Below, piece by piece: positions 1 through 64,000 of a DNA stretch of 64,000 nt. The stretch comes from Lingula anatina. Lineage: Eukaryota > Animalia > Brachiopoda. The notes beneath the pieces are model-generated. The model searched no databases. It saw only the letters and a list, made by a program, of their open reading frames with translations, and was not told the DNA's origin. Numbering within the stretch: the stretch's first letter is position 1; the number at the start of each line of letters is the position of its first letter. The stretch spans positions 2,108,001 through 2,172,000 of the forward strand of contig CM120645.1 of assembly GCA_051362555.1 (NCBI GenBank), in the 5' to 3' direction. The position numbers and the translations under genes are program-made.

Positions 1-3000
1 GATTTTTCTATATACTTTTGTGTAGTCAAAGTATTTACATGTAGTCTTGTTAACGATAAATTCTGAACTAAAACTTTTAAGATAAATTGCTGGCATGTAT
101 TGAAACTACTCAATGTATGCATGGTGCCATTAAATTGGCGTGGAAACGGTGTTCGTGGGTAATCAGTTACAGGACAGATTTGAGAGACCTATTTTAAAAT
201 GTCTACCTCCAAACTGCAGTTATAACACATTTGGTAAAGTGACATGCGTGTAAATGCAAAGGAGTTTGTCAGTAAAAACACTGAAAATTTAGATATAATC
301 CTATACATGTGCGTAAAGATAGTAATTTAGGTGTATTTGTCTAACCTGCCCGTTACCTTAATGAAGAACAAGTATAAAAGTGGCGCAGCCAACTACGTGA
401 ATGTGACATCAAACACCATAACTTATAGGCATACCGGGGTATCCGCATTTAAAATTTGAAATTTAGAAAATTTGATTTTGCAGGAAAATACCAAATAGAA
501 AACGCTTAGATATTAACAGAGGTTCATCTTAGAACCCAATTTGCTTTAGTTGAGTTTTGAGTCTTGTGGGATATTTCAAGGTCTCCAAGGTAAGAGCTCC
601 GGGGGTTGTTCTTAGTCCTCGTTAATCTGAACATTTCTGCTTCGTGAAATCTTATAATGCGCGTTTGAAGAATTACAAGGATTCAATGTCCGGACGAAAA
701 ATCCCAAGTGGGGAACTAGGGTGATTGACGTTAAAACTTTGAACGTACCCTAAATTGTACGACAACCCTCACAAAATAAAGAAAAAAGAGATTAACATAG
801 ATTTGTAGTCCACCTCCCTCTGCAAATACAGGCTAGACTTTTGAGCCGTCCTGGTTGTTTACAACATAACCTAATTTTGCTGTCTCGATAGGGTGACAAT
901 TTCGAAGAACTTATGATAACCTGTATTGAACTTTGTGTGTACACAACAGCATAGATAGCAGCAGGTAGCGTGGGAGCCATCGACTAAGGAGAGGTGGTGC
1001 GCTGTGCCTACTATTGCCGGTAAAATCAGTTAGGTTAATTGGTATAAAAATTTGGCATATCATTCAATTAGAAGATAAAAGATTTTTTTTTTCTGTTTGC
1101 ATCATTCAGCTAGCATTGGTCAAATGCTGTATATTCAAAGAAAAAAAAGGTGGAGATATGTGACAGCTAGCTAAAATTCTGCTAACAGAACATTTTCACC
1201 ATTTATTTTTGCATTGTTTGAAACCCTATATAGATGTACCAGGGGCTGATTTTAGGGACAGAACTGGGCACAGAGGAGAAAGGGGGGAGACATGTGGCAG
1301 CTAACTAAAATGCTGCTAACAGAAAATTAAGGAAAGGAGGTAAAATAATTATATGTCAGCTAGCTAAAATGCTGCTGTCAGAACATTTCTTTCATTTCTC
1401 TTTGGGTTGGTTGAAATTCCATATACACATACGAGGGGAGCTACCAGAAGCTGCTTTTAACGACCCCCCCCCCCCCACACACACACACATACTCTCTCTG
1501 GCTGCCACACTCTACAGGTACGTCTGCTATCTTGCAGTTGTGCACAGTCACAGTTAGTTTAATAAGTTATATATTACTTTAAACTTGTCAAGCAGCAAAA
1601 TGAGGTGATGTTGTCAATAAACAGGACCTTTATGTAAGTCAAGGCTGTACTAACAGGGGCATGTAATCTCAGTAATCAGACTGTTATTCATGTTGTTGAT
1701 ATTACTTTTTCATAAATTGACCGGGGGGGGGGGGGGAGGGCACTTACCCCGGGGTCCAACTAGCCCCGGTCTCCCCTATACTTAATTATGTCTGTACGCT
1801 GACGGACTGCTGACTGCGGACTGTATAATTTAGCCGTAAAGGCTTACATGTCTATATTCAAAGAGAAGAAAGAGGAGGGGTATATCGGACATAATTAAGT
1901 ATAGGGGAGATCGGGACTACATTGTAGTTGGACCCCGGGGTAAGTGCCCCCCCCCCCCCGGTCAATTTATGAAAAAGTAACTACAAGGTAAAAAATTGGC
2001 CACATACTCTTGTAAAGTGACCGTAGCCTACAATGCTAAGGAAGTGTCGGCCGTTAAAAAGTTTTACTTAAGATGTGAGTCCAAACAAACGATTTTTCAC
2101 CTAATCAGGCGGCTGTAGGTCTTGTTCAGAGTTTATAATATAATATAATATAATATAATATAATATAATATAATATAATATAATATAATATAATATAATA
2201 GGTTATGGTGATAATATTAAGATGTGGCTCTTGTAAAATTCTGAATGCAATGTTTGACGTTCTAACAATTATATTTAACACTAAATCAAAGAAAGATATG
2301 TGAGAAACCGATTTTGCAATTTCATTCATGTACCCGCGAATGGCAGTTAGACCTGATTGCAATTATTCCATCATTGGTAACATAGCATTTGTGCTAACGC
2401 AAATGAACATAGTCAGTGAACACCGAAAGTTCTTCTTTTATCCAACATGCACGTTCATAAAGACAGTTATTTTAAAATCCTCATATTATTTAGTGAGACA
2501 ATAAAACGATGTTATGGAGCATTCTGTTTTATTTTATCAATATTATTAGCAATGTGTTCGATACAATGATTTTCAAGTCTTGGCAAGTTCAACATCCGTG
2601 TCGTCTATACTGACAATGATTTTGTTTGTGGTAATATCTGGGGTTGAATTAATGATTCCGGATTTCTATAAGTATCGTCAATATATTCTTAAATGGACCC
2701 CTGATGACACATAGTCAGTCATTTGAGAATAAAGCGTGATAAATCGATATTACGCGTGAAAATAAATTTATTAATTAATAAATAAGAAAAAATTACCCAC
2801 ACAGTTTGTTTTTAATAGATCTACTGTGTACTGATCATTCTATATACCAACAAATCACATGAGAACTGGCCACGTTCACAACGAATTGACCGGTCACATG
2901 TGCTTTCTGTTTGTTGGACCACTAGAGTTATGTCCAACTTCCCTCTAGCAAATGCAGGTGCATTGCTAATAGATCAATTGTCCGACCTTAAACTAAACTC

Positions 3001-4240
3001 GACATGTTTTTTTTTAATCTCACTTTCTTCGCTCTTCTCTTTATATCACACAGACGTTATTTCCGGGCGCTCACCACACAGAAAAAAAAACTCATACCCC
3101 ACAGTTTAAACCCTAGGGCTGCTAAAGCTAGACAGACGTCAGCACGCATGCGCAGATATTATACGGGGCAAACCTTTAGTCATACATGTAACGCTGTCAT
3201 ACATATAAAAATCTATTTTAATTGGTTATTTAATGAACATCGTGGGTATTAAATAGATAACACCCGGGTTCAGTCCGTTCAATCTGATTCATAGTCAATG
3301 CGTCATCCATATACACCGCAATATTTATTCAGATTAGAGCCCGTATCAGAGGTCAGCACCCATGTGATCATTCGCCATAATATAAGGAGCTTCTATGCAA
3401 AGTCTCATCATTTGAAAGTGAAGTCAAGATGTTGTACACATACAGAACATTGCTTGAAGTCGTCGAACTTTGATGATTGAACAATTTGAAAAAGAACAGA
3501 TCAAAGTGAACATCACTTGCTGTAAAACCAGTGGTAACTCATATTTTGCGATAAAAGCAATGCTTTTTTTTCTGTTTTTTTTTTTGGAAATAAGGAGCTC
3601 CAGTACCAGATGACTACGTGACACGAAAAATATTTTTAGGGCTCATAATGTCTATATCACATGACAACATTTGAGAGACGCCATTTGTTACTACATTAGA
3701 AGAAAATCTTAATGAATGTCACTTTTGAAGACTTAAAATGTAAAAGAACCCGTCTTCATGATGGAAACATCTGACAAAACGTCTTTGTGCAAGAACTCAC
3801 TGGGCATGGAGTACCAATGATGTTTTTTATCTGCTGAGTGCAGAAGACTTCCTTAATGAACTTGTCTGAAGAAATACCGTAAAAGACCGCAGATAGATTG
3901 ATGTTTTAAAGGTACAGTTTGAGGCTTACTACTTGCAAACTCTCTCTCTCTCTCTCTATCATATATATTATACCTCTTTCTCAGTCTTGTTCGTGTAAAC
4001 GACATGGTAAATTTAAAATTAAATGTTCCGTTTTTTCCAGCTCTCTCAACCAATAATAAGATTGAAAAGTAGATGCTTCCTCCCTCATCCCCTTCTCTCT
4101 CTCCTTTATCTTTCGTCCTCCCCCTCTCCCCCTCCCTCTCCTCTCTCCCCCAGTCTCTCCCTCCCTCGCTCTCTTGTTATATTAGAGGTACAGCATGAGT
4201 CTGTCCCTAACTACATGTACTATCACAACGCCCTCTTCTC
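1..4240 (+). repeat. Segmental duplication, copy A (matches about 29859-34020)
   Basis: Near-identical sequence beginning GATTTTTCTATATACTTTTGTG at 1 and 29859. Differs by the Ginger-like insertion and a rearranged block at 1115-1887. Confidence 0.92.
2137..2200. repeat. (ATATA/TAATA)n microsatellite; paralog at about 31910-31960
   Basis: Direct reading of the tandem pentamer. Confidence 0.95.
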
Positions 4241-7200
4241 TATTTCAACACACATTACATTTAGTAAGTGCCTTAATTGAGATATCAGCTGCTTATGAAA
4301 GGGTTCAAAGAAAAAAGACAGGGTTCTTTTCAAGATGGAGAAAAATGGCCTCTGTCACCATACACATTTAAATAAACAATCTGTTTTGTGTAATATTTCT
4401 AAAATCTGTTTTGATATTTAAAGTGCTTAAAGTGGCATCTTTTTTCTTATCTTTTGTGTTAATTTTGAAGAAAAAATAAGACAAAACTAATTAGGCTTAA
4501 AGCTGACACCTACATGAATCACATTTTATTACTGATATTACAAGCCCCCTATTAGTACAGCCTAGACTTAGGTCCTGATTATTGACATAATCACCTGATT
4601 TTGCTGCGTGACAATTTTGAAGTAACAGATAACTTATTAAACTATGTGTCACTGTGTACAACTGCACTGATACATGTAGCAGGAGTAGAGTGTGGCAGTC
4701 AGCGAGTTGTGGGGAGGGGTGCACCCACAGCTAGGCCCTGTTGTATATGTTTATATGATTTCAACCATACCAAAAACAATGATAAGACTGTTCTGTTGGC
4801 GGCATTTTAGCTAGCTGTCATATGTCTCCTCTCTTTCTCTTCTTTGAATATAGGCATTAAAGCCTACACTGCTGAATCAGCTACAGTGCGCAGTCCAACG
4901 GCGCACTGTAGCTATAATCATGTGTACATCATTACACGTAAAACCATGTTTGTTAATTTAGTACTGTATATCATTCACAGTATAATTATATATAAGTTTT
5001 TAGTCACGAGCATTGGATTTAAAACACGTACTTTTATCAACCGTGCACTTTCAATTCCTTCTGTTTACCATACCCAATAGTAATACAAACATAACCTTAA
5101 AAACTAAATTCACATTTTCTACTTATGTTTTCTGTTGTAGGCCTAAACTTTAATAGAAAACAGTTATCCTTTAATTATCTTGGTTGTTTTTGTTTGTTAG
5201 TTTGTTTTTATGTATGATGGACACCCGGGTGTCCGTATGTCGATATCAAGGTTAATAATTGTTTTGCTATACATAATTTGTCCTCCCCTCCAGCTTGATT
5301 CAATGTAAAATCTACCATATCATTATATCAATTAAGCGGACACTCTACTTCTGCTATCAATGCAATTGTGTACAGCTACACTTGGATTTAAATGTTATCT
5401 ATTACTTCAGAATTGACAGGCAGCAAAATCAGGTGATGTTTTCGATATTCAGGACTTAAGTTCGCATGTAAATAGCAAGGTCAATAACTGTTTCGCTACT
5501 GTCATTAACCTCCCTCTTGTGAAACAGTCCCCTCCAGCTTGATCCACTGTAGTTTACAATGTCATTATATCAATTACAACAGAATAAGACTTTTTTGTTT
5601 TATAAATGATATGAAGTTCTAACCCTAAAATGATATTACCTGTAAGTTTTAACCTTTAACCTGATTTAGCTGCCTCGATCAAGTGGCAATTTCGAAGAAC
5701 TTTAGATAATCTACATTAAACAAGTGCAGCCTAGACTTCAGATCCGTCCTGGTTATTGACAACATCACCTGATTTTGCTATGTCGGTCGGTAACAATTTT
5801 GAAGTAATGCCAATTTGGTTATACATGTACATAATATATTAAACTATTGGCTGCGCAACGAGTTGGGGGGGGGGGGGGGGGGGGTGCTGAGCCCACCTCT
5901 GTTGGTAAAATCACTACTTAGGTCACAAATCATTGGTATTTGGAGTTTCACTCAATTAAAAGATAAATAATAAATTATATTCTGTTGGCAGCGCTTCGGC
6001 TAGCTGCCATGCGCCCCTTTTCTTCTCTTTGAATATAGACATTTCAGCCTATACGGCTAATTTATATAGTCCGAAGTACCACAGCGTATATTAATTAATT
6101 ATATATAATTAAATTAAAAATGGCATATAAAATCATGCATTTTATTTTAATAATATCATGCAAAAAATAATGATATTGAGCAATGGGTTTAATACGTTTA
6201 TTAAGCTTAAACACAAAGAGGACGCACAGCAAAAGTGATTCACACTTGCCCCACAAGCACTGCACGTGGTGACGTACTGACGACATAGGACAGTTTTGCC
6301 TCCTGTCTCCTCCTCTTTTTTTATCTTCCCTTATATCAGTCATTTTAGGATAACGTGTCAAATCTATCTTACGTGTAGGCTTTCCAGCTTTCCTCTAGCG
6401 AACGCATTTTACTTGCTAATGGATCACTTGTCCTACCTAAACGTCCTAAATTGGACATTTCTAAAAATAAAAAACCGCACTGTCTGTGCTCTTCCTGTAT
6501 ATCACATCAACGTTATTCTACGGGGGAAATTATGTGCATCATACATGTAGATCTGTGATACAAATACAAATCTAGCTTTTATTTCGAGTTCGATGAAATA
6601 ATGAATATCATGGGTATTAAATAAATAACACCCAGTTTCAAAGCGTTCAATTTGATTCATCGGCAATTAACAGAGTCATCCAAAACACTACAAACAATAT
6701 TTATTCAGATAAGAGCCTGTGTTAGAGGCCAGCACCCATGTTATCAATCCCCATAACGAGCTTCTGCGCGCAATCTCATCATTTTCAGGTGAAGTCGAGA
6801 TGCTATACACATGCCGAATATTGCTGGAAGTCATCAAACTTACCTGAAAAGAACAGATCAAAGTAAAAATCTCATGATGTAAGAGTAATGGTAGCGCATA
6901 ATTAGCGATCAAAACAATCGTTTTTCAAAATAAGGCGCTCAAATGCCAGATGACTACTTGGCACTTAAAATATTTTTAAGACTCATAGTGTCAACAACAT
7001 CACCTGACAAAATTTGAGAGACGCCATTGGTTACTCCATTAATGCGGCCTAATGAATGTCACTTTTGAAGACTTAAACTGTAAAAGGACCCGTATTCATC
7101 ATGGAAAAATCTGACAAAACGTGTTTGTGCAAGAACTCACTAGGCATGGAGGCCCAATGACGTATTTTATCTGCTGAGTGTAGAAGACTTCCTTAATGAA

Positions 7201-9139
7201 CATTTTTGAAGAAATACCAGGATTTTTGCAGAAAATTTGATGTTTAAGAGGTACAGTTTGGGGCTTGCTACTTGCAAACTCTCTCTCTTCCCTTTCCTCC
7301 TCTCCTATCTTGTTTCCTCCTGTCTCTCTCTCTCTCTCTCTCCACTCCCTTCTCTCTCTCTTGGAAATAACCCTTACATGAATCACAGTTTATTACTGAT
7401 ATTACATGCCCCTGTTAGTACAGTCTTGACTAAGGTCTTGTTTACTTACAAAACCTGATTTTGCTGTGTGACAATTCTGAAGTTATCAACGCGTCAGCCC
7501 TAGCGTTCATGGAATACCGCAGATTTCAGATTGCCTTGGGTAACTACGACAAGATGGTCAATGTTAGTTTCCACCCATACGTATCTTTTCATATACATGT
7601 ATCTCATCCTCTTGCGGTTCATTATGCTAATTTTCGTGATAAATTCTTGTTTAAGGATTAAGTTACGACCCGTACCGATTGTAATCTCACCTCAAAAAAG
7701 AAAGGTGTTATATGACGATTTTTAAGACAGATCTCCGTTTTGAGCCTCTTAAATGACCTTTCTTCTTGAACTTCGTCAGGATTTGCTCTACGAAGGTGAA
7801 AAAAATGGTGACTAGGATACTTTAATTGTTAGGTGATTTTTTTTGACATTGCTGTCACGACATAGACATGATGTCTTTTAAAAGAAAAATCTAAGTGTCG
7901 TTGATAATGTATGTGGTACTGTGCACATTATTCAGGTGTGAAACCATGGCACAGGGGTTGGGGGGTATGCGCGTGAGTGCGAAATAGCGTGCATCAGTGC
8001 GCCTGGAAGCCGCTTTTTGGTACTAGTTTGTTATATTAGCACGCGCAAAGAATTACCACTTAAAGAAATACAGGGGCATGTTCTAAACTTAAGTCACAAT
8101 AAAGATGAACTTTGTGATTTTCATTATCACTCTAATAAACGTTATCAGCTTTAAAATTGGAGATTGCAGATATAGGGTCATAATGGTGGGCAGCAATATT
8201 AACACCTTTCTCTGAAAGATTAAAAAAACTAGCCTAGAAATAAAATCGCATTAAATGATTTATGCCTGTGGGAAGGGGAGTGAGAGAGAGAGGGGAGTGG
8301 GGAGGGGGTGCTATCGGTAAAAATAGTCCGATACAATGACTGAATGTGGAATTTCCACCACAGACAAGCCCATTTTATGACCCCACCCCCCAAACTCACT
8401 TTTCTAACAAGCAATGTTCAAGCATTCATATCTCTCTTTTTGCAGGGTTGACAGCCATAAAATTGTATACATGGATCCTGAGCATATATTGGTCTCATCA
8501 TACAAAATTTAAAAAAAGTGTTAAACACAACAGAAGATATTCAAAAACTACCTCAAATTTTACCAATTTTAGCAAAAAAACAAATGGCCGAAGTCAAGAT
8601 ATCAGTACATTTTGAGATAATAACCCCTTCCAATAATCAAATTAAATCAATACTCGCAGCCATGAATCCAAACAATGCTTTGATAAGGGCATAACTATCC
8701 AATTTTTAAACTTATATAATACAAGATACCTGCCATCAATTCTGTCCCAAAATACAGTGACCGTAATTACTCAAAATAATCAAGAGGCCCATTTTTCCAG
8801 GTTTATTTTGAGATCTGTAATACAGAATTGTTCACATAATGTTCTTTGCAAACAGAGCCATACAACATGTGAATAATTTTTAATTATTAGTGACAAGTTA
8901 TTCAACCCCCTTCTCCCCATTTAAGGAGTTATTACTGTGCACATCCAATGTCATCAGCATCGTGTGTACACCTTAATTTCAGGGAGCAATAGAGGTTTTA
9001 AAAATTACAAAGGGGTTTTCTAAAGGTAAAAGGGAATGACTGTCTCATTTTAGAAGTTTTCTCAAGTGCAACACCAATTAAATCCACTTGAAATGGTATA
9101 CGAATCATGTCTTTTATTTCGCTGCTGATTTAGGTTGAT

Positions 9140-9301
9140 AGCTACTGAGGAAGTGGCTCCTCTTCACATTTACCTTTTATCAAGCAGGGTAGAGATGCAT
9201 GTGATAGTACTTGTGATTGGCAGAAGAAAAGAAATAGTGGTGAATTATTTACGCTTACGCGTTTTTTGTCCAGTGAAGGACCTCTGTCCAGAATTCCCCA
9301 G
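9140..9301 (+). promoter_or_regulatory. Candidate promoter and non-coding first exon of copy 1
   Basis: Strong donor CAG|GTGAGA at 9301/9302, upstream of the acceptor at 10162. Nearby are GAGGAAGT (ETS-like), ATTGG (CCAAT), GAAAAGAAA (IRF-like) and GAATTCCCC (kappaB-like). Short motifs only. Confidence 0.35.
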
Positions 9302-10214
9302 GTGAGACATTCACATCATACTGCTGCGTCTTATGCATTCACTGTTGAAGGAATCATTCCTCGTTTATTGAACTGAGTTGAAAACAAGGAAAAGATGTAG
9401 ACGAGTTTTAAAACAGTTTCCACACGCCCCTATAGTATTTTTAATTAAAATTCATTTTGTCTAATATTCTTCGTTAAATTTAAGTCCAATGTGATTAAAA
9501 TTTACGGGTTTATATATAATTGTTCAAAGGGAACAATTTTGAGAATATCAGAAGAAAACGTAACACTGAAAATATTCTATGACACAGTGTCAACAACATC
9601 AGCTGGCAGCCTTTGACAGAAAAGTGCTTGGCGTGAATAATCGATGAATTAAATGGTCTCAGAACAAAAATAATTTTTCTACAGATCTGGACCTCCTACA
9701 GATGTTAGAACATTATGGTGACAGGTCCAATAATACAAAATGGAATATCCGTTTGGAGTAGTATTTTTCCATCTTCTATACCCTTCCTATACCAATATTT
9801 TATAACCATTCAAAAAACAATGTTTCCTAACTTTTTTGATCAAGTGTATACGAAGTGTACAAAAGCACATGCTAATAAGAACTACATCGCTCTTTATTAT
9901 CATCATCATAAGCCCTGCCCCTAAACGTTTACAACCAGCGTTTATTCTCCTCCCGCATTCAGCAAGTCTGTGATTTTATGCCCCATTTACCAAGGACACG
10001 CGTCTTTGTTTCTCCTTGCTGTTTCAATTTGTTGTATTTCATCTCTTCACATTAAAATATTGCAAGTTAATTTGATAAAAAATCTGGTGAATTGCATATT
10101 GACAATTTAATATTATTGCACCCACATTGAAGGTAAAATTTCCATCTTCTATTTCATCCCAGAGGAGGCAAAGGAGGAAAAGACGCACATGTAGAAGTGA
10201 CAGATACCAGTGCC

Positions 10215-10905
10215 ATGGCAACAGCAATAGAGTCATACACCGGTTCCGACCAGGAAAATTATTTCCGTCTGTGCATTTTAATTGTAGATTATGCCCTGAA
10301 AGTCTTGCAACATGTTCTTCAGAAAGAGCTTGAATCAAACTATCCCAATTTATTTGACCCGAGCACGGGATTGTTATGTGGGGTGCTTGGTGATGGAACT
10401 GTCAGAAAGAAACTGTTTAAATTACCACGAGGAGTATTTAATAAGCAGCAAAAAGACCAACTGTATCCCGCTGGAAATCCCTCCACATCAGTAACTGTTG
10501 GTGATTTAGACATCACACTGACTGTTCTCTTGCTGAGAAACATCACAAAACTGGTAACCGGGTCCAATGCATGGGACAACCCCTCTGACAGCGATAGGTC
10601 AACGGAAGCCAAGATTGGTCGAGTTAAAAGATATCGGAATGTTGAGTATGCTCATATAAAAGAGACAGCAATCAACTTGGATGTTTTCCGAAAAAAATTC
10701 TCAGATCTCAAGTCCAGGCTCCTGGCTCTCTCTGGCAGGTACAGTGGTGAGGAATACGACGACATCTTGCACAGACCTCTTGACCCTGGTTTACTTAAGG
10801 AATACCAAGACGTTATGAACAAACTGTACAATAATGACAAAGAGGTGAAAGAGTGGATGATGGAGAATCGTGATATGCTCAATAAAATCGATTTAAGGAC
10901 AATAG
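10215..10905 (+). CDS. Copy 1 first coding exon: DZIP3/hRUL138-like HEPN domain plus coiled coil
   Basis: Motifs NYFRLCILIVD, QQKDQLYP, DLDITLTVLLLRNI, WD.P..D, and RVKRYRNVEYAH (HEPN Rx4-6H; R codon 10635, H codon 10653). Acceptor ends 10162, donor GTTGGT at 10906. Confidence 0.85.
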
Positions 10906-13900
10906 GTTGGTACTTGTGCTTTTAGATACCTTCCTCACATAAAACTCATTGGTGCACACATGCTTTCGTTCTTCACATTTTGGTTAGGGAGCAACTTTAT
11001 TTCAAACATTTTCTCGGATGTGAATGAGGTAGATATAATGATAGTGGCAGAAGCATCTGGATCTAAGAAAGGTCTATTAAAGTTTTATTAAAGTGTGAGA
11101 TATATTTTCATTTTCCTTAACAAAATTCATGAGAGAATAAGTTAAAAGTAGTGGTACAAAAACAATGTAGATTGACTGGTAAAATTAACAACATACTGGT
11201 AATGATGCAGATGAAAAACAATCGTCACTCTTGAAATCCTCAATTGGATTCTCATGCTTATGTTTGAGAACTACAGTACTTTTGTGTTTTATTTACAGAC
11301 ATTCAGGAAAAAGTTCAGGTGCTTTATGACAGGAATCAAGATAGATCAGAACGTCGGATAAGTCCAGGTAATATACTACAGTAAATGTCAGTTTCAAAAA
11401 TTGATGTATAAATGTAAGGAGATCATGTCTACTGCTGAGTGAAATAAATAATGGTTTCTAATACCACATATCATACTCAAGTGACTAAATTATATGAGTG
11501 ACTTTATTATAAAGATATAACGGTTGCATTTATTTTTTGATACAAGTGTACGTGAGGAATCAGTATTTTAAAGTAATGATGAGGAAAATCACTTGGGTTA
11601 CAAGATTATAACTCAGCAGAACAGAGGTAATGATTATATTTTACCAGGCATACTGTTCTGGTCAGTTTTGCTACTTTCTGGAGGGATATATGGCCTTAAT
11701 TGGTCAAAATATCACCCCCGTTCCTTCAATTTAGAATTCATATGTTGATATCAGTGCAATCAAATAAAATATTTTAAAGCAAATATTCCCTTTTTATCGG
11801 TATTCTTCACCACCTCACACACTTTTTCTCTTTTCCGTTTATCGTCAATGCTAAAAACTGCTTAGTAAATTGATGTTAGATAGTGATTGGTTTGCGTCGT
11901 ACTTACGTAACTTAGATATCATCATGAAAGCTGGCATGGTTAATGACAATGCTTTTAATCTATTTTGTTCAGGGACATAAGCCTCTAATAACGCTGTTTG
12001 ATAAAACAAAGGCATTATCTCGCATATTTACCTATAAAATCACAAGTAACCCTTTCAGCCTTACTGTTGTGATAAAAATTGATAGCTGTTCAGGTGAGGG
12101 ATATATGTTTTTAATTGGAAACAATTTCAAAACAAACACGTCATCATCTAGAATTAGCAAATTCACTCCAGTGTATTTTTTGATGTGACAGCATTATCTC
12201 TTAACATGGTAATGTTTAATTCTACACTATCTAAAATAATCAAGAAATAAAATAGATCAAAGATAACTTATCAAACTACCCTTAAATACGTCCACTCGTC
12301 CATCAGTCAAATTGGAAGAAAGGATTATATATATATATTTCTACTATAACACATTTCAATAGACATAAAAGAAACGGAAAAAAATTCCGACCCGAACATT
12401 TCTTATAGCTTTGTCGCTGGCTCTTGTGCAATTTGGTGATAAAAAAGCAGAGGGTATGAGGCATGTTTAAAGTTTAATCCTTACTCAAAAGTAGTTGATC
12501 ATACGATTGATTCGTTTATATTTTACCATAAACGATGTTCATTCCTTCTAAGCCATAGACGTTTAGTAATTCCGTCACCATTCAGAGATCCTTGTTTCTA
12601 CTACATACATGTGCTCAGTACTACTACTGTGACCTGTAATCGCTGGTGAGCCCATGTTTGACCGATCCAGACGTTGGTCAGTCCAACGTGTACCTTTATG
12701 AAGTACTGTTACTGTGACTCGTCGATGGCGAGAAAACGTCATGTCAATTTTAAGAAATGCCTTATTTACACATGGACTTTTTCCAATGCCTGACTTTGAA
12801 TTTCCACTGGTCCGAGTCCATTTTCTTTTATTGAAATTTTGAAATACCGCATATTTAAAAACTGTTATATTGTATTTTTAAGCTACATGCATGTTGTAAA
12901 TTAGAACATAAACGGCAAAAATGTTCTTTACACTTAAATGTTAAATTGGCTGTTTACTGCATGTATAAATCTCACTCCTTCAATCAGTTCTGTAATTAAT
13001 ATTTCTGTCCATTGGACACCTTTGCTGCCGTGATATTTATGACCATGTCAATCATACACAGGTATATATACTTCATGACTAATTGATCATCGCCCATTTT
13101 ACTTAATCTGCACCAGGAAGCAATTACTTGTACTTGCTTGAAAATAACTTTTCAATATTCAGATAGACCATCTATCCCAGTGATATTACAGTAGATATGC
13201 ACATCTATAAATTGTTTATACTTCCCTCTAAATCAGGTTCACGAAGCAGATCGTCTTCCCAGTCTGACAGCGACGGTTCTCCAGTACCCTCAACGTCCAC
13301 AAGTGGCCAAAAATCTGGGCGTCACCACAAGCAGAGGGCGAAAAGTGGTAAGAATTAGAAAATTGAAAAAATAAATTGTGAATGCTCAGTGCCAGAATGT
13401 TTATCAAAATATGGTATCAATAATAGTGATAGACCTACTGATGTACAGAAACTACTGTACAGATGTGCAAAGAAGCAGATCTTCTACACTGTCTGACAAG
13501 GACTCTCCAGCACACTCAACCTCCTCATCTGGCCAAAGATCTGAAAACTCTGCAGAACGGAAAACTAGACGTGTTAAGACCAGGAAAATTAGTAATATTC
13601 AAATTGTGTGTGCTCATTTTACGTTACGACAAATTATCCACAAACCTTAATATTTGTAAAAATTATTTATGATTTTCTTTTCACATGGCCCTAGGTCTAC
13701 GTATGTTCAAACATAATTATTACAATAGTCTAATTTTTTTGTGGGTGGAGGGGGTGTGATGTAATGATGCAATAAGTCACGTGGTGTAGGTCAGAGGTCA
13801 TGGGTGCGCAGCAGAGAGTAGGGATGCGACGTGGCATGTGATGCATGGACTTTTAATTTTGTAATAAATATTTCAATCTTTAATACATGTACGTTGTTAC

Positions 13901-16900
13901 AATACCATAGGGGAAACTACAGTAGTATACATTTAAAGATTGTACAACATTTGTCGTTTGCTTTTTATATAAAGAATTTGATCGTTTGCACAATGTATTC
14001 ACCAAGAAAACAAACTTAAATGCATTTCTTATTTTATTTTCTAGGAAAACACAGGATTGGAGACCCTGACCCACAATTCACAAAACGTCACGCAGAACGT
14101 AAGTTATTTTACTCTGATAAATAACAAACTGTCAAGTAAGATGAATCAGCAATATTGCATTTTGTTATTAAAAATTACAAACTTTTCTTTTTATATTACC
14201 AAAGGTGTGGTCAATAATCATAGTTTTTTTTTACCAGTGTTGATGTGGGAGCCAAGGCAAGTACAGTTTTATAATGCGTGTTTGTGTGTATATCTGCACG
14301 TGTGCGTGAATGTGTATGTGTGCCTGTGTGAACGTGCGTGTGTCCGTACTAGTATGTTTGTACATGTGAACGTGTGTTTTGTGAACATGTGTATGTGTGT
14401 GTGATCACCTCAGGAGATATCATGACTATTACATATTTTCCATCATCATGGGCCACATAATTTTGTATTGGGTTCAAAACTGAAAGTAAGATGTATAAAT
14501 GTAGTGTCCGCTTTCAATATGGCTGTGATAAAGGTCCAAATTACCACAGTAACGATACACGAGTCCTTTTAGACTCCATATTCTACGACACTAGAAACCA
14601 ACGAGAAAAATATGTTCTATGCACCTTTTTCTTACTATTTTTACTTAAGAAATGTTTGTATTATACAGTGCAAATATTGTTAATAAAAGATATTTATATA
14701 AATAAATCTTATATATTTCATCCAATGTGAGTACAGGAAAACTTTTAGTCTCTGTGAAACATTGAACCTCGACGCCCTTTAGTTTATGGTGGCTTGGTCA
14801 ATTTAGTTAAATAGACTGAGCTTAGAATGTCCTATAATTGCATGAATGAATACTAGTGTGAATTACATTGTTAACAACAATCATGTTATTTTTGTCAACA
14901 TTTAGATTATAAGTAAGACTGGAAAAATATTTACTTATAACATTGACTATACCGTTTTTCCTATAGAATATGTTTCTTTTCAGGCACCAAACTTAAAACA
15001 AGGAGGTCAGATACCTGCTATCAGGTAATGTACATCATTACATGTAATATATGTCGCTCTACATTGTGCTCAACATCTTGTTATAACTACTTAATAATTT
15101 CATGAATGTTTGAATATGACGATGTCAAACGTTCCTAATTTTCCATGTCCATGTAATATATATAAATGTAGGGACTGTTTGGAGGTACTATTGGAAGTAA
15201 AACCTATCTCAATATTAGCTGTTGTCTGAAGAAAAAATCACATCATTCTTGTAGGGACAGTTTGTAGTGTGAGGGGCTGTATGTCTGCAGACCCTGCGTG
15301 ATTATTTTAACACTGCACGCACTAATCAACTGATATTTCAGCCAGATAATGCTGACAATAAAAGTAGAATATGAGGCAATGTAATTATTGGTTATACCAC
15401 GTTATAATATCTAATGTAATCTAAATAAACTTTGAATTTATTCCCCATTTTCCAGGCACCTATAATGAGACCAACACACAAAAACCTTTTGGTGAAAATG
15501 AGACAAATGCTTGTAGAAAATCTCCGCGTTGAGGACATCATTCGGGACATGGTAGCCACGAACATATTCAGTAACGACAATGCAGAAAAGGTAATGGCTA
15601 AAGAAACAGAAAATGATCAAGCTTTTGAATTTCTTCGTATTCTACCGAAATGTGGTCCTCGTGCATTTGAAACATTTGTTGAAGTGTTGAGAAAACACAA
15701 TAAGATAGAACTTGCAGATAAGCTAGCAGACAAAGCGACTGCATACAGTAGTAAAAACCAATTAGCGTCTTTCTACATAAAATACATGAGTCAAATACAG
15801 CGTCTTCCTTGGGACCCCGACGACACAATGCACTTAGATGACGTCTTTGTTAACCTGCAGTGGGTACAAGAGGAAAGGAAACCAGCAGGTACCAGTTCTG
15901 ATCCAATCCGTAGCTATACATCAATATTACACACCAAACAAGGGAAGAGACCGAAGAGAATATTGGTCAGAGGAAAAGCAGGCATTGGCAAAACCACATT
16001 TACACAAAAGATGGCAACAGACTGGGCAAATGCCACACTGGGTTTAGGAGAATGTGATGAAGTCCTTTTGAGATATAAACATGTTTTAATAATAAATCTA
16101 CGCAGCGTTCAGCCTGGTCAAACATTGAAGGAAGCAATGGAAACACAAATCACTTGTTCTGCAGAAAATAGGAAAGCAGTGACAGATGAAGTCATGCAAG
16201 CTCTAGACTATGACAGTGAGCATGTTCTGTTGGTCTTTGATGGTTATGATGAATATGATATCAACACCTCCACAGAAATCACAGACATCATTTACCGAAG
16301 ACAATACCAAGATGTGTGCACCGTCATCACAACACGTCCGTGGAAGGCAGAAGAACTGATGAACAGACGAATGATGGACGATGCGTATGAAATAACTGGG
16401 CTAACAGAGGACAACATAGCTGAATATGTTGCTAAATTCTTTAATGATAAACAGAAATATGATGATTACCTGGCACTGAGGTCAGAATCCTATTTAAAGA
16501 GTCTGGATGTATTGCGTTCAATAGGGAAGGGTCTCGTAGGCTACCTAGAGGAAAAGAAGCTGATGTCTCTGGTGAGGATTCCAATACTTTTACTGTTTGT
16601 TTGTCTTATGTGGCAAGAAGATCAACAAAGTGATGCCAAGACAGATTCACTCCCAGCTTCATACACACTGCTATACAAGAAACTAATACAGTTGCTTTTA
16701 AGACGAAGATACGGCATCAGGACACAGGTTGAAATGGAACAGTCTGCATGCGTTAAAAATCTTGAAGAAGAAACATTTATCAGCCTTGGCAAGCTGGCTT
16801 ACGATGGACTGGTGAAACCAGATGGGGGTCTCATATTTGATGAAAAGGACTTGCAGACGATTCCAGATGTCAACGAATTGTACAGTTTAGGTCTACTTAG

Positions 16901-18398
16901 CAAGTGTAAGGTTCACAGTAACCTTGATGTTAAACACGAGGTAACTTTTCCACACAAAACAATTCAGGAGTTTTTTGCGGCAAAATACCTGGCGGGGACA
17001 TTAGACGAAAAGGTGAATAACATTTTAGATCAATTGTTGGAAAACTTAGACACCCCTGATAAACTATTCGACATGGATTTTGTGCTGCGCTTTGTGTGTG
17101 GGTTATCTAGGAGTGCAACTGGCAAAGTGCTACGTAGAGCGAAATCTCTTCAAGGCGAATTTGAGAAAGAAATATTTAAGCCTTATCTCAGGAACAGTCA
17201 TTTTCGCAGGGTTATCCAGTTGTGTAATGATATCCTTCTAGAACACTGGTATGCCCACTGTCCCCAAGAAACAGTGCTGCCCCTTGAGCTTATCTCCTGG
17301 CACAGGGTACTTTGCATACCTGGATCATTTCGTCACTCTGATCCCAGATTCCAGCAGGTTTTGTATGACAGTGTAGATAGTTTATTGTCCAGTCCTCAGA
17401 TATATTCTGGTATGCTGAAAGGTTTGATTGCTGTCCGTCTTGACAGCGACATGTTAGTTACAAAAATACCAGACGATATATCTACCAGAAGACAAGAAAT
17501 AGAGCACAAACTTTTATCTTTACTCAGAAAGTGTGACATGTTCGAGGAACTAGTAGCGGTACTTTGGCAGACTGAATATCACACATGTGATGATTGCACA
17601 TATACATTAAATCATGTTATATCAAAAGCTCCTAACCTTCAAACACTTGTAATAACTACAAATTACAGTGGAGCATTATCATCAATACCAAACCCTGGAA
17701 AACTGTTACATCTGGAGGTCAGTGACATAAATGTTCAAGACTGGCAGGTGATCCTACAGATGGGACACTTGGAGTGCATTAACGTAAGTGGCGGCCTATC
17801 AAGAGACCCACCTCCTCAACTGGGGTTAATACCTATTACCAGTCATGATTTAACTCGTATAGACATTAGTTTTACCCATCTTCGTGCCGTGGGTGTACAG
17901 CTTCTTGGGAGGAACCTTCATCATGTGCCAGGGCTGGAATATCTGACACTGGACTGTGTATTCAATAATGGACCCTGGTGTGGGCCTGACACGTGTACAT
18001 GTCCTAGGGGTGAAGATAACACAGACTATGACAGATGTCAGGATGTCTGTGAAGCCGTGTGTGAACTAAGCCAAGGTGTGATACACACCACTAAGCTGAA
18101 GTACTTCTCATTCAGTGTCAATGACTTGGGTCGGTACCACGGTATCACCAGTCCACTGATAGTATTGATTCAATCTCTCAGTACAGTGTCAGAGCAGACT
18201 GGAATGATGATTAATATGTCCTATAATCACCTGGGCAGTGTTGACCGCCTCAGTGAGCTGATAGAAGCCATTGTCAGTTCTTACCAGCATGTATCATCTT
18301 GGAATCTTCGGTTGAATGACCTTGAGGAGAGTCTCCCAACGCCAGGCGACAGTCTTAATTGTAAGGTGTCGCATGATCTTTTATATGTGAAAACCTGA
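10215..18398 (+). CDS. NLR paralog 1: HEPN(DZIP3-like)-coiled coil-Ser/basic linker-CARD-NACHT-LRR-like, spliced, about 1302 aa
   Basis: ATG at 10215 in gccATGg context. Exons 10215-10905, 11299-11367, 13237-13347, 14045-14098, 14984-15024, 15456-18398, all GT-AG, intron phases 1,1,1,1,0, giving one open frame. The same exons are conserved in copy 2. Confidence 0.85.
15456..18398 (+). CDS. Copy 1 terminal exon: CARD-NACHT-winged helix-LRR-like
   Basis: CARD-like segment LVENLRVEDII...QAFEFLRILPKCGPRAFETFVEVLRK. Walker A GKAGIGKT (15972-15995), Walker B LLVFDGYDE, sensor-1 ITTR, WHD FPHKTIQEFFAA, C-terminal LxxLxLxxN-like repeats. Phase-0 acceptor TTTTCCAG ends 15455. Confidence 0.93.
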   Translation, partial: APIMRPTHKNLLVKMRQMLVENLRVEDIIRDMVATNIFSNDNAEKVMAKETENDQAFEFLRILPKCGPRAFETFVEVLRKHNKIELADKLADKATAYSSKNQLASFYIKYMSQIQRLPWDPDDTMHLDDVFVNLQWVQEERKPAGTSSDPIRSYTSILHTKQGKRPKRILVRGKAGIGKTTFTQKMATDWANATLGLGECDEVLLRYKHVLIINLRSVQPGQTLKEAMETQITCSAENRKAVTDEVMQALDYDSEHVLLVFDGYDEYDINTSTEITDIIYRRQYQDVCTVITTRPWKAEELMNRRMMDDAYEITGLTEDNIAEYVAKFFNDKQKYDDYLALRSESYLKSLDVLRSIGKGLVGYLEEKKLMSLVRIPILLLFVCLMWQEDQQSDAKTDSLPASYTLLYKKLIQLLLRRRYGIRTQVEMEQSACVKNLEEETFISLGKLAYDGLVKPDGGLIFDEKDLQTIPDVNELYSLGLLSKCKVHSNLDVKHEVTFPHKTIQEFFAAKYLAGTLDEKVNNILDQLLENLDTPDKLFDMDFVLRFVCGLSRSATGKVLRRAKSLQGEFEKEIFKPYLRNSHFRRVIQLCNDILLEHWYAHCPQETVLPLELISWHRVLCIPGSFRHSDPRFQQVLYDSVDSLLSSPQIYSGMLKGLIAVRLDSDMLVTKIPDDISTRRQEIEHKLLSLLRKCDMFEELVAVLWQTEYHTCDDCTYTLNHVISKAPNLQTLVITTNYSGALSSIPNPGKLLHLEVSDINVQDWQVILQMGHLECINVSGGLSRDPPPQLGLIPITSHDLTRIDISFTHLRAVGVQLLGRNLHHVPGLEYLTLDCVFNNGPWCGPDTCTCPRGEDNTDYDRCQDVCEAVCELSQGVIHTTKLKYFSFSVNDLGRYHGITSPLIVLIQSLSTVSEQTGMMINMSYNHLGSVDRLSELIEAIVSSYQHVSSWNLRLNDLEESLPTPGDSLNCKVSHDLLYVKT

Positions 18399-18501
18399 AC
18401 ATATGTGTTAAGTCTCGTTCACATATGCAAAATGAAGTCTATTTCAAGATGTGGATGCTTTAGCACAGTTGTGATATTTTCATCACCGAGCAATGCTAAA
18501 G

Positions 18502-19436
18502 CACGCTCGGCTGTCACCTTGATTGGATAGTAAACGATTGTCGTAAAATCGCTAAATGATATTAAAACCGGGTGCATAAACTTGAAAACCACCTACAACA
18601 ACCTTGGACTACCACATTAATCCAATACAATGCAAACATAAGCTATAACAAGTGGTTAAAGCCTTCAAACCGAATGTCGTAAAGTCCCCATATACCTCCA
18701 TAAAGACAATAAAATAGAATGAGCTTCTGAAACAAACCTGATCCAGTTCCAACAGAATAATCGAAATAAAATACTGCCGGGCATCGGAGCGGCCTAAAAC
18801 TTGGCACGCTTACCGCTAATACTGCAGGCTACATCATCCCGTCGCTCGTTTGTAAATTCCGTGCATGGCATACGCACAATCAAACCGTAAAAAACAAATT
18901 CTCGGGGTGTCGTTGGCTAGGTCCACTCAACAATCCAATTCAGGAAATGACGTAACCGCAGAGGTCGCATTGTCCAATGGCATGGGTTCTTTTTCGTAAT
19001 GGTAGGTTAGAGTGGACCTGGCCAACGACACCCCGAGAATTTGTTTTTTACGGTTTGATTGTGCGTATGCCATGCACGGAATTTACAAACGAGCGACGGG
19101 ATGATGTAGCCTGCAGTATTAGCGGTGAGCGTGCCAAGTTTTAGGCCGCTCCGATGCCCGGCAGTATTTTATTTCGATTATTCTGTTGGAACTGGATCAG
19201 GTTTGTTTCAGAAGCTCATTCTATTTTATTGTCTTTATGGAGGTATATGGGGACTTTACGACATTCGGTTTGAAGGCTTTAACCACTTGTTATAGCTTAT
19301 GTTTGCATTGTATTGGATTAATGTGGTAGTCCAAGGTTGTTGTAGGTGATTTTCAAGTTTATGCACCCGGTTTTAATATCATTTAGCGATTTTACGACAA
19401 TCGTTTACTATCCAATCAAGGTGACAGCCGAGCGTG
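18502..19436. mobile_element. 935-bp foldback (long-TIR) non-autonomous DNA element with 8-bp TSD
   Basis: Inverted arms about 18502-18928 and 19010-19436 (CACGCTCGGCTG...CAGCCGAGCGTG), near-identical by eye. TGCTAAAG is duplicated at 18494-18501 and 19437-19444. Empty site in copy 2 near 49875. Confidence 0.92.
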
Positions 19437-19971
19437 TGCTAAAGCATGCCTTGGTCTACCAGTATTTCAGTATTCAATATTTATGCTTGTTACCCAGACA
19501 CTGATAGTGTACTCTTAATCAGCTGTTACATTGTATCTTATTGTCAGTCTTCAACATCTACTGGTATAGTGCATTCCAAATCATTGTGTAAATATAAAAC
19601 TTGATACAATTGTAAATGGTTGATACATTTTTTTTTTTTCCTGTCAATAACCATCTGTACATATTACTATAGGTCATAATATCAAGACACATGTTGGTTG
19701 TGATATTGTATTTAGACTCATTTATACATGTATAAACATACAGCCTTATTTGGATATGAAATGGTGTGCTTAATGTATGTATATTGATGAATAAGGTGTT
19801 TTTTTAAAGGAATTACATAGCTTATTTGTTGACTTGACATACAGCAGTTCATGAAATTTTAGTGTCTTTTTGAAAAATAAAGTGTAAATCTGTATATCAC
19901 TATGTGTGTGCAAGTTGGATGGGTGAAATGTATGGTCGTTAAAAAACTTGCTTTTTGCACATTTAAAATAC

Positions 19972-20180
19972 GGGGTCATGGCGATACTCCCCCGCACCGA
20001 TAATCCCCCTTAGTAATTTTTGTGTTATGCATATCGATACGACCGCACACCGATAGATCCCCGCACCGGTACATCCCCGCGCCAATACTTCCCAGCACCG
20101 ATGCTCCCCTACAAATGCAGAAGCGATGCGGGGATGTACCGGTGCGGGGGAGTATCGGTGCGGGGACTTATCGGCATGTC
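19972..20180. mobile_element. Small MITE-like insertion with internal CCCGCACCG repeats in inverted orientation
   Basis: Imperfect termini GTCATGGCGATA / TATCGGCATGTC. GC-rich and self-complementary. Absent from the paralogous flank near 50535. Confidence 0.65.
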
Positions 20181-22344
20181 AACGATCATGTGTTTGACAT
20201 ATTGTGCCGGTTCAGTATTTTGAAACTTTTCTTATAGTTAGCTGTTTTGAAACACACATTAAAACACATTTCTTGAAGAAACTGTAGAATTAAAACTAAG
20301 CGTTTTTATGAGTTTTAATCTGTACATAATTCTGATTATTACTTATACAGGTATTAGACTTGAAGGTAATGATAGGTTTTTTAGTTATTGTTGAAAACTG
20401 AAGTTTTGTGAGACAAAAATTCTAGTTGTGAAGATTAACATAAGAAGTCTTATAATAATTTCCTATATTTGTCATGAAGGATCATAAAAGATCTCACTTG
20501 TTGTAATAGTGCTAGGAAGAAAAAATAAATTGCGAGTTATTAAACACATATGGAGTAAACACATTTTTTCTAATTACTGTAAAATGTACAAAATTACAAT
20601 ATATTTTCCCGGTAATATTTAATTACTTGAATTCAGTTTAAAGACAAACAGCAAATGCAGTATGGTGTGGTTTTAATATGTTATTGTATTACCGTCAATT
20701 AATATCATTTGGAGTATGTACATCTAAAGAAAAAAGTGATTTAATAAGTAACCAGCGCAGTCCAAACTGTGAGTAATAAATGATTTAATAATGTATCAAT
20801 GCAGCCAGACCTAGGAATGATAGATGATTTAATATTGTTACATGATTACACATTTTAACGTCCACTGATGAGTCGGGAGTGTCATCATGCAGGTCAATAT
20901 CAGAGGGTTTCGGTTTTTATGAAAAAGGATGGGCACTGGGGGACCGTTTGCATCTGAGTTCAGCGTGCTAGTCGGTAGGCCATCTTAACGAGCATAAAAT
21001 ATCTACCCACTCAGCAAATTTAGACAGCCTTCTTATTTTGTGCTAATCAAGCTCTACAAGGCAACACCACGTGTTACTCACCCACCTGTTAAAGATTTAT
21101 GATAATTATGTTCTAACTGCAATGTGAATATCACCGCACGTTGAATTTTAAGGAGAACAGTTTGTTTTTTTAAAATGAATCAGGACAGTTTCAAAACGTG
21201 TGTGCTGTGTATTTACAAGACCTTATCCTATTCAGAATATCCATCAAGGCTTGTTATATAAGTAAGCGGTTCCACGTGATGATTTTTATATGATCATGTT
21301 ACTAGGAGTAGAGTGACGGTGTATATGGTTTGATCGGAAAAATCGATCCACTGGGATCCAGCGTGGACTGGTACGGCTCCAAATCTCGACACAGGACCTT
21401 GGCTTTTGCACAGCAAAGTTCTAGTACCGCGACCGAAAAACGTTCCGACTGACTTGTCCGTATTGAACACAAACATAATTGTAAACTGTAGTGTACATGT
21501 AATATTACCATTATTGGCTCACAAAAATCACGTGATGTCCTTTTACCCAACGACTGGTCATGGCGGTAATTTTAGACAATTCATGAAGTCCACGGTGCAA
21601 AGTAGCACAAAATACATAAAAGCTAAACTATAAATCTTTACAGGTGCCAGCCATGTGTAGGTTATACTGCTTTATTGACGTCTCTTCCCGGCATATACTT
21701 AAAACATACACTTGAATAAAATAAAATTATCCAACAAACTTTTTAAAAGCCATGTACGTCCACATGCAATAATTCCCATGGACCCCAATTTTATGACGAT
21801 TTTCTATGGAAATCTGACGATGTCAAGTACACGAGAAACACAGGCATGACGAAACGTTTGTACCCCATAACCTTTACTATAGTGACATTTTACTCGAAAA
21901 TAATGTTTAACTTCTCATAAAAGAGAACACAAAACACAGCACGATTTCATTGCTTTGGCGAAATACTCTCATAATTCAAAACGTCAAAAATAATTTTGCC
22001 ACTGATGCTTCAGTTTCCGGAGCATGGGAGGTGATGAGGGTGTCATCTTCTAACTGAAAGTAACTAAATAACTATCGGCAATTATGAGTTGGATGTTTTC
22101 GTTTACAATCACCACCACTTTACTAAGTAAAAGGGTCAGCTGCAAAGACAATTGTCGCTCTGTTTTTCTTCACTCGTAGAGGAGCAGACGAGGACAAATT
22201 TATCATTTTTGTGATATCTTTCGTGGTAGGGGAGGAGAAGGGTCTGGTAGTATATTGTTCGTATTATTGTTTTCAGCGCCACTTAGAGCATCTGAACTGT
22301 ATCCTCTGCCTTGAGGAGGTCAAATTTGTTAGCATTTTCAGGTA

Positions 22345-23650
22345 TTAAAATTGCCCCGTTTTGCTGTTCTTTATATCTACTTGGGTGTGGTGCAGAGGGA
22401 TCATCCAGTACGTATCAGGGGGTAACATTCCAGACATACTGTCATCTGTTGCAAACTGCAATGAGACGCTGAGACGCAGTGGAGCCCCCCCCCCCCCCCT
22501 CCACACACACACACACATACAGAATTGTCAAATTGTTTTTAATACCTTCTGAAGCAGGGGTAGCTCGGTTGTCAGTACATCAAGTACTGCGTCGTGGACC
22601 GTAAGATAGATGGCGTCTCCGTCTTGGTCACCGTGGAATACATTTTTCTGGACTGTCTCAGTAAGCTCATCTAGAAGACAGAAACAATTAGAATTCTCAA
22701 TGTCAACTTACAACATTAATAATTAATATTGACGTTAATTTTCACCTTTGTATGAACCACTTTAAGATAAAAAGCTGAGCTTACATTATAAGAACCAATA
22801 ATCAGTTCTTCAAATACTGTGAAATTATTAGTAAGTTTTCTTGGAGTTTCTAGTAAGTTTCTAGTTACAAACCTCTGCAATGCGCAAGAACAACCTGAAC
22901 TCCAACTTCTTTGTAATCATATACAATCTCAAATGAAATTAACTTTCCGCTTATTTTCTTATTTTAGCTAATTGCTCCGTCTTATGATAGGTTGAAAGAG
23001 TCAGTATGATATATGTAACAATAAAAACATATCTCACGAGTAAAACATGTAATTAAAAACACTGTTAGGTATAGAAGTGAAATAATTTTCATATACCGAG
23101 ATGAAAGGACAGTATCATTTCCAGCATGATATGCAATTTTTCTTCAATCAAACATGTCGTATTTATCAAAGGACAGAGAGAGAAGCGAGAGAGAGAGAGA
23201 GAGAGAGAGAAAGGAGAGGGCAGTGACTTTTACCTGTTTCAGAGCCTGGATACCAACAGCGTCTACAAAAGCCATGGCGGAACAGTCAACTATGATATGA
23301 TGAATAGCGAGCTGAGGTGGAAGCTCTTCATTAACTTCTGAGGGTAATTTGTCATCAGGTTGGACGTCCTCCATGTGGAGACTAAGTACTCCTTTGGACA
23401 GGCCTAGCATACCGCTGTTACTTACACCGTTCACTTCTGTAGGCTTCTTTATTGTGGTAGGAATGCACTGAATGAATAACAACTCTTAGTAAAAAATTCT
23501 AAAGAGTTAATGCTGGTCTAATATATGTATTTGATAGATAAGGTATGAACGTTTTTTTTCTCCAGCACACACTACTAGTTGGTATCACATTTATTTTCCA
23601 TTCAAAGCGTGGCATTGCGGATCCGAATAGATGAGCGTTAATATCGTTGA

Positions 23651-23687
<37 letters not shown>

Positions 23688-25614
23688 CTTAGTATAGCAA
23701 ATTGCCAATTGCCAATTAATAGAGCTCCACAAAAGCCCGCCACCAAAAATCGACTTTGACCTTTCCGAAATTGTTTATGGAAACCCGTTATTTACTTTGT
23801 ATTACTTTGAGTGAAACCATTATGACCAACGAATTAAAATATTTATCTCTTTGACGGAGTTAATAAATCACTGAATAAACGCCAATATTTATGTGAAATC
23901 TAACCTCTACTTTTTGTCTTTTCTTCTCTTCCTTCTCTCTCTCTTTCTCCAACGCTTCGCTTTTCTCTTTGCTCTTCATCTGTTTGGCTTTCAGGAGTGA
24001 CGGATCACAGGCAGTAGCTGCGTACAGCTTGCTCCGGAAGTGTTCAGCGTTGGCGTAATACAGAGATGATCCAAAGTGGAATATCTTGATACCTGGAATC
24101 TCCTCCACCTGGATATATAGGTATATGACCAAATTCCTTTATCACCATGATCAGCATTTTTATTATTATAATTATTGTTATTTTCAGAAGAAAAAGAAAA
24201 ATAAATCAGGGTGATCTGAATAAAACACTACATACATGTAAGTCAGTAAATCAATATAAACATCCACTGTTCTCGTCCTTTTAACATTTTGCATTATTTG
24301 CATTAGCCATATTCCAGGGGCGAAAAACAGCTGTTTTGTTCGGGGGAAAAGGGCAGTTGCACTCATCATATCTTGTTGATGATAAAAACTGTAACTCCCT
24401 ATGCCTTAAGCAAACATTAAATCAAGTCAAGTGATTGCCCCTCCCCCCCCCCCCCCCCCCCCCCCCCACGTCTCATGCCTCGTAGGCAACCACATGTGTC
24501 GACTCTTAAAATATTTTTGTTATCATATACTGTATGTTGGTGCCCTTGGAATAGCAGTTATATCAAAATCAAAATAATAAAACACACTCACCATATAAAA
24601 GGTTAGAAAACAAAGTTGTTTTTAATAATTAAAAAAGACTGTGTAATGAAGTGGGAAAATCTTCAGTGTATATAAAAAATCCAATAAATGGTGGATGCAT
24701 TACCCATCAACATTTTGTGAAAATATTAGCCTTAGCTACTGTGGTTATTTTAGTATGATTCAAAATAACGGTGCTTGTGGATTTTTGGGCTATGTATATT
24801 TGAAACCAATAACTTAAAAAGCATACTCACCATCTTGTATATATTGCATGTCTCTGTATATATCCGAGTGGGGCACTCTCCCATACAAACACATGTACGG
24901 CCTTATATAGAAGAAATAGGTGTGTTAGTATATTATGGAGACAACTATATGTAGCGCACTTAAAGGAAAGACGATCTTACATCTAATTGTCCAGATGGCA
25001 GATTCAAAACACTGGCTGACTATGTAGGCTGCCAAGTGTTTGAAACTCTTCCACAGTCACTATGCAAAATCAAAATTTTAATTATTTAAAAATTTTAATT
25101 TAATTTATTAAAATTAATTTACTTCCAGCATGAAATAGCGAAATTATATCGTATATCGAAAGTTTTTCCCTTTTTGATAAATGTTAAAGAGATTTATGTA
25201 CAAATGCACTGTGGGTTTATGAAAAAAATGCAAAGATATCGATAATTAATGTAGGTGACAAAACCAAAGCGCTATTTTGATACACAGGCTGATACCTGTA
25301 TGGAATTTTATCGGCATATACCATAAAATATAATAAATGCACTTGTAGCATGAAGTATTCAGCACACCATTACATAATGGTAAAATATTAGATAGTACTA
25401 CATTATACATTGATAGTGCTATACTGTCCAAAATATATTAGGCAGATGTGTTGAAAATACCATGGTCAGGTGATACAAACTAAAGATGTCATACCACTGT
25501 GTCCTGAACACGACGGTGAGCAGAGAGAAACCAACTCCTATCATGAGGCCATACTTCAAGTCAAGGATAACCACCCCAAGGAAAGTAACGATCCAGATGG
25601 CCTTCGTGAAAAAA

Positions 25615-25682
<68 letters not shown>

Positions 25683-25956
25683 TGTACTTATGACTTTCAA
25701 AGAACGTTAAATGAAAAAAATCAACGTTTTAATTATTGTGTGACACATAGCCACTATAAGACTCGGTGTGTTAGGTGTTCCAAGTATGAAATAGAATATA
25801 TTATCAGGCGAGTGTGTTAGGTGTGACAATATGAGCGCGACAGCTTTGCTTATTGCTTACAAAATCAAATCTAGAAATCCCCCACAGTCTCTTGATGCTT
25901 TTGACCTGCAAGAACATGCCTTTCAGTGACACGATGATGATGGAGGCAAGAACACA
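22345..25956 (-). pseudogene. SLC26/SulP anion transporter, 3' part only (last TM segments plus STAS domain), probably a decayed partial duplicate
   Basis: Exons 25956-25861 (CVLASIIIVSLKGMFLQ), 25601-25495 (IWIVTFLGVVILDLKYGL), 24901-24831 (LYGRVPHSDIYRD), 24108-23905 (EIPGIKIF..LYYANAE), about 23446-23234 (HHIIVDCSAMAFVDAVG), 22927-22873, 22670-22546 (YLTVHDAV) and 22455-22345. The 71-nt exon breaks phase by +1, one acceptor is GAG, and no upstream exons are visible. Confidence 0.8.
25617..25676. repeat. (TA)n microsatellite; another at 57599-57674. (GA/CT)n at 23176-23210, 28388-28413, 51981-52013 and 59527-59570
   Basis: Direct reading. Confidence 0.95.
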
Positions 25957-27624
25957 CTGAAAAAAACACCTCGCTTTAATTAGAGTTACGAGAAAATTAA
26001 TTACTTTAAAAGCAAAGAATGATGGATGAACGTCGGGTGTGTGTGTGCTACTGAAAGAGTTGATCATCATAATTTTAATTTATATTTATAGTTAAAATTA
26101 CAACCTCACTACTCTTTTACAACTTCCTGCAGTTATTTTGCACAGCGCTTTCTAAGTACTGGTGCTTCTAGTATTAAGAAAACAGCACTGTTCTGGCGCA
26201 TTCTCCTTTATCTCGTCAATATTATTAGCAATGTGTTCGGTGCACTGATCTTTAAGTATTGACAAGTTAAACATCTGTGTCGTCGCCAATACGCTGATGC
26301 CCTGGTCACAACTCAAACCAAAAATTGATTTTGTTTTGTATTGATGTGATCATATCTGGGAGTGAAATAAAGATCCCTGTTTTTTATAAATATTGTCAAT
26401 ATAATTTTAAATGGGCTTCAGATGATATTCACCTGTACATCAGTCATTTAAGGAAAAAGTGATAAATCCATCTTGCCTGTAAAAAAATAGATAAATAAAT
26501 AAATAAATTTACCGATAGGAATAAAAGAAAATATAAATAAGAAATGAATTAAATATAAAGTTTTATTAGATTTACTGTGTACTGATCATGCTATATACAC
26601 TGTACCAACAAACCACATGAGAATGGCTGCCTTGTTGGACCGCTAGAGTTATGTCCAACTTCCCTCTAGCAAACGCAGGTGACTTGCTGATAGATCACAT
26701 ACATTGTATCTGACCTTAATACTCTAAACTGAGCATTTTTTAAAATAAAATTTTTCACTTCTATGCTCTTCTGTTTACATCACACCGATGCTATTCCCGG
26801 GGGTTCATCACACAGAAACAACATACCTCATTCCCCACAGGTTACCTGTACAATCCTAGGGTTAGCAAGGCTAGAGAATCATCAGCATACAGCCGTAGAG
26901 ATTCTACGAATAAAAAAACATTTAAGGCACGTCATTCATGTAGTGCTGTCTAGTTTTCGTTTCGAGATTGGCTAAATAACTAACACTATAGGTATGAAAT
27001 AGGTAACAATTTGCTGCAATCAAACAATCTAACCGCAATATTTGTCCAGATAAGAACCTGCGTTAGGTCGCTGTTAATCAATCATTATAAGTCACCATAG
27101 CGAGACTCTGTACGTGCATGCTATCTCTACATATAAAGGTGAAGGCGAAATGCAATACACATGCAGATAAGTGCTAGAAGTCGCCGAAATTTGATAATTG
27201 AAAAGTTTGTAAGGAGCAAAGTAGTAGTGAAAAAAGCGTAATTGGAAAGCGTTATTGGAATTAAGGAGCTTGAGTACCAGGTGACAACGCGACACTGAAA
27301 TATTTTATGACTCACAATGTCACCAACATCACCTGACAATATTGGAGAGACGCCATGTTACTTTCTTAGAGGAAAATCTTAACGCAGCTCAAATAATGTC
27401 ACTTTTGAAGACTTAAAATGTAAAAGGATCCGACTTCATCATGGAAAAAATCTAACAAAACTGTTTTTGTGCAAGAACTCACTGCGCTTGGAAACCCAAT
27501 GATGTATTTTTATTTGATGAGTGTAGAAGACTTCCCTAATGAACTTGTTTTGAAGAAATATTCGTAAAAGACTGCAGACAGATTGAATCTCAGAGGTACA
27601 GTATGGGGCTTACTATTTACAAAC

Positions 27625-27930
27625 TCACTCTCTCTCTCTCCTTTCCTATCCTGTTTCCTCCATTCTCTCTCTCTCCATTCCTTCTGTCCTATCCTGTTTC
27701 CTCCAGTCTCTCTCTCTCCATTCCTCCTCTCCTATCCTGTTTCCTCCAGTCTCTCTCTCCATTCCTCCTCTCCTATCCTGTTTCCTCCAGTCTCTCTCTC
27801 TCCATTCCTCCTCTCCTATCCTGTTTCCTCCAGTCTATCTCTCTCCATTCCTCCTCTCCTATCCTGTTTCCTCCAGTCTCTCTCTCTCCATCCCTCCTCT
27901 CCTCTCCTGTTTCCTCCAGTCTATCTCTCT
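27625..27930 (+). repeat. Pyrimidine-rich minisatellite, about 40-bp unit, 7-8 copies
   Basis: Unit CTCCTCTCTCCTATCCTGTTTCCTCCAGTCTCTCTCTCCATT. A single unit is present in the paralogous repeat at about 7295-7345. Confidence 0.9.
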
Positions 27931-28383
27931 CCACTTTTTTTATGAAAATGCATGAATATTATTAGTGACTACTATCACAAAGACTTCTACTCTTTTTCGA
28001 CAACATAAAATTTGGTTAGCAGCCTGACATGTATTGAAATATCCGCTATCTTTAAGAGGATTCTTTTCGAGAAAAATGGACCCAGTCACTGTACATGCAT
28101 ATACATTTAAATGAACGACCTGTTTCGTGTATACCCCTATATCTACTTTGATATCTCAAATGCTAAGAGTGATATTTTACAATGTAGTTCTAGTTTATGT
28201 ATGCTTATTTTGAAGGAAAAATCAGTCAAAACTATTTAGGCTTAAGATTGTCACGTAGAAGAAGTCTAAAAGGAGGCTGAAATAGATACAGGGATGGGAA
28301 CAATAATGGGAAGTTAGTTTTTACACGTTCAAAGCTAAGGATGGTCTTAATGATGATGATTGCGAATGAAGGGTTAATTTGCG

Positions 28384-28414
<31 letters not shown>

Positions 28415-29858
28415 GGCCCAGAAAACGAGAATTATGAATGTACCAATTTTCAGAAAGATTAGTATTTAAAACTATAATGCTTATGTGTACTTTGTCAGTG
28501 AAACTGAGGGATGTTCAATAATCAGTTAAACTGGTTTCCTTCCAAGGTGACCTTGAGGTTCCCATATCTGGTTGAAACTGGTTCTTTTATCTCTGTAACC
28601 TAACTGACGTTGAATATTGCTTGCACCAGCAGTCTCTAGAGAAAAACATTGAATCATTCTCCTGTGCGTTTCTTATAATATTTCAAGTATTTTTTTTAGC
28701 TATTTTACCGATCTCATTTACAACCGAACGTGGCTAGGATATCAAGTACATGAATAACAGTTTGATTGCTGATATTACATGCCCCTGTTAGTACAGCCTT
28801 GACTTATATGAAGGTCCTGTTTATTGACAACATCACCTGATTTTGCTGCTTGACAATTTAAAAGTAATATATAACTTATTAAACTAACTGTGACTGTGCA
28901 CAACTGCAAGATAGCAGACGTACCTGTAGAGTGTGGCAGCCAGCGAGAGTATGTGTGTGTGTGTGTGTGTGGGGGGGGGTCGTTAAAAGCAGCTTCTGGT
29001 AGCTCCCCTCGTATGTGTATATGGAATTTCAACCAACCCAAAGAGAAATGAAAGAAATGTTCTGACAGCAGCATTTTAGCTAGCTGACATATAATTATTT
29101 TACCTCCTTCCCTCAATTTTCTGTTAGCAGCATTTTAGTTAGCTGCCACATGTCTCCCCCCTTTCTCCTCTGTGCCCAGTTCTGTCCCTAAAATCAGCCC
29201 CTGGTACATCTATATAGGGTTTCAAACAATGCAAAAATAAATGGTGAAAATGTTTTGTTAGCAGCATTTTAGCTAGCTGCCACATATCTTCACCTTTCTT
29301 CTTCTTTGAATATAGACATTTAAGGCTAAACTCCTGAATCAGACAGTCTGCGGTCTAACAGCGTATCTATAATTATTTGAAAATACGCGTAAAACTACGT
29401 TTGTAAGATTGTTAAATAACTACATTACATCATGCACAATCTAATGGAATATTTTTAGTTACGAGCCATGAATTTAAAACACATTTATCAGACCTGCACG
29501 TTCAAAGACCTCAGTGAGGTCAGGAGACAAATCACCGTGATATCAACATCAGTACATGGGTCCACACGTTTGCCTGAAACGTTCATGAAATGCCGCAATA
29601 AATTATAAGATTTCAGATTGCCATGGGTATAAATACAACAAGATGGCCGATGTTAGTTACCACCCACACGTATTTTTACACAGAGTATGGTCAGATGCAT
29701 CCACCAAACGATATTTCTTCATTCATCGGGAGAGCAAAAATTGATCTGTTTTAATCAATATTTCATTATTTAACTATGACTAAGTTACAAAAAGCTGCTG
29801 ATGGAATACTTGAAACATTGAAAACCTAAAATTGAAATTTAATATGTTAGTAACTTGC

Positions 29859-32800
29859 CGATTTTTCTATATACTTTTGTGTAGTCAAAGTATTTACATG
29901 TAGTCTTGTTAACGATAAATGCTGAACTAAAACGTTTAAGATAAATTGCTGGCATGTATTGAAACTACTCAATGTATGGTGTCATTAAATTGGCGTGGAA
30001 ACGGTGTTCGTGGGTAATCAGTTACAGGACAGATTTGAGAAACCTATTTTAAAATGTCTACCTCCAAACTGCAGTTATAACACCATTGGTAAAGTGACAT
30101 GCGTGTAAATGCAAAGGAGTTTGTCAGTAAAAACACTGAAAATTTAGATATAATCCTATACATGTGCGTAAAGATAGTAATTTAGGTGTATTTGTCTAAC
30201 CTGCCCGTTACCTTAATGAAGAACAAGTATAAAAGTGGCGCAGCCCACTATGTGAATGTGACATCAAACACCATAACTTATAGGCATACCGGTGTGGCGT
30301 GTACCGCCGGGAGCGTGAACCATCCGTTCTGCTCATGCGCACTAAGCGCAGGCAAATCTTAGGGACTTCCGGCGTGTACAGTCCGTCTCTATAGAGTCGT
30401 CAATACATTCTTAGCCTTTCATAAACACGCGCTTTTGAGAACATACTGCAAATACAAACATAATCTTTAGAGGTATTCATATCTTATAGACGTTCACCTC
30501 TACTGCTATTTCCCTCAGGTGGCCATATCAACACACTAACCTAGTAAAATCAATACTAAAATAGTAGCCAGCACCTGAATAACGACGGCCCGTCCACGGT
30601 AGGTTTATTCATGCGTCGAACTGTAATTTGACGCTGATTCTCTATCAAAATTATCAATTGACACATGAATTTTATCCCCATCATAGTTAATGTATAATGA
30701 GGTAGGAAATGAACCAGCCGAATATAACAGTACAGGTGAATAACAACGGATCATTCACGGAACGGCTCATACACGCTGCTGCTGCGTGTAGAATAGGCCA
30801 GGACGGATGGTTCACGCAGAGCGGATCGTACACGTGACACCGGGGTATCCATATTTAAAATTTGAAATTTAGAAAATTTGATTTTGCAGGAAAATACCAA
30901 ATAGAATACGCTCTGATATTAACAGAGGTTCATCTCAGAACCCAATTTGCTTTAGTTGGGTCTTGAGTCTTGTGGGATATTTCAAGGTCTCCAAGGTAAG
31001 AACTCCGGGGGTTGTTCTTAGTCCTCGTTAATCTGAACATTTCTGCTTCGTGAAATCTTATAATGCGCGTTTGAAGAATTACAAGGATTCAATGTCCGTA
31101 GGACGAAAAATCCCAAGTGGGGAACTAGGGTGATTGACGTTAAAACTTTGAACGTACCCTAAATTGTACGACAACCCGCACAAAATAAAGAAAAAAGAGA
31201 TTAACGTAGATTTGTAGTCCACCTCCTCCTGCAAGAATCTAGACTACCAGCTGTCACAGTTTATCACTGATATCACGTTCTCTGCAAATACAGTCTAGAC
31301 TTTTGAGCCGTCCTGGTTGTTTACAACATAACCTAATTTTGCTGTCTCGATAGGGTGACAATTTCGAAGAACTTATGATAACCTGTATTGAACTTTGTGT
31401 GTACACAGCAGCATAGATAGCAGCTGGCAGCGTGGGAGCCATCGACTAAGGAGAGGTGGTGCGCTGTGCCTACTATTGCCGTTAAAATCAGTTAGGTCAA
31501 TTGGTATAAAAATTTGGCATATCATTCAATTAGAAGATAAAAGATATTTTTTTCTGTTTGCATCATTCAGCTAGCTGCGATACACCCCTCCTCTTTCTTC
31601 TCTTTGAATATAGACATTTAAGCCTTTACGGCTAAATTATACAGTCTGCAGTCCGCAGTCCGACAGCGTACAGACATAATTAAGTATAGGGGAGACCGGG
31701 GCTAGTTGGACCCCGGGGTAAGTGCCCCCCCCCCTGGTCAATTTATGAAAAAGTAACTACAAGGTAAAAAATTGGCCACATACTCTTGTAAAGTGACCGT
31801 AGCCTACAATGCTAAGGAAGTGTCGGCCGTTAATAAGTTTTACTTAAGCTGTGAGTCCAAACAAACGATTTTTCACCTAATCAGACGGCTGTGGGTCTTG
31901 TTCAGAGTTTATAATATAATATAATATAATGTAATATAATATAATATAATATAATATAATATGGAAGTTATGGTAATAATATTAAGATGTTGCTCTTGTA
32001 AAATTCTGAATGCAATGTTTGACGTTCTAACAATTATATTTAACACTAAATCAAAGAAAGATATGTGAGAAACCGATTTTGCAATTTCATTCATGTACCC
32101 GCGAATTGCAGTTAGACCTGATTGCAATTATTCCATCATTGGTAACATAGCATTTGTGCTAACGCAAAGGAACATAGTCAGTGAACACCGAAAGTTCTTC
32201 TTTTATCCAACACGCGCGTTCATAAAGACAGTAATTTTAAAACCCTCATATTATTTAGTGAGACAATAAAACGATGTTATGGAGCATTCTGTTTTATTTT
32301 ATCAATATTATTAGCAATGTGTTCGATACAATGATTTTCAAGTCTTGGCAAGTTCAACATCCGTGTCGTCGTCCATACTGACAATGATTTTGTTTGTGGT
32401 AATATCTGGGGTTGAATTAATGATTCCGGATTTCTATAAGTATCGTCAATATATTCTTAAATGGACCCCTGATGACACATAGTCAGTCATTTGAGAATAA
32501 AGCATGATAAATCGATATTACGCGTAAAAATAAATTTATTAATTAATAAATAAAAAAAAAATATTACCCACACAGTTTGTTTTTAATAGATCTACTGTGT
32601 ACTGATCATGCTATATACCAACAAATCACATGAGAACTGGCCACGTTCACAACGCATTGACCGGTCACAGGTGCTTTCTATTTGTTGGACCGTTAGAGTT
32701 ATGTCCAACTTCCTTCAAGCAAATGTAGGTGCATTGCTAATAGATCACTTGTCCGACCTTAAACTAAACTCAACATGTTTTTTTTTTTTTAATCTCACTA

Positions 32801-34020
32801 TCTGTGCTCTTCTCTTTATATCACACGGACGTTATTTCCGGGCGCTCACCACACAGAAAAAAACTCATACCCCACAGTTTAAACCCTAGGGCTGCTAAAG
32901 CTAGACAGACGTCAGCACACAGGCGCAGATATCAACGGGGCAAACCTTTAGTCATACATGTAACTCTGTCATACATATAAAAATCTATTTTAATTGGTAA
33001 TTTAATGAACATCGTGGGTATTAAATAGATAACATCCGGGTTCAGTCCGTTCAATCTGATTCATAGTCAATGCGTCATCCATATACACCGCAATATTTAT
33101 TCAGATTAGAGCCTGTATCAGAGGTCAGCACCCATGTGATCATTCGCCATAATATAAGGAGCTTCTGTGCGCAGTCTCATCATTTGAAGGTGAAGTCAAG
33201 ATGCTGTACACATACAGAACATTGCTTGAAGTCATCGAACTTTGATGATTGAACAATTTGAAAAAGAACAGATCAAAGTGAACATCACTTGCTGTAAAAC
33301 CAGTGGTAACTCATATTTGCGATAAAAAGCAATGTTTTTTTTTTTTGGAAATAAGGAGCTCCAGTACCAGATGACTACGTGACACGAAAAATATTTTTAG
33401 GACTCAATATCACATGACAACATTTGAGAGACGCCATTTGTTACTACATTAGAAGAAAATCTTAATGAATGTCACTTTTGAAGACTTAAAATGTAAAAGA
33501 ACCCGTCTTCATGATGGAAACATCTGACAAAACGTCTTTGTGCAAGAACTCACTGGGCATGGAGTACCAATGATGTATTTTATCTGCTGAGTGTAGAAGA
33601 CTTCCTTAATGAACTTTTCTGAAGAAATACCGTAAAAGACCGCAGATAGATTGATGTTTTAGAGGTACAGTTTGAGGCTTACTACTTGCAAACTCTCTCT
33701 CTCTCTCTGTCTCTCTCTCTCTCTCTCATATATACTATACCTCTTTTTCAGTCTTGTACATTTAAACAACATGGTAAATCCAAAGTTAAATGCTTCCTAC
33801 GTGTTAATTTGTCCCTTATGCCCAGTTCTGTCAACCAATAATAAGATTGAAAAGTAAATGCTTTCTCCCTCATCCCCTTCACTCTCTCCTTTATCATTCG
33901 TCCTCCCCCCCTCCACCCCCCTCTCCACTCTCGCCCAGTCTCTCCCTCCTCTCGCTCTCTTGTTATATGAGAGGTACAGCATGAGTCTGCCCATTACTAC
34001 TATCACAACGTCCTCTTCTT
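29859..34020 (+). repeat. Segmental duplication, copy B (matches 1-4240)
   Basis: Colinear high identity to the window start, including duplicated spurious ORFs (MAPTLPAA, MQSGLTAI, MRHPYTPQ). Confidence 0.92.
30293..30839. mobile_element. Ginger-like non-autonomous element (TGT...ACA, CCGG TSD); solo LTR not excluded
   Basis: About 40-bp imperfect TIR (TGTGGCGTGTAC..GCGTGAACCATCCGT). CCGG duplicated at 30289-30292 and 30840-30843. Empty site ATACCGGGGT at about 431-440. Confidence 0.75.
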
Positions 34021-34752
34021 AGATGATCATTTTTGACTTAGAACCAAATTACCATCAATCTATCTAGAGATATCTGTGAACATCTGCAAAAAAAATATAT
34101 ATCAGTCGCCCTGGTAGAGGGTACCAAATAGTAATACAAACATACCCTGTACGGCATTTAACAACTAAATTCACATTTCCACTTTTGTTTTCTGTTGGAT
34201 GCCTGAACTTAAATAGAAAACAGTCATTATTTGATTGTCTTGGTTGTTTTTGTTTGTTAGTTAGCGTTTATGTATGATGGACACCTTGGTGTCCGTATGT
34301 CATTATCAAGGTTAATAATTGTTTCGCTATTGTCATTCAGTCCCATCCTGCTTGATCTACCTCCAGGTTGAGTCAATGTAAAATTTATCATATCATTATA
34401 TCAATTAAGCGGACACCCTACTTCTGCTATCAATGCAATTGTGCACAGCTACACTTAGTTTTATACGTTATCCGATACTTCACAACTGTCAGTCAGCAAA
34501 ATCAGGCGATGTTTTCAATATTCAGGACCTAAGATCGCACGTAAATACCTAGATTTATAATTGTTTCGCTATGGTCTTCCCCTCCAGCTTGATTCAATGT
34601 AAAATTTATCATATCATTATATCAATTAATCGGACACTCTACTTCTGCTATCAATGCAATTGTGCACAGCTACACTTAGTTTTATAAGTTATCTATTACT
34701 TCAGAATTGTCAGTCGGCAAAGTCAGGTGATGTTTTCGATACTCAGGACCTA

Positions 34753-36320
34753 CATGGTTACTACTTAATATGGGATATTATTATCATTGTTATTTTTGAG
34801 TGTTGATTAAATTTTTTTAAAGCTTGATTCATCAAAAAAGTATGTCATTGGGTGATTGTGAGATATTTTGGTCAATAATATCAAATCTGACATAAGATGT
34901 CATTCAAAAGAAAAGAGCACCCCCAGAAAATCATATCAACAGTTTTACAGGGGTATGTCAGTACTAACTTTAAACTAGGATATTAAAGAAGATAATAGCC
35001 TCCGGACAGTGATATGTTACACAGTCAAATAACTCAATACAGTAAATCATGAAAAGTCATCAATAGCGGGTGTGACCTCCAACCGAGTTTGGATGGGGAT
35101 ATCATTTCACACAGTGAATTTTAATTGCCTGTTGCAGTTCATCACTATTTACCGGCCGACGGCCATAGTTATGGATTCTGTGAGTAACTTAATTCCGCCC
35201 ACAGATTTTCAATTGGGTTCATATCTGGGGAGTTTGCAGGCCAGGGTAGTTTCTGAACCCATTGGTTTTGAAGAAACACAATGATTCTGCGAGCTCGATG
35301 TGGGGTTGCGCATTCGTCTTGGTACACAAAGTTGTTCCTGAAGATGACTCTTACCAATCGAAGCATTGTTTGCTGTAAAATGTCTCTGTAGGAACCCTGG
35401 TTGAGGTTGCCTCCTAGAAAAACCAAATGGTTCTGGGCACCGGCCTGAAATGCTCCCCAAACAGAGACCACACCACCCCCTGCTTGCACCCTAGTGCACC
35501 CATTGCACAAACATTGATGTACCCTGTATGCCCCTCGTACACGTCGGCGATCAAAAAAATCCATATCTGGCCTCATCACTGAAAACGACGTGATTCCAGT
35601 GGTTTGCCTCCAAACGCACGTGGTCCCCAGCCCATTGCAGGCGTCGCTGTATATGACCTGCTGTTAACAGTGGTTTCCCTACTGGTCGTCGTGCAAAATA
35701 ATTTGTTTACGAGGGACCTGGAGACGGACGTTTGAATGACATTGTGCCACTCTTTTCTGAGGACACTGGTTGTCTTTGTACGACCAGCACGGCGCACTCT
35801 AAGGAGAAGGCGGTCCTGTCTTCTTTGTGTGTTAAGCGGACACCCTGGTCGAGGTATTGGAGTAGGTGCCCCTGTTGAAGCATTTCTTTGGAGGACTTTA
35901 CGAACGGTTCCTGATAAATGTTGAATTGCTTGGCAATGGCTGTTCGTTTCTGGTTATTTTCTCTGAGAGCAAGAATCTCATGGTAAGCTGTGTTGCTTAA
36001 TTGTCGAACCATATCTTCTCTAAGGTACCTGTCAAGTTTCAGAGCGATCCCTATGGTGCTTCTCTAAATACACTCCAAAGATAGACCAAACCCATGCGTT
36101 TTTATACAAGGGCAGGAATTGCCGAAAAGACCACCCCTAACACTTCTGACCACAGAGAAGGCAACTGCATGCATCAATTGTTTCGAGAGTTGTGTGGTAA
36201 ATAGGTAACACATCTGGCTATGACACCTCAGTTTTGGATCTAAAATAGTAAGAGAAGAAATAAATATTTTGCTGAGAATTTACTCGCAAAAATAATATTC
36301 CATATTAAGTAGTAAACCTA
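34753..36320 (-). mobile_element. Tc1/mariner DNA transposon, degenerate transposase
   Basis: TIRs GGTTACTACTTAATATGG / CCATATTAAGTAGTAAACC flanked by TA. Frameshifted ORF pieces from ATG 36012: HTH-like N-terminus, VVFSDE, VSVWGAF, YQDECATPH, WPANSPDMNPIENLW (Tc1 DDE signature). Confidence 0.92.
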
Positions 36321-38849
36321 TATTTTAAATTAGTGCAGCCTAGTTTTTAGATCGGTCCTGGTTATTGTCAACAACACCTGATTCTGCTGGGTCGATCGGT
36401 TCCAATTTTAAAGTTATTCATAACTTATTAAAGTATTGGTTGCGCAACTGCCTTGATAGTAGCTGGTAGAGTGTGGCAGCCGGTTGGGGGTGGGCGGGGG
36501 GGGGGGGGGGAGGGGGCGCTGAGCCCACCTCTGGTGGTAAAATCACTTAGGTCCTTTGGACAAAGATAAATTAAACATTGTAAGTTTCAATTTGTTTGAA
36601 GCCAACATAGAAAAGTAAAGCCTACGTATAGCTTGGCACAAAAAAGTAAGATCCTTTTCAAGAAATCTTTTCCCATTTTTAAGGTTCCTGTAAGTGAATT
36701 ATTTATTGTGCAATAATCATAACTTTTTTACACCTCCACCCCAACAGAACTAGACCACAAGGTTTTGAGGTTTTGGTTTTGAGGTTTTGAGAAAATTGTT
36801 CGCGTCTACGACACCCATAATTTGGTAGGCAAAAGAAGTTTCAATAGAGCAGACACCCCTCTACCGCAAATTGGTTTGATTGCCTCTGACTCGTCAAGAT
36901 ATGACGTCGGTGCAAATTGTGCATAGTAATAAGAAATAAAACATACAGTATTTGTATCAATACTGACACCTAAAATCTCGGTGCTTATAAGTTTTGTTTC
37001 CCACTGGAATTCTGTGTGGACGAATGGTTATTCTCTTAATTAAGCACTCCTCATTTTTTAAACATATACGTAATTATGTGCTTTATATGTACATGTAATT
37101 TGATAAGATAAGTAAAAAAAATCACATCAGCGTGTTGTTACATCTATGTATTTTTCATCTTGTGATCAATTCCTCCATACCTCCAATTCCTCTCAATATA
37201 GTCATTGATCTGTGTTGGCGGGTCAGCTATGAAAATATTGGAGGTAATATTACTTGTCAATATTGGCTGTTAAATGAATAATTTTTTAAAACTTTATTCT
37301 CATAATATAACACATCTGATAAAACTCTTCTCTGACAAAGAACAATTTATTGACACGATCGATATGCATTCAGTTGCGTTTTCCTGCTAACAAATGCCAA
37401 TTTTACAATAATTAGACCCGTACTTTAGACTTGATTCCTTGATCTGTTAAGCCAGATACAACTGCCGGTTAAACATATTACCACTTTTTTGTGGTTTGGA
37501 ACTTTTCTGATTATTATATACTTGCTCTATTTTATTAAAAAAAAACTGAAATAATTTAATCCAATTTGTAGGAACTCGTTCAGATGGGGATCTTTGTTAT
37601 CAGCCGTTTTTATGAGCCTTAAATTTACACCTAAAACGCAATCTTGAATTTGATGAAAACATCACAAATCACTATACCCGAATTTATCGAATTTTGTCGT
37701 ACTGTTGGGCACTATGCCCTTACTATTAAGCCATAATTCCAAGTACGTGTTAGATTGGTACCTGATATAATCAGAAATAACGCTTGATTAGGTGCAAAAA
37801 AGGGGAACTCAGACGCCATTTCGCACTTAAACGCAGGATGGGGATCAACATCGACCATTGTAAGCTCCCATGCAGCGTTTTGTTTTCTCACTTGAATCAC
37901 CTGCACAAAATATTAGCCTGTGTTGAAGACATTAGCAACGGCACAAAAGTTCTAATTCAAAGCGCATAATGTCAATACCGTTGTATGCCTTTCAATCAGT
38001 TGGGTCAAAAGAGCAATTTGGCATTGGGTCACCTAATAATACAATGCCATTGTTCTGTGAATTTCGCTTAAATTATAAAACTTGGATGATTAAATGATAG
38101 CAATGGTCCGGAAAATATGAACGGTATTAAAACTTGATAGCAAGACCCTGGTGCCTCATATGTATGTATCAACCACAGGGAACAAATTTGAGAATATCAG
38201 ATGACAATTTAGCACTGAAAATATTTTATGTCGCAATATCAACAATATCACCTGACAGCCTTTGACAGAAAAGTGCCTTGGCATGAATAATCGATACATT
38301 AAAGGACTCCAAAACAAAAGGATTTTTTCCACAGATCTGGACCTCCCACTGATGTTAGAGCATTAAGGTCCAATAGCACATAAAAATGGAAGATCCTTTT
38401 GGGATAATCTTTTTCCATCTTCTATACCCTTTCTGTACCATTATTTTATATCCATTCAAAAAAACCACGTTTCTTAACTTTTTTGGTCAAGCGTATACTA
38501 AGTGTACAAATGCACATACTAATATAAACTACATCGCTCTTCATCATCATCATAATACGCCCTTCCCCCAAACGTTTACAGCCAGCGTTTATTCTCCTCC
38601 AGCATTCAGCAAGCCTGTGACTTTATTCCCCATTTATTTAGGACACGCATCTTTGTTTCTCCTTGTCATTTCCATTTGCTGTATTCCATCTATTCACATT
38701 AAAATATTTCAAATTTATTTGTTAAAAAATGATGCATTAGATACTTACAATTTGATGTAATTAGACCCACAATGACTGGTAAAATTTCCATTTTCTATTC
38801 AATTTCAGAGGAGGCACGGAAAGACATAGAAGTGACAGATACCAGAACC

Positions 38850-39573
38850 ATGGCAACAGCAATAGAGTCATACACCGGCTCCGACCAGGAGAATTTTTTC
38901 CGTTTGTGCATTTTAATCGTTGACTATGCCCTGACGGTCTTGCAAGATGTTCTTCAGGAAGAGCTGAAAAAAAAGTACCCCAATTTATTTGACCCCAACA
39001 CGGGGTTGTTATGTAGGGTGCTTCGTGATGGAACTATCAGGAAAACCCTGTTTAGGTTACCAGTATTTAATAAGCAGCAAAAAGACCAACTGTATCCTTC
39101 TGGAAATCCCTCCACATCAGTAACTGTTGGTGATTTGGACATAACATTGACTGTGCTTTTGCTGAGAAACATAACAAAACTGGTAACCGGGACCAAAGCA
39201 TGGGACAACCCCTCCGACAGCGATAAATCAACAGAAGCCGAGATTGGGCGAGTTAAAAGATATCGGAACGTTGATTATGCTCATATAAAAGGGACAGCAA
39301 TCAGTTTGGATGTTTTTCGAGGAAAATTTTCAGGTCTGAAGTCCAGTCTCCTGGCTCTCTCTACTGTACCTCCCAAATACACTGCTGACGATTATGACAA
39401 AATTTTGTTTAAACGCCTTGACACTATTGGTCCTGATTTACGGAAGGAGTATCAGGACGCTATGGAAAGATTGTACAATTATGACAAAGACTTGAAAGCC
39501 TTAACAGACACAGTGAACAAAAACCACGAAGAAGTTATGAATCAGTTAAAAACAAATGAGGAGAATGAAAAAG
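38850..39573 (+). CDS. Copy 2 first coding exon: DZIP3-like HEPN domain plus coiled coil
   Basis: Paralogous to 10215-10905. Retains DLDITLTVLLLRNI and RYRNVDYAH. Acceptor ends 38808, donor GTATCC at 39574 (phase 1). Confidence 0.85.
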
Positions 39574-41800
39574 GTATCCAAGTTTTGTTCATTTAGACAT
39601 AGATACACAATTTTGGCTAACATGACGTTCTCAGGAGCAACGGTACTGCCAACATATCCTTGGCCGTATATGACTTTGAACGTAATGAATGAAAACAATG
39701 AAAATAAATATTTTAAACCGCACAATGTTCCAGATGAAAAACAATCTTCATTCTTAAAGCCCTCTTTTGAATTTATATACCCATGAGTGCATGTGTTTTT
39801 TTGTTTACAGGCATTCATGAAACACTTAAGGTGATTTGTGACAGGTTGCCAGATACACAAGAACAACGAAAATTTTCAGGTAAATATGCAGTAATAAACT
39901 CCAGGCATAAGACACCTGATACATTTATGTACAGAGATGTTTCTAATCCACTGCTAATTGACATTATGTTTTTTTTTATTTATTTATTTTTTTTGTGATA
40001 TTTCAATCGCAAGTGGCTTAATAAATAACTTTGTTACACTCAATATAAAGTTATTTGAGGTGCTTTCATATATAGTGTGATACAACTGAAGATTCAGTTC
40101 TTTTATAAGTTATGATAAGAAAACCTTCCATTTTGGTTATAAGATATGTAACTGAATATAATGCAGGTGATAGATTAAGCTTCCACCAGACAGCCTGTTC
40201 TGGCACCCTTCTGCTTCTATGTTAAAGGATATCAATACGTTTCCAAGGTCCAAACTGGTCAAAACAGCTTTCCTCCGTTTTAAATGTAGAATACTTATCT
40301 AAATATTAGTGCAATCAAATAAAAAAGTTCCAGGGCAAAACGTCCCTTTTGTGGTTTTCTTCACCAACCCACGAACTTCTTCTTTCAAGCTCTGTCCTCA
40401 TTTGTCCTCAGTTTAACTGCTTTGCTTATTGATGCAAGATATTGTGATCGATTTGTGACGTAACTCCGTAAGGAAGTGATATAGATTATATGGGTGACGA
40501 CAATGTTATGAAATACAATACGTCACCAGCATCTATTATTAGTTCATTTTTTAAGAGATATGAGCCTCTAATTACTGTTTCAACTGACGAAGACTTCATC
40601 TCTCGTATTTACTGATAAAATCAGGTATGACCTTTCAAGGAGATCAATTGGCACCAGAATGCACTGCTTACTGTTGAGATTTAAAATGGTGTTGATAACT
40701 GTTCAAGAAAATCGAAAATAGTTTTCAACACAAACCCCAGGTTTATTTTTGATGTAAGAACAGTATTATTTCATAACATGACTATGTTTGTTACTGCATT
40801 GCCTTAATGGATAAGGACATAGACCTGACGTATCAGTGAAATATTACAGCATCCACTTAATGCATTCACCAGTCAAACTGGAAGAAATGATGCACTTAAT
40901 TTCTACTATAACACACTTCAATAGACATATGAGAAGACGAAAACATTATGCAACCCAAAAATTTCTAGTAGCTTTGCATGTCGTCGCCTCTTGTGCAATG
41001 GTGATAAAAAGTAAAAGGTATAAGGCATGATTTAAGTTTCACCCTTATTCAAAGGGAGTTGGTCATATGATTGGAGCGTTCTCTTTTTTTCAGAAATGAT
41101 GTTTATTAATTTTACTTTGTAATTAACAGTTTATTTTGACGTATAAAAAGTCTACGTATGTTCAAATATTATTATTCAGCATTTTATTTATTTGGTAGTA
41201 AAGGGTGGGGGAAGTACAGTGGTAGTTGCAAAATATATTTAAATATTGTACATCATTTTTATATACATGTAAATATCACTTAGGTTTTAAATATGGTTTT
41301 CTTTTCACATGACCCTAGGTCTAGGTATGTTTAAACATAATTATTACAATAGTTGAACTTTTTGTGGGTTGAGGGGGTGTGATGTAATGATGCAATAAAT
41401 CACTAATTATAAATATTTTTAATTTTTAATACATGTACGTTGTTACAATAACATAGTGGAAACTACAGTGGTAGTATCAAAATATATTTAAATATTGTAC
41501 AACATTTGTATATAAATATAATTTGTTTCTTCAATATAGAATTTGAATGTTTGCAGGATGTATTCACCAAGAAAACAAACTTATATGCATTTCTTATTTT
41601 ATTTTCCAGGAAAACGCCGGATTGGAGACCCACAATTCTCAAAGCATCCTGCAAAACGTAAGTTATATTTTACTCTGATAAACAACAAAGTGACAATTTA
41701 AATCAGATGAATCAGCAATATCACATTTGTTATTTAAGTGGTCAGTAATCACAGTATTTTTATCAATGTTGATGTGGGAGACAGTGCAGGCACAGTTTTA

Positions 41801-42676
41801 AGCCTCGGTCATAACTGGACGCACGGATTTTAGGACCGTAGGTCCTCTACCAATTTTGGGTGCAGTGGAGGTCGTGGGGTTCGTAGAGGTAGAGGAAAGT
41901 CTACCTTGCAAATTGCAAGGGCCACATGATATTTCCCTTCAAGCAGTGACGCTAATTGCAAGGAGCGATGGCCGTGGAAATTGTACTCATTTATTGTATT
42001 CATTTATCTCTCACCACTTACGAAGGGAATGCAACGCACGGCGAAATTAGTACTCTTTTGCGTCAGTTTTGCTTCACACTTGCTTCACACTTGCCTCACA
42101 CGCCAGTTTTGCTTCCTGTTCTTCTATTCTTTCTTCTTCCTCCTCCCTTTTTTTCTACTATGGAAGCTTCTTTCCCTTGCCTTTTGGAGGCATATTAGAA
42201 ACTAAACTGAGCAAATATTTGAAATTTTTGAAAATTGTTGTACGCGTAACACAGTCGACGTTCATTGTAAAGACACGAGCGTGCGTCGTGATCACGCCTT
42301 TTATACACAAGGCGTGGGGGTGACGCACGTGCGACGCATTCCCGGTGTGCTCTCGACATTGTTTGTTAGTTGTGAGGACGTGCACCTTACTCAACACGCA
42401 AAAGGGCACTTGCTCCTTTATTGCTTGCATTGTGCGTCTTGTACAACACGGGTCTCTCTTGCTAACTCCGTGCGAGGGAAGCAAGTTACGCTTGCGACCT
42501 CGCTGTTCGCAGGCTATCCGTAGAATCTTTTGGACATGTCCAACGTCTTCCGTACGTGCTAACGGGCTGTCTGCGAACTTGAAATTTCGTAAGGACTTGC
42601 GTGGGACGTGAAATCTGCGCAAAATTTGGACGCAAACAGCCCGCAAGAGCCCGTACCGCTGGTTGTGACCTAGGCT
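41801..42676. mobile_element. Non-autonomous TIR element, PIF/Harbinger-like, in a copy 2 intron
   Basis: Termini AGCCTCGGTCATAAC / GTTGTGACCTAGGCT within TTAA or TTA/TAA flanks. Absent from the paralogous intron of copy 1. A related fragment lies at about 56985-57365. Confidence 0.65.
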
Positions 42677-42873
42677 TAAGATGTACTTGTAATGAAGTGT
42701 CCCCCTTCAATACGACTGTGATAATGATCCAAATTACCACACGAGTCCTTTAAATGTATATTATATTATACTAGAAACCAATGAGACATTTATGTTCTAT
42801 GCACCTTTTCTTACTATCTTTAAACTTGTTTGTATTATACAGTGCAAATATTGTAAATAAAATATATGTATAT

Positions 42874-43263
42874 AAGCTTGAAAAGTACTCAAAGAGCGCA
42901 GATCTCTGCCAAGGCAGCAAAGTCTCCATCCAATGCCGTTTCACCCCTAAATTTCCGATATTTTTTATCATTGATTATTGATTGATTTTTTATCCGGATC
43001 ACCGCCAAAAACTATTCATCTGTTCCTCGGCCCACTCCTGAAAATTTCATCAAAATCGGTCCATAACTTAGTTTTTTTTTATTATTGATTGATTGTTGAT
43101 CACCACCAAAAACTAATCACTTCTAAGTTAACCCATTTCTGACCTACCCTGAAAATTTCATCAAAATCGGCCCATAACTTTCTGAGTTATATTGATGACA
43201 AACAGACAGAAAGACAGACAGTAAGACAGTCCTGTGAAGACATAACCTCCTTGGCGGAGGTAA
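42874..43263 (+). mobile_element. Helentron-associated (HINE/DINE-1-like) non-autonomous element
   Basis: Two tandem core repeats (GAAAATTTCATCAAAATCGG.CCATAACT), a GACA microsatellite, a 3' stem-loop ACCTCCTTGGCGGAGGT and a matching subterminal GCCAAGG near the 5' end. Confidence 0.65.
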
Positions 43264-43306
43264 TATATCTAATTTATTTCGTGTATTGTAAGTACAGGAA
43301 ACTTAA

Positions 43307-43961
43307 AGTCATAATAACTCAAGATTCGATTTGGCCAAAAATACGATTTTCCTGTAAAAAACGGCAATTTTCCCGTACTTACCAATGGTCAACGACCCCA
43401 TTCCTGCATTCAAAGTTAAACCAGGTTTTTTTTCCTAAACGTACGGTTTTTTGTTGAAATCTCTTAAGAGATTTTATCTGACGGAGCCCTCTCTCTAACA
43501 TGGCAGTCACGCGATATCGAGCGATAGTTTCTGGTGACCTACTTAAAACCGCGGGAAAAGCAGACAACAACGACACTATATATCTATATTAAAAGATTTA
43601 TAAGATATATTCGTCTTATTGCCCAAAATGCATTTATATCTACAATGTGTGCAATTCTGGGCTTTTCGTTATCCGACGCACTGTACAAAAACTCGCAACT
43701 TACGTCTGAAGGTTTCCCGCCAATGTTATTTTGGTCTCGAATGAACGCGAGAATCCGCGTGACACCTAAATGTCATTGGCAACGGATGCACTTGTCGACC
43801 GTGAAGAAAGGCATCGAAAGCCCAAGTGACAAGCACAGATTTTAGTTTTACTACAATAACAGTCGTTTTAGTGGGAAAATGCAATAGAATATATTTCCAG
43901 GCGTTGTTTACAATGTATTTCTTGATGAATTTTTAATCTCAAAGGAAGAGTTATTATTGCT
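43307..43961. mobile_element. Kolobok-like non-autonomous element
   Basis: TTAA on both sides (43303-43306, 43962-43965). Short TIR AGTCATAATAACTC / GAGTTATTATTGCT with AG...CT termini. Flanks join in the paralogous intron at about 14731-14760. Confidence 0.7.
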
Positions 43962-46781
43962 TTAAGTCTGTGAACACTTGAACTGCAGCATTCCTCGACG
44001 CCCTCCAGTGTATTTTTTATGGGACAGCATTATCTCTTGACAGGATAATGTTTAATTCTACACTATCTAAAAGAATCAGGAAATAAAATAGATCAAAGAC
44101 AACTTATCAAACTACCTTTAAATACGTCCACTGGTCCATCAGTCAAATTGTAAGAAAGGATCATACATACGGTGTTGATTCCTTCTAAGCCATAAGGCGT
44201 TTAGTAATTGCTTCATCATTCAGAGATCCTTGTTTCTACTACATACATGTACTCAGCACTACTAGTGTGTATTCGCTGGTGAGCCTACGTTTGGCCAATC
44301 TCTTATGAAGTACTGTCACTGTGACTCGTCTATGGCCATTTTTTCATGTCAATCAGTATTGCAAATTATATGTTTGTCCATTTGACACCTTTGCTGCTGT
44401 GATTTTGATGACCATGTCAATTATTTATATATTTCATGACTTCTTGATCGTCACCCATTTTATTTCATCTGTTCCAGGAAGCAATTAATTGTATCTATCC
44501 TTGTGATATTACAGTATATATGCACATGTATAACACGTTTATATTTCCCTCCAAATCAGGTTCTCGAAGGAGATCTTCTTCCCTGTCCGACAGCGAAGGT
44601 TCTCCAGTACCCTCAACTTCCACAAGTAGCCAAAAACCTGGACGTCACCACAAGCAGAGGGCTAAAAGTGGTAAGATTTAGAAAATTGAAAATATATATT
44701 GTATGCTCATTGTATCTGTGCCAGATTGTTTATCAAAACATGGTTTCTGTAATACTGATACCGATGTACAGATATGCAAACATAACTTGTTAACAATATT
44801 TCCATCCAAATCAGGATCTCAAAGTAAATCTTCTACTCTGTCTGACAAAGATTCTCCAGCACCCTCAACTTCCGCAACTGGCCAAAGATCTGGAAACTCA
44901 GAACGGAGGAGTAGACGTGGTAAGACCCGGATATTTAGAAATATTTAAATTGTGTATGCTCATTTTTACGTTACGATAAATTATCCATAGAAGTATATAT
45001 ACATGTATACTGATGCTCCTTGAAAGATCTACATTATAGTTGTTAAATTTAACAACTATAATGTAGATCTTTCAAAGTGCATCAATATATATACTTCTAT
45101 ACGGTGAATTAAGATAAATTATCCACAAACCTTAATGTTTTTTATAAATTCTTAATAGCAGTCAAGAGAAGATGGGATTAAATATGATGTTCTTTTCACA
45201 TGGCCCTATTATATAGGCCTACGTATGTTCCAATATTATTATTCGGGATTTTTTTTAATTTTTAGAAAAGGGTGGGGGAAGTGCAGTGTTAGTTTCAAAA
45301 TATATTTAAATATTGTACAACATTTATATATAAATATCATTTGTATTTCACATATAGAATTCGTGTTTGCACGATGTATTCACCAAGAAAACAAATGCAT
45401 TTACTTTTTTGTTTTCAAGGAAAACGCCAGATTGGAGACCATAACCCACAATTCTCAAAACATCATGCAAAACGTAAGTTTTTATTTAGTTATTATTTTA
45501 CTTTGATAAACGACAAACTGTCAAAGCAGATGAATTAGCAATATCGAATTTTGTTATTTTAAATTACGAACTTTTCTTTTCATATACTAAGGGTGTGGTC
45601 AATAGTTATAGTATTTTTTTCTACCAGTGTGGATGTGGGAGCCAGTTCAGGTACAGTTTTATAATGCGTGTTTGTGTGTGTGTTTGGTGTGTGTATCTGC
45701 ACGTGTGCGTGAATGTGTATGTGTGCCTGTTGTGAACGTGCGTGTGTCCGTATGTTTGTGCATATGAACGTGTGTTTTTGTGAACGTGTGTATGTGTGTG
45801 TGTGTGTGATCACTTTAGGATATATCATGACTATAAAATATTCACCATCATTGCATTAAATATTCACCACATAATTTTACATTGGCTTCAAAAACGATAC
45901 ACGAGTCCTTTTAGACTCTATATTCTACGAAACTAGGAACCAACGAGAAAAATATGTTCTATGCACCTTTTTCTTACTATCTTAAGAAATGTTTGTATTA
46001 TACAGTACAAATATTGTTAATAAAAGATATTTATATAAATAAATCTTATATATTTCATGCATTGTGAGTACAGGAAGACTCTGTGAAACATTGAACCTCG
46101 ACGCCCTTTAGTTTATGGTGGCTTGGTCAATTTAGTTAAATAGACTGAGCTTAGAATGTCCTATAATTACATGAATAATTACTAGTGTGAATTACATTGT
46201 TAACAGCAATCATGTTATTTTTGTCCCCATCTAGATTATAAGTAAGACTGGAAAAATATTTACTTATAACATTGACGATACCGTTTTTCATATAAAATAT
46301 GTTTCTTTGCAGGCACCAAACTTAAAACAAGGAAGCCAGATACCTGCTATCAGGTAATGTACTGTACATGTAATATATGTCGCTCTACATTGTGCTCAAC
46401 ATCTTGTTATAACTACTTAATAATTTCATAAATGTTTGAATATCAAGATGTCAACCGTTCCTAATCTTCCATGTCCATGTAATATATATAAATGTAGGGA
46501 CTGTTTGGAGGTAATATTGGAGGTAAAACCTATCTCAATATTAGCTGTTGTCTGAAGAAGAAACCACATCATTCTTGTAGGGACAGTTTGTAGTGTGAGG
46601 GGCTGTATGTCTACAGACCCTGCGTGATTATTTTAATACTGCACGCACTAATCAATTGATATTTCAGCCAGATAATGCTGACAATAAAAGTAGAATATGA
46701 GGCAATGTAATTATTGGTTATACCACGTTATAATATCTAATGTAATCTAAATAAACTTTGGATTTATTCCCCATTTTCCAG

Positions 46782-48698
46782 GCACCTATAATGAGACCAA
46801 CACACAAAAACCTTTTGGTGAAAATGAGACACATGTTTGTAGATAATCTCCAAGTTGAGAACATCATTCGGGACATGGTAGCCACGAACATATTTAGTAA
46901 AGACAATGCAGAAAAGGTAAAGGCTAAAGAAACAGAAAATGATAAAGCTTTTGAATTTCTTCGTATTCTACCAAAATGTGGTCCTCGTGCATTTGAAACA
47001 TTTGTTGAAGTGTTGAGAAAACACAATAAGAAAGAACTTGCAGATTTGTTAGAAGAAAAAGCGACTGCTTGCAGTAGTAAAAACCAAATAGCGTCTTACT
47101 ACATAAACTACATGAGTCAAATACAGCGTCTTCCCTGGGACCCTGACGACACAATGCACTTAGATGACGTCTATGTTAACCTGCAGTGGGTACAAGAAGA
47201 AAGGAAACCAGCAGGTACCAGTTCTGATCCAATCGAGAGCTATACATCAATATTAGATACCAAACAAGGTAAGACACCAAAGAGAATATTGGTAAGAGGA
47301 AAAGCAGGCATCGGCAAAACCACATTTACACAGAAGATGGCAACAGACTGGGCAAATGCCACACTGGGTTTAGGAGAATGTGATGAAGTCCTTTTGAAAT
47401 ATAAACATGTTTTAATAATAAATCTACGCAGCATTCAGCCTGGTCAAACACTGAAGGAAGCAATGGAAACGCAAATCACATGTCCTGCTGAAAATAGAAA
47501 AGCAGTGACAGATGAAATCATGCAAGCTCTAGACTATGACAGTGACCATGTTCTGTTGGTCTTTGATGGTTATGATGAATATGATATCAACACTTCCACA
47601 GAAATCACAGACATCATTTACCGAAGACGATACCAGGATGTGTGCACCGTCATCACAACACGTACGTGGAAGGCAGAAGAACTGATGAACAGACGAATAA
47701 TGGACGGTGCGTATAAAATCACTGGGCTAACAAAGGACAACATAGCTGAATATGTTGCTAAATTCTTTAGTGATAAACAGAAATATGATGAGTACCTGAG
47801 GTCAGTATACTGTTATGGTGTTTGGGATGTATTTTGTTCAATAGGGAAGGGTCTCGTAGGCTACATACACGACAAAGAGCTGATGTCTTTGGTGAAGATC
47901 CCAATAATTCTACTGTTCATTTGTCTTATGTGGCAAGAAGATCAAGAAAGTGATGCTCGGACAGATTCACTCCCAGCTTCATACACACTGCTATACAAGA
48001 AACTAATACAGTTGCTTTTAAGACGAAGGTACGGCTTCAGGACACAGGATGAATTGGAACAGTCCGCATGTGTTCAAAAACTTGAAGAACAAACATTTAT
48101 CAGCCTTGGCAAGCTGGCTTACGATGGGCTGGTGAAACCAGATGGGGGTCTCATATTTGATGAAAAGGACCTGCAGACAATTTCAGATGTCAACGAATTG
48201 TACAGTTTAGGTCTACTTAGCAAGTGTAAGGTTCACAGTAACCTTGATGTAAAATACGAGGTAACTTTTCCACACAAAACAATTCAGGAGTTTTTTGCGG
48301 CAAAATACCTAGCGAGGAAATTAGACCAAAATGATAGTAACATTTTCGATAAGTTATTGGAAAACTTAGACACCACTGACAAACTCTATGACATGAGCTA
48401 TGTGCTGCGCTTTTTGTGTGGGTTATCTAGGAGAGCAACTGTCCACGTGCTACATAAAACGAAATCCCTACTTGTGAGACAAAGCATTGAAGCTATTAGA
48501 ACGGGGTATTCCCATTTCCCTGAGCTTTTTTTGCTCAGTCGCGTATATAGAAGTTATAGCCAGTTGTGTAATTATCTCCTTCTAGAACACTGGTATGCCC
48601 ACTGTCCCCAGGAAACAGTGCTGCCCCCTGAGCTTATCTCCTGCCACACGGTGCTTTGCATACCTGGATCATTTTATCACTCTGATCCCAGATTCTAG
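46782..48698 (+). CDS. Copy 2 CARD-NACHT coding segment up to the premature stop
   Basis: GKAGIGKT, LLVFDGYDE, ITTR and FPHKTIQEFFAA intact. The frame continues open for about 1.1 kb (to 49793) after the TAG. Confidence 0.88.
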   Translation, partial: APIMRPTHKNLLVKMRHMFVDNLQVENIIRDMVATNIFSKDNAEKVKAKETENDKAFEFLRILPKCGPRAFETFVEVLRKHNKKELADLLEEKATACSSKNQIASYYINYMSQIQRLPWDPDDTMHLDDVYVNLQWVQEERKPAGTSSDPIESYTSILDTKQGKTPKRILVRGKAGIGKTTFTQKMATDWANATLGLGECDEVLLKYKHVLIINLRSIQPGQTLKEAMETQITCPAENRKAVTDEIMQALDYDSDHVLLVFDGYDEYDINTSTEITDIIYRRRYQDVCTVITTRTWKAEELMNRRIMDGAYKITGLTKDNIAEYVAKFFSDKQKYDEYLRSVYCYGVWDVFCSIGKGLVGYIHDKELMSLVKIPIILLFICLMWQEDQESDARTDSLPASYTLLYKKLIQLLLRRRYGFRTQDELEQSACVQKLEEQTFISLGKLAYDGLVKPDGGLIFDEKDLQTISDVNELYSLGLLSKCKVHSNLDVKYEVTFPHKTIQEFFAAKYLARKLDQNDSNIFDKLLENLDTTDKLYDMSYVLRFLCGLSRRATVHVLHKTKSLLVRQSIEAIRTGYSHFPELFLLSRVYRSYSQLCNYLLLEHWYAHCPQETVLPPELISCHTVLCIPGSFYHSDPRF

Positions 48699-49793
48699 CA
48701 GGTTTTGTATGACAGTGTAGACAGTTTATTGGCCAGTCCTCAGATATACTCTGGTATGCTCAAAGGTTTGATTGCTGTCAGTCTTGACAGCCACATGTTA
48801 GTTACAGAAATACCAGACGATATACTTACCAGAAGACAAGAAATAGAGCACAAACTTTTATCTTTACTCAGAAAGTGTGACATGTTCGAGGAACTAGCAG
48901 CGGTTCTTTGGGAGGCTAGATCTGACAGTTTTGATGATTGCACATATACCTTGAATCATGTTTTATCAAAAGCTCCTAATCTTCAATCACTTGAAATAGT
49001 CATAGATTGTAGTGGAGTACTAGGTCTATCATCAATACCAAACCCTGGAAAACTGTTACATCTGTATGTCAGTGAGATAAATCGTCAAGACTGGCAGGTG
49101 ATCCAACAGATGGTACACTTGGAGTACATTCGTGTAACTAAGGATTTCGGTGAAGAATCAATAATGCCAAGAGCCCCACTTCCTCAACTGGGGGAAATAC
49201 CTAATACCAGTCATGATTTGACTCACATAAATATTAGAAATACCCCTCTTAGTGCCGTGGGTGTACATATTCTGGGGAGGAACCTTCACCATGTGCCAGG
49301 GCTAGAACATCTGCGACTGAACTGGGTATTCAAGGGGAGCTCTGAGTGTGGGCCTAGCAGGTGTACATGCCCTAGGGGTGAAGATACGACAGACTATGAC
49401 AGATGTCAGGATGTCTGTGAAGCCGTGAGTGAACTGAGCCAAGGTGTGATATACACCACTAAACTTACAAACTTCTCATTCAGTGGCAATTACTTGGGTC
49501 GGTACCACGGTATCACCAGTCCACTGATAGCATTGATACAATCTCTCAGTACAGTGTCAGAGCAGACTGGAATGGGGATTGACATGACCTGTAATAACCT
49601 GGGCAGTGTTGACCGCCTCAGTGAGCTGATAGAAGCCATTGTCAGCTCTTACCAGCATGTATCATCTTGGAACCTTTGGGGTAATGGCCTTGAAAAGAGA
49701 CTCCCAAAGCCAGACGACAGTCTTAATTGTCAAGTGCCACATTTTTTTTTGAAGCATAAAGTTTCTAATTGGAAACCTGAACATACGTGTTAA

Positions 49794-51976
49794 GTCTCGT
49801 TCACATATGAAAAATGAAGTTTATTTCTAGATGTGACTGCTGTAGTACAGTTCTGATATTTGCATCACCGAGCAATGCTAAAGCATGCCTTGGTCTACCA
49901 GTGTTTCAGTATTCAATATTTATCCGTGTTACCCAGACACTGATAGTGTACTCTTAATCAGCTGTTACATTATACCTGTTACATTGTATCTTATTGTCAG
50001 TCTTCAACATCTACTGGTAAAGTGCATTCCAAATCATAGTGTAAATATAAAATTGATACAATTGTAAATAATTGATACATTGTTTTTCCCTTCAATAACC
50101 ATCTGTACATATTGCTATGGGCCATTACATGTCAAGACACATGTTGGTTATGATATTATATTTTGACTCATTTATACATGTATAAACATATAGCCTCATT
50201 TGGATATGAAATGGTGTACTGATTGTAGTACTGTATTTCATCTAATGATTTGTTTGTTTCTTTTTTTTTTTTCACTACACATACACACACGTGCAGTGGC
50301 TAAGTGTATGTGTAAATATTGTGTACTAAAATGTACATGTATATCGGTGAATAAGGTGGATTTTTATTTAAAAATTAGATAGCTTTTTTGTTGACTTGAC
50401 TTAGAGCTGTTCATGAAATTTTAGTGTCTTTTTGAAAAATAAAGTGTAAATCAGTATATCACTATGTGTGTGCAAGTTGGATTGGTGGAATGTATGGACA
50501 TTAAATAACTTGCTTTTTGTACATTTAAAATACAACGTCATCGATCATGTGTTTGGCATATTATGTAGGTTCAGTATTTTTAAACTTTTCTTATAATTAG
50601 CCGTAAACACGCATTAAGACACATTTCTTGAAGAAACTGTAGAATTAAAACTAAGCGTTTTTATGGGTTTCAATCTGCACATAATTCTGATTATTGCTTA
50701 TACAGGTACTTAACTTGAAGGTAATTATAGGGTTTTTAGTTATTTTTGAATATTGAAATTTTGTGGAACAAAAATTCTAGTTGTGAAGACTAACATAAGA
50801 TGTCTTATAATAATTTCCTATATTTTTGTCATGAAAGATCATAAATGATCCCACGTGTTGTAGTAGTGCTATTAGGAATAAATAAATTGCGAGTTATTAA
50901 AATTTTAACAGTAAATGTTGTTATGTAAGGGGCCCGCACACGGTGAGCGTCTGGCGCGCGCCACTTGCGCTGCGCCGTTTTCTCATCGTGTGCGGGGGTA
51001 TTTTGGTGAGATTTTTGCCTCTCGCGCGGCTGAGCAAAATTTCTCACGTGTTTGATTTTTTGGGTCTCTTGAGGCAAATGTCTCAGCGTGTGCGGGGTGC
51101 AAGCGCCGATTGCTCACCCCATGCCAACAATGTGCATGTGCTGGTAGCCGGAAACACACAAAAATGGCAGCCCCCGGTGAAGTAAACAAAAATGTACTCA
51201 GTTATAGGTAGTCTGATTGATTAACGTGGTCACCATTTGTCATTACTTTCAGAAAAAAAAAATAAATATGTAATGTTTCCTTAATCACATGATCCTACAG
51301 TTCGCGGTGCGTCCGATAGGGGCAGGCCGGGAGGCATCTCTGCTGAGCAAAGAGCGCATCGTTTGCGGGGAGCTGAGGAGCGCGAGCTTCTGGCGCAGCG
51401 CAAGTGGCGCGCGCCAAATGCTCACCGTGTGCGGGCCCCTTAACAAACACTTTTGTAATTACTGTGAAATATACAAAGTTACAATATATTTTCTTGTTAA
51501 CATTTAAATATTTTAGTTCAGATGAAAGACAAACAAAAATGGCAGCCCCCAGCGAAGTCAACAAAAATGTACACAGTTATCCATTACCATCAGAAAAAAC
51601 AACAATATGTAATGTTTCCTTAAACACATGATCCCACAGTTCACAGTGCGTCCGCTAGGGGCAGGCCGGGAGGCACTTCTGCTGAGCAAAGAGCGCAGCG
51701 TTTGCGGGGAGCTTGGAGTATTTGCATCTAAAATAAAAGTGCTTTAATAAGAAACCAGTTGTGGGGACCCAAATTACATTAAATGACTCTCTATAATAAA
51801 ACCCCAGGGGTTGGGCACAATGGGCTCACATCTTTGGATAACGCTATCTGTAATACTGCTACAGAGATCCCCAGGTTCCATGTCTTAAATTCTTCACACT
51901 AAAAATAATGAAACGACTTCATGTTGCAACTTCAACAGAATATATTTTGCTACACTTAAAGTTTCGTGGTACAAGC

Positions 51977-52018
<42 letters not shown>

Positions 52019-52830
52019 TCTCCTAGATTTTAGTTTAAAGATTTTTATACTAAACGTTATCAATAAAACTGCCCATCCCATACCTTAAAAACTGATTGGT
52101 TAATTAAGACACAAGTCCACCCCCTCATGGTGGTCATCCCCAATTCCTTTTTATGTCCAAGATTACATGCACTTATTGGGGGCTTGGACATAAAAAAGGA
52201 AAGGCCTTCTCTTATTATGTCCAAGATGTAATCAATTTCTAACAGATTACTGGCTTCGAAACAAAGGACATTAAATTTGAACTGCAACCTGGGAGTGATA
52301 AATGATTTAATATTATTACACGATCACAAATTTTGTCGCCCACTGATTGGTCGGGAGTGTCACATGCAGATCAATATCAGCTTATATTGACCTCCCAATC
52401 AGTGAATATAGGCTTGAGTGAATCTGTTTCGTTTTTTGTGATAAAGGATGGACCGTTTGCGTCTGAGTCCAGCGTGCTAGTCTAAATTATATTGAATAAT
52501 ATTAAAATATAAACGAGCGTAAAAAAAACTATTCACTCAGCCAATTTGGACAACCAGCTTATCTTATACAAATCAAGTTTTATGCCACATGTTACTCACC
52601 CACCTGTTAAAAATCTATTATAATTGTGTTCGAACCGCAATGTGAATATCAACCGCACGTGGAGTTTTGCAGAGGACAATAAGACTTTTAAAAGAAAAGG
52701 TCTTGTTTAAATGTGTGTGCTATATATATTTAGAAAACTCAATCCTATTTAGAATATCCACCAAGGCTTGTTACATGTATATAAGTAAGAAGTTCTAAGT
52801 AATGATTTTTATGTTATCTTGTCACTAGGA
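49794..52830 (+). repeat. Copy 2 3' UTR/flank, paralogous to 18399-21310
   Basis: Colinear similarity, including a conserved AATAAA (19876 and 50438). The two flanks differ by their TE insertions. Confidence 0.85.
50929..51439. mobile_element. Harbinger-like MITE, followed by a partial second copy at about 51530-51715
   Basis: About 50-bp TIR GGGGCCCGCACACGGTGAGC...GCTCACCGTGTGCGGGCCCC with TAA/TTA flanks. Absent from the copy 1 flank at about 20540-20700. Confidence 0.8.
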
Positions 52831-53119
52831 ATACAATAACGGTCCGTGTTATTTGTATAAAAAAAGGTAGAAAAGGCGTAAGGTGAACGCACTGAAAAAC
52901 AAAGAGGCCGATGTTATTCTCACCCAGGGGAACGAGAGAGGGAGGGTGTGAACGTCGCCGATTCCCGCCGGAACTTATTGATACTAAAATGTTCATGGTA
53001 CAATGATCACAAATATATTAAACCAATGCAGAGGCACATATTTTCCAACAACAATCACATCATGATATATGAACTTAAAATGATAGTACACATGATAGTT
53101 ATAATTTTCATTGCATTTT

Positions 53120-56100
53120 GATCGAAGCATTCTGTTTATCTTATTAATATTACATGTATTGGCAATGTCTTTGCTACAGTGATCTTCAAGTCATGGCAAG
53201 TCAAACGTCCTTGCAGTCCTTAATACGCTGATTGCATTGTCACAGCTCGAAGTAAATAATGATTTGGTTTAATGTATATATGTGGTCATACCTGGGAGTA
53301 AAAATAATGGTTCCTGATTTTTATAAGTATTGTCAATATAATTTACAATTGATCCCTAATGACACTTGTATGAGGCATTTGAAAAAAAACGTGATAAATC
53401 CGCATTTCCTGTATATAAATAAATATAAGAATAAAATAATAAATAAAGAAGAAATATAACCACAAAGTTTGTTTTTAATAGATTCACTGTGAACCGAACA
53501 TGCTTATGACTAAAAATCACATGAAAACTGGCCACGTTCACAACGCATTGTCCAGTCACAGGTGGTTTCTGTTTGTCGAACCGCCAGAGTTAAGTCCAAC
53601 TTCCATCTAGCAAAAGCAGATGACTTAATTACTACGAGATCACCTGTCCGACCTAAATGTCCTAAATTGGACATTATTTTTAAAGTAAAATCTCTCTTTC
53701 TGCGCTCTTCATGTATACATGTATCACATCAATTGTACTCTATGGAGAAAAAATTATGTGCGTCATACATGTAGAGCTGTCATACACATAAAAGTCTAGT
53801 TTTTATTTCGAGTTCGGTGGAATAATTAACATCGTGGATATTAAATAGATAACACCCGGCTTCAGTCCGTTCTATCTGATTCATAGTCAGTGCGTCATCC
53901 ATATACACCGCAATATTTATTCAGATAAGAGCCTGTGTCAGAGGTCAGCACCCATGTTATCATTCGCCATAATATAAGGAGCTTCTGTGCGCAGTCTCAT
54001 CATTTGAAGGTGGAGTCGAGATGCTGTACACATACAAAACATTGTTTGAAGTCATCGAACTTTGATGATTGAAAAGTTTGAAAAAGAACAGATCAAAGTG
54101 GACATCACTTGCTGCAAAGGCAATTGTAGAGACTATTTTGCGATGAAAGCAATGTTTTTTTGGAAATAAGAAGCTTCAGTACCAGATGACTACCCGACAC
54201 GAAAAATATTTATAAGGACTCATAATGTCAACATCACCTGACAACATTTGAGAGACGCCATTTGTTACTCCATTAGAAGAAAATCTTAATGCAGCTTAAT
54301 GAATGTCACTTTTGAAGACTTAAAATGTAAAAGGACTCATCTTCATGATGGAAAAATCTGACAAAACGTCTTTGTGCAAGAACTCATTGGGCATGGAATA
54401 CAAATGATGTATTTTATCTGCTCAGTGTAGAAGACTTTAATGAACTTTTCTGAAGAAATACTGTAAAAGACCGAAGATAGATTGATGTCTTAGAGGTACA
54501 GTTTGAGGCTTACTATTTGCAAACTCTCTCTCTCTCTCATATATACTATACCTCTTTCTCAGTCTTGTACATGTAAACAACATGGTAAATTCAAAGTTAA
54601 ATGCTTCCTATGTGTTAATTTGTCCCTTTTTTCCAGCTCTCTCAACCAATAATAAGATTGAAAAGTATTTGCTTCCCTCATCCCCTTCTCTCTCCTTTAT
54701 CTCCCCCTCGCCCCTCCCCCTCTCTCTCCCCCAGCCCCTCCCCTCTCTCCCCCTCGCCCCTCCCCTCTCTCCCCCAGCCCCTCCCCTCTCTCCCTCTCGC
54801 CCCTCCCCTCTCTCCCCCAGCCCCTCCCCTCTCTCCCCCAGCCTCTCCCTCTCTCCCCCAGCCCCTCCCCTCTCTCCCCCAGCCTCTCCCTCTCTCCCCC
54901 AGCCCCTCCCCTCTCCCCCCCTCTCCCCCAGCCCCTCCCCTCTCTCCCCCAGCCCCTCCCCCTCTCCCCTCTCCCCTCTCTCTCCCCCAGCCCCTCCCCT
55001 CTCTCCCCCAGCCCTTCCCCTCTCACCCCCTCGCCCCTCCCTCTCTCCCCCTCGCCCCTCCCCTCACTCCCCCAGCCCCTCCCCTCTCTCCCCCAGCCTC
55101 TCCCTCTCTCCCCCAGCCCCTCCCTCTCTCCCCCAGCCTCTGCCTCTCTCCCCCAGCCTCTGCCTCTCTTCTCCAGCCTCTACCTCTCTCCCCCAGCCCC
55201 TCCCCTCTCTCCCCCAGCCTCTCCCCCTCTCCCCAGCCCCTCCCCTCTCTCCCCCAGCCTCTCCCTCTCTCCCCCAGCCCCTCCCCTCTCTCCCCCAGCC
55301 TCGCCCCTCTCTCCCCCAGCCTCTCCCCTCTCTCCCCCAGCCTCTCCCTCTCTCCCCCAGCCTCTCCCTCTCTCGCTGTCTTGATATACAGGTATTAGAG
55401 GCACAGCATGGGTCTTACTCTTAACTACCATCACAAAACCTTCTTCTCTTCTCTGTCAACATATACATTTGAATTAACGATCTGTTTTGTGTAACATTCC
55501 TAAAATCTATTTGGTTACAGCAAATGCAAAGAGTGGTATTTTTTTCAATCTTTTGTATGTTTATTTTGAACAAAAAAAGACAAAACTAATAAGACTTAAA
55601 GCTGACACGTAGCTGACACCTACACGAATTACAGTTTGTTACTGATATTACAAGCCCCCTATTAGTACAGCCTAGACTTAGGTCCTGATTATTAACAACA
55701 TCACCTGATTTTGCTGCGTGATAATTTTGGAGTAATAGATAACTTATTAAACTAAGTGTCACTGTGTACAACTGCGCTGATTCATGTAGCAGAAGTAGGG
55801 TGAAATATAAACATACAGTGTACGACGTTTAACAATTAAATTTACATTTTCTACTTATGTTTTCCGTTGTAGGCCTAAACTTTAATAGACAACAGTCATC
55901 ATTTCATTGTCTTGATTGTATTTGTCTTTTATGTATGATGGAAACCCGTGTGTCCGCATGTAATTATCAAGGTTAATAATTGTTTCGCTATTGTCTTCCC
56001 CGCCAGCTTGATTCAATGTAAAATGTATCATATCATTATATCAATTAAGCAGACACTTTACTTCTGCTATCAATGCAATTGTGTACAGCTACTCTTAGTT

Positions 56101-56960
56101 TTATATGTTACCTATTACCGATACTTCACAACTATCAGTCAGCAAAATCAGGTGATGTTTTCGATATTCAGGACTTACGTCCGCATGTAAATAGCAAGGT
56201 TAATAACTGTTTCGCTACTGTCATTCACCTCCCTCTTGTGCAACAGTCCCCTCCAGCTTGATCCACTGTAAAGTTTACCATGTCATTAAATCAGTTACAA
56301 CTGAATAACACTATTTTTTGTTTTATAAATGATATTAAGTTCTAACCCTGAAATGATATTCGGTTCTAACCCTTAGCCTAATTTTGCAGCCTCGATCAGG
56401 TGGCAATTTCGAAGAACTTTAGATAACCTACATTAAACAAGTACAACCTAGACTTTAGATCCGTCCTGGTTATTAACAACATCAGCTGATTCTGCTGTGT
56501 CGATAGGTAAAAATTTTGAAGTTATACGTAACTTATTAAACTAGTGGGTGCGCAACTGCCTTGATAGTACCAGTAGCTGGTGGAGTGTGTCAGTCGCAGG
56601 CGAGATGGGGGGTGGGGGGTGGGGGTGGGGTTGGTGGTGGTAAAATCATTTAGGTCTCTTATTCTGGCGGTAAAATCATTTAGGTCCCTTATTACAAAAA
56701 TTTGGTCTTTCATTCAATTTAAAGATAAATGATAAATTATATTCTGTTAGCAGCACTTCATCTAGCTGCCATACGCCCCCTTTCTTCTCTTTGAATATAG
56801 ACATTTCAGCCTATACGGTTAAATTATACAGTCCGCAGGCCGACCGCAGGCCATAATTAAGTATGTATGTTTAATTGTTAACAATATCCTATAAAATCAT
56901 GCATTTTGATTTAATATCATGCAAAAAATAATGATTTTGAGCGATGGGTTTAAAAGACGT
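53120..56960 (+). repeat. Low-copy non-coding repeat family; other copies at about 2520-6250, 6350-7480, 26190-28250 and 32280-34750
   Basis: Shared blocks such as TTTGAGAGACGCCAT, ATGTCACTTTTGAAGACTTAAA and TTTGTGCAAGAACTCA in all five copies. One or more copies lie upstream of each NLR. Confidence 0.85.
54680..55375 (+). repeat. C/T-rich minisatellite (CCCCTCTCTCCCCCAG-type, about 20-bp unit)
   Basis: About 700 bp almost entirely C/T with periodic CAG or TCG. Explains the Pro/Ser-rich ORFs in the track. Confidence 0.92.
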
Positions 56961-57581
56961 TAATTAACTTAACACGCAAAGAGGACCTGGAGGACGGCAG
57001 GAAGCACGTCTTTTATACTACTGACGTTGGGGTGATGCACAAGTTGTGACGCACTCCCGCCGCACGTTCGATTCTAGGTTGTTTGGGCATTCGCCGCACT
57101 CAACACGGAGGGGACTCTTGCTCCTTCATTTCTTGCGATGTGAATCTTAGATCTTTGATCTTCTCACTTCCAAACCCATTGCAAACTCGGTGCGAGGGGA
57201 AAAAGTTACAGTTGCGGCTTGACTTTTAACAGATTATTCGAACAGTTTCTGGACATGTCCAGTATCCTCCATTAGTGCTTACGGGCTGTATGCTGACTCG
57301 AATTTGGTAAGAAGGACTTGCCTGGCACGTGAAATTCTTCGCAAAATTTGGTCGCAAACAGGCCACAAGTAGGGAGCAACTTCACGGCCTTTGATCCATT
57401 GATACAATTATTTAAACTGATATTAAAGTGAGTACCGGGTATAATAAAAAAAAGTAGGTACAATTTTATCCGCCCGTTTCTTTATTCACCATGTCCACGA
57501 AATAGTAGCCCTGTATCTCGAAACGTAAGCCTTATTTTGTATTGTATCGCAATCATTTTACATAAACAGTGTAGTTTGAAA

Positions 57582-57677
<96 letters not shown>

Positions 57678-57924
57678 CATCAGTGAAGATAATGTAATTT
57701 TGAATCGCTGGATAGGAGTATCAGAGACGAATAAAGTATTCATCGCTTGTGATACAACTTTATTTACATGTTAAGAGTCTAGAGGACAATTTCTAGCACT
57801 TCCCATTGCTGATGACAACGGGCCTTGTGGTATTGGATTATAAAATTAGATATCAATTACCTATATATTAGAAATATAGAAATATTGATAGCAGAAGTAG
57901 GTTGTGGCAGTCGACGTGTGTGTG

Positions 57925-57960
<36 letters not shown>

Positions 57961-57996
57961 GAGGAAAGGGGGGGGGGTGCTCAGTTCGGTCTTTAA

Positions 57997-59031
57997 CCCT
58001 CAAGTGACCGAGTGGGGTCATTTACGACCCCAGCCATATGATTTAATGTGCCATCTCTTTATTTTTTTATTCGAATTTTCTTTCCTTGCATGAGTTTGTC
58101 AGTCTACTAATCCTTCACACTTTCACAGTTTTTTGTACGGATCAATCAATTAGTATGGCGTATACATCACAAACTCTTGTGGGGTCATTTATGACCCCAA
58201 AGAGACGCATTGGCTTTTAAATATCAGTTTTTAAATTTTATTCAAATGTTTTGCCCAAGCAACACTGACAGGGAAATGTCACATGCATGTGCTTCATGCA
58301 ACCAGCCAGTGTGCCCAAAACATAGGCACAAATAAGTGGTTTGTGAAGATTGTGCTTGAAGTGTTACTAACAGTGCATCGCTGAATCTAATTTCAGTAGC
58401 TTTGTTGGAACGTGTTCTCACAATTGGGTCTCTCATTTTGACGGTTACAATTTTCGGGTATTTTGGAAATATAAAGAATTCTGTCAACATCATATTATAC
58501 ATATATTAACAAATTGTTTGTGTGGATTTTGTTTTATACAAAGATGTGGTAGTAACATACATGTAGGTTGATTGAATGTGTTCTAAGTATTATGACTTCC
58601 TTACCAGCATTAGGGTATTCCCTACTCAGCAAGTCAGCTAATTATTCTTATTGAAGTTAGCAGGATGCTATCTCAACATAGGTGAAAATATTTTTACTCA
58701 AAGTAATTTTGTAATGTACTTTTTTCATTTAGTGTGGCAAATAAAAAGAGAAATATTTCTTCAAGTAGAAACTGACAAGGACTGTCTAAATACCGGTGTA
58801 ATGTTGTTCTTAAAATCTGTGCTTGGTTATTCAATGCAATAAAAGTATTATTACCGAATACTTATTACATTAGATCATTATAAAATACTTGTCTTAAATC
58901 CTAGGAGTAGTATAGGTGTGATAAACCATCAACAGCCTTTTAAAATAAGGATCCCTGTATAGAGCATAATGGGGTCATAGATGACCCCACTTGGTCATTT
59001 CAGTCAGTAAAATAGCTTGGTCTCTTGAGGG
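57997..59031 (+). mobile_element. Internally deleted piggyBac element
   Basis: TTAA|CCCTCAAG...CTTGAGGG|TTAA. Three subterminal palindromes TGGGGTCAT..GACCCCA. Remnant C-terminal Cys-rich domain CPSNTDRE...CASCNQPVCPKH...CEDC at about 58245-58358. Confidence 0.88.
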
Positions 59032-59523
59032 TTAAAATTAGCTATATGTAGATCCCCTGGTACGTGTATAAGAGATTTCATACAATCTTAAAATAAAATG
59101 ATTAAATGTAAGATGTCATAAGCATTTCACCTACCTGCCATGTATCTCTCCATTCTCCTCATTGAATATTGACTTTTAAGCCTATACTGCTAAATCATCT
59201 GCGGTCCAACGGCGTATCTATAACTATGCTTAAATAACAACACGTCAAACCATGCTTGTTAATTTAGTACAGGGTATCATGCACAATATAATGAAGTATA
59301 TTTTTAGTTACGAGCAATGGATTTAAAACATGTTTATCAACTGTGCACGTTCAAAGATCACCTCAGTGAGGTCAGCAGACAAATCACAATTGTATGCACA
59401 TGCATACCTGGATCAACACGTTTGCCTTAAGAGTTTATTTCCCTGCTAAAGATCGGTGATACTGACCTCTGTTAATGTTTCAACGAAGTGAGTACTTTAT
59501 TTATTTCCCTTCCTTTGTGATAT

Positions 59524-59574
<51 letters not shown>

Positions 59575-60768
59575 TCAGAAGAGGTTGAAGATATAATAAG
59601 CAAAACGAAAATACAATAGAATTATTTAAAGGACCCATGGTGGGAGTAACACCAGATTTATTCGCGGTGAATTTGTGTAAGTCAAATCGATCTTCGAAAG
59701 CCGACTTTAGCTGTTAAAGGTCACACGTGTTCGGCTTTCTTCACATCTTATTGTATTGCTAGGGTCTATGATCACACTTCCCTGTTTTATTAAGATTTTA
59801 ACCTTAAAATAATTGTCTATATTCGTTCGTTAAACCCTTTGTCGGTTGACAGGACGAAGTGTCGCTTTGTCTTCAAAACAATAGCTTGTCGCTTGATATA
59901 TATGTCAAAGGCCCGGACCAAATCTAGTCCTGTGCATAAAAAGCCAAGACCCCATGTTTATTACGCACTGGCTGGGCCTATTCTATATAGTCTTTGCACT
60001 TTTAACAGCATAATGGGCAAGTTAATTGACCAAGTTAATTGGCCAAGCTGCCAGTTTGTTTGTATGCCACACCTGATTTTTCATTACTTCGTTATTTCTA
60101 AGGGCCTTATTTTAAATTACAAATCTAAAATAATATTTGAATTACATCATATTTGGATCATACCCAAATATCAGTTTTAATGTGTTGTACTATGTACATG
60201 TAGCAGAAACTTCGATTGTTTAATTAACCAATATAATAAAACTATATGTGACTTTGATATTGACCATCTTTTCTTGGGACGAATATAATTTCTACCCTTG
60301 TTGACTCATGAGTAAGTAAATTTAACTTGAGTTCAATAACTCGTTAGGTTTGAACTTATTTGATTTTACTTAACTTGCCATTTGCAGTAAGTGAAGGCTT
60401 GAGCCACTGATTTAACTTTACAGCAGTATAACCATTAAAAGTGAATGAAGTTTCAAAATTAATCATTTCCCATCTAAATTATTTTATGGTCTTTAAAATC
60501 AAATTAAAAGGATGTCTTGTCATGCCGCAGAACATCAGTTGCATAAAAATGAGATGAAAAAAAACAAAAAAAAAAAACAAAAAAAACAAAAAACAAAACA
60601 AAACAAGATCATTAACAGTCTTCATCAAAAGAGCAACTCAATTAAGGCTATTTTTACTTCATCTGTTTAGTATCTTAATTTGGTTTTAATTTTCACAGGC
60701 AAACTCAAACGAAAAGATTTTGTCTTTTCAGGGTTAAAACAGATTTCGACCAGAAGACGAATTTCAAC

Positions 60769-63700
60769 ATGGCGATTGAAACAGATGTTGTGACAATAGC
60801 CGTGACTCTATTTCTGTTGGTTATACTGATGGTATTTTTCTTCGGAGATTGGTTTTCCTTAAGGAGAATATTTGGTGGTACGTAATGCATACATGTTGCT
60901 TCTCATTACATAATGCCCTTATATGTTATAAACATTATTACGAGGTTAACATTATTAATAAATAATTAATTAACATAATAAACATATAATAAACATTCGT
61001 TTCCTTCACACCTCTGGAGCATTCAGCATGCCTGTGTCCGTATGTCCCATCTACTATAGGAACATGTATCTGTTCATGTCATGTATTTTTCCTTGTTCCT
61101 TCTCCTTGCAATTTCCAGTTACTATACAAAACTGTATACTATTTCTTCAAATTGAATTTTTTTAAGGTAGATCGGTCGTTACGTAATTTGACGATTTGCG
61201 CAATTTCAGCGCATCGTCAATCGTCTCTAACGACATTTAAGTTTAAGGTATATTTGTATTTTTCTTAACAAAATTCGTGAGACAATTAATAAGTTGAAAG
61301 TAGTGGCTATTCTGCAGATGAAAAACGATCGACACTCTTAAAATCCTCAGCTGAATTCTCACACTTATGTTTGAGAACTACAATGCATTTGTGTTTTGTT
61401 TACAGACATTCAGGGAAAAGTTCAGGTGATTTATGACAGGGATCAAGGTAGATCAGATAGTCGGAAACAGCCAGGTAATATTATACTACAGTGTATGCCA
61501 GGTTCAAAAACTGATGTATAAATGTATGGAGAAATATCATGTCTACTGCTGATTGACATAAGTTATGGTTTCTAATACCTAACCATTCTACACTAATTTC
61601 TGGTCACCAAAATCGATGTTGACAAACTAGATTTAATTCAAACAGATTCACTGTACAGAAAGGCGAGACACACGGGGGCTTCCAGCCACTCTCCCCCGCC
61701 CCAGTACATGAAGGTTACTCCCTCCCCGCCAAAAAAAAAAAAGAAAATGTATAGTTTTTGAGTGTCAGAAAATTTTTCAAAATTGACAATTTCTGGATAC
61801 AAGGAGTGAAAAAGTCAGTTTGTTTGAAAAAATCTATTATACAACAAGGCGAGACTCCCAGGGCTCTCAAAGCATTCTCCTCCGACCTACGTGTACTTAT
61901 AGAATGTTTTACCCTGTAGACATAGATATTTTTGCAAATAATAAAGTTGTCCAATCACAGTGGGCAAACAGACCATCAGTTAAAAAAATCACATCGAGCT
62001 AAAATATAATTTCACCTGAACTGAATACATTATGTTTACAAATGATATAAGTACTGTATTTGTAAATTATGCATAACATATTTTATAGAAAACGGCGAGG
62101 ATCGTGTTTTCACACACAATATATTTCGTTTCAGGCGATTCACTCCATGCAACCAAACCAGATACCACGTGTCAGGTACCGTCATTATATATCTGTCTAC
62201 TTTGTGATCCATTATAAAAAGCATAGATAGTACGGTGATATGCATAAAGGAAGTTCTTGTATTAAAAAGAAGAGAATAGTACAAAGCTAGACAAATATAC
62301 ATGTATGTGACAAAAATATTTCCTTTTGGTAGAGGGTAATCTTCATCAGATTCTTTTAATTTCAACCCCACTGTAATTTAAAAGTGTAATTGTGTACACA
62401 CGTTTTTATAACGTCATTCGACCATAGATTACAAGCTATAAAATTGTGTTTTATTTTCTGACATTTTCACCTGGAATAAAATATCACTATAGCCAGCAAA
62501 CCCCCCTTTTTTCATTTTAAATTACACTCTTTATGGAAGTCTCTATAGTGCTTCTAGCTGAAATATAGGACTTATTTATCTGCGATTTTACTGTACACTT
62601 ATCTAGTATCCCATGATTTTCAGTCACCTATAATGAGTCCAACACACAAAAACCTGTTGGTACAAATGGGTCCCGTGCTGATAAAAGATCTTCAAGTTGA
62701 AGATATTATCCCGGACATGGTAGGCAGGGGAATCTTCAATGAACGTAATGCAGAAAAGGTAATGACTCACAAAACAGAACAAGAACAAGCTTTTGAATTT
62801 CTCCGCATTCTACCAAAATGTGGTCCTCATGCATTTGGAACCTTTGTCAAGGTGTTGAGAAAACACCATAAAAACGAACTTGCAGATTTGTTAACAGAAA
62901 AGGCAACTGAATCCAGTAGTAAAAACCAAATAGCAAATTTCTACATCGATCACATGAGCCAGATACAGCGCCTTCCCTGGGATCCCGACGACACAGTGCA
63001 CATAGACGAGGCATATGTTAATTTACAATGGGTACAAGAAGACAGAAAATACACAGGCACCAGCTCCAAGCCAGTCACGTCTTATACCTCAATATTTGAA
63101 GATGTCAAACCTGGGAAGAAACCAAAGAGAATATTGGTAAGAGGAAAAGCAGGCATCGGCAAGACCACATTTACACAGAAGATGGCAACAGACTGGGCAA
63201 ATGCCACACTGGGTTTAGGAGAATGTGACGAAGTCCTTTTAAGATATAAACATGTTTTTATAATAAATCTACGCAGCATTCAGCCTGGTCAAACACTGAA
63301 GGAAGCAATGGAAACGCAAATCACTTGTGCTGCAGAAAATAGGAAAGCAGTGACAGATGAGGTCATGCAAGCTCTAGACTATGACACTGACCATGTTCTA
63401 TTAGTCTTTGATGGTTATGATGAATATGATATCAACACTTCCACAAAAATCACAGACATCATTTACAGAAGACGATACCAGAATGTGTGCACCGTGATCA
63501 CAACACGTCCATGGAAGGCAGGAGAACTGATGAACAGACGAATAATGGACGGTGCGTATGAAATCACTGGGCTAACAGAGGACAACATAGCTGAATATGT
63601 TGCTAAATTCTTTAATGATAAACAGACATATGATAAGAACTTGGCAGTGCCGTCAGGTTGGCAATTCTATGATAAGCGTAGGGTTATATTGAGTTCAATA

Positions 63701-64000
63701 GGGAAGGGTCTCGTAGGTTACCTAGACGAAAAAAAGCTGATGTCTTTGGTGAAGATCCCAATACTTCTCCTGTTCATTTGTCTTATGTGGCAAGAAGATC
63801 AAGAAAGTGATGCCCAGACAGATTCACTCCCAGCTTCACATTCACTTCTATACAAGAAACTAATACAGTTGCTTTTAAGACGAAGATACGGCATCAGGAC
63901 ACAGGTTGAAATGGAACAGTCTGCATGCGTTAAAAATCTTGAAGAAGAAACATTTATCAGCCTTGGCAAGCTGGCTTACGATGGACTGGTGAAACCAGAT
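60769..64000 (+). CDS. NLR paralog 3 (3' incomplete): N-terminal transmembrane-like helix-short linker-CARD-NACHT
   Basis: Exons 60769-60877 (aacATGg; MAIETDVVTIAVTLFLLVILMVFFFGDWFSLRRIFG; donor GTACGT, phase 1), 61406-61474 (69 nt, homolog of 11299-11367), 62135-62175 (41 nt, homolog of 14984-15024) and 62624 to window end. All in frame. Confidence 0.75.
62624..64000 (+). CDS. Copy 3 CARD-NACHT exon, runs off the window (absent from the ORF track)
   Basis: Manual translation SPIMSPTHKNLLVQM...LRILPKCGPHAF...GKAGIGKT...LLVFDGYDE...ITTRPW...LGKLAYDGLVKPD has no stop. Phase-0 acceptor TTTTCAG ends 62623. Confidence 0.92.

Follow-up and report, generated by a model that had tools for sequence, protein, structure and literature searches.

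A predicted HEPN-CARD-NACHT-LRR receptor encoded by six small and large exons in Lingula anatina

The analysed DNA, a stretch of 64,000 nucleotides of the Lingula anatina genome (the window), contains six exons that read as one NLR of 1302 amino acids, in which a HEPN domain, a flexible linker, a CARD, a NACHT domain and LRRs follow one another. We give a probability of roughly 0.45 to the whole of this reading, in which the receptor would combine recruitment through its CARD with RNA cutting by HEPN dimers. The initial annotation had proposed that a HEPN ORF and a CARD-NACHT ORF are joined in frame by four small GT-AG exons, and the genomic sequence bears this out. All five junctions of this gene (copy 1; 10905/11299, 11367/13237, 13347/14045, 14098/14984 and 15024/15456) have GT at the donor, AG at the acceptor and a pyrimidine tract, the intron phases are 1, 1, 1, 1 and 0, and the joined exons give 3909 nt in a single open frame, 1302 codons and a stop; as a genomic reading, the junctions and the frame are confirmed. 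The features of copy 1 and of two further copies are collected in Table 1. A splice acceptor is likely at 10163, 5' of the copy-1 HEPN exon; it is out of phase with the hydrophobic first exon of copy 3, whereas the copy-2 acceptor is in phase. Among 2102 six-frame peptides no such first exon was found upstream of copies 1 and 2, only in copy 3, and copy 1 is therefore taken to start at 10215.

Table 1. Features of the three gene copies in the window
Feature	Position	Strand	Remarks
HEPN exon, coding part	10215..10905	+	230 aa: DZIP3-type HEPN, then long helix; phase-1 donor
RNVEYAH, HEPN R-x4-6-H motif (R141-x5-H147)	10635..10655	+	From sequence
E2, 69 nt, phase 1-1, companion of HEPN exon	11299..11367	+	69-nt homologues in copies 2 and 3
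E3, 111 nt, Ser/Arg-rich, phase 1-1	13237..13347	+	Homologues in copy 2; dN/dS 0.24 (36 codons)
Relic duplicate of E3, donor reads TT	13463..13573	+	Copy-2 counterpart 44815-44919 has intact GT
E4, 54 nt, phase 1-1	14045..14098	+	Two in-frame copy-2 homologues, 54 and 48 nt
E5, 41 nt, phase 1-0	14984..15024	+	41-nt homologues in copies 2 and 3
CARD-NACHT-LRR exon	15456..18398	+	
CARD	15465..15743	+	Pfam CARD E 6.7e-13, 48.9 bits vs 23.9; Apaf-1 CARD Z 17.5, rmsd 1.1, 93 aligned
NACHT, then HD1, WHD with conserved His, HD2	15957..16448 (NACHT)	+	Pfam NACHT E 1.1e-20; motifs; Foldseek NLRC4 E 5e-25
Divergent LRR solenoid, ~10 repeats, and stop codon	17286..18398	+	Structure model; alignment to FBXL2, FBXL17, Skp2 LRRs
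Copy 2	38850..49793	+	HEPN exon 38850-39573, E2 39811-39879, E4a 41610-41657, E3a 44560-44670, E3b 44815-44919, E4b 45420-45473, E5 46313-46353, CARD-NACHT-LRR exon from 46782
Copy 3, without HEPN exon	60769..64000	+	E2 61406-61474, E5 62135-62175, CARD-NACHT exon from 62624, cut by window end
Copy-3 hydrophobic exon	60769-60877	+	Likely transmembrane

An in-frame path of GT-AG junctions could by itself be a product of chance, but the conservation of the small linker exons among paralogues makes chance joining unlikely; we reject it. Homologues of E2 to E5 in copies 2 and 3 keep their AG and GT borders and their frame and contain no stop in seven of seven pair comparisons, and 433 compared exon nucleotides hold no frameshifting gap, whereas the intron rate predicts 6.8 (P ~0.001; P ~0.01 when limited to E3-E5). 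Copy-3 E5 is gap-free despite being only 56% identical to that of copy 1. In E2, E4 and E5, with 13-22 codons each, dN/dS revealed no excess of silent change. The E2 peptide is identical in XP_013382037.1, and the E2 profile matches 9 of 282 compared proteins, all nine of them Lingula HEPN proteins. In copy 3 the hydrophobic exon, E2, E5 and the CARD exon have compatible phases, so that E2, the companion of HEPN, sits in a CARD-NACHT gene; the hydrophobic exon also occurs before HEPN in P0130 and P0010. Like copy 3, P0004 is without HEPN, and an E4-like peptide precedes its CARD (comparison by eye). A TAG at 48696-48698 of copy 2 would delete most of the LRR; neither this stop nor the HEPN-less third copy figured in the initial annotation. 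The closest relatives of copy 1 are Lingula anatina gene models, and we rejected the possibility that copy 1 is a pseudogene, given its open frame, purifying selection and expressed relatives.

Are the HEPN and CARD-NACHT parts joined in RNA, or split? Judged from the exons, splicing of all six into one transcript seems likely. When four of nine raw-read RNA-seq runs were mapped at 93% likeness, no read joint was listed in any of the four at the five junctions, E4 had no coverage, and the HEPN exon had no depth in three. Run X7 covers both large exons, with HEPN bins ~14-16 deep and CARD-NACHT-LRR bins ~3-22, and 22 of its reads splice E5-like sequence (23 of 30 letters match E5, by eye) in frame onto the CARD-exon acceptor. 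Because 26 of 32 checked differences in X7 reads carry copy 2's letter, we attribute these reads to another allele or a paralogue. RefSeq splits the closest loci, placing XP_013382037.1 (HEPN, E2 and E3; 293 aa) beside XP_013382036.1 (CARD-NACHT), and likewise XP_013389015.1 beside XP_013389014.1, and XP_013392384.1, which shares ~99% identity with copy 1 across residues 1-490, begins at the CARD. The RefSeq paralogues P0002 and P0010, in contrast, are annotated as HEPN-CARD-NACHT, with HEPN, E2-like, linker, E5-like, CARD and NACHT sequence in one model. The initial proposal of a single HEPN-CARD-NACHT protein is thus favoured by exon conservation, joined paralogues and the 22 reads, and weakened by the lack of junction reads and the split of the closest loci. 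Two neighbouring genes, HEPN and CARD-NACHT-LRR, never co-spliced and either a linked pair or independent, would explain the two split loci, the CARD-first model and the lack of any read across E3/E4 in the mapped runs. They would leave unexplained why E4 and E5 preserve their frame, since neither has a start codon and both need an upstream phase-1 exon, why the strong E3 donor (GTAAGA) is retained in copy 1 and in both copy-2 duplicates, why P0002 and P0010 are joined, and why E2 is present in the CARD-NACHT gene of copy 3; two separate genes are very unlikely.

The XP_013382037.1 model raises another alternative, that one locus makes two products, the long form and a HEPN-only short form of 293 aa that could act as a free RNase partner or regulator. 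Read-through of the copy-1 E3 donor meets an in-frame stop three codons into the intron, closing the frame after GKN at 293 aa, and XP_013382037.1 ends precisely there; E2-like sequence is the last part of XP_013389015.1 and P0128. Read-through ends are, on the other hand, often produced by automatic annotation. An AATAAA at 13370 seems to fit, but we give it no weight, since an AATAAA/ATTAAA lies within 600 nt of each of the five donors, and it is absent from the matching place in copy 2. A short form is in any case compatible with the long form existing too, and we consider the two-product arrangement rather improbable.

With one joined protein as the preferred reading, the nature of its HEPN domain becomes the central issue. 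The HEPN, CARD and NACHT calls of the initial annotation hold in Pfam profile searches; HEPN_DZIP3 (PF18738) matches copy 1 with E 1.3e-38 and 132.5 bits against a curated cut-off of 27, over profile positions 4-144 of 144. The motif is present in both copies that had been described as intact, as RNVEYAH in copy 1 and RNVDYAH in copy 2. R141 is kept in 82 and H147 in 80 of 84 aligned HEPN homologues, N follows R in copy 1, and its R-to-H spacing of 5 is that of 68 of the 84 rows. Between copies 1 and 2 the HEPN exon has a dN/dS of 0.31. The HEPN model is confident and all-helical (pLDDT 92.8), and its top two structural neighbours are Csm6 (Z 7.7, rmsd 3.5, 118 aligned) and AbiF (Z 6.9, rmsd 4.2, 146 aligned), all Z scores being below 8, a range that the alignment tool grades as possibly unspecific. 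Foldseek gave no match to the model at E<=0.001, and in a sequence search of solved structures the single sequence found no HEPN match and the profile found only coiled-coil matches outside the HEPN core. Our literature search found no biochemical test of any DZIP3-type HEPN.

From sequence comparison HEPN looks like an optional module, with the motif lost in two of six Lingula-type HEPNs tied to CARD-NACHT loci (P0002, R>Q; P0130, H>N) and one paralogue lacking the HEPN exon. Could it be joined to the receptor without being an effector? It might bind RNA as a sensor, act as a decoy for RNase inhibitors of viruses or assist dimerisation, with the CARD alone signalling; the integrated domains of plant NLRs offer an analogy. 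The retention of the domain where the motif is lost, and its absence from copy 3 and P0004, would suit such a role, and the available text of PMC8662601 leaves sensor versus RNase open for HEPN. Set against this, few residues of the family are kept as well as R and H, HEPN stands at the N-terminus, where the effector is placed, and no CARD was detected at E<=1e-5 or 1e-6 in 24 of 25 scanned HEPN+NACHT representatives, so that HEPN itself seems to be the effector there. We regard a non-effector HEPN as unlikely.

The remainder of the protein is encoded by one large exon. In its NACHT domain the motifs GKAGIGKT, FDGYDE and TTR, which we take to be Walker A, Walker B and sensor 1, are intact, as is the presumed WHD His. 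The LRR had also been annotated, and it holds through the structure model and structural alignment, Pfam remaining below its thresholds: no LRR family matched the whole exon at E<=1, and the C-terminal part alone matched only LRR_4 (E 0.14). The model predicts alternating strand-helix repeats, an LRR solenoid, across exon residues ~618-950, and the region aligns with the LRRs of FBXL2 (Z 17.8, rmsd 4.2, 286 aligned, residues 607-979) and FBXL17 (Z 19.1, rmsd 4.5, 311 aligned). The hallmarks of an NLR, NACHT motifs, an N-terminal death-fold CARD and C-terminal LRRs, are all found, the LRRs as a structural prediction.

How might such a receptor work? The dual-effector mechanism suggested in the initial annotation is a reasonable one. 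Autoinhibition by the LRR and NTP-driven assembly of a wheel, as in NLRC4, appear likely from fold and motifs. Ligand sensing would then bring about oligomerisation and cluster the CARDs, which would probably recruit a caspase or adaptor. HEPN may well be an active, dimer-dependent RNase, and if it is, there is a fair prospect that oligomerisation would switch it on, aided by the ~95-residue low-complexity tether. RNase L and the IRE1 KEN domain are oligomerisation-activated HEPN RNases, and HEPN RNases are marked by metal-independent cleavage of RNA that depends on R and H. A precedent for the mechanism is RAZR, a bacterial HEPN RNase activated by ring assembly according to the available text of PMC13017515. 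We propose that the HEPN exon adds an effector to a CARD-NLR chassis, because it appears as a symmetric phase-1 cassette gained and lost in the family. The two outputs could instead be serial, with the linker of a joined precursor cut by the CARD-recruited caspase and HEPN released as a downstream RNase. E3 has an exposed Ser/Asp stretch, SDSDG, which presumably resembles a caspase site, and fusions of HEPN to caspase occur in Lingula as well (P0131, P0276); the site varies, however, to SDSEG in copy 2 and SDSDD in P0127, other paralogues have a different linker, and serial action is highly improbable.

What is new here is the HEPN exon as an apparent symmetric phase-1 cassette, which copy 3 lacks, and a single Lingula HEPN clade that spans several protein types, also heading RIG-I-like helicase, GTPase and membrane-CARD proteins. 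A tentative, and on balance doubtful, extension is that the HEPN exon and E2 form a plug-in RNase cassette shuffled onto several protein types, the dual-output NLR among them. Its hosts would be CARD-NLRs, a RIG-I-like helicase, an interferon-inducible-type GTPase, a DEAH helicase and a membrane-CARD protein, and the wheel of the NLR would both recruit caspases and destroy RNA directly, in a receptor that could be tuned when a single exon is skipped or lost. If true, an animal NLR would contain its own enzymatic effector, as bacterial STAND defence systems do. HEPN-NACHT is among the commonest invertebrate NLR types, and in the searched literature its RNase activity is only predicted. The locus provides a natural test set on one chassis, with copies that are intact, paralogues whose motif is dead (R>Q, H>N), a copy without HEPN and perhaps a form that consists of HEPN only. 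If NLR assembly activates HEPN, an enzyme effector beside a CARD would connect the inflammasomes of metazoans with sensor-nuclease defence in bacteria. Counts of such receptors are probably too low, because automatic annotation splits their genes and Pfam misses their LRRs; in Dataset S5 of PMC13012124, Lingula has 10 HEPN-NACHT, 11 CARD-NACHT and 0 NACHT-LRR proteins.

HEPN-NACHT proteins were rightly noted at the outset as known from invertebrates. They are widely described, with more than 50 in Pinctada (PMC9646362), 17-83 in each anthozoan (PMC8260672) and representatives in nine invertebrate taxa (PMC8662601), as given in the available text of each, and DZIP3-type HEPN fusions to CARD, NACHT, DEATH and LRR have been catalogued (PMC3710099). 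The receptors of pearl oyster, anthozoans, amphioxus and Lingula share with copy 1 an N-terminal DZIP3/hRUL138-type HEPN with R-x4-6-H, a NACHT domain, C-terminal repeats (in part LRRs) and tandem expansion; copy 1 differs in that a 95-residue tether encoded by exons, together with a CARD, separates HEPN from NACHT. The HEPN+CARD tandem had been singled out as the unusual part, and aside from the Lingula models it precedes NACHT in 1 of 71 scanned representatives, from amphioxus. The HEPN-CARD-NACHT triple is not named in the available text of PMC9646362, PMC8260672, PMC8662601 and PMC13012124, and Dataset S5 of the last gives it no column. The literature search found no description of it; Gerdol et al. 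2018 (PMID 29278680) and the pearl-oyster NACHT domain tables lay outside its coverage, and either may describe the triple. The tandem is already in the public gene models XP_013408965.1, XP_013379433.1 and CAH1255554.1. The first two, from Lingula, have the same Pfam order as copy 1 and are 68-74% identical to it over CARD-NACHT, but the motif is R>Q in XP_013408965.1, and XP_013379433.1 has an extra hydrophobic N-terminal exon and ends before the LRR. CAH1255554.1, from Branchiostoma lanceolatum, has HEPN, CARD and NACHT in that order by Pfam, but reads HEPN-NACHT-HEPN-CARD-NACHT and could be a fusion of two genes; its HEPN clusters with those of amphioxus, so the amphioxus triple is likely independent in origin. 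NLRC4, which like NOD-type receptors has the CARD-NACHT-HD1-WHD-HD2-LRR fold, is the top structural match (Foldseek E 5e-25; Z 26.7, rmsd 12.5, 701 aligned), but at ~17% identity no orthology is claimed, and copy 1 has the extra HEPN and an LRR too divergent for Pfam. An NLRC-caspase-GSDME path has been predicted for Lingula in PMC11508797, in the available text of which 'HEPN' occurs 0 times. RAZR, Csm6 and AbiF belong to another HEPN family with another sensor, and copy 1, whose RNase activity is putative, has no sequence match to solved HEPNs; what it would share with them is a HEPN-like helical fold, a composite two-monomer active site and activation by assembly, as the available text of PMC13017515 describes.

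Copy 1 is a real and probably joined HEPN-CARD-NACHT-LRR gene. The initial annotation linked a HEPN ORF in frame to a CARD-NACHT-LRR ORF through four small exons; in the sequence, all five of its junctions are canonical GT-AG and the six exons join into one open frame of 1302 aa whose introns have phases 1,1,1,1,0. Pfam recovers HEPN_DZIP3 (E 1.3e-38), CARD (6.7e-13) and NACHT (1.1e-20), and it finds no LRR family in copy 1, LRR_4 reaching E 0.14 with the tail alone. The large-exon model (66-row alignment, mean pLDDT 83.3) is most similar to NLRC4 (E 5e-25; Z 26.7), its residues 4-96 align with the CARD of Apaf-1 (Z 17.5, rmsd 1.1) and residues 607-979 with the LRR of FBXL2 (Z 17.8, rmsd 4.2, 286 aligned), so the annotated LRR holds by predicted structure and not by Pfam family. 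By the features testable here, the copy 1 product belongs to the NLR family and to the DZIP3-type HEPN family.

What might indicate that HEPN and CARD-NACHT are two separate genes? RefSeq splits two close loci into HEPN-only and CARD-NACHT genes with consecutive accessions, no read joint is listed for any of the five junctions in the four RNA read runs, E4 has zero read depth, and the HEPN exon has zero depth in three of the four runs. One of them, X7, covers both large exons, and at 26 of 32 checked differences from copy 1 (a subset of the 40 listed, with 359 further ones besides) its reads carry the letter of copy 2; judged by sequence, they derive from another allele or paralogue. Twenty-two X7 reads extend upstream of the CARD acceptor into sequence that is in frame and, compared by eye, shares 23 of 30 letters with E5, and the expressed protein therefore reaches upstream of the CARD methionine. 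Neither E4 nor E5 contains a start codon. Homologues of the linker exons across copies are 69, 69 and 69 nt (E2), 111 and 111 nt (E3), 54, 54 and 48 nt (E4) and 41, 41 and 41 nt (E5), and they keep AG/GT, frame and open reading in 7/7 comparisons at 56-95% identity. Alignable intron blocks, hand-picked from the self-alignment, contain 34 frameshifting gaps in 2155 nt; the 433 exon nt contain none, with 6.8 expected (P ~0.001; E3-E5 alone, P ~0.01). The RefSeq paralogues XP_013408965.1 (P0002) and XP_013379433.1 (P0010) are annotated as HEPN-CARD-NACHT, with E2-like and E5-like peptides inside. The first two junctions are confirmed by the independent model XP_013382037.1, whose E2 peptide is identical and E3 peptide nearly so. 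This model does not splice at the E3 donor but continues to a stop at 293 aa, as copy 1 would on the same reading, which leaves E3-E4 as the open link, and a HEPN-only isoform could be made in addition. We put the full join of six exons at a probability of about 0.8.

The HEPN motif is intact, as first annotated (R141-x5-H147), with R141 present in 82/84 and H147 in 80/84 aligned homologues of up to 420 aa, and purifying selection acts on the exon (dN/dS 0.31, 188 codons). In a comparison with 48,161 chains, the confidently predicted HEPN model (pLDDT 92.8) comes structurally nearest to Csm6 (Z 7.7) and AbiF (Z 6.9), followed at lower scores by MtlR, Cas13, LsoA and RnlA, all of which we take to be HEPN proteins. 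Because both top scores are below 8 and Foldseek returned no match at E<=0.001, the predicted likeness to the HEPN fold is only suggestive. Rather than a working RNase, the domain could be a non-catalytic sensor or decoy: the motif is lost in two of the six HEPNs associated with CARD-NACHT loci (those of copies 1 and 2 and the homologues P0127, P0010, P0002 and P0130).

The window holds three tandem copies. Copy 2 has the layout of copy 1 with E3 and E4 duplicated and a TAG, and in copy 3 the first coding exon is hydrophobic and is followed by E2, E5 and a CARD-NACHT exon in compatible phases, without HEPN. That hydrophobic exon precedes HEPN in two of the 282 proteins of the set, P0130 and P0010. 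Membrane-bound NLRs have been described as rare. All ten top-ranking relatives of the large exon are models from Lingula anatina (53-89% identity; the next, ~30%), which makes Lingula the most likely source of the window. The RefSeq model XP_013392384.1 is identical to copy 1 at 484 of the first 490 residues; it resembles copy 1 up to about HD2 and copy 2 beyond, which suggests that paralogues have recombined. The HD2 divergence peak, where the RefSeq relatives P0001 and P0003 change affinity, suggests a recombination tract. The foldback element is missing from copy 2 and skipped in four X7 reads, and is therefore likely a polymorphic non-autonomous transposon. The repeated blocks are probably segmental-duplication units mixed with repeats.

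Features of the three-copy region (window positions)
Feature	Position	Strand	Remarks
Copy 1	10215-18398	plus	six exons
E2	11299-11367	plus	
E3	13237-13347	plus	
E4	14045-14098	plus	
E5	14984-15024	plus	
HD2 region	17000-17300		most divergent between copies: 58% amino-acid identity, dS 0.43 vs ~0.1 nearby
Foldback element	18502-19436		just 3' of copy 1; 449-nt arms, 97% complementary; short direct repeat on flanks
SLC26/STAS anion-transporter gene, likely exons	~22500-25600	minus	lies in the interval from copy 1 to copy 2 and converges on copy 1; STAS at E 1.2e-4, marginally under cut-off; other exons by eye
Broken Tc1/mariner-type transposase	35169-36063	minus	DDE_3 E 4.5e-8, weak HTH
TAG in copy 2	48696-48698		
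Copy 3	60769-64000		would encode a CARD-NACHT anchored in the membrane and lacking HEPN; hydropathy 3.1 over 19 residues
Large repeated non-coding blocks	1-7600, 26000-34800, 53000-57000		before each NLR copy; 65-97% identity

A search of representatives found 604 proteins at E<=0.001. Among the 150 matches listed, six are Lingula models already in the protein set, and all 71 of the other 144 with at least 350 aa were scanned with Pfam (thresholds 1e-6, 1e-5). NACHT occurs in 25 of these 71 and CARD in one, Branchiostoma CAH1255554.1, a tandem frequency that is a lower bound because gene calls limited to one exon, which may be numerous among the representatives, would split a spliced tandem. 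A looser scan of 15 of the 71 yielded nothing further except a weak DED, whose protein carries no NACHT. In a 28-row tree the amphioxus HEPN falls with amphioxus rows, and one clade (100/98) unites 12 Lingula-type HEPNs, which stand at the head of CARD-NLRs, a RIG-I-like helicase, an IIGP GTPase, a DEAH helicase and a membrane-CARD protein. The E2 profile matches 9/282 proteins, all within this clade. The phase 1-1 HEPN exon (phases read within the window), the lack of HEPN in copy 3 and the confinement of E2 profile matches to the HEPN clade suggest that HEPN and E2 travel as a cassette. That a shuffled RNase cassette confers true dual output on the NLR we consider rather unlikely. The Lingula models P0121 (XP_013399073.1), P0122 and P0123, the RIG-I-like helicase, IIGP GTPase and DEAH helicase, have the motif intact; provided that the gene model is correct, an RLR headed by HEPN would unite RNA sensor and nuclease in a single protein. 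Other fusions in the set (P0131/P0276, P0136, P0213, P0242) are Lingula HEPN-caspase and DED-HEPN, a Xenia HEPN before an IRE1-like kinase-RNase, and an amphioxus HEPN-TIR.

By analogy with the established NLRC4 mechanism, and given the predicted fold and motifs, the LRR would most likely keep NACHT closed until ligand binding, NACHT would then form an NLRC4-like ring, and the ringed CARDs would recruit a caspase or adaptor. The HEPNs, on a Ser/Arg/Lys-rich tether of ~95 residues, would rise in local concentration, pair and cut RNA. RAZR offers a precedent for HEPN activation through assembly (PMC13017515), and assembly would likely be the trigger in copy 1; alternatively, a caspase could free the HEPN by cutting the linker.

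We found no description of a HEPN-CARD-NACHT triple, or of an assay of a DZIP3-type HEPN, in the literature covered; Gerdol et al. 2018 and the pearl-oyster supplement lie outside that scope and may bear on novelty. 'CARD' is absent from Table 5 of PMC8260672, and 'HEPN' from the readable supplement of PMC8662601. PMC8998645 describes exon-based grafting of N-terminal domains onto Lingula RLRs, with 0 occurrences of 'HEPN', and PMC8195603 mentions that TRADD-N domains of cnidarians and brachiopods occur fused to HEPN and to RLR. PMC3710099 lists animal DZIP3/hRUL138 HEPN fusions with TPR, RING, ankyrin, CARD, NACHT, DEATH and LRR, and proposes an RNase-L-like action for them. HEPN-NACHT expansions are reported in PMC9646362, PMC8260672 and PMC8662601 and in the Asymmetron papers, bioRxiv 2025.07.21.665930 and PMC13012124 (Dataset S5). 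HEPN-NLR receptors are already known, and the copy 1 locus is probably a variant of them.

What the first reader, a model, noticed from the sequence alone, without database searches (positions are those of the whole stretch)
60699..64000. Effector swap: the third paralog replaces the HEPN exon with a transmembrane-anchor exon
Seen: copy 3 keeps the homologous 69-nt and 41-nt linker exons and the CARD-NACHT exon, but there is no HEPN sequence upstream. Instead a 109-nt coding exon (ATG 60769, phase-1 donor at 60878, same phase as the HEPN exons) encodes about 19 uninterrupted non-charged, mostly hydrophobic residues (VVTIAVTLFLLVILMVFFF) followed by GDWFSLRR. It is too short to appear in the ORF track. 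Inference: a signal-anchored, membrane-tethered CARD-NLR made by exon shuffling, next to soluble HEPN-bearing paralogs with near-identical NACHTs. This could be a sensor/helper set able to co-oligomerise at a membrane.
Basis: partly seen in the sequence, partly recalled or inferred. Interest (0 to 1): 0.9.

Follow-up and report, generated by a model that had tools for sequence, protein, structure and literature searches.

The report
Membrane-anchored immune sensor that lost RNase
A likely brachiopod immune-receptor gene keeps a small exon predicted to anchor it in a membrane but has deleted the neighbouring predicted RNA-cutting domain, so it is not an exon swap but a stripped member of a family of likely membrane-tethered RNase receptors.

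Summary
The sequence observation holds; the 'swap' does not. The hydrophobic exon (ATG 60769, donor 60878) is real. RNA reads of close homologues in 3 of 6 runs laid use its acceptor and donor, and in-frame stops lie upstream of the ATG. But those reads splice on into a HEPN exon, and two Lingula anatina RefSeq proteins carry the same anchor directly in front of HEPN. Copy 3's first intron is a scar: pre-HEPN intron, a short repeat, post-HEPN intron. So the anchor exon is the family's normal first coding exon; copy 3 deleted HEPN (about 1 kb), while copies 1 and 2 lack the anchor. The predicted product is anchor-linker-CARD-NACHT with intact Walker motifs. No read matched the window's own allele or its anchor-to-linker junction, so its expression and function are unshown; a neutral deletion allele is a serious rival. 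The more interesting result is the family: single-pass anchor + HEPN RNase + CARD + NACHT, with anchor and RNase gained, lost or inactivated separately. I found no such architecture in ten literature searches, but the main Lingula immunity paper was not available.

The parts
53100..54495 (+). Repeated 5' unit; its 3' end (donor after 54495) is the likely upstream non-coding exon of copy 3
   Evidence: Read ends upstream of the anchor exon match donors in this unit; in-frame TAG just before the junction. Pairing of this particular copy with 60732 is inferred.
60732..60877 (+). Anchor exon: 37 nt 5' UTR + 109 coding nt from ATG 60769; predicted reverse signal anchor, residues 7-26
   Evidence: homologous to the N-termini of P0131 (score 120, 0/2000 shuffles) and P0003 (score 56, 0/2000)
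60979..61161 (+). Left arm of the deletion scar: remnant of the intron that precedes the HEPN exon in copies 1 and 2
   Evidence: Best two of 248 tile comparisons are 38586-38723 and 9922-10114 (scores 74, 61; next 43); 0/200 shuffles each
61162..61236 (.). Short palindromic dispersed element at the junction, between 12-nt direct repeats (61161-61172, 61242-61253)
   Evidence: Reads from elsewhere begin and end at 61156/61162 and 61236; hairpin -16.5 kcal/mol; repeats; no second copy in the window
61237..61405 (+). Right arm of the scar: remnant of the intron that follows the HEPN exon
   Evidence: Matches 11091-11298 (score 173) and 39666-39810 (69); next best 40
61406..61474 (+). 69-nt linker exon (phase 1-1); end of the predicted long helix that follows HEPN in relatives
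62135..62175 (+). 41-nt linker exon (phase 1-0)
   Evidence: low read depth at >=90% likeness in X7 and X9
62624..64000 (+). CARD-NACHT exon of copy 3, open to the window end, Walker A and B intact; internal ATG 62633
   Evidence: Pfam CARD E 2.4e-11, NACHT E 2.5e-21; motifs and dN/dS 0.37-0.42; fold matches NLRP3/NAIP5/NOD2
10163..18398 (+). Copy 1: HEPN (Rx5H intact) - linkers - CARD - NACHT - C-terminal region; no anchor exon; ATG 10215
   Evidence: 11-nt insertion after the HEPN acceptor, TT instead of GT at 13574
38809..49793 (+). Copy 2: same layout, no anchor exon, ATG 38850, premature stop 48696-48698

Best explanation
Copy 3 is a member of a brachiopod NLR family whose full form is predicted membrane anchor - HEPN RNase - linker - CARD - NACHT - C-terminal repeats, and it arose by deleting the HEPN exon, which would leave a membrane-tethered, RNase-less CARD-NACHT receptor that likely signals through its CARD. 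History (shown by sequence and reads): the anchor exon normally splices to the HEPN exon; about 1 kb around HEPN was lost and a short repeat sits at the break. Both flanking splice sites are phase 1, so the anchor can join the 69-nt linker exon in frame. Copies 1 and 2 show the opposite state: HEPN kept, anchor exon absent, start at the HEPN exon's own ATG. Each module (anchor, HEPN, CARD) begins with its own in-frame ATG, so any upstream module can be dropped. Topology (inferred): a 20-residue uncharged helix with net negative charge before it and positive charge after it inserts N-out/C-in, probably first at the ER, leaving everything else cytosolic. Action (inferred from NLR and HEPN biology, recalled): ligand binding opens the NACHT, which oligomerises. 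In full-length members this would bring HEPN domains together into composite RNase sites at the membrane face and cluster the CARDs. Copy 3 would keep CARD clustering but add no RNase, and, with a 93% identical NACHT core, could dilute RNase pairs in mixed oligomers.
For: Reads: of 79 reads laid on the exon in X7, X8, X9, 36 run on past 60877 (9, 19, 8) with a consensus that matches the copy-2 HEPN acceptor at 23 of 30 letters in register and the linker exon at 9 of 30 (counted by eye); a 15-letter part of it has only 2 matches in the window, both HEPN exon starts. Proteins: P0003 (XP_013379433) is anchor-HEPN-CARD-NACHT and P0131 (XP_013389015) is anchor-HEPN-linker. Scar. Tree: P0003 lies outside the clade of copies 1-3 (100/99), so anchor+HEPN is older than these copies. 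Start codon: in-frame stops upstream in reads and in the upstream exon. Anchor kept: 16 coding variants among reads, no indel or stop; 5 of 5 changes in residues 8-25 stay hydrophobic. Charge bias N -2/-3/-2, C +1/+2/+2 in copy 3, P0131, P0003. AF2 gives a separate helix 5-26 in P0131; its HEPN part ranks HEPN proteins Csm6 (Z 7.3, rmsd 3.8, 119 aligned) and AbiF (Z 7.1, rmsd 4.2, 148 aligned) first. A second RNase-null anchored member exists: P0131 lost the motif Asn and His that are >=90% conserved in 85 HEPN sequences. Copy 3's frame is open, dN/dS 0.37-0.42.
Against: No read on the anchor exon was >=99% alike to the window (0 of 79), and four positions differ in every read, so the window's allele was not seen. 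None of the three predicted copy-3 joints was listed in 4 runs (threshold 3 reads). None of 10 Lingula NACHT proteins found has anchor without HEPN. The 5-of-5 hydrophobic result has chance probability 0.07, and I set the core at 8-25 after seeing V7D at its edge; with residue 7 it is 5 of 6. The left arm of the scar is only moderately similar and was tested against mononucleotide shuffles. dN/dS sums history on both branches and does not show present function. The window ends before any LRR. Foldseek found no HEPN match at E<=0.001 and VIA Z near 7 is common for helical models. Membrane insertion, RNase activity and oligomerisation are all untested.
Confidence: 0.55

Rival explanations
1. Same history, no special function: copy 3 is a neutral or decaying deletion allele of an anchor-HEPN-CARD-NACHT gene in a fast birth-and-death cluster.
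For: Reads 90-95% like the anchor exon carry HEPN, and reads also lie on the copy-3-type 41-nt exon, as expected if other animals have this gene intact. The cluster shows decay: stop in copy 2, lost donor and 11-nt insertion in copy 1, five copies of the 5' unit for three genes. HEPN/NACHT clusters vary between haplotypes in pearl oyster (PMC9646362, passages).
Against: All splice sites and the frame of copy 3 are intact; RNase-null anchored forms seem to have arisen twice (P0131); the lower agreement in X7 (0.76 of 9 reads) leaves room for a minority with another next exon.
Confidence: 0.28
2. The missing HEPN is an assembly error (mis-join at the short repeat).
For: A dispersed repeat lies exactly at the junction; no DNA run holding the stretch was listed; no read matches the allele.
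Against: Copies 1 and 2 have no copy of the element on either side of HEPN, so a collapse between two copies has no model in the window; both arms are in the right order and orientation.
Confidence: 0.07
3. One reading: a new transmembrane exon was shuffled in to replace HEPN. A softer form: copy 3 is a recombinant whose 5' part comes from a more distant anchor-HEPN paralog.
For: Copies 1 and 2 have no recognisable anchor exon (0 further hits in 2102 six-frame pieces). The left arm of the scar is much less like copy 1 than the right arm is, which fits a mosaic origin.
Against: Anchor and HEPN occur together in reads and in two RefSeq proteins; the intron after the anchor is the pre-HEPN intron. 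Even the recombinant form is a loss of HEPN, not a recruitment of a new exon.
Confidence: 0.05
4. The hydrophobic segment is a cleaved signal peptide or is bypassed, with translation starting at the CARD ATG 62633.
For: ATG 62633 is in frame, and three RefSeq models (P0001, P0002, P0005) begin at the equivalent Met. No SignalP/DeepTMHMM was available.
Against: No basic n-region, a long 18-20 residue core, and aromatic or charged residues where the -3 position would fall (by eye, rule recalled); CARD, NACHT and HEPN are cytosolic domains; ATG 60769 has A at -3 and G at +4.
Confidence: 0.05

Closest known systems
DZIP3/hRUL138-like HEPN-NACHT(-LRR) proteins of invertebrates (PF18738 + PF05729)
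   Same: Same HEPN family with Rx4-6H, fused to CARD/NACHT, in tandem clusters. Described in PMC3710099, PMC9646362, PMC8260672, PMC8662601 (passages read).
   Different: Those passages treat them as cytoplasmic and name no N-terminal anchor. Of 150 HEPN relatives scanned, 3 had a hydrophobic segment with a basic flank just before HEPN, all Lingula. Copy 3 has no HEPN.
Anthozoan transmembrane NLRs (connexin-like N-terminus) and sponge NLRs with weak predicted TM segments
   Same: NACHT receptors predicted to be membrane-bound (PMC3879445, PMC5094078, PMC12909245 passages; bioRxiv 10.64898/2026.06.13.731801 abstract and section 5).
   Different: Those have 3-5 TM helices forming a channel-like domain, or weak 1-2 TM signals; here one short anchor on its own exon precedes HEPN and/or CARD.
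IRE1 and C6orf70 (single-pass membrane proteins with a cytosolic HEPN-type RNase)
   Same: For the full-length paralogs: predicted single-pass anchor with a HEPN-superfamily RNase on the cytosolic side (PMC3710099 passage).
   Different: No luminal sensor (about 6 residues precede the helix) and no kinase; activation would come from a cytosolic NACHT. An analogy, not homology of the whole protein.
Crassostrea virginica TM-DED-TRADD-N expansion with variable STAND or HEPN C-termini
   Same: A lophotrochozoan lineage-specific expansion that puts STAND NTPases or HEPN behind a transmembrane helix (PMC8195603 passage).
   Different: It has an extracellular cysteine-rich domain plus DED and TRADD-N; domain order and anchor type differ.
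Vertebrate CARD-NLRs (NLRC4, NOD2) and NLRP3
   Same: Closest solved relatives of copy 3's CARD-NACHT by sequence (NLRC4 E 2e-6) and fold (NLRP3, NAIP5, NOD2 E 4e-8 to 8e-8).
   Different: They have no built-in transmembrane anchor (recalled); identity is only 14-19%.

Membership tests
NLR (NACHT + LRR, N-terminal effector) | NACHT domain with intact Walker A and B | tested here: met
   Pfam NACHT E 2.5e-21; motifs found
NLR (NACHT + LRR, N-terminal effector) | N-terminal death-fold domain | tested here: met
   Pfam CARD E 2.4e-11; helical bundle in the model
NLR (NACHT + LRR, N-terminal effector) | C-terminal leucine-rich repeats | tested here: inconclusive
   Copy 3 runs off the window at 64000. 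Pfam found no LRR family in the C-terminal parts of copies 1 and 2, although RefSeq names close relatives 'NACHT, LRR and PYD'.
NLR (NACHT + LRR, N-terminal effector) | Ligand-triggered oligomerisation | not testable with these tools
   Needs biochemistry
DZIP3-like HEPN-NLR | HEPN_DZIP3 domain N-terminal to NACHT | tested here: not met
   Absent from copy 3; present in copies 1, 2 and P0003. Copy 3 is a derived, HEPN-less relative.
DZIP3-like HEPN-NLR | Rx4-6H RNase motif (in the paralogs) | tested here: met
   Intact in copies 1, 2 and P0003; altered in P0131 and P0004
DZIP3-like HEPN-NLR | RNase activity and HEPN dimer | not tested
   No complex prediction was obtained; activity needs an assay
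Anthozoan connexin-like TM-NLR | 3-5 TM connexin-like N-terminal domain | tested here: not met
   One hydrophobic helix in a 36-residue exon; no Pfam family on it
IRE1-like membrane RNase | Luminal sensor domain and kinase | tested here: not met
   Six residues precede the helix; no kinase family in Pfam scans of P0003, P0131 or the window ORFs
Reverse signal anchor (N-out/C-in) | Long uncharged core near the N-terminus, more positive charge after than before | tested here: met
   18-20 uncharged residues from position 7; N -2 to -3, C +1 to +2 in three homologues; rule recalled
Reverse signal anchor (N-out/C-in) | Uncleaved and membrane-inserted in cells | not testable with these tools
   No SignalP/DeepTMHMM here; needs a reporter assay

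The most novel reading that the evidence does not exclude
Lingula has built an IRE1-like branch of NLRs: signal-anchored HEPN RNases switched on by a cytosolic NACHT, assembled from plug-in exons (anchor, HEPN, CARD) that each carry their own start codon. Copy 3 and the catalytically dead P0131 locus are independently evolved RNase-null membrane scaffolds that tune mixed oligomers and recruit anchored HEPN-caspases, giving a combinatorial sensor/effector code on one membrane.
Probability: 0.22. Interest if true: 0.82.

Novelty: new variant of a known kind. Interest (0 to 1): 0.55.

Why it matters
HEPN-NLRs are abundant in corals, bivalves and other invertebrates, yet the passages read offer only predictions of their function. 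A family in which a membrane anchor and an RNase are present, absent or inactivated independently offers natural controls for asking where these receptors act, what RNA they cut and whether RNase-null members regulate active ones. It also adds a single-pass anchored NLR type to the few known membrane-bound animal NLRs. Short anchor exons like this are easily missed: several RefSeq models in this family start at the HEPN or CARD methionine, so anchored forms may be undercounted. Copy 3 itself matters only if it is expressed.

Tried and rejected
No whole genome was held, so neither the rest of copy 3 nor other loci could be read. No indexed RNA or DNA holder was listed; nine raw RNA runs were offered by species label and six were laid. 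X1 and X4 had almost no reads on the NACHT exon and X5 had none on the anchor exon: no test. Idea that the anchor exon's 3' end is a remnant of the HEPN exon's 3' end: 0/200 shuffles in a narrow test but 19/200 in a wide one, and reads and P0131 show a native end; rejected. Idea that the anchor peptide derives from HEPN sequence: no better than shuffles. A candidate exon at the equivalent place in copy 2 (38335-38485, ATG 38386, phase-1 GT; broken in copy 1) shows no similarity to the anchor exon (857/1000 DNA, 1502/2000 and 686/2000 protein shuffles; 157/2000 against P0003) and is weakly hydrophobic (1.74); left unresolved. A 20-letter read motif for the upstream exon found nothing; a shorter degenerate one found four sites. 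Sixteen short ORFs, mostly from the repeated 5' unit, gave no Pfam match above cut-off. The bacterial promoter scan was uninformative. HEPN profile against PDB sequences: nothing under E 0.1. Foldseek on the HEPN model: nothing at E<=0.001. HEPN homodimer prediction: no verdict, queue full. ESM Atlas unreachable. Earlier scan findings: none returned. Gerdol et al. 2018 on Lingula immunity was not held.
Full report
Setting. The window is animal DNA with three tandem NACHT genes on the + strand. Pfam finds HEPN_DZIP3 at 10137-10922 and 38733-39593 and CARD plus NACHT in all three large exons. The 8 best relatives of copy 3's CARD-NACHT exon are Lingula anatina RefSeq proteins at 60-81% identity; the next is 29%. 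Copy 1 is almost identical to P0001 in this region. I take the window to be Lingula; no genome was held to confirm it.

Observation. The hydrophobic run is 20 uncharged residues. No HEPN sequence lies upstream of copy 3. The NACHT cores of the three copies are 93% identical; the CARD of copy 3 is 67-69% identical to the others.

The exon is real. Nine raw RNA runs were offered by species label; six were laid. In X7, X8 and X9, 13, 45 and 21 reads lie on the exon; X5 gave none. Depth is confined to about 60728-60877, with one or two reads reaching slightly further upstream. Loose ends fall at the acceptor (35 reads at 60730/31) and at the predicted donor (36 reads at 60877). Variants create in-frame stops upstream of the ATG (60736, 60751), and the upstream exon ends in a stop in 3 of 4 window copies checked, including the one before copy 3. 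ATG 60769 is therefore the start. Among 16 coding variants there is no indel or stop; the 5 amino-acid changes in residues 8-25 are all hydrophobic (chance 0.07; V7D lies at the edge). The libraries look unstranded; the splice sites give the orientation.

But it is not a swap. The reads leaving the donor continue into a HEPN exon: the consensus matches copy 2's HEPN acceptor at 23 of 30 letters in register, against 9 of 30 for the linker exon (counted by eye), and a 15-letter part hits only the two HEPN exon starts in the window. Agreement is 0.95 and 0.97 in X8 and X9 but 0.76 in X7, so a minority with another next exon is possible there. Two RefSeq proteins show the same order: P0003 (XP_013379433), anchor-HEPN-linker-CARD-NACHT, and P0131 (XP_013389015), anchor-HEPN-linker. 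Their N-termini align with copy 3's exon at scores 56 and 120, above all 2000 shuffles. P0003 branches outside the clade of copies 1-3.

The deletion scar. Copy 3's 528-nt first intron has three parts. 60979-61161 matches the intron just before HEPN in copies 2 and 1 (the best two of 248 tile comparisons, scores 74 and 61, next 43; 0/200 shuffles each). 61237-61405 matches the intron just after HEPN (173 and 69, next 40). Between them lies a 75-nt palindromic element that reads from other loci enter and leave at its edges. Relative to copy 1, about 1 kb including the whole HEPN exon is gone. Both remaining sites are phase 1, so the frame survives. The left arm is less similar than the right, so a recombination between paralogs is also possible; either way HEPN was lost.

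Copies 1 and 2. A profile of the three anchor peptides finds nothing else in 2102 six-frame pieces of the window or in the other 278 of 280 fetched proteins. These copies keep the pre-HEPN intron and have upstream donors like the exon that feeds the anchor exon in reads, so they have probably lost the anchor exon and would start at the HEPN exon's own ATG. Copy 1 has an 11-nt insertion after the acceptor that would break the frame from an anchor exon unless an AG two bases on is used; copy 2 has a stop at 48696.

The wider family. The same HEPN module is fused in Lingula to an IIGP GTPase, RIG-I-like and DExH helicases, TPR-NTPases and a CARD protein. P0133/P0277 carry a different-looking anchor, HEPN and a caspase domain. 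Of 150 HEPN relatives, 35 had at least 19 residues before the core and 3, all Lingula, had a hydrophobic segment with a basic flank there; three others scored just above 2.0 without that pattern. Many database proteins are partial gene calls, so this undercounts.

Mechanism. Shown: exon order, splicing of homologues, deletion, intact CARD-NACHT frame with dN/dS 0.37-0.42 and an NLR-like fold (model pLDDT 67). Predicted: a separate N-terminal helix and a HEPN fold nearest Csm6 and AbiF (modest Z), with N-out/C-in topology from the charge bias. Inferred from recalled NLR and HEPN biology: NACHT oligomerisation pairs HEPN domains into active RNases at a membrane and clusters CARDs. Copy 3 would cluster CARDs without cutting RNA and might dilute RNase in mixed oligomers. 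Not shown: that copy 3 is transcribed. No read on the anchor exon was 99% alike, many NACHT positions differ in all reads, and none of its three joints was listed. A few reads lie on its distinctive 41-nt exon or carry its letters at 61415 and 62624, which shows only that a close allele or paralog is expressed.

Literature. HEPN-NACHT fusions are well known (PMC3710099, PMC9646362, PMC8260672, PMC8662601: passages). Membrane-bound NLRs are known in anthozoans as connexin-like multi-pass proteins and weakly in sponges (PMC3879445, PMC5094078, PMC12909245: passages; bioRxiv 10.64898/2026.06.13.731801: abstract and one section). An oyster expansion puts STAND or HEPN domains behind a TM helix (PMC8195603: passages). 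Exon gain and loss is documented for Lingula RLRs (PMC8998645: passages). Ten searches returned no description of a single-pass anchor-HEPN-CARD-NACHT protein. Gerdol et al. 2018 was not held and no supplements were read; either could hold it.

Verdict. Observation confirmed; interpretation partly supported. History as HEPN deletion: about 0.9. Copy 3 as a working anchored, RNase-less receptor: about 0.55. New variant of a known kind; interest 0.55, most of it due to the anchored HEPN-NLR family rather than to copy 3 alone.

Noticed in passing
window 2500-3911, 6380-7250, 26190-27600, 32280-33664, 53100-54495: A unit of about 1.4 kb is present five times; its 3' end carries the donor of the exon that reads splice onto the anchor exon. 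Two copies precede copy 1, two precede copy 2, one precedes copy 3. Further fragments lie at 9525-9620 and 38174-38270. It has no Pfam match and may be a decayed coding exon.
   Followed up: partly
window 38335-38485 and 9685-9835: Candidate exon with acceptor, ATG (38386) and phase-1 donor upstream of copy 2's HEPN exon, weakly hydrophobic, broken in copy 1; no significant similarity to the anchor exon.
   Followed up: partly
window 48696-48698: Premature TAG in copy 2's large exon, before the C-terminal region.
   Followed up: yes
window 13237-13573, 14045-14098, 41610-41657, 44560-44919, 45420-45473: Symmetric phase-1 Ser/Arg-rich linker exons, duplicated and reordered between copies 1 and 2 and absent from copy 3; the donor at 13574 is TT in copy 1.
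   Followed up: partly
window about 22500-25620, minus strand: 3' exons of an SLC26-type anion transporter between copies 1 and 2 (STAS hit at 23147-23485, E 1.2e-4, just under cut-off; other exons recognised by eye).
   Followed up: no
window 35169-36063, minus strand: Decayed Tc1/mariner-like transposase (DDE_3, E 4.5e-8).
   Followed up: no
proteins P0122, P0123, P0124, P0125, P0133/P0277, P0137 (Lingula RefSeq): The same HEPN module heads an IIGP GTPase, a RIG-I-like receptor, a DExH helicase and TPR-NTPases, follows a weak DED match in P0137, and sits between a transmembrane segment and a caspase domain in P0133/P0277.
   Followed up: partly
protein P0002 (XP_013389014): CARD-NACHT followed by a C-terminal region that looks by eye like a trypsin-type serine protease (motif recalled; no Pfam hit); probably the 3' half of the anchored dead-HEPN gene P0131.
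   Followed up: no
window 18480-19440: A long near-perfect inverted repeat (fold-back element) just downstream of copy 1's stop codon, absent from copy 2; seen by eye.
   Followed up: no
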